From Octopus sinensis (Eukaryota): 64,000 nucleotides of DNA. Position 1 is the stretch's first letter; the number at the start of each line of letters is the position of its first letter. A program made the translations under genes and the position numbers. Shown here piece by piece: positions 1 to 64,000 of the stretch. The stretch is taken from NCBI RefSeq assembly GCF_006345805.1, contig NC_043015.1:39680001-39744000 (forward strand), written 5' to 3'. The notes beneath the pieces are model-generated. The model saw nothing but the letters and a program-made list of their open reading frames with translations, was not told the DNA's origin and made no database searches.

Positions 1-47
1 CAGAATGTCATTAGTCGGTCGCAAACATCGCATTAAACATTTATGTT

Positions 48-53
48 TTTATT
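48..53 (-). terminator. Candidate polyadenylation signal (AATAAA) of the minus-strand gene
   Basis: TTTATT on + at 48-53, about 105 nt past the TGA at 160-158 of the candidate terminal exon. Confidence 0.35.
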
Positions 54-157
54 CAGCCGATTTCATCAAACAAGGTGAATGTTCTAGAAATTTTCTGATA
101 AACAACTGACTGTGCCTATCAATTGAACCCATACCGGTTCGTTGGTTATCTCGGCAT

Positions 158-310
158 TCAAGCAGATTCCTTGATGTCACTTCTCCTTGCCTTGTCCAAG
201 CTAGACTTAGCTCCTAGCAACGCTGCTTCTCTGCTGCCTCGGCTCTCTGGCTTTTTAATGACGACACCAATTATTCTGGCTGACTTGCAGTAAAGTGTAA
301 GGGTCAACTG
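158..310 (-). CDS. Terminal exon, proximal-acceptor isoform: QLTLTLYCKSARIIGVVIKKPESRGSREAALLGAKSSLDKARRSDIKESA*
   Basis: Branch-like TCTAAC (354-349), pyrimidine tract and CTCACAG acceptor (AG at 312-311). Phase 0, 51 codons to TGA, joins in frame to exon 1319-1278. Confidence 0.5.
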   Translation of the reverse strand, partial: QLTLTLYCKSARIIGVVIKKPESRGSREAALLGAKSSLDKARRSDIKESA

Positions 311-410
311 CTGTGAGAAGATCAGCGGAATGGTAAATAGGAGATTCTGTTAGACTTATCTCCTCCATCAGTTCCACTTTCTCAGAATCTGCATGGAATG
401 TGTCCTTGGT
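255..410 (-). CDS. Terminal exon, distal-acceptor isoform: TKDTFHADSEKVELMEEISLTESPIYHSADLLTAVDPYTLLQVSQNNWCRH*
   Basis: Long T-rich tract (rc of about 430-480) then TTATAG acceptor. Phase 0 is the only long open frame (52 codons to TAA) and is in frame with exon 1319-1278. Confidence 0.5.
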   Translation of the reverse strand, partial: TKDTFHADSEKVELMEEISLTESPIYHSADLLTAVDPYTLLQVSQNNWCRH

Positions 411-1277
411 CTATAATTAGGTCTTCACACAGAAACAAGAAAAAAAATGCAGAAAAAAAAAACAAAATGACAAAATAACATCAACAAACTTAATTGATTA
501 GCAACTGATATATACATGGGGTTTGTATGTTTGTTTATTTGCATGTGTGTGTATATGTATTTGCTATGTGTATTTGTGTGTGTGTATTATGTTGTGTGCG
601 TGTGTATATCTTGTCTATTTATTTCCATGAAATGTCATTTCCCAGATGCATTTCTTTCTTCGACAACTCCATCATTCCTTTTTTATCGATTCGTTTCTCC
701 GCATCACTATTCTCCCCATTCCTCTCTAACGCTTCACCGCATGTGTTGACAGCACATGTGGATGATACATGGCGATAAATGGCAACTGTACATTATAATA
801 CATGTTGATGATATATGTTTATACGACACTTTGACAAAACATCACATGTTGATGGCACGTTAATACCACATGCAGCCGACATGTTGATAAATGTCGATGA
901 CATATTGAGTACAAACATTTGCCACATGTTTCAATGACACGTCACCAATCCACATTTACTACATTCGCTGCTATTGTCATGCGTTAATGACACATGATGA
1001 ACCCAAAGATTCTATTTCCAAATTCTCTTCTTCTCTCTTTGACTTATTTATATGTCTTTACCAAAAGTACACTCCTTCAAGGAACTTCAGTTTTTTCCTT
1101 TTCTTTTTTTTCTAAATGGTAAACTCTGCTCTCTTCTTCCAGCACCGAAACAGGACCCACACTTGGTTTCAAATTTAACCGAGAAAGAAAAAAAATAAAA
1201 TTAGAAATTAGAAGCAAAAAAAAAGAAAGAAACCAAGGGGATATCGGAATTGGGTGTTGGTTGTTCTTGCTGCTTAC

Positions 1278-1319
1278 TTTAGCAATTTCTGAGACGGTCT
1301 GTCTGAGAACAGAGTTCCT
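1278..1319 (-). CDS. 42-nt internal exon: RNSVLRQTVSEIAK
   Basis: Polypyrimidine tract ending TCAAG| and donor AAA|GTAAGC. Phase 0-0 and open. Confidence 0.6.
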
Positions 1320-1572
1320 CTTGATTTATCATAAAATGGGGGGAAATAGAAAAACAGAAAAATTGTGTCTTTAGATAGTTATAACAATAGGGGTGATGGT
1401 GGTGGTTGTGGTGGTGGTGAAACTGCTACCATTTTGTTTGTCAATATCAAAAACAATGTTGGTGGTGCTTTCATTTACTTTGCTTTCTACCAATTCTGTA
1501 GATTGTCTGGTCTGAATGACAGGGGAACGTATCCAGGTCACCATCAACATCCCTTTTTCCATGCTAGCATGG

Positions 1573-1900
1573 TACTAAGCCTAGTACTTATTCTATCGGT
1601 TCCTTTTGCCGAACCGCTAAGTTACAGGGACCTAAACACACCAGCATTGGTTGTCAAGCGATGTTGGGGGGGGGGTACAAACACAGACACACAAACATAT
1701 ACATACACATTCATACATATATATATATATACATGTATACGACGGGCTTCTTTCAGTTTCCGTCTACCAAATCCACTCACAAGGCTTTGGTTGGCCCGAG
1801 GCTATAGTAGAAGACACTTGCCCAAGGTGCCACGCAGTGGGACTGAACCCAGAACCATGTGGCTCATAAGCAAGCTACTTGCCACACAACCACGCCTACG
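1573..1900 (-). mobile_element. SINE-A: tRNA-derived head, CORE-like GGCACCTTGGGCAAGTG box, internal (TA)/(TG) microsatellite
   Basis: At least 12 recognisable copies in the window share head, box and tail. tRNA-derived octopus SINEs (OK, OR1, OR2) are known, but I cannot assign the exact name without a library search. Confidence 0.85.
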
Positions 1901-2353
1901 TTAAACTATTAAGATGATGATGATGATGAATCTCTGGTAACTTATTCTGGACAATTAAGTGAACTGAATCTGAAAAAATAAGATCTAAGTACCTACAGTA
2001 CCATTAGTGGATTTGAACTCACAACTAACCTACCTGTGGCCCATTCCATTATTCTCTCAGTCATTTATGACATTATTTCATTTACATCATAACTTCTGTT
2101 TTTGATAAAAGCAATCTGTTTGATATTTGGAATAGGTGTGGTTCTTGTTAAAGTTGTATGTTTACCACAGATCTTGTGGTCAGGAATTGTACACATTTAT
2201 ACCACAAACAATCTTATATGTTTGGTCAATGTCCTGTCTGTGGCTATCCCTTATTTATTGAGGGATGTGATGCCTTAAGATTTAGAGCTTTTAGAAATAA
2301 AGTCTCTAATTTAATGACTATTCAGTTTTTGCTGATGGAAGTTTGGAGGTTTC

Positions 2354-2643
2354 GGTAAATTTTTTGAGTAACACCTGCACGATTTTCACTAAGAAAAAAA
2401 AACACAGATTTTTTTGTGTGGAATTGAGTACCCTGACCTCCTAATATGCTGCAAATCCCTTATTTTGCTTCAGAAAAAGGGAGAAGGGACGACGGGGGTT
2501 CCCCCCATCCTTTTCCGAACAAAGATAAGGGATTTGCAGCATTAATATGCTGCAAAGGTTAGGGTACTTGATGCCACACAAAAAAAAATCTGAGTTTTTT
2601 TTTCTTAGTGAAAATCTTGTGGGTGTTACTCAAAATATTTACC
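2354..2643. mobile_element. Fold-back element/MITE with about 110-bp terminal inverted repeats
   Basis: GGTAAATTTTTTGAGTAACACC...GCTGCAAATCCCTT (2354-~2462) pairs with the reverse complement of ~2528-2643. No clean TSD seen. Confidence 0.7.
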
Positions 2644-3094
2644 ATGCTTTCTCCTTCATTAACGCCCTTCCTCCTGGTTCCCTAAACAACATCTTTACCG
2701 ACAAAATTGAATCCTGTCCAGTTGTTGGTAGGTGTTAGGATGTATTTAGGATGGACCTTACCTCCACATTTTACTAATGTACTGCTTGGTGGACTGTGCT
2801 AATTGCAGGAAATATACAGTGCATCACTGATAAAGTGACAGAAATAAACATGTTTGACTAATTAAACCGACATCTTAACGAGTGGGTTAATTATGCTTGT
2901 GAACTCCATTTCCACAATAGTCCCAGTGTTTAGTATTTTTGGCTTTACATAATTTGCGCATTTAGCAAACAAACTCTAGAATTTCCTAAAACATTGGCTC
3001 TTCATAAAGAATCTCTATTATGGCATTTGTCTCTCTATTTATATTTTATTGACAGACATGGTCGTCAAAATAGTTCAAGTCTGTAATAACCAAT

Positions 3095-3410
3095 GATAGC
3101 TCTCTCTCTAATACTCTCCTCCTTTGTCTCTCTGTCTCTATCTAATACTCTCTCTCTCTATCTAATACTCTCTCTAATACACTCTCCCCTCTCTCTAATA
3201 TGCTCTTTCCACTGTCTCATACTTTCTGTCTGTCTCCGGTAACAACCTCCTCTCTCTTTGTCCATGGTAGCTCTCCCCCCTCTTTCTCCATCTCTGATAA
3301 CTTCTCTCTCCTCTCTCTCCTCCCCTTGCGACTCTCCCTCTCTTGTTACTGTTCCTTTCTTTCTATACATTGAATCTCTCCTTAAATCTTTTGTCATTCT
3401 CTCCCCACCT
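3095..3410. repeat. (CT)-rich low-complexity tract
   Basis: Degenerate CT/TCTC repeats seen directly. Confidence 0.85.
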
Positions 3411-3545
3411 CTATGTCCTCAAGAAATCTAAAGGGTCTTCTTGAGCCTATGTTCAACCTCTAACCCCTTTAAAACATGCTGGGTTCAGTTTATCACTGGC
3501 AGTGGCTTTGGCGAGGGTGGCTTTGTGTCACTCAGCTGTCCTTAC

Positions 3546-3599
3546 AACCTTAGAATGTGTCAACATATCAGACATATCCATATCCTCAAGGTAACGCGT
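3546..3599 (-). CDS. 54-nt internal exon: TRYLEDMDMSDMLTHSKV
   Basis: Acceptor CTTCTCAAGTTCCCTTTTCAG| and donor GTT|GTAAGG. Phase 0-0 and open; joins the 42-nt exon in frame. Confidence 0.65.
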
Positions 3600-3917
3600 C
3601 TGAAAAGGGAACTTGAGAAGTATGGGTGAATGTTGCACGAGTGTGAGGAGGGGAAAATAATGATGGACAGCAATAAAGGCCGAGGAGGTCATGGGGAAAA
3701 ATAAGTGATCGTTAACTGTTTAATATCATTGCTTAATTATGAATTATCTGTAAGTGTATTGGTTCATTATAATGGTTGTCTCTAATATCATTGGTTAATT
3801 ATAAAAAGCATCTGTAATGCCAAAGATGTTGGGTCAGATTTCAGAAGCATCTAAACTATATATTGTCCTATTCCTCATCATCATCATCATAGTTTTTAGG
3901 TCTACTTTTCCATGCTG

Positions 3918-4777
3918 ATGTGAAGGTGCCTGACTCAGTGGTTAGTGTGTTGGGTTCACAATCATGAGGTTGTCAGTTCAATTCCCAGACCAAGCAGTAT
4001 ATTGTATTCTTGAGCAAGCCACTTTATTTCACGTTGCTCCAGTTCACTCAGCTGAAGAAATTAGTTGCGACGTCTCTGGTGCCAAACTGCAACAGCCATT
4101 GCTTTACCCTTGGATAACATTGGTGGTGGTGTTGTGGGGGGAGGCTGGTATGCATAGGCAATTGGTCTTCCATAAAGAACCTTGTCCAGACTTGTGCCTT
4201 GAAGGGGAACTTTCTAGTTGCTACATCCTGAGTTCAAATTCCGCCCAGGTCGACTTTTCCTTTCATCCTTTCGGGGTCAATAAATTAAGTACCAGTTATG
4301 CACCGGGGTTGATCTAATAGACTTAATCCCTTTGTCTGTCCTTGTTTGTCCACCACTCTAAAGTCTAAAACCACAAACATTGCATAAATTTTCACTGAAT
4401 TTTCACATAAACTGGTGTTGCAAACGGAGTTGGTACAAAAATAATTGTAATGAATCATTAAAGATGAGTTACACACAGCGAGTGGCAGAAATGTTAGCAT
4501 GCCAGGTGAAATGCCTAGCAGTATTTTGTCTGTCTTTATGTTCTGAGTTCAAATTCCGCTAAGGTCGACTTTGCCTTTCATCCTTTCGGGGGTCGATAAA
4601 TTAAGTACCAGTTATGGACTGGGGTTGATGTAATCGACTTAATCCCTTTGTCTGTCCTTGTTTGTCCCCTTTATGTTTAGCTCCTTGTGGGCAATAAAGA
4701 AATAAGAAGGGGAACTTTCTAGTTGCATCCCATGTTCATTCATGACTGAAGGGGGTCTTTACCATTTTTTTTTACCC
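3918..4777 (+). mobile_element. SINE-D (tRNA head plus TTGAGCAAG-type box), interrupted by a SINE-B composite
   Basis: Same family at 23236-23577 and 46530-46860. Flanked by an 11-bp direct repeat TTTCCATGCTG (3907-3917, 4778-4788). Confidence 0.75.
4222..4706 (+). mobile_element. SINE-B composite insertion: truncated B, ~120 bp unique DNA, full B
   Basis: 21-bp direct repeat GAAGGGGAACTTTCTAGTTGC at 4201-4221 and 4707-4727. Confidence 0.8.
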
Positions 4778-5211
4778 TTTCCATGCTGGCAAGGGTAAAA
4801 AAAAATTCATTGAAGCAGATTTTCTGCAGCCAGATGTCCTTCCTGTTGTCAGCCTTTATTTGTTTCCTATTTCCAAGCAAGGTAATATTTCCCATGGTTC
4901 CATGAAATCATGGACAGTTCAATGGCTGTACATGATTTCATGGCAGCTTGAAAATGACCCATACAACTTATGTGATGATGGCGTTTGTCGACAATTACCA
5001 CATCATGTGTCAAGATGTGAATACAGAGAGACACACACATACATGTACTGGTGCCATGTAAAAGGCACCCTGTAAAGGGGTTGGCATTAGGAAGGGCATC
5101 CAGCCATAGGAACCATACCAAAACAAACAATTGGTGCCTGGTGTGCCTCTCCAACCTTGCCAGCTCCTATCAAATCATCCAATCCATGCCAGCAGGCAAA
5201 ACAGATATTAA

Positions 5212-5433
5212 CCCTTTCGTTACTGGATTTCTGCTGAGATGCTCTGTGTTTCTTTCAATTAATTTTAAATATAACAAAGAATTTTGTAAAATAACTTAGT
5301 TACCATTAAGCTAGTGTTAGGAACATAAATTGTGACTAAGGTTTGGTGGAAGATTTTAATTCAAAACTTATGAAAACAAGACATTTGTACTACAGAGCCA
5401 GAAGTAGTTTCAGCCGGGTTGGTAACAAAAGGG
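5212..5433. mobile_element. 222-bp piggyBac-type MITE, copy 1
   Basis: TTAA|CCCTTTCGTTAC...GTAACAAAAGGG|TTAA. It sits in the TTAA of an RTE-tail copy, and the (GAT)n tail resumes after it. Confidence 0.85.
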
Positions 5434-6415
5434 TTAAATGATGATGATGATTTATACATATATATATAAACGTCCGACCATTGAAGTTTTTTTCCAGGCA
5501 AATATATTTGCAAAGATTTTATTTGGAAATTTCTATAACTTTTCTCAAAAATATCTATAAATGACACTGGTCTCTGATCAGCGTGACTAAAGATTCTAAT
5601 AAAGAATCAAAGAACGGTGAATGAGATAAAAATCAGCAACTCAACAGCTACACACACACACACATACAGAGAGAGAGAGAGAGAGAGAGTTCCCTATTGA
5701 ACAGTCTTCACAATAAATGGTATCTCTCTTATCTGGTTTTTATCTTGATTCTAAATAGAATATCTAAATCTTCTATTTTGTTACTGAAATAAAAACCCAA
5801 TAAAAATCTGTTTAATGCTGAATTGTTAAATTTCCTGTTTTCTCCAAGATATTCTGAAAATGTCTCTGAGCTGTTATCTCCACAAAATGTTGTTGATATT
5901 CCTTACAGTATTCTTGTTCAGTTATTTACATTATATTTTAGGTTTGGTGCTAGTTTCATGTCTTTTGTTATTATTATTATATTTCACATGTATTCCATTT
6001 ATGAATCTCAACCATTTCTTGGGGTTTGTTTTTTCCATTGTGACAATATGGTTATCTTGTTTGACTTTTATCAGCAAAGCATCAGCAGAAAGGACTGTGG
6101 CAGGAATTCTCAACTAAATGTTACACCATATTTAATTTCAACTTCTCTTGATATAAAGTTTAGATATCACTGGAGCCAGCTTAGCCTTTCTTTAAAATAA
6201 ATACCAGTAATACAATGCGGTTGATGGAATAGACAAACCTTTTGCCTTGTAACCTTTGTGTCTAGAGTTTAGTGATTATACATACCAGGGATGGTCATCT
6301 CTGGTTTCAAAACAGTAAAGACTTCTTGTCGTCAGCATCGGCGTCAGTGATGGTGTTGTTGCTGTTATCACTAACTCAGTATTATATAATTAGAAGCTGC
6401 CACAATTATTCTTAC

Positions 6416-6466
6416 TTCGTTGTTTTTAAACGTCTCTTTTGATTTTTCGGAAATTCCTCTCATCAT
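6416..6466 (-). CDS. 51-nt internal exon: MMRGISEKSKETFKNNE
   Basis: Acceptor ATACTGCAG| (weak pyrimidine tract) and donor GAA|GTAAGA. Phase 0-0 and open; joins the 54-nt exon in frame. Confidence 0.5.
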
Positions 6467-6549
6467 CTGCAGTATTGATTACTGATAACCATTATAATTC
6501 ATCAGTGATATTACAAATAATTATCATAATTAACCATGATAATTAACCA

Positions 6550-7192
6550 GAGGCAATGACGAAAGATTGAGACCTCTGGAGATATGCTGTGACTGCGACG
6601 ACCTGACAAATAATGTGAGTTCATGGCTGTTTCCTGCACCAGCTTCACATAGAAGCCCCAGTCCTTCCAAAGTGCCCTGGATTGCAGGACGGCCTGCTGT
6701 ACTTACCTTGGATCGTAAGGTGAGCTGCTGTGCTTGAGGAGACCTATTGAGTCAAGTACATCACCATCAAAAAAATCAAATGGAAATTGTAGTTGTGATA
6801 CCAGTGCCAGTGGCACGTAAAATGCATCATCTGTACGTGGCAGATGCCAGCGCTGCCTTGACTGGCTTCCGTGCTGGTGGCACGTAAAAAGCACCATCCG
6901 TACATGGCTGATGCCAGCGCCGCCTTGACTGGCTTCCGTGCTGGTGGCACGTAAAAAGCACCACCCGATTGTGGCCGATGCCAGCCTCCCCTGGCCCCTG
7001 TGCCAGTGGCACGTAAAAAGCACCCACTACACTCATGGAGTGGTTGGCGTTAGGAAGGGCATCCAACTATAGAAACACTGCCAGATCAGACTGGAGCCTG
7101 GTGCAGCCTCCTGGCTTCCCAGACCCCTGTCGAACTGTCCAACCCATGCTAGCATGGAAAACGGACGTTAAACGATGATGATGATGATGATG
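6550..7192 (+). mobile_element. RTE-clade LINE 3' end (family C) with 67-bp internal tandem units and (GAT)n tail
   Basis: 5' end translates EAMTKD*DLWRYAV, resembling the RTE ORF2 C-terminus. Shared 3' region and (GAT)n tail occur in about 10 copies in the window. Confidence 0.8.
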
Positions 7193-7696
7193 AACCAATG
7201 GTATTACAGATAATTACCATCATTTTAAGCAGCCTCATTGCAGATACCTAGTATAACTGGAATGTTATTATAATCAACCAGTGACATTACAGATAACTTT
7301 TATAACTATATTATGTCATATTAACAATGTTCCCCGGAGTGGGGCGGTGAGCAGCGCGGATTCTATCACCAGAAATCTATTTAATAAGAAAATAACATTC
7401 AAGTAAATAATACCTTTTCTGTTATGAGAGAAAGTTCATGTCAGACATATATATATATCTGTGGTGATATGTGATCGTTCTTCGTGACACTATTTCAGTT
7501 TTACCCCCAAACTCTTTTTTCTTTTTTTTGCTCTATAATAGAACGATGTCATTTAATTAGGGGTGGTTTTATCACTTAATATTCCTCACGCTGCACATAG
7601 ACAGATCTATAAAAATATGGAGAAATAGTAGAATTTTTTTTTTTTTTTTTTTGGTAAGTCATGGATGAGAGCTGAAATGGTAATTCTGTATGGCAC

Positions 7697-7792
7697 CATT
7701 TCCAAGTAACTTTTATTGATTCCTGTTGTACAAGAATAGTTTGTGTAGTCTCTGCAGCAGTCTTCCTTGGTTTGTAGCTCGAGGCATTCCTC
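7697..7792 (-). CDS. Probable internal exon, frame ambiguous: EECLELQTKEDCCRDYTNYSCTTGINKSYLEM (to 7697) or (R)RNASSYKPRKTAAETTQTILVQQESIK (to 7711)
   Basis: Strong acceptor GTTTGTTCGTGTTTTAATTTCAG|. Both frames are open but both donors are weak (ATG|GTGCCA, AAA|GTTACT). Either joins exon 6466-6416 in phase 0. Confidence 0.4.
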
Positions 7793-8002
7793 CTGAAATT
7801 AAAACACGAACAAACCAACTCGTGTATTTATATAGCCTTATTCTATCGTATAGGTTGCACGGCTGATAGATGTGTGTTTAATATATTTATATTTGCTTGC
7901 AGAACTTTTCCAGAACTTTTTACCATATTTTGGGAAGGCAGTGAAATTACAAACTCACTGAGAAGCTATCATTTCATTGATTATTTTGTGTGTATTTGTG
8001 TG

Positions 8003-8008
8003 TGTATG

Positions 8009-8041
<33 letters not shown>

Positions 8042-9328
8042 ATGTGTATATGTATGTGTATGTGTATATGTATGTGTATATGTATGTATATATGTATATG
8101 TATGTATATATGTATATGTATGTATATATGTATATGTATGTGTATATGTATATGTATGTGTATATGTATGTATATATGTATATGTATGTGTATATGTATG
8201 TATATGTATGTATATATGTATGTGTATATGTATATGCATATGTATGTATATATATATATATATACGTATATGCGCACATTGAACATTCCCGACCAGAAGT
8301 TTTGCTCACACTGTAAGCATTGCTAGCTATTTGTTGATGACTTTAAGCCTGACTAAAGCTGGACCAATCATATGTCTGGATTTTGCATCTATCAAGAAGG
8401 ATGTTCACAAACTATTGATTACATGCTGGTTTAATTGAATTAATTTTGTTGTTTCGACTGAGTTGTTGCTGATGAAAGATCAATCTCTACAAAAGAAGTC
8501 AATAAAACACACACACACACACACTTTGGTAGCTGTGATTTCTCATTCCTTTTATTGCTAAACTGTCTGGGCTTAGAAAATGGCCGGTTCCTGAACTTAA
8601 TCAGGCAAACAATGGATCTTGGCAAAAATCCATTGTTTAGTCATTTCAATGGATTAAAATAAAGCTATTAAGTATATATATATATATATTATATATATAT
8701 ATATGTATGTGTATGTGTATATGTATGTGTATGTGTATATGTATGTGTATATGTATGTATATATGTATATGTATGTATATATATATATATATGTATGTGT
8801 ATATGTATATGTATGTGTATATGTATGTATATATGTATATGTATGTATATATGTATGTATATGTATGTATATATGTATGTGTATATGTATATGCATATGT
8901 ATGTATATATATATATATACGTATATGCGCACATTGAACATTCCCGACCAGAAGTTTTGCTCACACTGTAAGCATTGCTAGCTATTTGTTGATGACTTTA
9001 AGCCTGACTAAAGCTGGACCAATCATATGTCTGGATTTTGCATCTATCAAGAAGGATGTTCACAAACTATTGATTACATGCTGGTTTAATTGAATTAATT
9101 TTGTTGTTTCGACTGAGTTGTTGCTGATGAAAGATCAATCTCTACAAAAGAAGTCAATAAAACACACACACACACACACTTTGGTAGCTGTGATTTCTCA
9201 TTCCTTTTATTGCTAAACTGTCTGGGCTTAGAAAATGGCCGGTTCCTGAACTTAAATCAGGCAAACAATGGATCTTGGCAAAAATCCATTGTTTAGTCAT
9301 TTCAATGGATTAAAATAAAGCTATTAAG

Positions 9329-9340
<12 letters not shown>
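8003..9340. repeat. Tandem duplication of a ~655-bp unit: (TATG/TATATG)n plus 408 bp of unique sequence
   Basis: 8265-8672 and 8920-9328 look identical except one A insertion (CTTAATC vs CTTAAATC). Units are bounded by (TA)n. Confidence 0.9.
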
Positions 9341-9367
<27 letters not shown>

Positions 9368-9496
9368 ATATATATTAAAGTTTGTTTAACATCAAAAGAT
9401 TCATAACGGAATGGTTGAAGAAATATTTAGAAAGTCAATATTATTAGAGCAAGGTTAGCGTGTGGTTGCGTCAAATATAAAAGTGTCTTGTGTTAT

Positions 9497-9531
9497 GCTC
9501 TAGAACGTTCTAGAATGTTCTGGAATGATCC
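9497..9531. promoter_or_regulatory. Heat-shock-element-like array of five perfect alternating nGAAn pentamers
   Basis: aGAAc gTTCt aGAAt gTTCt gGAAt at 9502-9526, plus a one-mismatch pentamer on each side. Function not shown. Confidence 0.45.
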
Positions 9532-9964
9532 GAGTTTGAAGCTTTTTAGGTCGACTTGGTTTTTTTCTCATCTTTCCAGCATTGATAGAATATAAACCAA
9601 AGTCGTTACTTGACTCACCATTACTAATTGGATCTTTGTCAGTTATGACAATGAACGGTCCAGTTGATCCAATCAGTGGAACAGCCTGCTTGTGAAATTA
9701 ACGTGCAAGTGGCTGAGCACTCCAGACATCATCATCATCATCATCATTTAAGGTCTGTTTTCCATGCTGGCATGGGTTGGGCGCTTTGACTGAAAACTGG
9801 CAAGCCAGGTTCTGATCTGATTTCGCAAGGCTGGATGCTCTTCCTAAAGCCAAACACTCCAAGGGTGTAGTGGGTGTTTTTTATGTGCCATTGACCTGAC
9901 ACCGGCATCAGCCTTGACCACGGTCTCACTTGGTTTCACAGGTCTACACAAGCACAGTATATCC

Positions 9965-10175
9965 TTTTCTATTCTAGGCACAAGGCCTGAAATTTTGGGG
10001 GAGGGGACCAGTCAATTAGATCGACCCCAGTACGCAACTGGTACTTAATTTATTGATCCTGAAAGGAAGAAAGGCAAAGTTGACCTTGGCAGAATTTGAA
10101 CTCAGAATGTAAAGACAGACGAAATACCACTAAGCATTTCGCCCAGCATGCAAACAATTCTGCCAGTTTGCTGCC
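9965..10175 (-). mobile_element. SINE-B (tRNA-derived)
   Basis: Head GCTGGCAGAA..GTTAGCA and B-box-like GAGTTCAAATTC; at least 14 copies or fragments in the window. Confidence 0.85.
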
Positions 10176-10190
10176 ATGACCACCACCAAC

Positions 10191-10413
10191 AACGACTGTT
10201 CAAGAATTTTGACCTGGAGATCTCCATTTCCAGCGACTTCCAGGGTCACCTCCCAGTGGTGTCGGGCGTCAACGAAGAACCCTCGACTACAACAAGACAG
10301 ACCAAAGTTTTTTTTTCCCAAGGTCTGGGGTCTCCCACCCCTAAGCCCTAGACCATCACCTAATCACCCTTACCCATCTTGTTGCTTGACAACAACAACA
10401 GCAACAACAGCAA
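10191..10413 (+). mobile_element. ~200-bp dispersed element in (CAA)n context, copy 1
   Basis: Closely matches 24941-25146 with the same 5' start; (CAA)n-like sequence on both sides. Confidence 0.7.
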
Positions 10414-11147
10414 TACAGCTTCTATCCAGTTGCTCAACTTACTAGAAAAAGTAGGCAAATCTACCTCAAATCACGCTTTGCTTGGATCGAAACTGGAATA
10501 TTGATGATTGGGATGGCCTTTGATTATTGGTTTCTTGGGGCTAAATGACAGTAAACCATCATTACTGTCATCATCATCATTGTCATCATCATCATCATTA
10601 CTTCCTCCTCCACCTTCCCCTCCAACAGCTGGGACCCCAAATTTTCCCATCATCCCTCCCTCCCTCCACTCCACTCCGCTGCCTGACAATTCCTGATAAT
10701 TTCCAATTAATTTTGTAAATGTCACATCTATATGTGATGGATCTATTTTCCACTCCCCCCCCCCCGCTGTTCTCAGTTGTAAATATAGGTCAAGTGAGTC
10801 CAGATCCCCCCCCACCATACCCACTTCACTTCCCTCTTATCTATAGTTCCCTTTTTTTCTATGGTGTGGGGGAGGGAGCGTGTTGTGGATAGGAAGAAAG
10901 AAGTCTAATGCCATTTTGCTGCTTCCAAGACAGCCACTGTCCTATTTTCTTGGCTCTCAGATAAGTCCCAGCTCAGGAGGAAGGCAACAATTTGTCTTCA
11001 GATTCGTTATTACTGAATATAATTGGATTTCAGATGTTTTGTTATTCTATGAGTCTGATATCCCTGTTGACATGATATCACTGTTGATGGGTGTGAGATA
11101 TGTGTGATGTATGGATGTGGTGTGATACCACTGTTTTTTTTTTTTAT

Positions 11148-11510
11148 CTTTCTTTTATTTGTTTCAGGCATTAGATTGTGGCCATGCTGCAGCACGAATG
11201 AATCGACCCCAGTACTTCTTTTTTTAATTTTTTTAAGCTCAAATTCTTTCAGTCCGTTTTGCTAAATTGCTAAGTTATGGGGACGTAAACACACCAACAT
11301 CAGTTGCCAAGTGGTGGTGGGGGACAGAAACAAAGACACACACACACACGACGGATTTCTTTCGGTTTCTTTCCACTAAATCCACTCACAAGGCTTTGGT
11401 TGGCCTGAAGCTTTAGTAGAAGACATACTTGTCCAAGGGACCATGCCAAGGGACTGAACCCAGAGCTATGTGTTTGTAAAGCAAGCTTCTTACCCTACAG
11501 CCACACCTGT
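11148..11510 (-). mobile_element. SINE-A
   Basis: Family motifs as in 1573-1900. Confidence 0.8.
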
Positions 11511-13027
11511 ACATCACTGTTGATGTGACAAGAATTTAAATATCTTCCTCAAGGTTTTGGAATGGAAACTTTTCTGTTTCAAGATCCCAGTTTTGTTTTT
11601 TCCTTCTTTTTGACTGTTTTATGTCTTCTGTGATGTCATGTGGGAAATTTATTCTTGTTGTAGTTGTTGTTTGCAGATGCCTGACTGTCTCTCGCTGCCA
11701 TTAACATCTCTTCACTGTAGGGATTCGTGCCTATTGTTGTTGAGTACTGGGGGTCAGCCCTGATCCAGAAAACTTACAATCAGTGCATTTAAGACATGAT
11801 TGTCCGATTTTCTCAGTCACTGTTCACCTTGGAGTACATTGTTCATTGTGTTCTTCTGTCTTTGATGTTAGAATATGATTTGAGGGATACCAAGCTACAC
11901 TTTCCAGCTGATTAAGCAACATCTTTGGCTAATGTTACTCGTGGTTTGTCCAGTTAGGTAAACTGATGACCGCAGTGTCCTTTACCTGAGATATAAGATT
12001 TATGAGACACAATAATGGAGTCTGGGGAAATTTAGTGATGGCCTGTCTCATGAAAATTGGTTAATAAATTTCATGGAAAACAACAGAGCTGTGTGCTGCG
12101 CTTTCAAGGTCTCCTGAAAACCTCACAGTGCATAAAGTATACAAAACATCTGTGTTTTAACTCTTTAGTGGAGGATAAATATTACCTTCTGGTATTAACA
12201 CCACTCCTGTTGCTATTAGTTATACAAACTTAGTTTATTGTACAAACTATATTGTTGAAATGTCAGATGTGATCAGTATGTGAGCATAAATGGCCTATTG
12301 GTTAAAGTAGTGGACAACCAGTCTAGAGGTGGACCATTGTTGGTGGTCTTGTACTTAGTGTCCATTAGCAAGATACTTCACACTGTGCTTGTCGTCAGGT
12401 GGAATGGTGTAGAAGAAAGAACTCACAACTGTGATTAGAAACTGAACAATAAAATTGAAAACATCTTTTTACTGGGTCTGGAAGAAGAATCAGTTTCCAT
12501 GGCCTTCACAGGTCCTCCTTCCTAGGCTGGGAAATTTAATGCCAGTTGGATGACTGACCTTTCTTTGGATATAGTTTAGTTGGGCTGTGACCCCCAAGAG
12601 GTGAGTTGATTGAGCGGTTAAAGCATCAGAGTGTCTTGTGGTATTTGTTCTGGCCCTATATGTTCAAAATACCATCGATGTCAGCATTACCTTTCTTTTT
12701 TTCAGGTTTAATAAAATAAATAAAGTACCATTGCTAGGGTTAACTCTGCTCCTCTTTCTCATTTATTTTCTTTCGTCCCTTGAAGAGAGGAGGGTCCCAT
12801 CACTTCAAAAGTGCTGCAAACACTCTCTGTTATAACACAACCTCCTTTATTATTAACTTTATGAAGAGTTAAAGCACCCCCTCCATAGGGCCTGGTTCAC
12901 TCCACAAAACAGTGCAGATTATAACTAAATTCCTTCTGTACTTTATTGTTGATGTAAGAAATTGTTTTATTAATTAATCTTTATGTAATTATTGGATGTA
13001 ACTGATAGTATTGAGATATTCTGCTGT

Positions 13028-13109
13028 GACTAATAAGTGTCTCTCGCTTTTGTTTTCCTTTCTAGGTAAGTGAAGTTTTGTTTTATTATGACGATCTACG
13101 ACCGTAAGT
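13028..13109 (+). other. Recursive-splice-like site (branch point, pyrimidine tract, AG|GTAAGT) with a second donor 38 nt downstream
   Basis: GACTAAT (13028-34), TCTCTCGCTTTTGTTTTCCTTTCTAG|GTAAGT (junction 13065/13066), and ACC|GTAAGT (13103/13104). Confidence 0.6.
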
Positions 13110-13259
13110 ATTCTAATTACTTCCTAATTAACCATCGGGCCAATATAAACAGGACTGCAACAGTGATGAATGCCACAGCACAGCCAGCATGAGATTTGAA
13201 ACCGTATCGTGCTGATTAATCTCAGCATCTCTGTACTTAGAGAGTAAGACCGAAACTAG

Positions 13260-13308
<49 letters not shown>

Positions 13309-14094
13309 GTATATATATATATGAATGACATAAATGTTTGTGTAAGCTTTTTTCTTTTCTGTCATACAATAATATACACACCCTGATACAGACTCACTCA
13401 TATTTATGATAAAAAAAAATTTCTCTATAAATATTCACTATCTCAATAAACCTCATTATTTTAATGCCTTCTGTAACACTCGGAAAAAAGTATTGCGCAC
13501 ACATACACACACACACACAGAAGCTTGTGTGTGTGTGTGTGTAGGGTAGAGATAGTGGTCATGTGTTAATTCACAGTGGGAGGCGGGGTGGGGGAGATGA
13601 AGGTGAGGTTTTCTCTTAAGTTGAATATTAATATTTTTTTGTTTTCTTCTCCATGTCAAAACCGAAAGCTGTATTGAGGAAAAAAAAATGTGATTGTTGA
13701 GTGTTTGGGAAGTAATTTAAGGCCAAAACCAGCTGGGTTCAGAGACCAGGTTCTAAATTTCTGACAAATACATAAATCAAAGCATCACTGAATTGTCTGA
13801 AGAATCAGGGGAGGAGGGGTGGCTTGTCACAGGCTAAAATTCCTTCTGATTTATTTAATAATTTTATAGAAACAACCCCCCCCCCATTAACAATGACAAA
13901 ACCCGGATTTAAAACACTGGATGATGATGATGATGATAAACTCAGTCGTGTTTTTTGAGTTTTTTATGACCCCCCCCCCCTCCACATTTTCTTTTGTTCC
14001 GTTGCTTAGTCTGAAAATGCTTTGCCAAGTTGTTGAAGACTCTCTTGTCCTGGGGCAGTGCCAGGTGGAAGTTTCCGTTGTTGACATCACTATC

Positions 14095-14465
14095 TTTTAT
14101 CTTTTACCTGTTTCAGTCATTAGACTGTGGCCATGCTGGGGCATCGCCTTGAAGAATTTTAGTCAAACGAATTGACCCCGGGACTTTTTTTTAAAGCCTG
14201 GTACTCATTCTGTTGGCCCCTTTTGCCAAATCATTAAGTTATGGGGATGTAAACACACCAATATCAGCTGTGTCAAGTGGTGGTGAGGAACAAACAGACA
14301 CAACGACACACACATGCATACACACACACATGATGGGCTTCTTTCAGTTTCCATCTACCAAATCCATTCATAAGGCTTTGGTTAGCCCTGGGCTGTATAT
14401 CATAGAAGACACTTGCCCAAGGTGCCATGCAGTAGGACTGAACCCTAAACCATGTGGCTGGCAGG
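14095..14465 (-). mobile_element. SINE-A
   Basis: Family motifs. Confidence 0.8.
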
Positions 14466-16159
14466 CAAAGTCCAAATTCTACACAGCTGAGGTTTCAGAC
14501 ATTTTCTTACTGTAATTTCATTCGTTATGTTTGTGTGGTTGTTGTTGTTGTTGTTAATTAGCATCTTCTCTTCAAGGTTAGAGTTTAGAGAAGGTTTGTG
14601 TCCTGTACAGAAATGTTTGTGTAATCCTGAAGGCATTTATGTCCTCGACAACAAAATGTTTTTGTGTCATTTACGCAACAATTCTGTGGAGGACAAAAAT
14701 TTCAGTTTTATTTCTTGGAAAGGAAATATTTCAATTCAACATTATATTTCTCAATAACGTTTATATCAGCATGTTTTACACACACACACATACCAGGTTG
14801 TTTTATTGTATTGCTTTTAGTAGTTATTCCCTTGTCGGAGGAGCTGGTGGCGGAGGAGGGTGGTGGTCTCATGGGACCCCCATTGGAACGAGGAAGTGGC
14901 TGAAAGGGTGGGGTTTCAATGGTTAATGTTTAATTTGAATTATGATCCGGTGTGGATGTATATATGTTAGTGAACCCGTGTGCATGTAATAATAATAAAG
15001 TACATGTGTTTGTGTGAGGAGATAATTGTGTGTGTGTGTGTGTGTGTCTCATGCATTACAGCTGTGTACTAAACACTAATGATGGTTGAGTCACAAATGT
15101 TCCATAAAGCTAAAGTGTCAGTCTTTAATGGGAAATGCCTGTGACTATACTGTCCTTCCTTCCCTTCTTCCCTCCCTCATCACTGCTGTTCTGTCTCTTT
15201 AACCCAGACACTGATCCCATCTAGGTCCCGCTTTACATGACAGCAAATACAATAGGGGTCACTGGCTTGGTTTATTTACAGTTCAAACATACATCAACAA
15301 CAACAACACTTTCTGCTATAGGCACAAAGCCTGAAATTGTGGGTGAGGGGACTAGTCGATTACATTGACCCCCAGTACGGAACTGGTATTAAAATGGACT
15401 TTCCTGTTGAAGACGATGTAGAAGTGTTCAGCCTTTGCTGAATAACCTGTACATAGGATCTGCTACTATGATAATTATGAGAATACTCTTGTGTTCTTCT
15501 CTGTCACAGCATATGAATGAGAAAGGAAGGGGTGATGGTAAACTGGTAGTGGGAGTGTTTCAACTCTGTGTGTGTATATAAAAGGGAGTTTGTGTGTGTG
15601 TGTGTGTGTGTGTGTACAATGGAAGTGGGATGGTGAACATTCAGCACTGAAAAGGAAAATCAAACAGCGTTCCAACTCTGCGTGAGTATATGTATGTATG
15701 TGTGTGTGTATGCAAGAAAGTATGTGAATGTTTGTATGTGTGAACCAGAGTTCTTTCAGTAACAAATGACGATCGATGTCACATCTCAAAAGACAGCCAC
15801 TAAATAACATTGACAAGCATATTAATTTGATTTACCATCCATATTTATATATAAAATTCCACAATTAGCCGTTATTTTTGACGGCATGAGGTCAGCTAGT
15901 TTGTTTGTAGTGACCAATTGTTTCTGCCGCACATTAACTCCCTCCCTCCATCCAATCGCTTTTGCCTGAGTAGGTGTATGGTATAGTATATCACGTATCA
16001 GGTGTCAAAGTACAAAATGTGATGAATCAATTGCTTTAACTGACCAGTTGACCATTATGATTATTTGATCTGGATAATTTCCTCCCCTTTTCCTATGTAA
16101 GTACAGGTTGTACCCCAGCCACTCTCTAAATATCTACATGCTTCATATACTCTTTTCTA

Positions 16160-16640
16160 CTCTCAGCACAAGGCCTGAAATTTGGGGGAAGAGGGCTGGT
16201 CGATTAGATAGACCCCGGTATGCAATTGGTACTTAATTTATCAACCCCAAAAGGATGAAAGGCAAAGTCGACCTCGGTGGAATTTGAACTCAGAACATAA
16301 AGACAGACGAAATACCGCTAAGCATTCCGTCCGGCATGTTAACGTTTCTGCCAGCTTGCCACCTTACATGCTTCATAAATTCTATTGCAACAATGATATG
16401 CATTATTACTATTATGATATACTCTAAGACGGTAGCAAGCTGGCAGAATCGGTACCACACCAGAAAAAATGCTTACCACTATTTCTTCCAACTTTACATT
16501 CTGAGTTCAAATGCCCCTGGAGTTGACTTTGCCTTTCATCTTTTTGGGGTCAATAAAATAAGTACCAGTTACGTACTGAGGTTGATGTAATTGACTAACC
16601 TCCTCTTCTGAAATTGCTGGCCTTGTGCCAAGAATTGAAA
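16160..16640. mobile_element. Divergent (inverted) pair of SINE-B copies
   Basis: 16160-16360 on minus and 16430-16640 on plus, heads about 70 bp apart. Confidence 0.8.
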
Positions 16641-17739
16641 CCATTATGATATACTCTTTTGTTAACTCAATGTTTTACGCATTATTACTGCCATAATGGT
16701 ATTCACTATTATTATTAATATCATTCTATTATCAACAGACGTGCTCACCATGCTTCTGGGACATGTTGTACGTGGCCTTCATTTTCAGTGACTTGTGGGT
16801 TGACCAGGTGTGTATGTTTTTGATAAGTGAGGAAGCAGTTTGTAACTAATGAAGAATCTTTTCCTTGTGGTGGATTCTTGTATTTGTGGACAGTGGAATT
16901 TCACACTGGAGCACAGTTCCAGAATTTCGAAACTCATTGTGGACACCCAAGATATTTAGTGAAATCTTTGGTTCACTGCTGACCATTCTTAGAAGATCTG
17001 GTACCTATTGTCAACAAATGGTTGAACTGAGACCAATGTAGACTGTTCAATTTTACCTTCAAGCACAGTGTCCCACTGGTTATACTACTGGAAGGGAGAT
17101 TTGATCTCTTGACAGCAGGCAAAAGATAATCCAATATGTTCAGCCTCTCGTATCTATATTTTACTACCTTAATACCCTTGGGAAGTGCATGAACACCTCA
17201 ATACTGTCAATCCTGTGGTATATTCCAATATAAGAAATCAATAATGTGTTATTTCAAACCAAATCCCTAGAGATTTGGAGATATTCCGTCAAACTCTGTG
17301 TGATATTCTATTGGCAGTCAGATTTTTCTTCAATCATTTCATTTTTATTGGATTCTAATGAAGAGTTCTGCTAGGAAGAAGAAATCCAATAACAGAGATA
17401 AACCATTTAGTATTCTCCATGGCACCAAACTACAGTTGTGTCTTTAACTATTGACTTCTCAATCAATAAATTTTTTTGGAAAAACCAAACCAAGCCTTCA
17501 TTCTCAATAATCTTTCACCAAGGAATTCCATCTTAATTCTTTGAGAGAATATTTTTAGCAAGAATTGGCTGTTCTGTGTGTGTTTGTGTGTGTGTATATG
17601 TGTGCACATGTGCGTTTATGTGTGTATATTCATGCATGCGTATGTATGACTGCATACATACACACACACAGACCCCCCCCACACACACACACACTCTCTC
17701 TCTCTCTCTTGATTGCTTGGTATAGATTGCTTTACAACC

Positions 17740-18090
17740 GCATCATCATCAACCAGTGTTTTAAATCCGGGTTTTGTCCCTGTTAATAGGGGTGGCCGGA
17801 TCTACCTCAATGCCATAGCAACCACCCTCACACCATCTTGCCATCTTGCCCAGTTTTGGGCATCCTCCTTTTTCAAACCAACCCTCCCCCAATCTCCTCC
17901 TCCACCTGTCCCGTCCACCTTTTCCTCAGTCTACCTCACTTTCCCGCTCCATTTACCCCAAGCACAATCACCCTCCTCAGAACATGCTCTTCCTCCCTCC
18001 TCAACACATTCCCATACCACCTCACTCCATTCACCCTTGCCAACCATTCCACCGATTCCTCCAACCCCAGCATCCCCATCAAATTCTTGC
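17740..18090 (-). mobile_element. 5'-truncated RTE LINE from a second RTE family, decayed ORF2 C-terminus
   Basis: LMGMLGLEESVEWLARVNGVRWYGNVLRREEEHVLRRV...GK*GRLRKRW.../VGLKKEDAQNWARWQDGVR matches RTE motifs (RW-G-VLR, GR---W, DA--R--W). Its 3' UTR CCCGGATTTAAAACACTG-(GAT)n is also at ~13890-13935. Confidence 0.85.
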
Positions 18091-18811
18091 CTTTTGTAAC
18101 TCACTGTCTGACCCATGCTAACATAGGAAAATGGACGTTAAAATGGAACACGCACAGGATCATGTACATAATATACCCTTGTGGTGGATACACACACACA
18201 CATATATATGTATGTATGTTTGTGTGTGTGTATGTGTTTATAGATAAAAAATACACATTAAGTACAGGACATCACCAACGAGTGAAAAATATGTAAACAC
18301 ACAGAGATGAATACAGGATGAAATACCAAAAGAAGCCTAACTCCTCCTCAGTTGTCGACTGTTTTACTACTCCCTATTTTGTGCTTTATATATATACAGC
18401 AGAAGAGTTAAGGCCACTCGCTTTGGTGAAGAGGATTGGCCTGTAAGAGTTGTGTGCCAGTACCACATGGAAAGCACTTGTGCTGGTGCCATGTAAAAGC
18501 GCTCATGCAATGCCATGTTAAAAGCACCCAGCACACACTATAATGTGGTTGGTGTTAGGAAGGGCATCCAGCTGTAGAAACTATGTCAAATCAGACTAGA
18601 ACTCAGTGCAGCTCTCCAGCTGGCCACCTCTGGTTAAACCGTCCAACCCATGCCAGCATGGCAAATGGACATTAAAGAATGATAATGGTGATGATGATAT
18701 ATAACTGTTGCACTGACACTCAGTTCTGGGTACATGTTTACTTACAGTGGAAACAGCTGTAAGCTAATGAATGTGATTACACAACTCCTGCTCTTTTGTC
18801 ATTCATTTATG

Positions 18812-18865
<54 letters not shown>

Positions 18866-19099
18866 TGTGTGTGTGTGTGTATGTATAATCTTCTCAGTAG
18901 AATAAATTATGCAGATATACTTATTTAAATAATATTGATGTTGTTAATTTATTGCAGGATATTTGTCATTTTTCGTTTTTTATTTTTACTTCAGCTCATG
19001 AAACAGACATTATCATCTGGAGAAGTTAACCAAAATATATACTAGCTTCTCATACATGGGGACTATGTCTCACTTCATGGAACAGGAATTGACTTGAAG

Positions 19100-19633
19100 G
19101 AAATAGTAGTTGTGATACCTGTGCCGGTGGCACATAAAAAGCACCATCCGAACGTGGCCGATGCCAGCGCTGCCTCGACTGGCTTCTGTGCCGGTGGCAC
19201 GTAAAAAGCACCATCCGAACGTGGCTGATGCCAGCGCTGCCTCGACTGGCTTCTGTGCCGGTGGCACGTAAAAAGCACCATCCGAACGTGGCTGATGCCA
19301 GCGCTGCCTTGACTGGCTTCTGTGTCGGTGGCACGTAAAAAGCACCATCCGAATGTGGCTGATGCCAGCGCCGCCTTGGCTGGCTTCTGTGCTGGTGCCA
19401 CGTTAAAAGCACCAACCGATCGTGGCTGCTGCCAGACTCCCCTGGCATCTGTGCCGGTGGCACGTAAAAAGTACCCACTACACTCGCGGAGTGGTTGGCG
19501 TTAGGAAGGGCATCCAGCTGTAGAAACACTGCCAGATCAGACTGGAGCCTGGTGCAGCCTCCTGGCTTCCCAGACCCCGGTCGAACCGTCCAACCCGTGC
19601 TAGCACGGAAAACGGATGTTAAATGATGATGAT
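19100..19633 (+). mobile_element. RTE family C 3' end with an expanded 67-bp tandem array
   Basis: Unit heads at 19127, 19194, 19261, 19328, 19395 and 19457; (GAT)n tail. Confidence 0.85.
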
Positions 19634-20468
19634 CTTTTTTATGCTAATGTTGGTTAGAAATTGTTGCATAATTTAGATATTTGCATCGCTAATTACATTA
19701 TTAATTAATGACATCGATTGTTTAACCGTATTGTCATTGTAAGCAGGTGTCCTTTGTTTCATTTCCATAACGACCAGAGGATATTGTCGAGGTCATTGAT
19801 GGTTGTGCAAGATAAGGCCAAACCTCACAACTGTAAACAAAACATCTGTGTTACCTGATATACTCTGGGGCCTCTAAAGCAATTAATACAGTCTTGTAGT
19901 ATTAATTTACAAATGTCAGTCATTGGGTGGTGGTGGTGGTCATATTGGAGCAGAATCTTTTTAAAGATAATATAGTCAATTATAATGATCTCAAGCACTT
20001 GTCCACTATTTTATAGGCCTAGGGTGTGAGTTACTTCATTGATCTCAGCAGGATTTGAACTTAGAATGTAAAGGCATGTAACTAAATACCACAAGGTATT
20101 TTGTCTGATGCCCAACCGATTTTGTGGTAATTATTTATGATGTGATGAAGTAGCTAGTGACGAATTATATCTACCTTGTTATGGTACAATTTGATGGTGT
20201 AGATTCAATGATGGACTGTATATACCTCCTTGTGATACCTATTTACTGTGTGGCAGCTGAAGAACGGTGATGTCGTGTACCTCCTCATGGTACCTATTTA
20301 CAGTTTGAAGAAGTAGATGTAGTGATGGCCTCATGCCTCAGAGTCACTTTTTACAGCTGGATAAATTGTATCTTTCCATTTCATGTACTCATGTCAATTA
20401 TAATTTCAGTGTGGTATATATTTACAGCTAGCTTGACTGAGCTAGGATAATGGTATATGTTAATGTAA

Positions 20469-20665
20469 GGCTGCGAGTTGGCAGAAACGTTAGCACGCCG
20501 GGCGAAATGCGTAGCCGTATTTCATCTGCCGTTACGTTCTGAGTTCAAATTCTGCCGAGGTCGACTTTGCCTTTCATCCTTTCGGGGTCGATAAATTAAG
20601 ACCAGTTATGATCTGTCCTTGTTTGTTCTCTCTGTGTTTAGCCCCTTGTGGGTAGTAAAGAAATA
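20469..20665 (+). mobile_element. SINE-B with 17-bp TSD
   Basis: GGTATATGTTAATGTAA at 20452-20468 and 20666-20682. Confidence 0.9.
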
Positions 20666-21239
20666 GGTATATGTTAATGTAAACAACATAGAACATGAGG
20701 GGTGACTGGACATGAATTCACAACTGTTTGGCTGAAATGGTAAATGACCTACTAACAACAACGCTGCTTGTTTAATAGTCAAGTGGACCACATTAAAATG
20801 AAGTGTTTTATCAAAACGCCCACACAGAAATTCTACTTTGCACAGTAAAATACTTCTGAAGTGCACCCACAAAATTATTATTTATCCTTTTGAGGTTCAT
20901 GGAATAAGCACCAGGTGAATACGGAGGGGGGTTGTGCTGTTCTTGTAATTGACTTACCCCTTTCTTCTTAAATTTGCTGGCCTTGTGTCAAAATTCGAAA
21001 CCAGTAATTATGAACTGGCAGAATCGTTAGCAGAATCATGAAGTTAGAAGAAACGCTTAGCAACATTCTTTCAGCTTTAGGTTCTAAGTTCAAATTCTTC
21101 TGAGTTCAACTTTACCTTTCATCGTTTCAGGGTCTTTAAATTAAGTACCTGTTGACCCCTTGGATTGATGTAATTGATTAACCTTCTCCCCCACCCAGAT
21201 TTCCAGGCTTGTGCCTATAGCAGAAATTATTATTATTGA

Positions 21240-21790
21240 GTGAGTGAGCGGTGCATGCCATCAAAGTGAAACTGGGGTAAAATATACGAAGCCCAATATA
21301 CCCATCATGACTACCCGTCTGATAAAGGTACACCAGGCACATGCATCACAACCATATGTGCATGACATGGTGATCTCATATGAAGATAAACAGTGCATGA
21401 CCTTGCAGGTGGAGCCTTGTTAGAATTTTCTTCAGGTTGAGTAGCCCATCCTGCTCAAAAGGTCTCTGAATGAGGGTTGTTTAAAAATGTTGAACAGAAC
21501 TCCCATGTTTCCAAAGGTGAATTATTCAAATCCCAAAGAATTCCTTTCAACACATGGCTATGATGCTCCCCCACTACTTCTGCTTGTGATCAGAGATGCA
21601 CATATCGTCAGCCACTAAGGGACATGCTCAACTGGTTAAGGTCAAACAACTGACAATCAAATCTGTGGTACTGAACAGAATATTTGCTGTAGCCCATCTT
21701 TTTATACCAAGACAAAACAATGTACATGATGACACTTCCAATCAGCTAAGATCAGAAGCCATGAGAGCCACTGCCTGGAACTGCATCAGG
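21240..21790 (-). mobile_element. ~550-bp interspersed repeat ending in (CTCA)n on the minus strand
   Basis: Non-coding and sharply bounded by simple repeats. I recall it as an abundant octopus repeat, but it is single-copy here and the class is not demonstrable. Confidence 0.45.
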
Positions 21791-22331
21791 GCAATTATCC
21801 TTCTCCTCCTCCTCCTTTGGCGGTGTCGATAACCATTATTTCTTTATTTGTTGGCAATTCTGAAGCAATTCCAAAGAATTACTCTCAGAAATGTTATCTA
21901 ATAGTTTCATGTCGTTTAGCCCCAGGTCAGTCCTAACTGAGTAGACCCATGATCAAAGGCATTCCGCTCATAAATATACTGTTTTCTCAGGCATTGCATA
22001 TCTAGGACTACATTATCCAATGTGTCCCATCTTCATTAAAGCAGTAGGGTGTAATATGAATTAGATCTGATTGTGATTTTTGCTTGTTTGAGAGACCACT
22101 TAGAGACATTTTCCTTTTGATAATGTGGCTGCAATAATTTGCATGCTTCGAGTTTATGTAGGTTTTTTTTTTGTTTTTTGTCTTTTGTTTTTTCTTTTTT
22201 CTTTTCTGTTGATGGATCTTCAATAAAATGACATTTGAACAAAATCACTTTCTGTAGCAATTCTAACACTTTTTCTCATTTAAATTACAATCTCTGGGTC
22301 ATTGCACTACTGAATACACTCTCTCTCTCTA

Positions 22332-22378
<47 letters not shown>

Positions 22379-22650
22379 TTCACTATCTCTCTCTCTCTCT
22401 CTCTCTTTCTCTCTTTCTTTCTCTCTCTCACACTCTCTCTCTCCCTCCCCCCCTCTCTCTCTCTCTCTGTGAAAGAAAGGGTAAAAAGATTGCTCTGTGT
22501 GTGTGTGTATATCTATTAATGCCATAAAAATAGTGTGTGTATGAGATGGAATGTGTGTGGGAACATATTACTGTGTGTGTGTGTGTGTGTGTGTAAAATA
22601 GGTTATAGGTGTTAACATAAACAAAAGAAGAGTAGATGATGTGTGTGTGT

Positions 22651-22710
<60 letters not shown>

Positions 22711-23050
22711 GGGGGAGGAAGAGTGAAATATAATAAAATGATATAGTCAGTTAGTGATAATACATCATAACCAAAAGTGTCTTGGTCTTCTACTACCCAG
22801 GCTGACCAAAGCTTTGTGAGTGAATTTGTAGACAGAAACTGAAAGAAACCTACCATATATGTATGTATGTATGAATGTATATGTGTTTGTATCCCGTTGT
22901 CTTAATATCGCATAATAGTCGTAAATGAGATTCCCTGTCATACAAGCACCACTGTCGTCAATGGTCATACAGGCAGCAGTGTGATGCATTTTTAGTATTC
23001 TGTGGACAGATATCTGGCCAAGGGGAAAGGTTAGTTTACTTGGAGACAGT

Positions 23051-23662
23051 CACTGGCTCGGGAATGAAATTTGTGGGGCGTGGGGGGTGCGAACCCAGGC
23101 CTCCAAAATTTTACAAATGAGGTCATTTTTTTGTTATTATTTCTTTGTTCTTTGAGAAGAAACCTAATTCAAGCTACTTTTTACAGATCACTCTTTACTC
23201 GCTGTTTTCTAAATCTGGGATAACTAAATAGGGGTTGGGAGACCCCCTTTGGTCATGAATGACCATGGGATTGCACCTAGAAAGTTACTCTCCGAGGTAA
23301 AAGTCTGGGCAAAGTTGTTTATGGAAGACCAGCAGTCACCCATGCATACCAGCCTCTCCTCTCCACACCACTGATGTTATCCAAGGGAAAAGCAAAGGGG
23401 CCGATACAGCTGTGGCACCATGATGTCGCAACTCATTTCTACAGCTGAGTGAACTGGAGCAACGTGAAATAAAGTGTCTTGCTCAAGAACACAACAATCA
23501 GCCCGGTCCGGGATTCGAATTCACAACCTTACGATCCTAAGCTCGACGCTCTAACCACTGAGCCATGCGCCTTCAAGTAGGGGTGCACATTTTGATTTTG
23601 CACCCCACAAAAATTTTAAGAGGTGCGCTTGCACCCTTGCACCCCCTGTTCCTGGGCCTATG
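23051..23662. mobile_element. hAT-like MITE carrying a nested SINE-D (23236-23577, minus)
   Basis: CA...TG ends with imperfect TIRs and flanks GAGACAGT/GAGACAGG. The SINE-D is flanked by TAGGGGT (23229-35, 23578-84). Confidence 0.65.
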
Positions 23663-24061
23663 GAGACAGGTGGGAGTTGGCAACAGGAAGGGTCTCTGGC
23701 CATAGAAAATCTGCCTCAATGAATTCCATCTGACCCATGCAGGCAAGGAAAAGTGGATGTTAAAATGTTGATGATGTTGACTGTGTCATCTGATGATTGC
23801 TTAACATAAGATAAACGTGACTTATGGTGTGTTATTACTAATAAACTCTATCATTTTCTACGCATAAGGGTGTGTGTGTGTGTATATAATTTCTACTGAT
23901 TATATTTCTGTTATCTCTCAACCAAAATGAATTGTAAACTTAAACTATTCTACATTCCTATGACATGACTTACACATACAAACAGACATATAAAGACATA
24001 CACACACTTACTTGCATATACATTCATATGCACATATGCATTTATATATGCATCTCTAGTA

Positions 24062-24114
<53 letters not shown>

Positions 24115-24940
24115 CACATACATGTATACATACAACTGTCACATGCTTGTACAAAGTATCTGGTTGGAGTTTAGCCTTAGATTTCTGGGAAATACTAATT
24201 AAAAAAAAAACTGCGCACACTTTGTCCCAGTTGTGTGAAAGAATGGTTTCATTTTCTATGGTATTGTCAGTTCTGGGTATAGAAGTTGTCAGCCAAGCAG
24301 ACTGAGGTGGACAGTGATGTGTGCTTCATTTAGGGTGGGCGGTGTGGTGAATACTATAGAGTGAAATAGGAATCCCCTGTTGTTGTTTAGCCCCAGGGAT
24401 GCCCTGATTGAAAAGACACACGGTCAAAGGTGTTCCAACCATAACCACTCAACCTTTTTGGATGGTCATAACTGGAACTACTTTCTATACAGCAATGTCT
24501 GCTTTGGAGCAGATTTGGCTGCTATTTCTAGTAAGGTGTAGTGGTTCTCTTTATACCCTACCTTGATAATAATAATTGGTGCCATACATTTGGGGATTAC
24601 ACGAACCTTGTTTGTATGGTTATGGACACAATTTGATGGCATCAAAGATGTTATTTGTTTGATACATCCTTGGTTCGATTCTCTTGTGATCCAGTTTGTG
24701 TCAACCAGTGATAGAACACCTGTGTAGTCACTTGATGTGCTAGATGTAACAGTCAAATCTCCTTCAAATCACAACTTTCTGTCTTAGAAAGAAAAAGTGA
24801 AGGACATTGGATGATGTAGTCCTAGCTTCACTCTGTTGGAAGAAAAGTTGGGATGGTCAGATCTGGTACATCAATGATCATATGCAGTACTGTTGCATCA
24901 AGGCTGACCTTACAGGTTAAACAACAACATCAACAACAGC

Positions 24941-25146
24941 AACGGCTGTTCAAGAATTTGGACCTGGAGATCTCCATTTCCAGCGATTTCGAGGTTCACC
25001 TCCCAGTGGTGTCGGGCGTCAACGAAGAGCCCTCGACTACAACAAGACGACTAAAGTTTCTTTTTCCAAGGTCTGGGGTCTCCCACCTCTAAGCCCTAAT
25101 CACCCTTACCCGTCTTGTTGCTTAATAACAACAACTACAACAACAA
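24941..25146 (+). mobile_element. ~200-bp dispersed element in (CAA)n context, copy 2
   Basis: Homologous to 10191-10413. Confidence 0.7.
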
Positions 25147-26670
25147 ACATTTTGAGTATTCTTAGAAATATGGCTGACAATTCTTCAGATGTCTTTTTCT
25201 GTTTTGAAAATGGTCATCACTGAATGGTAAGAATGGTAAGGAATGACAGCCATGTCTTGTAATGGTGGCCATATTTCACAGAAGACGCTAAATGGTACTT
25301 CCTAACCTCAACTTGAAATGAGTGAAGAACAAAGAATCTCACTCAAAATGGTTCTTTGTTGGAATACTATTTTGGCTACGGAATGGTTCTCTTTAAAAAC
25401 TGGGATTCTTTAAAACTACTAAAAGAGAGAGAGAAAAAAAAAAAAACGAAAGAAAGTGATAAATTACAAAAATTGCTTTTGGTGCCAATAAATTGGCTGA
25501 GATGAAAGAATTAGTTCAAAGAATTCTTGCAACAACTCCATTAGATATTTAAGGTCTAAACTGCATGGCAATAGGGGTATTTTATCGGAATTACAGCTGT
25601 AATGAGGAAACGAAGAAGCAGGCATGATACTGTTGCTGAAAATCGGGTGCTGTTAGATGGGTGGGAGTGGATGGGTGAGAGCAACGGTGGAGCAATATCC
25701 ATCATCATCTTCATCATCATCATCATCATCACTTATACTGCCATCATTAACATTTTCATTATAGCCACCACCACCACCACCGCCTCCACCATTTCCATCA
25801 TTTTCATCAGTTTTAAAATCAAATGTGGATAATTACATACAAATAGATCTTCTCGTTAGCTTTCCAATTCCTCGGCTGTAATTGTTTTTAAAGTTTTTCC
25901 ATCAAATAGCTATAATAATGTCTTGGAGAAGTGAAAGAAATGTGTGTGTGTGTGTGTGTCTATATGTGGTTAATTATGTCTCTGTGTGTGTGTGTGTGTG
26001 TGGTGTCTGTATGTGGTTAGTTATGTCTGTGTGTGGTGTGTGTGTGTGGTTAATTATGTCTGTGTGTGTGTGTGTGTGTCTGTCTGTATGTGGTTAATTA
26101 TGTCTGTGTGTGTGTGTGTGTCTATATGTGGCTAATTGTGTGTGTGTGTGTGTGTGCGTGTGTGGCTATGTCTGTATTTGTGGGAGTCTGTGTTTGTGAG
26201 TGTGTGTCTGTGTGTGTGTATGTGTCTGCGTATTACTTGATGGATGCCTGTATGCTTGTGCGTATCTGTCTTTATGTGGGTAACTTATTGAAATCTTTGT
26301 ATAGCACATCCTATCACTCACTATTTTACACACACACACACCACACACACACCACGAGCGAGCGTAGATGACTTGTACCATGTTGCTTTAAAATAATGTT
26401 GTTCTAGGTCCACAGGCAGAATCTGTTAGAGTCAAGGTTATACATACAGTCTGTGGAACTAATTATTTCATGTATGGTAGGCGTGTGTGTGTGTGAGAGG
26501 GGGTAAGTGTAGGAGCAGAGTGGGGGCTGAGGGTTGTCACATAATTTTCCTCAAACCCTAATTGTTAAATCTACCCCCATCAGAAGGTGAAATCTAAATC
26601 TCAAATTTTGTGAATTCAAGTTTAGTTGCTTACCCCTTGTTCTGGATATGGATTTGTATGTATATATGTA

Positions 26671-27050
26671 TGAGGTGAGTTGGGGTGGAGGTGCTGAAAA
26701 GTGCCTTTAAGGGTATCATGAAAGGCCAGGCCGGAGGCCCAACCTTCCGAGTCCTTTTACAGGTTGTACGTATGTACATGCGTACGTACGTATACACACA
26801 CACACACACACACACACATACATATATATACATATATATAAAGTTCCTGGCTTTGAGGGTATCGCAAAAGGCCTGGCTGGAAGTCCAACCTTCCAAGTTC
26901 TTTTACAGGGCTTAGAAAAACTGAAGGGCCACTGCAATAGGTGTGTAAATCTGAGAGGGGAACATGTTGAATAAAATCCTAATTAACTGATCCACCTGTA
27001 TTTTCCTTTTACCTGAAGCCAGGAACCTTTTGGCACTCCCCCCACCCTCA
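26671..27050 (+). mobile_element. Mariner-derived MITE retaining the transposase C-terminus
   Basis: AWLEVQPSKFF/QGLEKLKGHCNRCVNLRGEHVE* resembles the mariner C-terminal KC---G-YVE motif. TA flanks and degenerate TIRs. Confidence 0.7.
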
Positions 27051-27689
27051 TATATTATGTATTTATGTTTTAGTTTAGAAATGATTAGTAAAAAAAAAGA
27101 ATTCTTGACATGTAAAGTTGAGCATATTTATTGAGAATTAGGGTTTCCTGCTGTTGGTCCTTAGGTTTTGTATTTCCATATTGGAACCCTTGCCATTGTA
27201 ACTGACGGAGTGCCAATATATGTGCATGGGAGATGGTCTTACTCTTTCCATTTCATATTTCACTTACGAGGCATTGGTCAGCCTATGGCTGTAGCAAAAG
27301 AAACTGGCCAACGGTACCTCCCACCACATACAATGGAAACAAACTCTAAATTATATGGTTCCGAGGTGAATTTTAGAACATTCAGCCATTCTTGCATCTT
27401 TGAAGAATGTGTTTGTATGTGTGTGTGTGTGTATACATGTGTATACACACACACACCAAGCTGAATAGTACCCATCTGGTTTAATATCACAATATTTTGG
27501 TTGCAGGACACACTAGTTCTGCGAGAGGTTACAACTCTTAAAATTGTAGATTTAAAGCCAAGCTAGAAATAACTTCTTTATATAGAACTAATTTGTGTGT
27601 TCTAGGGTAGTTTATATAATAATTGTTGTGTTGAGTGGCGGCCATGGAGGAAGAGAGCGGTGTACATTATATACGTATATATATAATAT

Positions 27690-28051
27690 ATTATATATAT
27701 GTATGTATGCATATGTATGTATGTATGTATGTATGTATATGTATGTATATGTATGTATGTATATGTATGTATATGTATGTATGTATATGTATGTATGTGT
27801 ATATATGTATATGTATGTATGTGTGTGTATGTATATGTATGTATGTATATGTATGTATGTATGTGTATGTATGTGTGTGTATGTATGTATGTGTATGTAT
27901 ATGTATGTATGTATGTGTATGTATGTATGTATATGTATGTATGTGTATATATGTATGTATGTGTATATGTATATGTATGTATGTGTATGTATGTGTGTGT
28001 ATGTATGTGTATATGTGTGTATGTATATATGTGTATGTATGTATATGTTTA

Positions 28052-28090
<39 letters not shown>
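27690..28090. repeat. (TATG)n/(TA)n compound microsatellite
   Basis: Seen directly. Confidence 0.95.
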
Positions 28091-28091
<1 letters not shown>

Positions 28092-28094
28092 TTA

Positions 28095-28130
28095 TATGTG
28101 TGTGTGTGTAGGAAAGAATGGTATACATAC

Positions 28131-28183
<53 letters not shown>

Positions 28184-28226
28184 ATATATGCATATATATG
28201 TGTGTGGTGTGTAGGAAGAGAATGGT

Positions 28227-28273
<47 letters not shown>

Positions 28274-28325
28274 GCATATATATGTGTGTGTGTGTAGGAA
28301 AGAGAATGGTATACATACATATATA

Positions 28326-28356
<31 letters not shown>

Positions 28357-28542
28357 ATATGCATATATATGTGTGTGTGTGTAGGAAGAGAATGGTATCA
28401 TACATATATATTATATATATATATTATATATATGCTATATATGTGTGGTGTGGTGTGGAAGAGAATGGTATACATACATATATATATATATTAATATATA
28501 TATCATATTGTGGTGTGTGTGTGTAGGAAGAGAATGGTATAC

Positions 28543-28576
<34 letters not shown>

Positions 28577-28613
28577 TATATATGTGTGTGTGTGTGTGTA
28601 GGAAGAGAATGGT

Positions 28614-28645
<32 letters not shown>

Positions 28646-28685
28646 GCATATATATGTGTGTGTGTGTGTGTAGGAAGAGAATGGT

Positions 28686-28718
<33 letters not shown>

Positions 28719-28730
28719 CATACATATATA
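28095..28730. repeat. Compound minisatellite: about 8 units with core GTAGGAAGAGAATGGTATACATAC embedded in (TA)n/(TG)n
   Basis: Cores near 28108, 28210, 28294, 28380, 28456, 28521, 28598 and 28670. Confidence 0.9.
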
Positions 28731-28849
28731 TAAAAGCACGTGAAGTGCCTGTTTTTTTTTATGTGCAAATATGTTTGTGTGTGTGTGTGTGTGTGTTGTG
28801 TAGGAGTAGCAGTTGTTGTTGAATGACTTAACAAGCTGACTGAGTGAAA

Positions 28850-29320
28850 AGAACAACCGATGCCTTAGGCGAGGCTCATCACTTCACTCTCTCCTGACGG
28901 GGGAGAGAAACTATTTTGCCAATGTTTGCATATTTAATGCAAGTCTCTTCCATCCATTTCTCTGACTCATCAGCTCGTCCTCTTCCTCCTCCTCTTCCTC
29001 CTCCTCCTCCTCCTCCTGGGGTATCTCTCTAATGTAAGCTACATGATCCCATTGTTTTGGGGTACCCATATAGTAAATTGTTTCTCAAACATGTGCGTGC
29101 TCGAGGGATATATACGGGACCCCCGGAAGGGGAACGGCGGGGAGGGTGGGGTTTGGGTGGGAGGCGGTTGAGTCACGGGCGTGCGGATTTGGTAGAGGTT
29201 CAGATCCCTGTAATACCTGAAATTACTGGGTTTGTGAGCCCCTCCCCGCCTCCACCTCCTCCTCTCTGATACCTACCCCTATAAATGGGAGAAAGAAACA
29301 GGGTTGATATAACGAGGGTG
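28850..29320 (+). promoter_or_regulatory. GC/CpG-rich promoter-like island
   Basis: CpG cluster at ~29090-29190, AP-1-type TGACTCA (28963) and TGAGTCA (29169), GC box CCCCGCC (29244), TATAAAT (29280). It lies about 500 bp upstream of a coding exon. Confidence 0.4.
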
Positions 29321-29415
29321 AATAATAGGAGAGAAACAGAGTTGGTAGCCTCTCTCTCTCTCTCTCATAATTAATTGTTCTTTTTCTTTACCCTCTCTCC
29401 ACATTTCTCTCTCTT

Positions 29416-29469
<54 letters not shown>

Positions 29470-29476
29470 TTCTCTT

Positions 29477-29523
<47 letters not shown>

Positions 29524-29804
29524 ATGCTGCATCTAAATGGCAGTTGCCTGATGGTTATCTATTTTCACCCTTTCTCTCTTCATTCACACACACACACACA
29601 CACAGATAGATTGGTAGATACATCGTTGTGTGTGTGTGTGAGAAAGGAGAGGCTGCAAGAGACTCACACACACACACACACACATACATGCACGCACGCG
29701 CGCACACACACACACACACATCATTGTATGTCTGTGTGTCCATCTGTTCTTGCAGCAAAGCACCAAGCAAGCCAGTGGTCAATAAGACCTGTTGTGATCC
29801 ATCA

Positions 29805-29941
29805 ATGGCTACTATCCAAATTCCAATCCATTATGGAATCTTTTTTTTATTACTTTGGCCTGGAGGAAGGGACAGTGCCCATGGCCAATGTAGAATTCCT
29901 GGCTCTGGTCAGACCACAGTCAATGTTTCGTTTAAGCAATT
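29805..29941 (+). CDS. First coding exon of a probable secreted or type-I membrane protein: MATIQIPIHYGIFFLLLWPGGRDSAHG-QCRIPGSGQTTVNVSFKQ(L/F)
   Basis: Acceptor CCATCTGTTCTTGCAG| (exon from 29756), ATG at 29805, hydrophobic core IFFLLLW, A-H-G cleavage-like site, donor ATT|GTAAGT (phase 2). A second frame is also open. Confidence 0.55.
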
Positions 29942-30479
29942 GTAAGTTGACTTCTAGAACTAAATGGGTTCAGAGGGAACGTCAGCAGGATGACATTCTG
30001 TGGTAGAAGGACTGGGTGTGTTGGTTAGTGTGATGTCTGGGAGGGGGGGAAATGGGGTCTATAATATAAGGGGAGGAGGGATGGGTATAGGAGGAGTGTC
30101 TCATTGGAAATGGGACCAGCCATCCATAATGAGCAAAGATCATGAAAATAGCCATAGAAAAGTAAAAAGAGATAGCAATTCTGTGGGCCAAGGATTGGAC
30201 AGTATTTATGAGGGACCAGTTTTGAATGTGGTCCCAAATATTTGTCCATGTAGTAGCAACTTTACTGCAAATGTAGGAGCAGTCAGTACCCCATTGGGGA
30301 TGCAGAATGTATATGTAACAATCTCCATTGTGGGTCTCGGATGACTATATGTGGCAGCAGCCTCATGGCCCCTGTTGTGAGAACTGGTCTCACAACAGGA
30401 GATGGCGGAGGACAAAGTATCTGATGGCTCTGAAGAGGAAGATCAGGCTTTGTGATGCAGTTTTTGCTTTGTTGTGGAC

Positions 30480-30805
30480 ACATCATCATCGTCATCATCA
30501 TCATTGTTTAACGTCCGTTTTCCATGCTAGCATGGGTTGGACAGTTCAACTGGGGTCTGGGAAGCCAGAAGGCTGCATCAGGCCCAGTCTGATCTGGCAG
30601 TGTTTCTACGGCTGGATGCCCTTCCTAATGCCAACCACTCCGAGAGTGTCGTGGGTGCTTTTTATGTGCCACCTGCACAGGTGCCAGACGAGGCTGGCAA
30701 ACGGCCACGATCGATTGGTGCTTTTTACGTGCCACCGGCACAGGGGCCAGTTGGGGTGGCGCTGGCAATGGCCACGTTCAGATGGTTCTCTTACGTGCCA
30801 GCAGC
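30480..30805 (-). mobile_element. RTE family C 3' end
   Basis: Family motifs and (GAT)n tail. Confidence 0.8.
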
Positions 30806-31629
30806 ACTGCAAAACAACAGTTGATGGGAGTGGAGAAAAATTGACTGTGTTGGGGTAGCAGGTAGCTGGGTGCGGGATTTATAGAGTTGGGGTATATTTG
30901 ATTGTTGTTGGCCAATAAAACGGTTAATGTGACACAAGTTTCTCAGGGATTAAATATTACTGCTGGAAGGGACTGTCTGAGTACAAGTCTCTCGGGTTAA
31001 GTGGTACTCCCTAAAGGGGCTATTGAGACACAAATATCTCAGCCATCATGAATTACTCTGTGAAAGAATTTCAGTTTGAAAATTAAGCTAGAGGGACAGT
31101 TTTTTGAATGAAATAAATATTCTTGATATCAGAATATATTTGAGGGTTTAACAATGAAAATAGTATATGTCCCCTTATAGTCTTTCAGATTTGTTATTGT
31201 ATTGTAAGATTATACCAGCTTCACACAGTGTTTTGTGTGTGATCCCTGAGAGTCTCAGAGTCCAAGGTTGAATAACATGGAGCCTGTTACCCCCACTTAC
31301 CATTGGGTTCCCTCTAATGGTGTCAGGGGGAGAAAAAGAGGGGGTAGTATTTTAGTATTTAATGAGCAGGAAATTAGAAGGATAAGAAGAATTTTCCCTT
31401 TAATTATGCATTCATTAACATCATTCAGTAATTAACTCAACAGATTGGGAGGCCTTCATGACTGTCTCCCTTAGCTTTGTCTTGCAATTTCTCTTTCTCT
31501 CTCTCTCTCCCTCTTTCTTTTTAATCTTATCCCCTTTTTTCTTTAAACGTTTACAAAGTTGTTGAGAATAGTTAATCTGCTGCATAATCATTTAATCTGG
31601 TCTGTTTGTGTGTGTGTGTGTGCATGCAT

Positions 31630-31684
31630 GTGTGTGTGTGTATATATATATATGTTTATACACCTATACATGTATGTATATATA

Positions 31685-31742
<58 letters not shown>

Positions 31743-32055
31743 GTATGTATGTATATGTATGTATATGTCTGTATGTATGTATTAGATGTAGGTATGTATG
31801 TTGTTCTATATATGTGGTATGTATGTATATGTATGCGTATGTATGTATGTATATATGTAGTATGTATATCTGTATATATATGTATGTATGTAGTATATAT
31901 ATATGTATGTATGTATATATATATGTATGTATGTATATGTATATATATGTATGTATTGTATGTATATATATGTATGTATGTATGTATATATATGTATTGT
32001 ATGTATGTATATATATGTATGTATGTATGTATATATATATATGTATGTATGTATA

Positions 32056-32091
<36 letters not shown>

Positions 32092-32109
32092 TATATATAT
32101 GTATGTATG

Positions 32110-32142
<33 letters not shown>

Positions 32143-32830
32143 TTATATATATGTATGTATGTATATATATGTATGTATGTATATATATATATGTATGTAT
32201 GTATATATATATGTATGTATGTATATATATATGTATGTATGTATATATATATGTATGTATGTATATATATATGTATGTATGTATATATATATGTATGTAT
32301 GTATGTATATATGTATGTATGTATATATATATGTATGTATATATGTATATATATATGTATGTATGGATGTATGTATATATAGTATTATGTATATATATGT
32401 ATGTATGTATGATATATATATGTGATGTATGTATATATATATGTATGTATGTATATATATATGTATGTATGTATATCTATATGTATGTATGTAGATATAT
32501 ATGTATGTATGTATATATATATGTATGTATGTATATATTATGTATGTGGTATAGTATATATAATATATATATATATCTATATATAATAGTATGTATGTCT
32601 ATATGTATGTATATATATGTATGTATGTATGTATTATGTATGTATGTTATATATATGTATGTATGTATATATTAGGTATGTGTAGTATATATATATGTAT
32701 GTTGTATGTATAGATATATATATGTATGTGTATATATATATATATGTATGTGTATATATATATTATATTTGTATGTTATATATATACAATGTATGTATAT
32801 ATATATATATATTTATATATACATACATAC
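31630..32830. repeat. Long (TATG)n/(TA)n compound microsatellite
   Basis: Seen directly; source of the YVCM-type ORFs. Confidence 0.95.
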
Positions 32831-33289
32831 ATACACAGATTGCACATACATCTGTATATACTTATTGTTGTCTATTGAATGGCTGTTGGACAAACATAGA
32901 AGCAAGCATACATACACACACATAAACACACAGACACACCTATCTATGTTTCTCTGTCTCTCCTCACTCACACATGCACACGCACACTCACACACACGTA
33001 TATATATATATACGTGTGTAGAGAGAGATGGATGACTGGATAATTACTGTGACTAACATATTGACAATTCCATATAAATAGTGTACTTTTGCTATCTCCT
33101 CCTAGTATAATGTTTGACAATTTGGTACATCTGTGCAGTGGTGGTAGTGGTAGGGGTGGTGGACATCCATTGGTAAAGTATGTAGTGGTGGTGGCAGTGG
33201 TCGTGGGGACATTAGTATGTATATATATATATGTGTGTGAATGTGTGTGTGTGTAGCTATATATACACTATATCTGTGGAGTAGTGGTA

Positions 33290-33534
33290 TATCTTTGTTG
33301 TATGTATGTATCTATGTATATATACGTGTGTATGTATGTGTGCATATGTCTGTGTATGTATAAATGTATGTGTATATATAAATATGTGTGTATATATAAA
33401 TATATATATATGCATATATATATGTGTGTGTGTATATATTTATATATGTATATATATATATGTGTGTGTATATATAAATATATGTGTGTGTATATATGTA
33501 TATATATATATGTGTGTATATATAAATATATATA

Positions 33535-33583
<49 letters not shown>

Positions 33584-33600
33584 AAGGATAGATAGATAGA
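33290..33600. repeat. (TA)/(TG)/(GATA) microsatellite
   Basis: Seen directly. Confidence 0.9.
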
Positions 33601-34251
33601 TAGTGAGATATATGCATGCTATATGCTATATACTGCATCTGTGCTAGTAGTGGGAGTCATGGCATTTGAGAATATCAATCGGTGTATCCTGATATATATA
33701 CACAGTGTGTGTGTGTAGCTGCGAGCATATGAAGGTATTAGTATATCTGTTGTTATAGCTACACTGCCACCCTCCCTACTTCCCTCCCTCCTCTGCACCA
33801 CCACCACTACTAATGCCAACACCACCACCACCACCACCTCCACCACTGGCCGCTGTTCTTTCTCTCGCAACCCCCCCCCCATTTCATCTTTCCTGCCAGT
33901 GCCTACTTTCATCTCTTCCATCCACTTTGTGGCAGTCGCAACCGTTGAATTCCTATAACTTCTCTGTACTGCTATAACAGTCTTCTTAGTACTAGTAGTA
34001 GTAGTGGTTATTGTTGTAGCTGCTATTGTTGTTGTTGTTGTTGTGTACTGATAGCAACACTGTCTCTACTTAATGTAGTTCTGCTTTTCGAGCCAGCTGT
34101 CTCTCTTTTTCCCTCTCTCTCTCTTTCTCCGTCTCGCTCCTCCCTCCCACTGTTACACACTAAATCACTCCTATGTGTGTGTGAGTGGGTGTGTACGCTT
34201 GTGTGGTGGGGGTTTCCCTTCCACTCCACATTATGGCTATGTATTTTCTAC

Positions 34252-34403
34252 CTGACTGTCACAGAATTTTTCCTCTCAAAGACAACTGCAGAGGAAAGGA
34301 AGATCTCTTTGATTTCTTGCAGATGTTTTTCCGTGTCTTCTCCATAAATTTCCTCGACTGTTTTTCTTGTCTTATTTTTGGTAATTACTCCTCTGTTCCG
34401 TTG
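34252..34403 (-). CDS. Speculative exon: QRNRGVITKNKTRKTVEEIYGEDTEKHLQEIKEIFLSSAVVFERKNSVTV(R)
   Basis: 50 open codons of protein-like composition. Weak acceptor (CAATTAG|) and donor (CAG|GTAGAA). Confidence 0.25.
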
Positions 34404-34639
34404 CTAATTGGGCCAGCATTCTTAACGAAATCATTACAAAGCAAGCTGTCATATTGCAAGTAGGAAACCCACAAAGCATTCTTCTTCTGCTTCTTCCTCA
34501 TTCAACATCTCCACCAAAATAAATTTATTTTTATTACTATTTATATATAAATATATACACACACACATACATATATATATATATATGCTTACACATATGT
34601 ATCTTTAAACACAACTATATTTTCAAACAAAAAAAAAAG

Positions 34640-34683
<44 letters not shown>

Positions 34684-34847
34684 CGTGACGTGCATTTATA
34701 CTTACATACAATATATATATATATAGATAGATAGATAGATAGATACATATATATATATGTGTGGTGTTTGCATGTGAGTGTTGACGGATGTTTCCATGGA
34801 ATGCTTAAGACTCCGATTCTGCTGGAGACGGGTCCAAAATGCGTTAC

Positions 34848-34913
34848 CTGTCTCCACGACTGATTCCAAACATAGATGTGTTTATAACCCAAATAGCGGC
34901 CAGACAGAGACAT
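34848..34913 (-). CDS. Speculative first coding exon: MSLSGRYLGYKHIYVWNQSWRQ
   Basis: ATG plus 21 codons ending CAG|GTAACG (phase 0), in frame with 34403-34252. Confidence 0.25.
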
Positions 34914-35190
34914 CACCAACACACAATGGATTATTAAACCAGGCTCCTAAGTCTCCTAATCACGCTCAATCTCAGGCAAGGCAAACTCTTTTTACCTTTT
35001 TTTTTCTCTTATTTCTTTCATTCTTTCATTTTTTAATGATTCATTGCTAATTTGTTGATTGCTTTGCCAATCTTTTGGCCATTACTGCTGCATTCCTCAA
35101 CATTTACCATTTCTCTTGTCAACTGGTCTCTCTTGTGTCTCCCCTTTCTTTATGCACACACACACGTACACACATAAATGCATGCATGCC

Positions 35191-35222
<32 letters not shown>

Positions 35223-35382
35223 TATATATATATATATATATATAGTAAAGTTTATTTGCCAACAGAATGTGGGGGCCCTATAAAGGACGGTGTTACTGTT
35301 GTTTAAGCCCCAGGGAAACATCTTTGCCAGCTGGCTACTGACACACAGTCTGTGTCCATATATATATATATCTCTATATATA

Positions 35383-35413
<31 letters not shown>

Positions 35414-35529
35414 TATATATATATGTATGTACACACATACATACATATATACATCAAAACATATATGCATGTTATGTATAAGTGTGTGTATGTGTATTGG
35501 AAGGCAGACATTAAATGAAGATAATGATA

Positions 35530-35597
<68 letters not shown>

Positions 35598-36989
35598 ATG
35601 AGTGGACAAATGAATGAAGGACACTCAACCAATTTATCGGGAGTTACATGTATGGACCAAAACAGTTGGATTCAAATTCATTGGTACTTTTGTAAGAAAA
35701 ACACATACACACACATATATATACATCTCATCATCATCATTTAGTGTCTGTGGTTTGGATGCTTTGGATTTGTCTACTTGTCATTTTACCTGTCTCTCAG
35801 TCCCTCTAATTATGCACACACCCATCGTCATCAGCATTAATGTCCATTTTCCAGAGTGGCATGGGTTGGATCGTTTAACAGGATCCAGCAAGTAGCAGGG
35901 CTACGTTGGACTCCAGTACACACACACACATATATATATGCATTTACACATACATGTACACGTATAAAATTGAGGCAGGGCAATGCGTGTGATACTGTGC
36001 AGGACATCTAAGACAAGTGGGACGAGGGAACAAAGGCATCCCGAAATGAAAGACCAGGTGCAAATGCTTGGGAGAGGGTGTATCTATGGAAGTGGATCTG
36101 CCAAGCTGCCACCAGGTGTGGTATTAAATCGGTCTATGGACTAAACCTATCACCCAAATACATCATGGTGAGATTTGAACTCCCGGTGCAAAGAGTCGGA
36201 ACAGCTACCACAACGATTACCATCTGTCGCTCTGCTGACTCTGCCAGTTCACCATCTTAGACTGGTACTTTATACATTGACCTTGGGACAATGAAATACA
36301 GAGTTGCTCTTGGTGGGAGTTGAGCTTAAAACATAAAGAACTAGAGTAAATGCCACAAGGAATTTTGTCCAAAACTCAACTGGTTCTGCCGTCCCGCTGC
36401 CTGTACCTATGTATCATGTCTAAACACACAAATGTTTAGTTCCAAGGACCTCTAACAAATAATGTGTCTACATGTGTGTATGCTATTGTGTGTGTGTATG
36501 TGTGTAAATCAATGCAACGATTGGTTGTGTTAAACTATTGATTTCTGTGCGTAAAATATCTTAAATTGTAAATTGCGGCTCTGATTAAAACATTTTCTTA
36601 TTTACTTCTTCAAAGACTTTCCTGTTAATTCCCTGTTTTCTCACTTCCTACTTAACCATTTTATCGCTTGAGAGAGAGAAAGAGAGAAAGAAAGAAAGAA
36701 AGAAAGAGAGAGAGGGAAAGAGAGATGGACAGACTTAAAGTTTCTTATTAAATGGAGATGTTGCCTAATTATTCTCAGTGTGTATATAAGTATTTCAAGT
36801 TGTATAATATCTATGCTTGGCTGTAATCAGCAATGAGTAAATATAATTAACACACACACACACATGTAAATGCACACAGTAAGCGATGTCACTCTTCAAC
36901 ACGTCCCATCCCCCTATCCCCCCCCCTGTTAAGTTTTCTTATATTTTGGCTTGAAAACTTCAAACCACACACACATCCTGAGTGTGTGT

Positions 36990-37015
36990 AAATAGCGTAA
37001 ATAGACTCATTATCA

Positions 37016-37061
<46 letters not shown>

Positions 37062-37330
37062 CTTTTCAATATTACAACCATACAAATAAAAAGATATATA
37101 TATACATATATTTATACATACATGTGTGTGTATGTGTGTGTGTGTGTTGAGAGATAGAGAGACAAACACACCATACAAATAAAAATATATATATATACAT
37201 ATATTTATACATACGTGTGTGTGTGTGTGTGTGTGTCTGTGTGTGTGTGTGTTGAGAGAGATAGAGACAAACAGACCATACAAATGATAAAAATATATAT
37301 ATACATATATTTATACATATATGTGTGTAT
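36990..37330. repeat. Three ~95-bp microsatellite-containing tandem units
   Basis: Core ACCATACAAAT...TATATTTATACATA repeated near 37077, 37168 and 37275. Confidence 0.8.
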
Positions 37331-37406
37331 GTATATGTGATTTACATTTTTGACATTTAAATTATATTTTTGCCATTTAAAACAAAGCACACATTCACAC
37401 TTACAC

Positions 37407-37441
<35 letters not shown>

Positions 37442-37879
37442 CAGCTATATTTGACATTAGTGATTTCACTGTGTTTATTTTGGCCTGTATTTCTAAAAAA
37501 AATTGTATAAAATTATCTCTTGATATTGATTCAATTTACTATGTGATCACACACACGTATACACACACACACACATACACACACACTTGTGTGCATCCAT
37601 AAACTTGCCACAATTCTTACATATGATTTATTTGTTGTTAACATGTTTATATTAAATATGTTTCGTCTCAGATGTGCTAATGAAACACTAATTAATTTTC
37701 TCATTAAAACCTTAGTAATTGCTAGGTTAACTTTGAAGATGTCTGTTAATTAGAGGTGTACTTTTACTTCCACTGGCAAGCCTATTGTTATGGCAACTAC
37801 TTTGCGTATGTGTTTGTGTGTGTATGCTTGCGTGTATGTGTGAATGCATGTCTTTATAAACATGATTGTGTGTGTATTG

Positions 37880-38158
37880 TAAATCAAATGGAAATTGTAG
37901 TTAAGATACTCGTGCCGGTGACATGTAAAAGCAGCAACCGAACGTGGCTGTTTGCCAGCCCGCTCTGTCCCCTGTGCCGGTGGCACTTAAAAGCACCCAC
38001 GACACTCACGGAGTGGTTGGTGTTAGGAAGGGCATCCAACTGTAGAAACACTGCCAGATCAGACTGGAGCCTGGTGCAGTCTCCCGGCTTCCCAGACCCC
38101 GGTCGAACCGTCCAACCCATGCTAGCATGGAAAACGGACGTTAAACAATGATGATGAT
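37880..38158 (+). mobile_element. RTE family C 3' end
   Basis: Family motifs, a single internal unit and (GAT)n tail. Confidence 0.8.
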
Positions 38159-39012
38159 ATACAATATATATGCTCGCATGTTTGTGTGTGTGATCTCCAA
38201 TGTATCACAATTGGTAAACAATAGTAATATTGATCTGATGTTTATAGATTTCCAACTGATCAATCGCTGATTCCATGTATTTTTCTGAGTATTTGTAACT
38301 CACTGCAGAAGAAATATCACAATAAACGTGGTTCACAAAATGCCGGGTCTTTGTTTTTTTAATCAATATCACCAAAAGATACATACATTTCTCTCTCTCT
38401 CTACACACACACACTCACTTGCACTAATATCGAACAATGAGAATGAGTGGCTAACACTGCATTGGTGGCTAAATATTCTTTATTTGTTGTTAACAAGGCT
38501 GCCATTGGTTTCATGCTTTGAGAAATTTCTCAACAACTATCAAGCCTGTCGCATAAAACATTGGTGCTCATTTCCATCATGGAGATGAGTAAAAGAACAT
38601 ATTAAAGTATATATATATATTAAAGTATTATATATAAAGTATTATATATATATATATATCATCGAATGTCTATTATATTTATATGTACATATATGTGTGT
38701 ATGGTTTGTGTGTGTGTGTGTGTATACTGTTGTGTATAACTATTGTAAAATATATACTAAGGGTGGAATGGTACTAGCTGTAATATTTTGTCTCAGAGAA
38801 ACTTCTCAAAGAGACTGCTGTGTTAACACACACACACAAATAATTCAGAATTTTATCAGACATAGCTTGGCTTAGAACATCTGATCAACACTGAAGAGAC
38901 CAATTCACATTGAAACACCAGTGTCTGATGTTCCACCAGCATTTTAAGCGAAGCCTTTTATTTTTTATTGTACAAGTCTCCATGAGGAGTTTTTCTGAGA
39001 TAGAATATTCCA

Positions 39013-39395
39013 GTTATTGCTGTGTGGTAAGAAGTTTGCTTTCCAACCACGTGGTTCCAGGTTCAGTCTGCTTGTGTGGCACCATGGATAAGCATCTTCT
39101 ACTCTACCGTTGAGCCACCCAAATCCTTGTGAGTGGATTTGGTAGATGGAATCTTAAAGAATCCTGTTGTATATATGTGCATGTGTGTGTCTGTCTGTCT
39201 GTTTGTCTCTGTCCACCACTTTACAACCAGTGTTGGTGTGTTTAAGTCCCCATAACTTAGCAGTTCAGTAAAAGAAACTGATAAAATAAGTACCAGGTTT
39301 AAAAGTGAAAAATAAGTCCTAGGGTCGAGTCATCAGACTGAAATTCTTCAAGTAGGTGCTCCAGCATGACCGCAGTGCAATGACTGAAATAGGTT
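39013..39395 (+). mobile_element. SINE-A
   Basis: Family motifs. Confidence 0.75.
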
Positions 39396-39980
39396 GAAGA
39401 ATATATTTATATGTGCGTGTATATATAAATGTGTGTGTGTGTGTGTGTGTACTTGCATGTATTGTCAATGTAACTATAGTTGTTGCTTAGTACCAAGTTT
39501 GGTGATTGAAGTTGTACCATCAAAACCAATCCTGGTGTGACCATCCCACCTTTTACTGTAGTAACAGGCAGTATAATTAATAATTATTAAGACAATGAGG
39601 TCTGATGTAAGGGGAAGTTGGCTGTTATTTCTACCAGGTCAAGCAGTCATGTAGAAACCCCTCATATATTTAGTGGGGTCGGGGTGTTGGTGGTGATGGG
39701 GTCGGGGTCGGAGTGTTTGTTGGGGAGGATTTATGGGGAACTGAAGGCAAGAGGTCTTCATTTTGTCTTTATTACTCGTTTGTATTCGTTTCAAGTGGAG
39801 ATAAGAGATGTAATTAACTGTGTGATTAGTGGCAGAAGAGATAAGAAGCAGGTGAGACAGGTGAGGCAGATACCTTCTTCAGCAGAAGCAGCTGTTTACT
39901 TGCGAATTGATGGATGATGGATTCATTTAGCTATAATGAGAGAGAGAAAGAGAGAGTAAGAGAGAGAGAAAGAGAGCGTA

Positions 39981-40033
<53 letters not shown>

Positions 40034-40112
40034 CTGGGGAGACTTAGCAAGCTGACCTCTTGACACAGGGAGGGCACCTGACTGATGAGATATGTGTGTG
40101 TGTGTGTGTTAT

Positions 40113-40492
40113 TCATTTACTTGTTTGTCATTTGACTGTGGCCATGCTGGAGCACTGCCTTTAGTCGAGCAAATTGACCCCCCCAGGACTTATTCTTTGT
40201 AAGCCCAGTACTTATTCCATCGGTCTCTTTTGCCGAACTGCTAAGTTAGGGGACGTAAACACACCAGCATCGGTTGTCAAACGATGTCGGGGAGGACAAA
40301 CACACACACACACATATATACATATATACGATATGGGCTTCTTTCAGTTTCCGTCTACCAAAACCACTCACAAGGCTTTGGTCAGCCTGTGGCTATAGTA
40401 GAAGACACTTGCCCAAGGTGCCATGCAGTGGGACTGAACCCAGAACCATGTGGCTGGTAAGCAAGCTACTTACCACACAGCCACTCCTGCTT

Positions 40493-40529
<37 letters not shown>

Positions 40530-40930
40530 TAGTGTGTGTGTGTAATTTGTTTTTACTGGCTTCAGTCATTAGACTGAGGCCATGCTGGGGCACTGCTTTG
40601 GAGAATTTTTAGGCAAGTGAATCAACCTCAGTTTTGTTTTTTTGTTTGAAACCTGGTACTTAATCTGTTGGTCTCATTTGCTGAACCACTAAGTTACAGG
40701 GATATAAACACACCAACACTGGTTGCCAAGCAATGGTGGGGGACAAACACAGACTCAAAAACCTTCCCCCCCTACACATATATACGACAGGCTTCTTTCA
40801 GTTTCCATCCACCAAATCTGCTCAGCTCAAGCCCATATAAGAAGACACTTGCCCAAAATGTCACACAATGGGACTGAACTTGGAACCATGTAATTGGGAT
40901 GCAAGCTTCTTACCACACAGCCACACCTAA
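40113..40930 (-). mobile_element. Two tandem SINE-A copies (40113-40490, 40550-40930)
   Basis: Family motifs. Confidence 0.8.
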
Positions 40931-41776
40931 AGAGAAGTAGGTGAGGTGTGTGTGTGATAGCTCCTTGTATTGTCACCATCAACCCCGGACACCCATCTTT
41001 GTGTATATTTGTGGTGATGATATCAAATGAATATCGAAATGTCACCTTCGGCTTCTCTGCTGACAAAAGAGATTTAGAGATATCATTTTTCCTCAGCTGG
41101 GTATGTTGGTGTTAAATGAAGAGCATGACACTTGTTATTGTCTTAGGTTTGTTCCACTAAAAGTCAGATTATTACATGACGTATGGAATGTAATTATTGT
41201 GTGTAGGAGTAGTGGATGGGTTTGGTATTTGAACCCCACCCCCCAGGCAGATGGAGTGGGTGCTGAGCGGAGGGAGATCTCGTGTCTGTGTATATCCATT
41301 TACAAAAAGTAAAGAATTGTATGAAAATAGGATTTCTTTTATAAGATCAGTGACAATTTGAAAATGTTTGTATCATCATGCTGGTTTTTTTTTTTTTCCA
41401 TGTTGGCATTGGCTGGACAAGACTTACTGAGATAGCGTTTTTGTGACTGGGTACCTTTCCTGTTGCCAACCTTTACCTGTTTTTCAAAGCTGTTGTTCTC
41501 TCATTCCAGTGTGGTCTGGATATGGGGAGACCACTTAGCTGCAGCCGTTTTATTTTTGCAGGGGATGCGAATGTGCCGTAATTGTTGCCCTGTGTTGTGT
41601 GAAGACGTGAAAGAAGAAACACACACACACACACTCACACGCATTCTCTCTCTTTCTCTCTCTCTCTCTCTCACAAACACACACACACTCATTCTCTCTC
41701 TTTCTCTCTCTCTCTCAAAATCACACACACACGCACGCACACATTCTCTCTCTTTCAAAAACACGCACACACACCC

Positions 41777-41815
<39 letters not shown>

Positions 41816-43469
41816 TATTGTCATGATGGGGTTTTTATACTGTTTCTGTCTACCAGTTTCACTCACCTGGGATCAGTCAGCTAAAGGCTATAGTAGAAGA
41901 CCAATGGTGCCCCGCAGTGGATGGCACCTGGGGTCACACCTTTACCAAGTGAACACCATCACTACAACTACAGCCATAATTGCACCCCAGACATTATTTA
42001 CTCTTATTTATTCATTCATTTCAATTTCTTCCTCGTTTTCCGTTTCACGTCTGAAATGTCCATCTCTGAAAAGTATTCCTTCAAATGTTCTTTCTTCTCT
42101 CTGTTGTTCAGAAGTAAATTCATCTTAGATTAAGAATTAAAAGACTATTAAAGCAACAACTAGTTCAGCCGGGTAAACAAAAGTCAGCTTATCTTTTGTT
42201 AATCTCTCTCTCTCTCTCCTACCTTTTATAGCTTTAGGGAAGATTAAAGTGATCATTTATCCAGCTACATTTTTTCACTGTGCTACACTTCCTGGCAAAT
42301 TTAAGGAATTATTCCCTGACTGTTCTCCTGATTTTCAGGTTTCTTTCAAAACATTGTAACAAAGGAAATGGTTTTTCTCATGTAAACATTTTGGATTCTC
42401 AATAGAAATAATGGAATTTTTTGTTTTCCATGATTTGTAAACCATTTTTACTCCCTGATTGTTTTAACTCCCTACCATTAATACCACCTATTGTGCCAAC
42501 TGTAGAACTTCTTCATGGTTGTTTAATATCCTAGAATTAGCTGCCAAATTTTCTTCAGATCCCACCCCACACTCTTAAGAAAGGGAAAGAACATTGAATA
42601 ATGTACTCCTAGACACACAGTGTCAGGCAATGTGGAACAGAACGGCCACAGATGGAAAGATAGTTAAACTTACGGTTGACTACCGACCACAAGTCTGGTC
42701 TGTCAGAGTTGACCCCAGGGTGAAATAATAACAATAAGCATAGATACCATTCTCTAAAACCACTCACTTCCTTTCTTTCTTCCGTCTACAAAGCGAAGAG
42801 AGGAATATAATTGCAAAGTAGCGGAATAATTCTACAACATTATTGGCTTTCAGTGTCGGTGAAAGAATATATATGTTGACCAGCCTTTGCTTTTAGTTGC
42901 AAATGTTATATTTATTGACTTCTCTTCGTACAGTCCTTTATTACCAATTCTTTCTTTCTGGTTCTCTGTTGTCTGCAAATATTTATCATCCTCAGCCTTT
43001 TTTAGATTCTTTGCATTGAAATATTCTTGATTCCTAAACCTCTTTGATAATTTGCCATTGATGCTGGTGATAAAATCCATTTGGAGTTATTCAAAGATTA
43101 ATACCATAGATTAATCCCATTCTTTTGTCAGATTTTAGATTCTAAAGAATCTGAAGAAGTTTCTAGAATAAGTGCTGACCATAAATCTAAGAACAGACTG
43201 GTTTTGTTGTCTTTTTTTATTTTATTGTTTTAGTTTTATCTTAATTTTACAAGATATTGAATGTAAAAAAAAAATATTTTATTTCTTGGAATCTTTTAAA
43301 AATTCATTTTGTGATCAACTGGTTTCACAGCTGGGTGCTTTCCTTGCCCTTAACCACTCATTCATGAAGAGGACTGAATCATGTGATTAGTTACTCTGCC
43401 TTTTATCTTCTCTTGCGTAAACAGCTGCTAGAAATAGTAGTCAAAAATAGAGAGAGAATATCTCTCAAT

Positions 43470-43501
<32 letters not shown>

Positions 43502-43844
43502 ATATTCCACTCTAGATAATGAAAGTCAGTATCACACATCTGGGCATACTCTATGTGGTTACTCAACTTGCAAGAATAGAAGTTAAGATTCCCTCAAATC
43601 GTATCCTGCCATCTTACAAAATGAAGGCCTCGCTACATAATGTAGTTCTTGTACAGTTTGTGTGAAGAAAAAACTGGTTGGTTGAGGCTGGAACATCTTT
43701 GGTCAAGGATCTCCGGATTTAGGAATAACTTTAAATTTTATTTCCTTCACAATTAAAAGTTTGCATAAAACAAGAAATTTCATTTCACAGAGAAACAAAT
43801 TATTGTCATTATTATTTTTTTTTAAATAAAGAAAGAAAACACCT

Positions 43845-44845
43845 TTCATCCTTTCGGCGGGGGGTCAATAAAATAAGTACCAGTTGACCGGTCCCATCCC
43901 CCCCCCCCAAATTACAGACCTTGTGCCAAATTTTAAAATCATCATCATCATCAGTAGTAAGGCAGTGAGCTGGCAGAATCGTTAGCACGCCGGGCGAAAT
44001 ACTTAGCAGTATTTCATCTGTCCTTACATTCTGAGTTCAAATTCCGCCGAGGTCGACTTTGCCTTTCATCCTTTCTGGGTCGATAAATTAAGTACCAGTT
44101 ACGCACTGGGGTCAATATAATCGACTTAATCCCTTTGTCTGTCCTTGTTGTCCTCTCTGTGTTTAGCCCCTTTTTAGGTAGCAAAGAAATTGGTATTTCG
44201 TCTGCCGCTACGTTCTGAGTTCAAATTCCGCCGAGGTCGACTTTTAAATAAGTACCAGTTACGGTCTGATGTAATCGACTGAATCCATTCCTCCAAATTT
44301 GAGGCCTTGTGCTTCCAGTAAAAAGAATTATTATTATTATTATCATTATTATTATTTTTTGTCCTCCTCCTCCTTCTTCTTGTGGCAAGCTGGCAGAATT
44401 GTTAGCATACCAGGCAAAATGCTTAATGGCATATTCTCTGCCTTTAAGTCCTAAGTTCAGATTCCACTGTGGTTAACTTTGCATTTCATCCTTTCAAAGT
44501 TGATGAAACAAGTACCAGTTGAGCCCTGGACGTGATGTAATCAAACTAAATCCCTCCTGCGAAATTGCTGGCCTTGTGCCAAAATTTGAAACCATTACTA
44601 TCATTATTATTCTTATTAAGGTGGCAAGCTGGCAGAATTGTTAGCATACCCAATAGAATGTTTAGGGCCATTTCTTTACATATTTGGTTTGAATTCTGCT
44701 GAAGTCAACTTGGCCTTTCATCCATTCTTTTGGGGATTGATAAAGTAAATAGTAGTTGAAAACTGGGGCCAATGTAATTGACTAGCCACCCATTCACCCC
44801 ACAAAAATTTTCAGGCCTTGTAATTATAGCAGAAAGGATTATTAT
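43845..44845 (+). mobile_element. Cluster of five head-to-tail SINE-B copies or fragments
   Basis: All on +, separated by (CAT)n/(ATT)n tails. Confidence 0.85.
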
Positions 44846-46529
44846 TAGCTCAACCTTAGCGAAGGTGGAGTCATGTGCTGGGAGTGGGGGGTCAGTAGAA
44901 TCTCTCAAACTTCTGGCTTTATGCTTGTGTTAGAAATTATAATTGTGGTTGTTATTGTTGTTGTTACATGTCAGAAGTGAAATTCCAGGTAGAATATATT
45001 TCAACCAGTTTGGTTGTGAAAGAAGACCGGAGGAATTTGGAGAAGCTTCAGATGTTGAAAGGAAGGAGAGACGGCAGTAGTAAATGGCAAAGAATGCTGT
45101 AGAATATTCCTTTGTGTGTGTGTGTACGTACAGGTGCATACACACAGACAAATAGGAATGTGTGTGTGTGCGTGTGTCTGTCTGTCTATTTCTCTCTTGA
45201 GGAAAATAGATGACAAGGAAAGGTTGCTAGGGAACCACAAAACATGTTTGATGTTGATCAGTTCAGTGTGAGGTGAGAGAGTTCTGAAACCCCTAAAGAG
45301 GGCATTAACTGTACCAGATTACACTGCATTAGGGTACTCTCTTGAAGGCGGCCAGTCTTAAAATAACAACAACTAACATAACAAAGATAAACAGAAAGTA
45401 GGAGAGAGTTCGTGGAATGTTGATAATTTTTGATTAATGCAAAGAGAAGTGGAATGTCGACCAGCATTAGTTTGGTCCCTTCCCCTGCAGGGGTGAGACG
45501 GAAAATAGAAAGTAGAGAAATATGAAAAGGTGTTGTTAGTCTGTTTGTCCCTCTTCATTGACTTTGTCTAATCTTTGCTCTGCTCACAGCAGCCAGAAAT
45601 GGTAAATTTCTTGTACTTCTTTTGGAACTTATTTTCTACGGTTCTTTGGATTCTTTGGAACTTACTTTCTGTGGTTCTTTGGACTCTTGAGTCCATCTTA
45701 AGAATAAGTATTATCGTGTTATGTAATGTTGTGCCATTGTCCTACCATACTTTATTGTAGAATGCTGTTATACTACTATTGTCACACCATACTGCATTAT
45801 AGAACATTGTTGTACCATTGTCACACCATACTATAATGTGCAGTATTGTTTTAACATTGTATTATTGTGGAATTCCTTCCATACTGTGTTGTGGGAACAT
45901 ATGGCATGACTATTTTATAACACAGTTGAACATTTTAGCAATAATGGGATGGCGGTGATATATATCATCATCATCATCATCATTCACCATCATCGTCATC
46001 ATTGTTGTTGCTCTTTTTCTCTTCCTCATCATCATTATCATCATCATCACATCTATGTTTCCATGCTGGCATGGGTTAGATAAGTCATTATGGTTTGAAT
46101 TGGTTCTTATCCTGACTTACTGCTTTCCTAAATGAATCAAGGGTTCACTTCTTACCTACACGTGCCTCTAATCTCTGTTGTAATGGGGCACAATGACATG
46201 GAGTAAGTAATTACCACCCTCTGCTCTACCCACCCACTGAATCTATAAACCAACAAGGGTTACTCTTTGTGTTGATCACCCTGCTAGAAACGAGTTAAAT
46301 TCCCTTCATATCTCACTATATTGTCTTAATTAAAGAGAGCTGAATTGGACAATGTGGTCCCTGATGTAGGACAGGATGTAGGACAGCTGAGATGTCTTTC
46401 ATTATAATTGTTTGACCGTTGTTTACCTGGGGCCAAACATTAGCAATGACCAAGCAAACACAAACTGACTGGACAGCGGAGAAAGTATAGCATGTCCTGA
46501 GTGCAACACTGCATCACAATACAATAGGG

Positions 46530-46860
46530 TAAAAGGTGAAGACCCCCTTTGGTTAGGAATGACCATGGGATTGCACCTAGAAGGTTCCTCTCCAAAGCAC
46601 AAGTCTGGCAAGGTTGTTTCTGGAAGACCAGTTGTCGCCCTTCCCTTTCCATGGATGTTGTCTGAGGGAAAGACAAAGGGGCTGATCTAGCTTGGCACCA
46701 GTGATGTCACAACTCATTTCTACAGCTGAGTGAACTGGAGCAACGTGAAAATAAAGTGTCTTGCTCAAGAGCACAGCATACAGTCCGATCCGGGGATCGA
46801 ACTCACTACCTCATGGCTGTGAGCCTGACACTCTAACCACTGAGCCATGTGCCTTTGCAC
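46530..46860 (-). mobile_element. SINE-D
   Basis: Homologous to 23236-23577. Confidence 0.8.
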
Positions 46861-47179
46861 CACAATACAATACACCACTGCATATCAGAATGTGCAGTTT
46901 GGTAATTAATAATGTGAAGGTGCAGCATGTCCGAAGTCATGGAACCTGAAGTTGTGTTTGGCTGTTATTGTTCTGCTGAATTGCAATTGACCAGGGGCTT
47001 TATAACAACAATGGCAACAACAACAACAACATCTATATCCGTTTTACTCCCACTCTCCACACACACTCTCTTAACGACTTTGGATTTTTAATACCTTGTG
47101 AAATCCATCGTTGATTTGAACCTGTGTTCTGTTTGCTACAATGTCCTGAAACTCTGTATTTAATATTGTTATTTAGGCC

Positions 47180-47408
47180 CCAGGCTGGCAGAAACGTTGG
47201 CACGCCGGGCGAGATGCTTAGCGGTATTTTGTCTGCCGTTACATTCTGAGTTCAAATTCCGCCGAGGTCGACTTTACCTTTCATCCTTTCGGGGTCGATA
47301 AATTAAGTACCAGTTACGCACTGGGGTCGATGTAATCGACTTAATCCCTTTGTCTGTCCTTGTTTGTCCCCTCTATGTTTAGCCCCTTGTGGGTAATAAA
47401 GAAATATA
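47180..47408 (+). mobile_element. SINE-B with TSD TATTTAGGCCC
   Basis: Direct repeat on both flanks; near-consensus body. Confidence 0.85.
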
Positions 47409-47882
47409 TTTAGGCCCAGATCGGACCTGACCTAAGGTATTCCATCCATGGCCATCCTGTGTTGTTGTATATCTGTAAGCACATTACCCTAATGTTCCCT
47501 TCCATTTTAAGATGGTAGAATCTGATTTAAGAGTGACTTGATTGTTATTTCTAGCAGAATGACTCACCTTGCTGAGCCCCCACCAGCTCTCCGTTGCGGA
47601 GGTTTTGTTAGTGATGAGATTATAAAAACAAGGGGTAAATATTCCAAAAGGTTGGGTACTCCTGGTGATAAGGGTGTTGCTATGTTATCAGTCAGATGTT
47701 TAAATGAGATATCAAGCAGAGAATGGAAAAAAATTGCTTGTGTTGCTTAAATAGACATAATTTAGCTGGTGTCGAGGAAAATGGCTTATTTTGCTAAATC
47801 AGACATTTCAAACAGATGTTGAATAGAATTGCTTTTGTTGTCAAATTAGGCCCAAAATGTGTAGGAGATTGGCTTGCTTGAT

Positions 47883-48112
47883 TTGACTGTTTAGCATTCA
47901 GCTTATTCTGTCAAATGTAATGGTTATTTATTCAAATTGTTTTGAATTAATCATGTGTTATCTGTCTGTAGCTTCAAGATTTCAATGATGTGATTGTATG
48001 TTTTAGATTGTCATTGTAAGGTAGGTGTGAAAGACTAGATCTGGCTTGTTTGAACATAGAACAAGTAGACATTTGGGGGGCTGGATGTAGATGGTTTAGA
48101 TGCTAAATGGTT
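47883..48112. mobile_element. Decayed MITE with piggyBac-like TIR remnants
   Basis: ACTGTTTAGCAT at the left end vs ATGCTAAATGGTT at the right end. Confidence 0.45.
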
Positions 48113-48140
48113 GGTGGTGATGAAAAGGACATGACTTTAT

Positions 48141-48528
48141 AGGCGTAGGAGTGGCTGTGTAGTAAGTAGCTTTCTTATGAACAACATGGTTCCAGGTTCA
48201 GTCCACTGCGTGGCACCTTGGGCAAGTGTTTTCTATTATAGCATCGGGCCGACCAAAGCCTTGTGAGTGGATTTGGTAGACAGAAACTGAAAGAAGGCTG
48301 TCGTATATATGTGTGTGTGTCTGTGTTTGTCCCCATAACATTGCTTGACAACCGATGCTGATGTGTTTACTTCCCCATAACTTAGCAGTTCAGCAAAAGA
48401 GACCAATAGAATAAGTACTAGGCTTACAAAGAATAAGTCCTGGGGTCAATTTGCTCGACTAAAGGCGGTGCTCTAGCATGGCCACAGTCAAATGACTAAA
48501 ACAAGTAAAAGAGTAAAAAGAGTAAAGA
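48141..48528 (+). mobile_element. Full-length SINE-A with (AAAAGAGT)n tail
   Basis: Family motifs. Confidence 0.85.
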
Positions 48529-51364
48529 GTTACGTTGTTAAAATATACCTCTCTAATGTGTGTGAACTACATTGCTTCGACCCATCTCAGAAATGTTGAG
48601 CAGAGTTGTTTGTGTTGAAGTGAACATAATAAGAGACTGTGCTTCTAAGGAAATGATGACATACGTTGCTTCAACACGTCTAACAGAATGTATTTGTGAG
48701 TTGAGAATTAGGGAAATGGTTTACACTGCTTAAAAAGACCTGTCTAAAGGTTGTTGAGGAATTTGGCTAATGTTGTTTAAACAGACCCACCTAAGAGATG
48801 TTGAAGAAGGTGGATTGTTTTAATAGACCTATCAGCCGAATGTAGGGAAGACTGGCTTATCTTCTTTAAATAGGCCCATCTAATAGATGTTGAAGAGGAT
48901 GTCCTGTTTAAATAGACTTAACAGATGAAGATGAGATTGGCTTATCTTGTCTAAATAGAGATTAATCTAAGAGGTGTGATGGAAAGTATATTGACAATGT
49001 GGAACATGACTAATGTTACTTCGACACAATCCCACAGACCTAGCAAAAGCAGTCGTTATAATTCGGATCAGAAATTATGTTGTTCAGAGGCACAGCTTTT
49101 TGAAGATCTACTTGAGACTGTGGTTATATCGAGGCTCTAATGACAATAAGAACTTTCTAAAGAAACAGAACCACTCATGATACATATTTTTAGCTGTCAT
49201 ATGATCTCCTCGGTTCCACCAGAACAACAATACTTGGTATTATTCCTTCCTAATAGGGAATTGTCTCCTGTTGTCATGTCACCTCATATACTGCCCACCC
49301 CCTCCTTTTCTAGTAACTGCTTTTATGCCTCCCACCTCAGAACTGTGGTGTGTAGACCAGTAAGGGGACCGTTTTACTTGATCCATTAGAAATAGAAACC
49401 AAATCAGACTTATTGTGTTGGACAAGAGGAAGGACACATTGGAAATTGTAGCCCTAGGTATATTACTTGAATAAAGGATAGGGTGGGTGGTCATGATTTG
49501 ATATCTCTGTTCATAGGACTGCAGGACCAGGACTGACTTGGGGTTAAACATCATCATCATCAATCATGGTCACATACAGTTTTTAATTAATGCATTTCTG
49601 GTCTTTGATTTTGATGGCCATCGTCCTGTTCCATCTTTGAAATATTTTGGTCAGTTGTTACTTTGATAAAAGACTTGTGGAGAAGAAGATATTTTGAGAG
49701 AGAGAGAGCGAAAAGAGTGAGTAGTAGATATATTCTTGAGAGAGAGAGAATTTAGTGTGGGAAATGTTTTACTGTGTGAACTGGACGAGTTTTATCTTGG
49801 CACTGGCACGGGAGAGGTTGTTTAGAGAGGAAACCCTTTACTTTGTATTAGTTGTTTATAGTCACTTCTCTGTTAAATGGGCTCTCCACAGTTTCCCCTC
49901 CGGCAAATTCCACTCACAAGGTGTTGATCAACCTAAGGCTGTGGTAGATGACTCATAGTCAAAAGTGGTGCATAGTGGGGTCAAATCTGGAACGATGCCA
50001 TTGTGGAATTGTTAAGCACACAGCCAGCCACGCTTGTACAAATGCTAAATGCTATCCTCCCCCAATCAGCTGTCTTTTACCATTCGAATGGATTAGCTGC
50101 GTGTCTACCAAACTTATTGAACACACAATGTTTCATAATGCAGTAACCGCAATGGTGTAGGAATTTTTTTTTTAAACCAAATAACAGTTATTGAGTTATG
50201 TCTGTCTGTCTGGGAACATTTATTACTCAGTATCCAACATCCATCTCCACTGAAAGCAACAGCAGCAGTAGCAGCAGCAGCAACCATAGCAGCTATAGTA
50301 GTGGCAGCAGCTGTCAGCAAACATTACTCACCAAGAAATGGAAAAGCTGGAAATGACTCCCCAGTTCAGTTGAGCTGTCATCTGCTTCATGTTACATCCT
50401 TTGACACCCGTTAGGGAAGAGTCGGTTCAATTGACTTTTTTCAAGGAATTATTTTAATACTCTAATTGTTGTTGTTTACAATTTGGGGTGTTTCATATTT
50501 TAGGATTATCCGTCATCACATCCTAATTCGTTGCCGACCCATATTTCTTGTGAAATAGCAGAAGTAAGAACCCCCACTTCTCCCCCTGTCTGCTCCCTTT
50601 TTATTTGGAAACTTCCTGTTTAACTAAATTAATTGAAACCATATTCTTGCTGTTGCAATGGCCTACATTCACATTCCACACATGTTTCTTCCATAACCTC
50701 ACAGGTTCTTCTTTAGAATTTCCTTCATTTCATTCGATTCCATTTTCTTCGTTTGTTTTCCTTTCGGTTGTTTCTTTGTGAATCACTCTCAATATTTGTC
50801 CTGTTAACGATCCTGATTACTTCCACTAATTAACTATGAAATCTTGCTTCACTTGTTTCTAATCAACGCACAAACCCTAAACTCTCACTTTACCCCCACC
50901 CCATTTCCTGCCATGCCCTTCCCCAGCTAGATTATGGTGGTGTTCTGCAAGAATTTCTCTGTTGCTTATAAATTCTTCACTGGAAAAAAATGTTCAAGTT
51001 GAGTCAAAAGGATGATCTCCTTTCTCAGTGCTGTTGTTAACCCCAGGTTGGTCCTCTTCCAGCCGACCTATGATCAAAGGCTTTCTAGCAATGACCAACC
51101 TGTCTTTAGGGATGTCAAGAACTACACTATTTAATGTATCCTTCCTTTATTTAAGAAAACATGATGTGATTTGGCTGCTATTTCCATCAAGTCAAGTGAC
51201 CACATAGGGGCTCCTTCAATCGCTTATGTTGTTGTTTATCTCCATTAAAATCTGCTCGATTAAACTAAGGGGTCTGTAGAATTGGTGAGAATGAACTTTT
51301 GAGGCTGTACCACTATAGATATATTTCTGTCTGAAATATATCTACAATACACTGTGTCTACAGG

Positions 51365-51860
51365 CAGTGCTGTGGAGTCGAAACTAAAAATTTTGACTCT
51401 GACTCCGACATTATTGGCACCTCTGACTCTGACACCCCTTTATGTAATCAAGTGATTATGGTCTACATATCCCATAAAGCATATGCATACGCTTGTACTT
51501 TAAGTAGGCCTATATCTTATAACTGGTTTATATTAACCCTTTCATTACCAACCCGGCTGAAACTGGCTCTGGCTCTGTAGTATAAATGTCTTGTTTCCAT
51601 AAGTTTTGAATTAAAATCTTCCACCAAACCTCAGTCACAATTTATGTTCCTAACACTAGCTTAATGATAACCAAGTTATTTTACTAAATTCTTTGTTATA
51701 TTTAAAATTAATTGAAAGAAATACAGAACATCTCAAAATAAATACAGTAACAAAAGGGTTAAACAATAAAGATATTATGAGTCAGAGTCAGTATAATTTT
51801 ACCGACTCTGACCCCCACCTTAACTGTTTCTGACTCTATGACTCTGACTCCTCAGGCCTG
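51365..51860. mobile_element. hAT-type MITE with (GACTCT/GAGTC) subterminal repeats
   Basis: TIRs CAGTGCTGTGGAGTC / GACTCCTCAGGCCTG; 8-bp TSD TCTACAGG at 51357-64 and 51861-68. Confidence 0.8.
51537..51758. mobile_element. 222-bp piggyBac-type MITE, copy 2 (reverse orientation, nested in the hAT MITE)
   Basis: TTAA flanks at 51533-36 and 51759-62. Confidence 0.85.
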
Positions 51861-52193
51861 TCTACAGGATGGTGCTACACAATATTACATCTACACTATA
51901 TCATACCTATGTCATACACCACATCCACGCAGGGTGTCCAGTCCTGTCTTACCCCTCCACCTTGTAACACAGTAAGGCTATATAATCCGTGTGACCATTC
52001 ACTACATCAGTTATTTTCTATTGCCAGCTTTAATTAATTGCAGCCTGAAATGAACGAGTGTCTCTGATTTATTCACGCCCCAACTGCTAAATGTTAAAAT
52101 CACAAAAGATCAGTTTTATTCTATTTTATTTTTAAGGAATTTCATTTCCTAAATGTCCTGCTTTTGTTTTGTTATTAAATTTTAAAATATTAA

Positions 52194-52415
52194 CCCTTTC
52201 GTTACTGTATTTATTTTGAGATGCTCTGTGTTTCTTTCAATTACTTTAAATATGACAAAGAATTTAGTAAAATAACTTAGTTACCATTCAGCTTAGTGTT
52301 AGGAACATGAATTGTGACTAAGGTTTGGTGGAAGATTTTAATTCAGAACTTATGGAAACAAGACATTTGTACAACAGAGCCAGAGCCGGTTTCAGCTGGG
52401 TTGGTAACAAAAGGG
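52194..52415. mobile_element. 222-bp piggyBac-type MITE, copy 3
   Basis: TTAA flanks at 52190-93 and 52416-19. Confidence 0.85.
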
Positions 52416-53005
52416 TTAAAGCTGTCAGAGTCGGGATGCTGCTGGTCTGAGGCAAAACACTGAAATGAGGTACCGTGTAGACACAGCATATTGTAGATAT
52501 AACATCTAGTAGTATCTTAGTGTAGCTATATTACTTATACAACTGAAGTGTCGACATACCATACAAAAGATATTCTGTCCTACAGCTATAAGAGATATGT
52601 CATGTTGCAGACATGCCAATGCGGAAAAATACATGTTCAAAATAAAAATAATGATTATGATGATGATGATCGTCATCATCATCATCATCATCATTTTAAT
52701 GTGAAAAATCAGCAGTTTGGCTTATCTTCCCATCTATTGTAACTTCCTGCCAGATTAAATAAACAGATTAACCAGAGTTGAGCTAAATAATTTAATATCC
52801 AAATATTTGTTTGAATCAGTGGCACTCAAGGGATTTTTTTATCGTATTTAATGCCTGTTGGTGTCACTTTTATTGGTTAGCAACACCAGGAAGAATTTCT
52901 GAAGAAAAGAAAGAAACCAGAACACAAAGCAGCCATCTTAATTTCTCTGAATTTCTGACATGGCGGCTGCCTCAGAATATTTCCCAGTCACAGACAGAAC
53001 GTTCT

Positions 53006-53230
53006 TATTTCTTTATTGCCCACAAGGGGCTAAACATAGAGGGGACAAACAAGGACAGATAAAGGGATTAAGTCAAATACATCGACCCCAGTGCAAAGCT
53101 GGTACTTAATTTATCAACCCCGAAAGGCAAAGTCAACCTCGGTGGAATTTGAACTCAGAACCTAACGACAGGCAAAATACCGCCAAGCATTTCGCCCGGC
53201 GTGCTAACGATTCTGCCAGCTCGCCGCCGT
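53006..53230 (-). mobile_element. SINE-B with 15-bp TSD
   Basis: CAGACAGAACGTTCT at 52991-53005 and 53231-53245. Confidence 0.9.
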
Positions 53231-53886
53231 CAGACAGAACGTTCTGTGTAGCATATTCTTTGATTAGTTTATTAGTTTAGTCAGTCTATTGTTGTAATTA
53301 ATTGTGGCCATACTGCAGCACCACCTTGAAGAGTTTTAATGAATTAAATTCTCCCCGGTACTTAATGTTTTAAAGTCTGATCCTTATTGTATCAGTCTTT
53401 TTGTGCGAAACTATTAAGTTATGGGGGACATAAACAAACAAACAAACAAACTGTTTGTCAGTTGGAGAGAGACAAACACAAAGAACAGATCCTCACACAC
53501 ACACATATGATAGGCTTCTGCATAGTTTGCATTCACCAAATTCGCTCACAAAGCTTCGGTCAGTCTGGAACCATGGTAGAAAATATTTTCTCCAAGTGCT
53601 GTCCAGTGGGACTGAACCCCAAACCACATAGCTGTGAAGCAAACGTCTTCACCACCCGTCCATTATATCATTTTAAAATCTTTCACTTAGGGTGTCTCAA
53701 AACCCGAACCCAACATATTCAATCATTTCTTGAAGAAATCTTAGACTCTGATCCCTAACAAACCCCTAGTGAGTGTCATCCATTTTTTAACAGAACTTTT
53801 GATTTTATGGTCTCACGGTGGCACATAAAAAGCACTTTTTGAGTTTTTAGGCCTCATGAAGGCAATGTGGCCGATACCAGTGTCAT

Positions 53887-54361
53887 GTAACCATGGCAAC
53901 ACCACGAAGCAATAATGGAACTGCCATTAATGCTACATGATGGTGTTGGGCTTCATGGAGACAAGGACGAATGACTGAGACCTTTGGCAATATGCTGTGC
54001 TTGAGAAGAAGACCCATCAAGCCAAGTGAAATCGTAGTCGTGGCAGATACTGGTGTCACCCAACTGGCACCGGTGCCCATGGCACATAATAGCATCCATT
54101 ACACTCACTGTGTGGTTGGCATTAGGAAGGGCATCCAGCTGTAGAAACTTTGCCAAATCAGACTGGAGTCTGGTGCAGCCCCTCAGCTTACCAGTCCTGG
54201 TCAAACTGTCCAACCCATGCTAGCATGGACAATGGGTGTTAAATGATGATGATAATGATGATGATTTTGTAGAAGAGATGAAGATAAAAGGTGACCTTGA
54301 AACACCATCATGTAGCATGAATGGCAGTTCCATTATTGCTTCGTAGTGTTGCCATGGTTAC
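53887..54361. mobile_element. Element with 61-bp inverted repeats, interrupted by an RTE family C 3' fragment (53948-~54265)
   Basis: 53887-53947 matches the reverse complement of 54301-54361 at 59/61 positions. Confidence 0.75.
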
Positions 54362-55669
54362 TAATTACATCAACAAAACCACTTAACGAGAGCCTCTCTA
54401 ATGTTTGCCAGACTTGCTACAAATAGCAGTCAATCGTCCCTCAAATCACACTCTGTCATCTCAGAAAAGGCCTTCATGAATAATGTAAACGTTCAGTATG
54501 TAACAGTGCATAAGAAAACGGGATGGTCATGGCTGGAATGCTTTTGATCAAGCATCTGCACTGGCAGGCTAGCCTAGGGCTAAATAACAGCAGCATTAAC
54601 TAAATCAAGAAAGGTTGTGTATCTGTTTATTCGAATACCTGCGCATGCAGGGGTGGAGGTTGAATATGATTGTGCACACATGCACGTGTAGATTTGTGTG
54701 TGTGTGTGTGTGTGTGTGTGTACACTGCATGCACTATCTGTCTTTAAGTGCAGAAAGTACCCTTTTGATATCAAAGGAGTAAAGCTCCTTCATAGATCTA
54801 CCACTCTTTGTAGAATTCCTCTTTGACTGTGGGGGCCCTTTATTTCCCAATAAATCCTATTTACCGATTCCAAGTAAATTCTTTGAAGATGCTTCCCAAA
54901 TTACTTTCTTTGCTGAAAAATCGAATAACAAATCCTTCTTTCTTCCATTAAATATTGCTGCTGCTTTTCTCCTACAACACATTCCTTCTCGGATTAAAGT
55001 CCCCCACCCGTTCCCCCACTCTTTCATTCCCTCTCTCACACGCTTCCTCTTTCTCTTCCTCTCTCCTTCTTTCTTCATTTCTTTCTGCTTCTCTTTCCTT
55101 CTAATAAAAGTCCTCGTATTTACTGACCTTTACTGACCTTCTCTCCTGCTCTGTCTTTTCTCCCCCCCCCCAACTGGCCTTTGATTCTCTAAAATGTTGA
55201 CCAAAGGGATTATAACTCAAAGCAACAAAATATCATTAAGCTGGACAACACGAAACATCCAGCGTGTCTCACCATTGTCCACTTTTGCCCACCTTTGACC
55301 GCCTGCCAATAGGTTTTAAGATGAAATCCATTGATCTCATTCCCATGTGTCCACTAGATGGGACACTTTGACATAGCTCAGGTCAGTTAGCTCATCCACG
55401 AGATTTTCTGGGATTCTTAGCAATTTGTCCATGGATAGCTTTATGACTCAACATCAAAGAATTGGGGCAAAATGCTGGCTGTTAAAAGTTCCTTGCAATT
55501 TAGGAAATAGAAAATTTGGCACAAGCCCAGAAAGTTCAGGGAAGCATGCGAGGGGATTGCATCGAGCCCCAACGGTCAACATGTACTTACTTCATTGACC
55601 TGGAAAAAATTAAAGGCAAGGTAGGCCCTCACGGGATTTGAATTCAGAATGTAAAGACAAACAGAATAG

Positions 55670-55988
55670 GTTCAGGTGTGGCTGTGTGGTAAGAAGCTTG
55701 CTTCCCAACCACATGGTTCCGGGTTCAGTTCCACTGCATGGCACCTTGGGCAAGTGGCTTCTACTATAACCTCAGACTGACCAAAGCCTTTTGAGTGGAT
55801 TTGGTAGACGGAAACTGAAAGAAGCCTGTTGTATAATATATATATATATATATACGTGTGTATTTATGTGTTTGTGTTTGTTCCCCCCACCACCACCATC
55901 GCTTGACAACCAATGTTGGTGTGTTTATGTCCCTGTAACTTAGCAGCTCGGCAAAAGACATCAATAGAATAAGTACTAGGCTTACAGA
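55670..55988 (+). mobile_element. SINE-A (3' truncated)
   Basis: Family motifs. Confidence 0.8.
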
Positions 55989-56073
55989 GTATGTCATTAA
56001 CTAAATATGCTGGAATATATTATGTTGATGTCCACCAAGAGATATCTGAGGACAGTTTCAGGTGAGTTTAGAT

Positions 56074-56351
56074 CAGTGGTTCCCAAAGTGGATGTTATTG
56101 TTCCCCTGGAGGTGCTGGAAAGTTCCAAGGGGGTTTTGAAGAAAAGTGGGGTAATAATGGGGTCGCAATTCATGTAAAAACAACAAAATAATGGGTTCAT
56201 TTGATTAAATTTTATTTGTGAAACACTGTTGTTGCTTTGACTTTACTTTGGAAAAAGGTCTATGTTTGTGATGGTCAGTTTGGGTGGGGGCAGTAGGAAT
56301 GTGGCCTGGGTGTCAAGGGGGAGGTAGTCCGAAAAAGTTTGGGAATCCCTG
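56074..56351. mobile_element. 278-bp hAT (Charlie-like) MITE
   Basis: TIRs CAGTGGTTCCCAAA / TTTGGGAATCCCTG; perfect 8-bp TSD GTTTAGAT at 56066-73 and 56352-59. Confidence 0.9.
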
Positions 56352-57474
56352 GTTTAGATTAAGAGGGAAGTACTACCTGTCCACTATTCTTCTGTGTCTT
56401 CTCTGCCACTACCAACTGTCCACTTGTATCTCCTGTCATCACTACTTGCAGCTGACTGTCTTCCGTACCAGCTGTCCACATTGTTGGCACCGCCAGCACA
56501 CTCTTCAACCTTATATTAAAAGGACCAAATAAATTAGTTGGGATGTCTTCTCATTGGAATCACACTGTCGTGTCTAAGTATTTGATTGGCTCCTAATATA
56601 CCATTGATTAACGAAGGGGCTAGTAGTGTAAAAATTGATAGGACATATGGGTAATTGAACTGACCACAGTATTATTCTGATACTTATTCTGATCAACTCC
56701 AGAGAGATGATCATCGATGAAATATTTTAGCAGAATTGGTAAACTGACAGATAAAAAAAATACTTTGTGACATTTAGCTAGAATCTTTCTTCTCAGGTCA
56801 GTTTTGCCCTTCCATTCTTCATGGATCAATATCACTCAAACACTGGATCAATTGCTTCTCCTTCCTTTTCTGTCCCTCTTTAATCCACTTTTATTGGTGG
56901 CTTTCTTTTAATCCCCTGATTTCAGAATCCAGATCTTAAAGTTTGACTTTTCAATAATTCAATAATTTGTCTCTTATTAGAGTAATTTTGTCACAGTTGT
57001 CTAATCTTGCTCTCCTATTGGTATCCCTGCTGAATGTGTTACATAGGTGCTCCAGCTGGACACTAACCTTTGGAAGTGGTTTTGAAGCCTCAATTTAGAA
57101 GAGATTGGTTATAAATTGTCCACAGTATTTAATAACCATTGTTGGCATTTAACAGATTCATTAATGGAGTCAGTGGGGTGGGGGGGGTCAGGCAGCCGGT
57201 TCCACCAAAGACTTCTGTTTTACAGAGTCGGGGGAGGACATGCCTAGTTTTTATTACAATGCACTGTTACTACAATGCCAACAAAGCTTGGCTGATACAT
57301 TATATGTTGAGGCGGTGGAGCTGTCTGCTTTGCACACAACCTTCTCCAGTTTCTCAGGAATATGCTGTCTTCAGTAATTAATCATGCCAAGTTGTTTCTT
57401 TTGGTTTTTCATTTTTGCAATAATCGTGGAGATGCATGTAATTTCTGACATACCAGGGTATCTTTGTTGCAACA

Positions 57475-58140
57475 CGGTGAGTTGTAGCACACACACACAG
57501 TATCTCTGATATGATTGTGAATGTAACACATAGTATTTCTGTTTTGATGGTAAGTGTAACACATAATATACAGTGTCTTTTGTGACGTGTGTGTAACAAA
57601 CAGTACAGTGCCTCTGTTGTGATGAGTGTAACATACATTACAATTTCTCTGTGATGTGATAAGTGTAACATATACTACGTTTTCTGCGATGTGAAATGGT
57701 TAGTGTAACACACTAAGTTTTTCTGTGATGTGGGGAGTGTAACACACTACACTTTCTCTGTAACATGATGAGTGTAACACACTACAGTTTCTCTGTGACA
57801 TAATGAGTGTAACATACACTACATTTTCTGGGATGTGACATGGTGAGTGTAACACGCTGCAGCATCTCTGTTGTGACATGGTGAGTTAACACACACAATA
57901 TCTCTGTTGTGACATGGTGAGTGTAACACACTAAGTTTCTCTGATGTGGGAAGTGTAACACACTACAGTTTTCTCTGTAACACGATGAGTGTAACACAGT
58001 ACAGCATCTCTGTTTTGATATGGTGAGTGTAACGCTACAGTTTCTCTGTGACGTGATGACTGTAACACACTACAGTTTCTCTGTTGTAATGTGGTCAGTG
58101 TAACACACACACAGTACAGTATCTGTGTTGCGATGTGGTT
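57475..58140. repeat. ~36-bp minisatellite, about 18 units (GAGTGTAACACACTACAGTTTCTCTGTGACATGAT-like)
   Basis: GTGTAACA recurs every 32-40 bp and the whole unit is homologous. Confidence 0.9.
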
Positions 58141-58574
58141 AGAATGGTTTTATTGATGAGTCAAATATCGACAGCTAATAACTATCAGAATCGCGTATCT
58201 GATATCTTATAAAAATTCGGTTCCTCATGGATATCCACTTTTATAGCGTAATTAGATATTTGTATGCATCTGATATCTCTTGTCAGCTTGGTTAACTTAG
58301 AGTCATCCTCTCATGATATCTTCCTCAGTGATGGAGTACTTATTAAGAACACTTGTAACCTCTCTGTAGAAAGCAGAGACAGCAAGGCTTCCATTAAGCC
58401 ATTCAAATTGCCGATATACAGAATAGATGCTATTAAGAACTGCCTGCAGTATACTAGATCTACTCCTCTACGCTCTATTTATATAAACCGTACTGAATAC
58501 ATTGTCCTTGGTCGGTGTGTTCTGCTGCCATTTTCAATCAACATCCCAAACAAACAGTTGTTCAGATTCTTTTC

Positions 58575-58965
58575 TTTTTCTTTTACTTGTTTCAGTCATT
58601 CGACTGCGGCCATGCTGGAGCACCGCCTTTAGTCGAGCAACTCGACCCCGGGACTTATTCTTTTTGTAAGCCCAGTACTTATTCTATCGGTCTCTTTTTG
58701 CCGAACCGCTAAGTGACGGGGACATAAACACACCAGCATCGGTTGTCAAGCGATGCTAGGGGAACAAACACAGACACACAAACACACACACATACATATA
58801 TACGACAGGCTTCTTTCAGTTTCCGTCTACCAAATCCACTCACAAGGCATTGGTCGGCCCGGGGCTATAGCAGAAGACACTTGCCCAAGATGCCACGCAG
58901 TGGGACTGAACCCGGAACCATGTGGTTGGTAAGCAAGCTACTTACCACACAGCCACCCCTGCGCC
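58575..58965 (-). mobile_element. Young, near-consensus SINE-A
   Basis: Family motifs with CpGs retained. Confidence 0.85.
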
Positions 58966-59274
58966 TGTTCAGATTCTACCAAAAATTGCACAGAATTCTC
59001 TCTGAAAGGAGAATTTGTTTGGATTGGTTTCAATGAAATACACTAATTATTATTTTCAATCTAAAAATATTTTCCCCCCTTAAGATGCGTGCTGTTAAGA
59101 TAAATTTCTAATTATGTCTTTTTATGTCCTGTCCTCATTTGCCATTCCATCCTGATGGCCATCACTCAACAAGCTGTGTAAACAATTTATACAAAACTTG
59201 TTATAAATTAGAAGCTAGCTTTACTGCTCTGTCACATTGCTTGGCTAATGAAACTCTCTCCAATTTTGATCAAT

Positions 59275-59293
59275 TTTATTATTATCATTATTA

Positions 59294-59348
<55 letters not shown>

Positions 59349-59547
59349 CATCATTATTATTATTATTATTGTTATTATTATTATTATTATCATTCTTCTT
59401 CTTCTCATCATCATCATCATCATCATCATTATTATTATTATCATTATTATTACTATTATTATTATTATCATCATTATTATTATTATCATCATTATTATTA
59501 TTATTATTATTATCATTATTATTACTATTATTATTATTATTATATCA

Positions 59548-59581
<34 letters not shown>

Positions 59582-59661
59582 CATTATTATTACTATTATT
59601 ATTATTATTATTATCATCATTATTACTATTATTATTATTATTATTATTACTATTATTATCA

Positions 59662-59708
<47 letters not shown>

Positions 59709-59740
59709 TATTATTATTATCATGATTATCATCATCATCC
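59275..59740. repeat. (ATT)n/(CAT)n trinucleotide tract
   Basis: Seen directly; source of the poly-I/Y/L/N ORFs. Confidence 0.95.
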
Positions 59741-60092
59741 TGTGTTCATAATTGGTCCAAATTTGTACTATTTCTGCTTCCTGTTATTGCTTGTCTTCTT
59801 TTGGTCATTTAAACCAACAAGATTCTGTTTTAAGTTGCTTTAATAAACCTCTCGGTGTGCCTCACCATGCCCACCACCACCACAACCACCATTACCACTG
59901 CCACCACACTTTCTATTTTGATATGAAATCTGGCTTGAATCTTGATTGCATATTTTCTGATAAGACTATTCAAAGTACATCCTTCATAATTGTCTGCCTC
60001 TGTCTGTACTCTGTATATTCTTCGCCCAGAATTTAATGAATTGCTACAACAATATATATGTGTGGTGTGTTTACATGTATATATTATACAGC

Positions 60093-60329
60093 CATAAAAT
60101 ACAGTGTATGTTTAAAGACATAAGGAATCCACTCGTGGGATCCAACATGCTAGAAAGAACAGCTAGGTTCTATAACCACAAAATTATGGATAAAATTCAA
60201 CAGGAACGAAATGAAAAAATAAAAGCATTTTACCATCTAATTGTGGTTATAGAACCTAGCTGTTCTTTCTAGCATGTTGAATCCCATGAGTGGATTCCTT
60301 ATGTGTTTAAATGTACACTGTATTTTATG
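60093..60329. repeat. 89-bp inverted repeat with 59-bp spacer (hairpin/fold-back)
   Basis: Arms 60093-60181 and 60241-60329, 84/89 Watson-Crick complementary. Confidence 0.9.
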
Positions 60330-62179
60330 ACTAATACATAGTCTTTGGACTACATTTTTACACGTTAGGCCACTGGAAGTGAAAATTTTAATTAATTTCC
60401 ATTTCCCTTCGATATGATCATATATTATACAGCAATATGTGTATGTATATATTATACAGCAAGGTGTGTGTGTGTATACATGCATAAAATTTTATACACC
60501 TAAATTACAACTATTTATTGGAACCCATATATGGTTCCATACCATTGGTGGTTGTAAAACCTTTCAGCAAAATCTGTCTTTAATGGTAGATTATTTATAA
60601 ATCAATAGAATAAACCATAAAAAAAGAAAATAAATTGAAAGCTTTGGAAAGGAATAATGGAAATTTTTAAAAGAAAAAAAAAAGATATAGATTAAGATAT
60701 CAAAATTACATTTAAAGTGGGATTTGTCAAAAAAAGAAAAAAAGACATTTTAAAAGGTGGTAATGGTGGTGGTGGTGGTGTTGGTGGTGAAGGTAATTCT
60801 ACAGAAAATAATTGCTATTTTTACTGTCCGATTCTATTTCAATTCTGTGTGTGAAAGTGAAGTAAACTCTTAACATCTTAAGCTTCTAATTCTGGAATAT
60901 GTCCTGTTGCACTTCAGACCAATTTTACAAAGAAATTGTTTAACTTCTGATCTGGCTTCACCACATTCATATCGCTCTCAAGACTATCATTTTACCAATT
61001 AATTTTGTGCATATCTATGTTAACACAGACGTGCGCACGCACACACACACACACATGCATACACACTTCTCAGGAAGTAGTAGATTAAAATAGCTATTTG
61101 TGTATCATACTTAATATTGATACATCATGATAGGCAAAGTTACTGTGGTGCGTATGTGTAACTGCACCAACAGAAGTTTCAACTTGCAAGTCTATCTAAT
61201 AAGCTAAAAATTCTCAGGTTCCTTTTGACTGTTTCAGAAGGCCAGTATTAGCTTCTGGATATGTTTGACATATTCAAATACAAAGGCAATTGACGGTGTA
61301 AATCGTCAATACCAAATTCTCTGTGATTTTGTTGAATTATAAAATAATGACCGTAGCTTAGTTTCTTGATTTTGTTTACACTTCACTGATTCACAACCAA
61401 GAGGTCATTGGTTTTACTTTTGACCATGTAACAGAATTCTTTGTGTTTCCAGTCAAAAAGTTTTGCCAATAATCTGACAAATCCATTGGGGTTTATGTAA
61501 CCCTTTAATTTTCTTGGAATCAGTGAAGTAAGTACCAATAATATATGTTCTAGTTTATATTAATTTTATATTTTAAATAATTTTATATTAATTTTATAGT
61601 TTAATTAAGTATCAGTTTTCAAAAATTTCAGGCTTTGTGTCTAGAGTAGAAAAGAATATCTTTGTTATTCTTCTTAATAATATTCAATGTTCTAAGGGTA
61701 TTGCTCCCACCCCGTATAACAACAGCGACAGTTTGCATATTCTGCCATGCTACAACACTCTCCTACCTCTAGGGATTATTCCTCGGTGTTACATAACAGT
61801 CATACTAAAGTTTGGATTCAGCAATTCAGTAAAGAACAGTGAGAAAAAATGGTTGTCTGGTGAGTATTTTGTCGGTTGTGTTTATCTGGTTCAGCTGTTC
61901 AACGGAGGAGTACGTCAATGATTTATGACACCAGGGGAATAAAATATGATTACACCCTGGAGCCAGAAGTGGTCTCCTTTCTTCCTGTCTTCTTGAAGAC
62001 ATTCATTCATAGATTAACAGAAATTTGGAATTGAAATGATTTCTTGAATACAGCTGATGGAATAATTGTGTGCAATGAAGTAATTAGGGTGGGAAGAATA
62101 TCGCAAAGTAATTTTGTATTTTTAATTGGAAATGGTTAAAACGGAAAACTGAATTAATTGTAACTTAATCATTATAACC

Positions 62180-62350
62180 ACCACCAGCTCACCACCACCA
62201 CCACCACCACCTCACCACCACCACCACCTCACCACCACCACCACCTCACCACCACCACCACCTCACCACCACCACCACCATCTCACCACCACCACCACCA
62301 GTCCACACTCCCTAGCACCATCATCACCATCACAACCACCACCACCACTG
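62180..62350. repeat. (CAC)n tract
   Basis: Seen directly. Confidence 0.9.
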
Positions 62351-62849
62351 GCACCTTCTTAACCACGACCCAGGCTCTATTGCCACTCTACCCTACCCAC
62401 CGCACATTATCCCCCCCCCCCGTGTTTTTCATCTGTTTTTCCATGTCTCAATCCTGTACATTATTACTTTATGATAAGAGGGGGGGGGGAAATTGAGAGG
62501 GGGGAAGAGTAATAGAGTTACAAAGGGGACATGTGGCAGGGATCAGCCCATCACTGTTTTGCTAAGGAGGGAATTAACTCTGTAGCTCTGTCTTTGGCTT
62601 TGGTTTTACACCCCACCTTCTCATTTCTCTCTCTACTTCAATCTGTGAAAGCTATGGGCAATGTCCCTTCCTGTTTTTTTTTTTTCCAGTTAAAGCACCT
62701 GTTGTTTAACAGTCATCAGCTGTCCTCGCTGGATGCTGGTGAGGCTTTTCTGGTTTACTATCCCGGAACACAACAACTACACTTCAGACAAACCATTAGT
62801 GTTTTTTTTTTAGGTTTGATTCTTTTTTTTATTAACAATGGGACCTTTA

Positions 62850-63265
62850 ACTCTGCACTCACTCTCTCACACACACACACACACACTCTCATACTCACAC
62901 ACTCTTACTTTCTGTTGCTTTCTCTTGCTCTCCTTTTCTCTCTTTGTCTCTCTCTCACTCTCTCCCTCTGTCTCTGTCTCCCTGTTTATCTCTCTGTGTC
63001 TGTCTCCCTCTATCTCTCCCGCCCACTGTCTCTCTCCTCTTCTCTTCACTCCTTTCTCTCCCTCCCTCTGTCTCTTTCTCTGTCTCTCTTTCCCTCACTC
63101 TGTCTCTCTCCTCTCTCTTCCCACTCCCACTGTCTCTCTCCTCTTCTCTCAACTCCTTTCTCTCCCTTTTCTCTCCCTCTCTCCTTCTGTCTCCTCTGTC
63201 TCTCTTCCCCTCCGTCTGTCTCTCCCCCTCTCCCTTCTCTTTTCTTCCTCCTCTCCCCTCCCTCG
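62850..63265. repeat. (CT)-rich low-complexity tract
   Basis: Seen directly. Confidence 0.9.
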
Positions 63266-63679
63266 TAATTAACATATACAATTAGCTCCGTTAACATAAT
63301 GTCCATCCAGTTGAACTGTAAACCATTTTCTGCTGTTACAACCAACCAGCCGTCCAACCGTCCAACCATCCAACCAGCCTTCGATGCTTCTTCGCAGTCT
63401 GGTTGCTATGGGATACGGGAGTATTAAGGAATGTAGTCAGCATCAAATTGTTATTGTTGAGATGCTGAATTGTTTTTTTTTCCCCTGAAAGAGGATTCCA
63501 GCCAGAATGCGGAATGGGTTGGGGGGGTGGAGTGTGTGTGCATGTGTGTGTGAGAGAGAAACAGCTGTGTGTGTGCTTGTGTGTGTGTGTGAGGGGGAGA
63601 GAGAGAGAGAGAGAGATGTCAAGCGGAAATCAAGTAATATAAACGGTGTATAGTGTTGTTGTTGTTGTTGTGTATTCTT

Positions 63680-63827
63680 TTATTCTTTTGCTTGTTTCAG
63701 TCATTTGACTGTGGCCATGCTGGAGGCACCACTTTTAGTTAAACAAATCGAACCCAGGGCTTATTCTTCGGTTGTCATGCGATGGTGGGGGAACAGTCAC
63801 AGACACACAGATACATACATACATACA

Positions 63828-63858
<31 letters not shown>

Positions 63859-64000
63859 GTATATATGATGGGCTTCTTTCAGTTTTCGTCTGCCAGATCC
63901 ACTCACAAGGCTTTGGTCGGCCTGAGGCTATAGTAGAAGACACTTTGCCAAGGTGCCACACAGTGGGATTGAACCTGGAACCATGTGGTTGGGAAGCAAG
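63680..64000 (-). mobile_element. SINE-A cut by the window end
   Basis: Family motifs. Confidence 0.8.

What the first reader, a model, noticed from the sequence alone, without database searches (positions are those of the whole stretch)
13028..13109. Textbook recursive splice site (ratchet point / RS-exon) in a long cephalopod intron
Seen: branch-like GACTAAT, a ~25-nt pyrimidine tract and TAG are immediately followed by a perfect GTAAGT, and a second perfect GTAAGT lies 38 nt later, all in non-repeat sequence. Established: this is the architecture of Drosophila ratchet points (e.g. Ubx) and vertebrate RS-exons in very long introns. Inference: a plus-strand pre-mRNA, possibly the 5' UTR intron of the gene coding from 29805, is spliced stepwise, with the 38-nt exon as the alternative outcome. 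That exon has stops in two frames and reads VSEVLFYYDDLR in the third. I am not aware of this being described in cephalopods but cannot check.
Basis: partly seen in the sequence, partly recalled or inferred. Interest (0 to 1): 0.7.

Follow-up and report, generated by a model that had tools for sequence, protein, structure and literature searches.

The report
Candidate recursive splice site, octopod DNA
A short stretch of octopus-like DNA carries, back to back, a strong "end of intron" signal and a perfect "start of intron" signal. This is the layout flies and vertebrates use to remove very long introns in steps, but sequence alone cannot show that the cell uses it here.

Summary
On the + strand there is a CTAAT branch-like motif (A at -33), a 23-nt pyrimidine tract (21/23 Y, TT at -6/-5), TAG|GTAAGT at 13063-13071, and a second GTAAGT 38 nt on. 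The sequence is unique within the window.

It is the best juxtaposed acceptor/donor site on either strand. Weaker look-alikes occur at the simulated chance rate on both strands. A site this good is expected 0.007-0.03 times per 64-kb strand by position-weight matrix (PWM) score, or 0.0003-0.003 if the exact octamer is required. The second exact GTAAGT adds about a 2% coincidence.

Every sequence-level feature reported for Drosophila ratchet points with cryptic RS-exons is met. Context fits + strand transcription. T>A skew is 6.8% in all eight bins of unique sequence. CpG decay is of the methylation type, which in octopus marks gene bodies.

Three things could not be tested with these tools: use in splicing, a host gene, and conservation. 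The "gene coding from 29805" has no support.

Verdict: a good but unproven candidate (about 0.5). If real, it is a new member of a known kind, and I found no report of recursive splicing in molluscs. Interest is modest.

The parts
13028..13034 (+). Branch-point-like GACTAAT (CTAAT fits CTRAY). The candidate branch A at 13033 is 33 nt upstream of the junction.
   Evidence: Read. Fly ratchet-point branch points lie at -36 to -21, peaking at -30. Motif only; use as a branch point is not shown.
13040..13062 (+). Polypyrimidine tract, 21 of 23 pyrimidines, with TT at -6/-5 (13060-13061).
   Evidence: Tracts with >=21/23 Y cover 1.4% of + strand and 0.4% of - strand positions. TT at -5/-6 is found in 196 of 197 fly ratchet points.
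13063..13065 (+). TAG acceptor. The candidate 3' splice junction lies after 13065.
   Evidence: 3'ss PWM score of 13.6 bits, fifth best of all + strand AG sites in the window.
13066..13071 (+). GTAAGT directly after the acceptor AG: the candidate ratchet-point (regenerated) donor.
   Evidence: 5'ss PWM score of 10.4 bits in its genomic context TAG|GTAAGT. It is the only AGGTAAGT on the + strand.
13066..13103 (+). Candidate cryptic RS-exon of 38 nt. The length is not a multiple of 3, with stops in two frames.
   Evidence: Fly cryptic RS-exons are short (about 50 nt), usually out of frame and poorly conserved. Most fly RS sites have a further 5'ss <100 nt downstream.
13104..13109 (+). Second GTAAGT (context ACC|GTAAGT): the candidate RS-exon donor, weaker than the ratchet-point donor.
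   Evidence: 5'ss PWM score of 5.96 bits against 10.36. Chance of an exact GTAAGT in this 81-nt span is about 1.8%, from the counts.

Best explanation
The site is an intronic recursive splice site (a ratchet point with a short cryptic RS-exon) in a long intron of an unidentified + strand transcript.

Proposed mechanism (inferred, not shown):
1. As the intron is transcribed, U2AF and U2 bind the CTAAT branch site, the pyrimidine tract and the AG at 13064-65.
2. U1 at the downstream GTAAGT (13104) helps define the 38-nt unit as an exon.
3. The upstream exon is ligated to 13066. This rebuilds a 5' splice site: the upstream exon end followed by GTAAGT.
4. The rebuilt donor competes with the weaker ACC|GTAAGT donor at 13104.
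5. If the rebuilt donor wins, the 38 nt leave with the rest of the intron and no trace remains in mRNA.
6. If the 13104 donor wins, a 38-nt frame-shifting or UTR exon is included.

Shown: the sequence architecture and its rarity. Inferred: transcription of the + strand, the intronic location, and every splicing step.
For: (1) All parts are present exactly as described.

(2) It is the best joint acceptor/donor site on either strand. At relaxed thresholds the real counts match simulations on both strands, at 9 and 6 against 7.1-8.8 expected. At this site's level only 0.007-0.031 per strand is expected, or 0.0003-0.003 with the exact octamer.

(3) It matches the features published for fly ratchet points. 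These are a prominent Y tract, TT at -5/-6, a branch point at -36..-21, a cryptic RS-exon of about 50 nt with its own donor and out of frame, and a downstream 5'ss <100 nt away.

(4) The ratchet-point donor is stronger than the RS-exon donor (10.4 against 6.0 bits). This is the relation that gives exon skipping in the donor-competition model.

(5) Context fits + strand transcription. T>A on + is 6.8% in all 8 bins of unique sequence, z=10.8, and T>A marks the coding strand of introns in eukaryotes generally (PMC5786239). CpG o/e is 0.33-0.43. Consensus CpGs of the local SINE copies are retained at 35%, against 68-78% for other dinucleotides. In octopus, 5mC sits on gene bodies, not on TEs or intergenic DNA (PMC9476566).

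(6) In every invertebrate tested by Shepard et al. (PMC2773006), the ratchet-point motif is 4-22 times denser on the sense strand of >50-kb introns than on the antisense strand. In that regime a strong sense-strand motif is usually real.
Against: There is no direct evidence of transcription, junctions, lariats or conservation.
- None of the collections reachable here held this locus or an orthologue.
- No host gene or flanking exon was found, so 'long intron, sense strand' rests on skew and CpG arguments. Neither is calibrated for cephalopods, and replication-linked skew could mimic the first.
- In vertebrates the same motif shows no sense-strand excess (ratio 0.9-1.5), and only about 10 efficient intronic sites are known in human. 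If large, repeat-rich cephalopod genomes behave that way, most such motifs are chance.
- Chance sites of this quality would still number hundreds to thousands per genome.
- At 38 nt the exon is at the short end for exon definition.
- There is no second strong site of this kind on the + strand of the window.
Confidence: 0.5

Rival explanations
1. A chance motif that is never spliced. A T-rich tract ending in AG happens to abut GTAAGT in DNA that is intergenic, antisense to a gene, or intronic but ignored by the spliceosome.
For: - AGGTAAGT alone occurs at the expected rate.
- Y-rich tracts are common on the + strand, at 1.4% of positions.
- By PWM score, 0.007-0.031 such sites are expected per 64-kb strand. 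That is hundreds to thousands in a genome of a few Gb.
- No exon, gene or transcript could be tied to the window.
- In vertebrates the motif shows no sense-strand excess.
- Most of the O. bimaculoides genome is described as intergenic.
Against: - The expected count for this window is well below one, and lower still with the second exact GTAAGT at 38 nt (about 1.8%).
- The TT at -5/-6 and the CTAAT at -33 would also have to be coincidences.
- Weaker look-alikes sit at chance level on both strands, while this one stands alone.
- Skew and CpG decay point to a + strand transcribed gene body.
Confidence: 0.33
2. An ordinary short exon, 13066-13103, of a + strand transcript. It could be a 5' UTR, non-coding or poison exon, included constitutively or alternatively. 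It merely begins with GTAAGT, and the regenerated donor is not used.
For: A strong acceptor and a usable donor lie 38 nt apart. In deuterostomes thousands of annotated exons rebuild a 5'ss at their start and are still included, because the exon junction complex represses re-splicing.
Against: A perfect GTAAGT at the first six exon bases is a rare coincidence for an ordinary exon. A strong regenerated donor beats a weaker downstream donor in fly and human reporters, and here it scores 10.4 against 6.0 bits. There is no coding potential or homology.
Confidence: 0.07
3. GTAAGT at 13066 is the plain donor of a conventional exon that ends at 13065, for example 12786-13065 or 12706-13065. The pyrimidine tract would then be exonic by accident.
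For: On the + strand there are acceptor-like sites at 12706 (13.3 bits) and 12786 (10.6 bits), and a perfect AG|GTGAGT donor at 12601, all within 500 nt. This gives exon-like units such as 12786-13065 (sequence).
Against: - The candidate exon has stops in all frames and no homologue.
- An exon whose last 26 nt form a top-ranked acceptor with a branch motif is about a 1-in-1000 coincidence. The site ranks fifth among + strand acceptor-like sites in the window.
- It does not explain the second GTAAGT.
Confidence: 0.04
4. The motif belongs to an unrecognised interspersed repeat or other multi-copy sequence of this genome, and has no splicing role.
For: 37% of the window is repeat by self-comparison. 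At least two SINE-like families are present.
Against: 12400-13250 has no second copy in the window and no relative in the protein or metagenome collections. The genome itself could not be searched.
Confidence: 0.03

Closest known systems
Drosophila intronic ratchet points with cryptic RS-exons (Ubx, kuz, Bx, luna; Hatton 1998, Burnette 2005, Duff 2015, Joseph 2018, Joseph & Lai 2021)
   Same: - Juxtaposed acceptor and donor around AG|GTAAGT.
- Unusually strong Y tract with TT at -5/-6.
- Branch site about 30 nt upstream.
- A short out-of-frame cryptic exon closed by a second, weaker donor <100 nt downstream.
- Non-repeat sequence.

   Different: - No RNA evidence, no conservation data and no identified host intron.
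- Mollusc rather than insect.
- At 38 nt the exon is shorter than the typical ~50 nt.
- There is only one such site in 64 kb, whereas many long fly introns carry several.
Vertebrate RS-exons (CADM2 and others; Sibley 2015, Blazquez 2018)
   Same: The RS-exon logic is the same. The exon is defined first, spliced to the preceding exon, and then the rebuilt 5'ss competes with the exon's own donor. Inclusion would introduce a frameshift or stop.
   Different: Efficient intronic sites are very rare in human (about 10), and the motif shows no sense-strand excess in vertebrate long introns. Whether cephalopods resemble this regime or the invertebrate one is unknown.
Ordinary cryptic, decoy or poison exons in long introns
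   Same: A short non-coding unit flanked by good splice signals inside presumably intronic DNA.
   Different: Those exons do not start with a full 5' splice-site hexamer directly after the acceptor AG.

Membership tests
Intronic ratchet point / recursive splice site (Drosophila type) | [quoted passage not shown] | tested here: met
   TAG|GTAAGT at 13063-13071. It is the best joint PWM score in the window on either strand.
Intronic ratchet point / recursive splice site (Drosophila type) | Prominent pyrimidine tract with TT at -5/-6 (196 of 197 fly sites) | tested here: met
   21/23 Y at 13040-13062, with T,T at 13060-13061 (criterion).
Intronic ratchet point / recursive splice site (Drosophila type) | Branch point 21-36 nt upstream of the junction | tested here: inconclusive
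   A CTAAT motif with A at -33 is present. Use as a branch point needs lariat reads.
Intronic ratchet point / recursive splice site (Drosophila type) | Cryptic RS-exon: a further 5' splice site <100 nt downstream, exon short and usually out of frame, with the ratchet-point donor the stronger of the two | tested here: met
   GTAAGT at 13104. The 38-nt exon has stops in two frames. Donor scores are 10.4 against 6.0 bits (criteria).
Intronic ratchet point / recursive splice site (Drosophila type) | Lies on the sense strand of a long intron (fly: 11-133 kb; segments median 16 kb) | tested here: inconclusive
   No exon or host gene was found. Indirect support comes from T>A skew of 6.8% on + in all bins and methylation-type CpG decay.
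Intronic ratchet point / recursive splice site (Drosophila type) | Splice junctions from an upstream 5'ss into the site, a sawtooth read density, and lariats starting at the site | not testable with these tools
   No RNA-seq or transcript collection for this organism is reachable. ORF look-ups round the site found nothing.
Intronic ratchet point / recursive splice site (Drosophila type) | The core motif is much more conserved than its flanks across related species | not testable with these tools
   No cephalopod genome collection is available. A metagenome scan for the 23-mer core gave 0 hits, and a protein-level search of flanking ORFs gave 0 hits.
Vertebrate-type expressed RS-exon | An annotated exon that rebuilds a 5'ss at the preceding exon junction and is included in mRNA | not testable with these tools
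   No annotation or mRNA data. The 38-nt unit has no coding signal.
U1 snRNA gene or pseudogene on the minus strand (ACTTACCT is the U1 5' end) | Match to the U1 covariance model beyond the 8-nt 5' end | tested here: not met
   There are no Rfam matches anywhere in the window. The minus-strand sequence diverges from U1 straight after ACTTACCT (read; U1 sequence from memory).

The most novel reading that the evidence does not exclude
Cephalopods remove their very long introns by Drosophila-style recursive splicing at ratchet points with cryptic RS-exons, and this site is one working example. That would be the first case in Lophotrochozoa. It would place the RS-exon mechanism in all three great bilaterian branches, arguing that it is ancestral or arises readily wherever introns grow long.
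Probability: 0.45. Interest if true: 0.45.

Novelty: new member of a known kind. Interest (0 to 1): 0.32.

Why it matters
Recursive splicing is documented in insects and vertebrates. The motif is also enriched in sea-urchin long introns. I found no paper on it in cephalopods or any mollusc.

Octopod genomes have very long, repeat-rich introns in neural genes, so how these are spliced accurately is a fair question. One verified site would extend a known mechanism to a new phylum. It would also justify a genome-wide sense/antisense motif test.

By itself, a single motif-level candidate does not change what specialists expect.

Tried and rejected
- **Orthologous or same-species DNA via called ORFs.** Exact look-ups of the two ORFs nearest the site found nothing on record. 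A 982-aa concatenation of all 22 ORFs from 12259-13262 against 5.8 billion proteins gave no hit.
The exhaustive phmmer search gave 8 hits. The best, P0002, is 6 summed 20-27-aa matches of 37-57% identity to a repeated unit of a 3,293-aa metagenomic protein. I treat these hits as artefacts.
- **Host gene, rest of the window.** Twenty-two of the longest ORFs hit only an O. bimaculoides protein model, through SINE-derived pieces. Pfam on 10 candidates found nothing. A splice-signal plus open-frame exon finder returned only random-looking peptides, and ORF lengths fit chance.
- **Concatenated exon candidates.** The representative search turned these away.
- **Metagenome scan** for the 23-nt core returned 0 hits. 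This says little, since cephalopod DNA is not expected there.
- **Structured RNA or known RNA family.** No Rfam or tRNA hit. The fold z-score is +0.43.
- **U1 gene on the minus strand.** Rejected.
- **First Markov simulation** timed out and was redone vectorised.
- **Papers not held.** Joseph 2018 and Sibley 2015 are not in the library. Their points are cited through.

Full report
**1. What is there**

Reading the + strand gives this layout:
- GACTAAT at 13028-13034.
- A pyrimidine tract at 13040-13062 (tctctcgcttttgttttcctttc; 21 of 23 Y).
- TAG at 13063-13065, followed at once by GTAAGT at 13066-13071.
- A second GTAAGT at 13104-13109, in the context ACC|GTAAGT.

The 38 nt between the two donors (13066-13103) read VSEVLFYYDDLR in frame 1. 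Frames 2 and 3 have stops at once (TAA, TGA). The length is not a multiple of three. The coordinates and letters of the finding are therefore correct. The only trim is that the tract is 23 nt with two G, rather than about 25.

The stretch 12400-13250 has no second copy in the window (self-BLAST/TRF mask 0% over 12900-13200). A (TA)n array begins at 13264.

**2. Is it more than chance?**

The octamer AGGTAAGT is not unusual. It occurs once per strand (13064 on +, 6708 on -), against 0.3-1.3 expected. Pyrimidine tracts are also common on the + strand, with 1.4% of positions having >=21/23 Y.

The combination is what stands out. I scored all AG and GT sites with approximate PWMs. These are human-like frequencies from memory, not trained on cephalopods. 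The site scores 13.6 bits as an acceptor and 10.4 bits as a donor, the best joint site on either strand.

Simulated 64-kb strands reproduce the real counts of weaker look-alikes:

| Threshold (3'ss, 5'ss bits) | Real, + / - | Simulated per strand |
|---|---|---|
| 5, 5 | 9 / 6 | 7.1-8.8 |
| 7, 7 | 3 / 3 | 1.6-2.1 |
| 13.59, 10.36 (this site) | 1 / 0 | 0.007 (order 3) to 0.031 (order 5) |

The null is therefore calibrated. If the exact octamer is required, the rate falls to 0.0003-0.003. An exact GTAAGT 20-100 nt downstream has about a 1.8% chance (29 GTAAGT in 128 kb).

So the window-level p is roughly 0.01-0.06 for the core, and about ten- to fifty-fold less with the second donor. That second factor was chosen after seeing the data. 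Scaled to a genome of a few Gb, chance alone would still give hundreds to a few thousand cores of this quality. The base rate of real sites is therefore what decides the matter.

**3. Fit to the known architecture**

Published features and how the site compares:
- Duff et al. [quoted passage not shown] TT sits at -5/-6 in 196 of 197 sites. Branch points lie at -36 to -21 (peak -30). Host introns are 11-133 kb, and removed segments have a median of 16 kb. The core is strongly conserved.
- Joseph & Lai (PMC8605326): each ratchet point opens a short cryptic RS-exon of about 50 nt with its own donor. The exon is usually out of frame and poorly conserved. The stronger of the two donors wins.
- Blazquez et al. 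(PMC6224609): most fly sites have a further 5'ss <100 nt downstream.

Here TT is at -6/-5 (13060-61), and the CTAAT branch A is at -33. The only intervening AG is 3 nt after the branch A. The second donor is 38 nt downstream, and the exon is out of frame. The ratchet-point donor outscores the exon donor, 10.4 against 6.0 bits. Every feature that sequence alone can show is met.

**4. Context**

I could not identify a host gene.
- It has no relative in the word-indexed search and no Pfam domain.
- In the exhaustive search it hits only artefacts. The best hit sums six weak matches to a repeated unit in a 3,293-aa metagenomic protein.
- A query of 22 long ORFs from the whole window hit only an Octopus bimaculoides protein model (A0A0L8FSD0). 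The match runs through SINE-derived fragments, and that SINE has at least 11 copies in the window. This is the only evidence for an octopod origin.
- ORF lengths and exon-like units look like chance on both strands.

Two indirect signals bear on transcription.
- *Strand skew.* T exceeds A on the + strand throughout. S_TA is 5.4% after masking tandem repeats, in 15 of 16 bins. It is 6.8% in the 40 kb that is unique within the window, in all 8 bins, z=10.8. T>A on the coding strand of introns is general in eukaryotes (PMC5786239).
- *CpG decay.* CpG o/e is 0.33-0.43 everywhere, against GpC o/e of 0.75-0.93. Consensus CpGs of the local SINE copies survive in only 35% of copies, against 68-78% for other dinucleotides. 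This is methylation-type decay. In O. bimaculoides, 5mC is concentrated on the bodies of expressed genes and is nearly absent from TEs and intergenic DNA (PMC9476566).

Together these make 'inside a + strand transcription unit' more likely than not. Neither signal is calibrated for cephalopods, and replication-linked skew is an alternative.

**5. How likely is function?**

Shepard et al. (PMC2773006) counted ratchet-point motifs in introns >50 kb against their complementary strands.

| Group | Sense/antisense ratio |
|---|---|
| Fly | 21.7 |
| Sea urchin | 8.2 |
| Beetle | 8.0 |
| Bee | 4.0 |
| Mosquito | >>10 |
| Vertebrates | 0.9-1.5 |

The background is about 0.1 per 100 kb. No mollusc was tested.

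If cephalopods follow the invertebrate pattern, real sites would outnumber chance ones several-fold on a sense strand, and this site would very probably be real. If they follow the vertebrate pattern (about 10 efficient intronic sites in human), it would more likely be chance.

I combined four quantities: the two regimes, a 0.2-0.6 prior that the + strand is sense-intronic, the chance rate, and a 4-8-fold likelihood gain from the downstream donor. My rough posterior ranges from 0.25 to 0.9. I state 0.5.

**6. Rivals**

- Chance or unused motif (0.33).
- An ordinary included 38-nt exon whose rebuilt donor is not used (0.07).
- GTAAGT at 13066 as the plain donor of a conventional exon ending at 13065 (0.04). 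Within 500 nt upstream the + strand has a perfect AG|GTGAGT donor at 12601 and acceptor-like sites at 12706 and 12786.
- An unrecognised repeat (0.03).
- A U1 gene on the minus strand is excluded, and there is no notable RNA structure (z=+0.43).

**7. Novelty and verdict**

Full-text searches found no paper on recursive splicing in cephalopods, octopus or molluscs. The few papers holding both terms mention them incidentally.

If verified, this would be a new member of a known kind in a new phylum. That is useful but not surprising, since the RS-exon mechanism is already regarded as shared across metazoans.

The claimed host gene is unsupported. The decisive tests (RNA-seq junctions and lariats, octopod alignments, a genome-wide sense/antisense count) lie outside these tools.

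Noticed in passing
window 1560-1900, 11139-11509, 14077-14468, 40109-40490, 40551-40928, 53353-53655, 58557-58970, 63675-64000 (+); 39019-39401, 48141-48528, 55664-55990 (-): A SINE-like family of about 380 nt has at least 11 copies at 68-88% identity. Translated pieces of it are embedded in the O. bimaculoides protein model A0A0L8FSD0 ('SH3 domain-containing protein'), so that model probably contains exonised or mis-annotated repeat. Consensus CpGs are retained in only 35% of copies, against 68-78% for other dinucleotides.
   Followed up: partly
window 1-64000: There is a persistent T>A excess on the + strand (6.8% in unique sequence, all 8 bins) and uniform CpG depletion (o/e 0.33-0.43). GC skew is not consistent. 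This fits one + strand, germline-methylated transcription unit spanning the whole window, but it is not calibrated against the rest of the genome.
   Followed up: partly
window 12601, 12706, 12786 (+): A cluster of strong + strand splice-like signals lies just upstream of the finding. There is a perfect AG|GTGAGT donor at 12601, and acceptor-like sites sit at 12706 (13.3 bits) and 12786 (10.6 bits). These could be chance in T-rich sequence, or small non-coding exons of the same transcript.
   Followed up: partly
window 13063-13075 and 13118-13127 (+): The ratchet-point core (UAGGUAAGUGAAG) can pair with a downstream UUACUUCCUA. This is the only stem in the centroid fold, and it loops out the 38-nt unit and the second donor. 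Overall folding is no better than shuffles (z=+0.43), so it is probably chance.
   Followed up: partly
window 8002-8460 and 8672-9115: A tandem segmental duplication of about 460 bp at 95% identity (period about 660 bp). It includes a compound TG/TA microsatellite.
   Followed up: partly
window 27668-28731, 31633-32833, 59276-59729: Very long compound microsatellites: (TA/TG)n arrays of about 1.1 and 1.2 kb, and a 454-bp (TTA)n array. They create spurious ORFs of up to 355 aa.
   Followed up: no
window 57587-58110 (+): A minisatellite with a 35-nt unit (higher-order 71/106/144 nt). The unit contains GGTGAGTGTAACAC, so it contributes a run of donor-like GTGAGT motifs on the + strand.
   Followed up: no
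window 6782-7089, 19041-19540, 37912-38062, 54064-54161 (same orientation); 30589-30807 (opposite): A second interspersed family built on an internal 67-nt tandem unit (5.4 units at 19119-19475). It gives recurrent 'FYVPPAQ...LDALPNANHS' pseudo-ORFs.
   Followed up: no
It sits directly after a (CA)n/(CT)n array and has no real homologue. The phmmer E-value of 2e-18 comes from summing six weak matches to a repeat in a metagenomic giant protein.
   Followed up: yes
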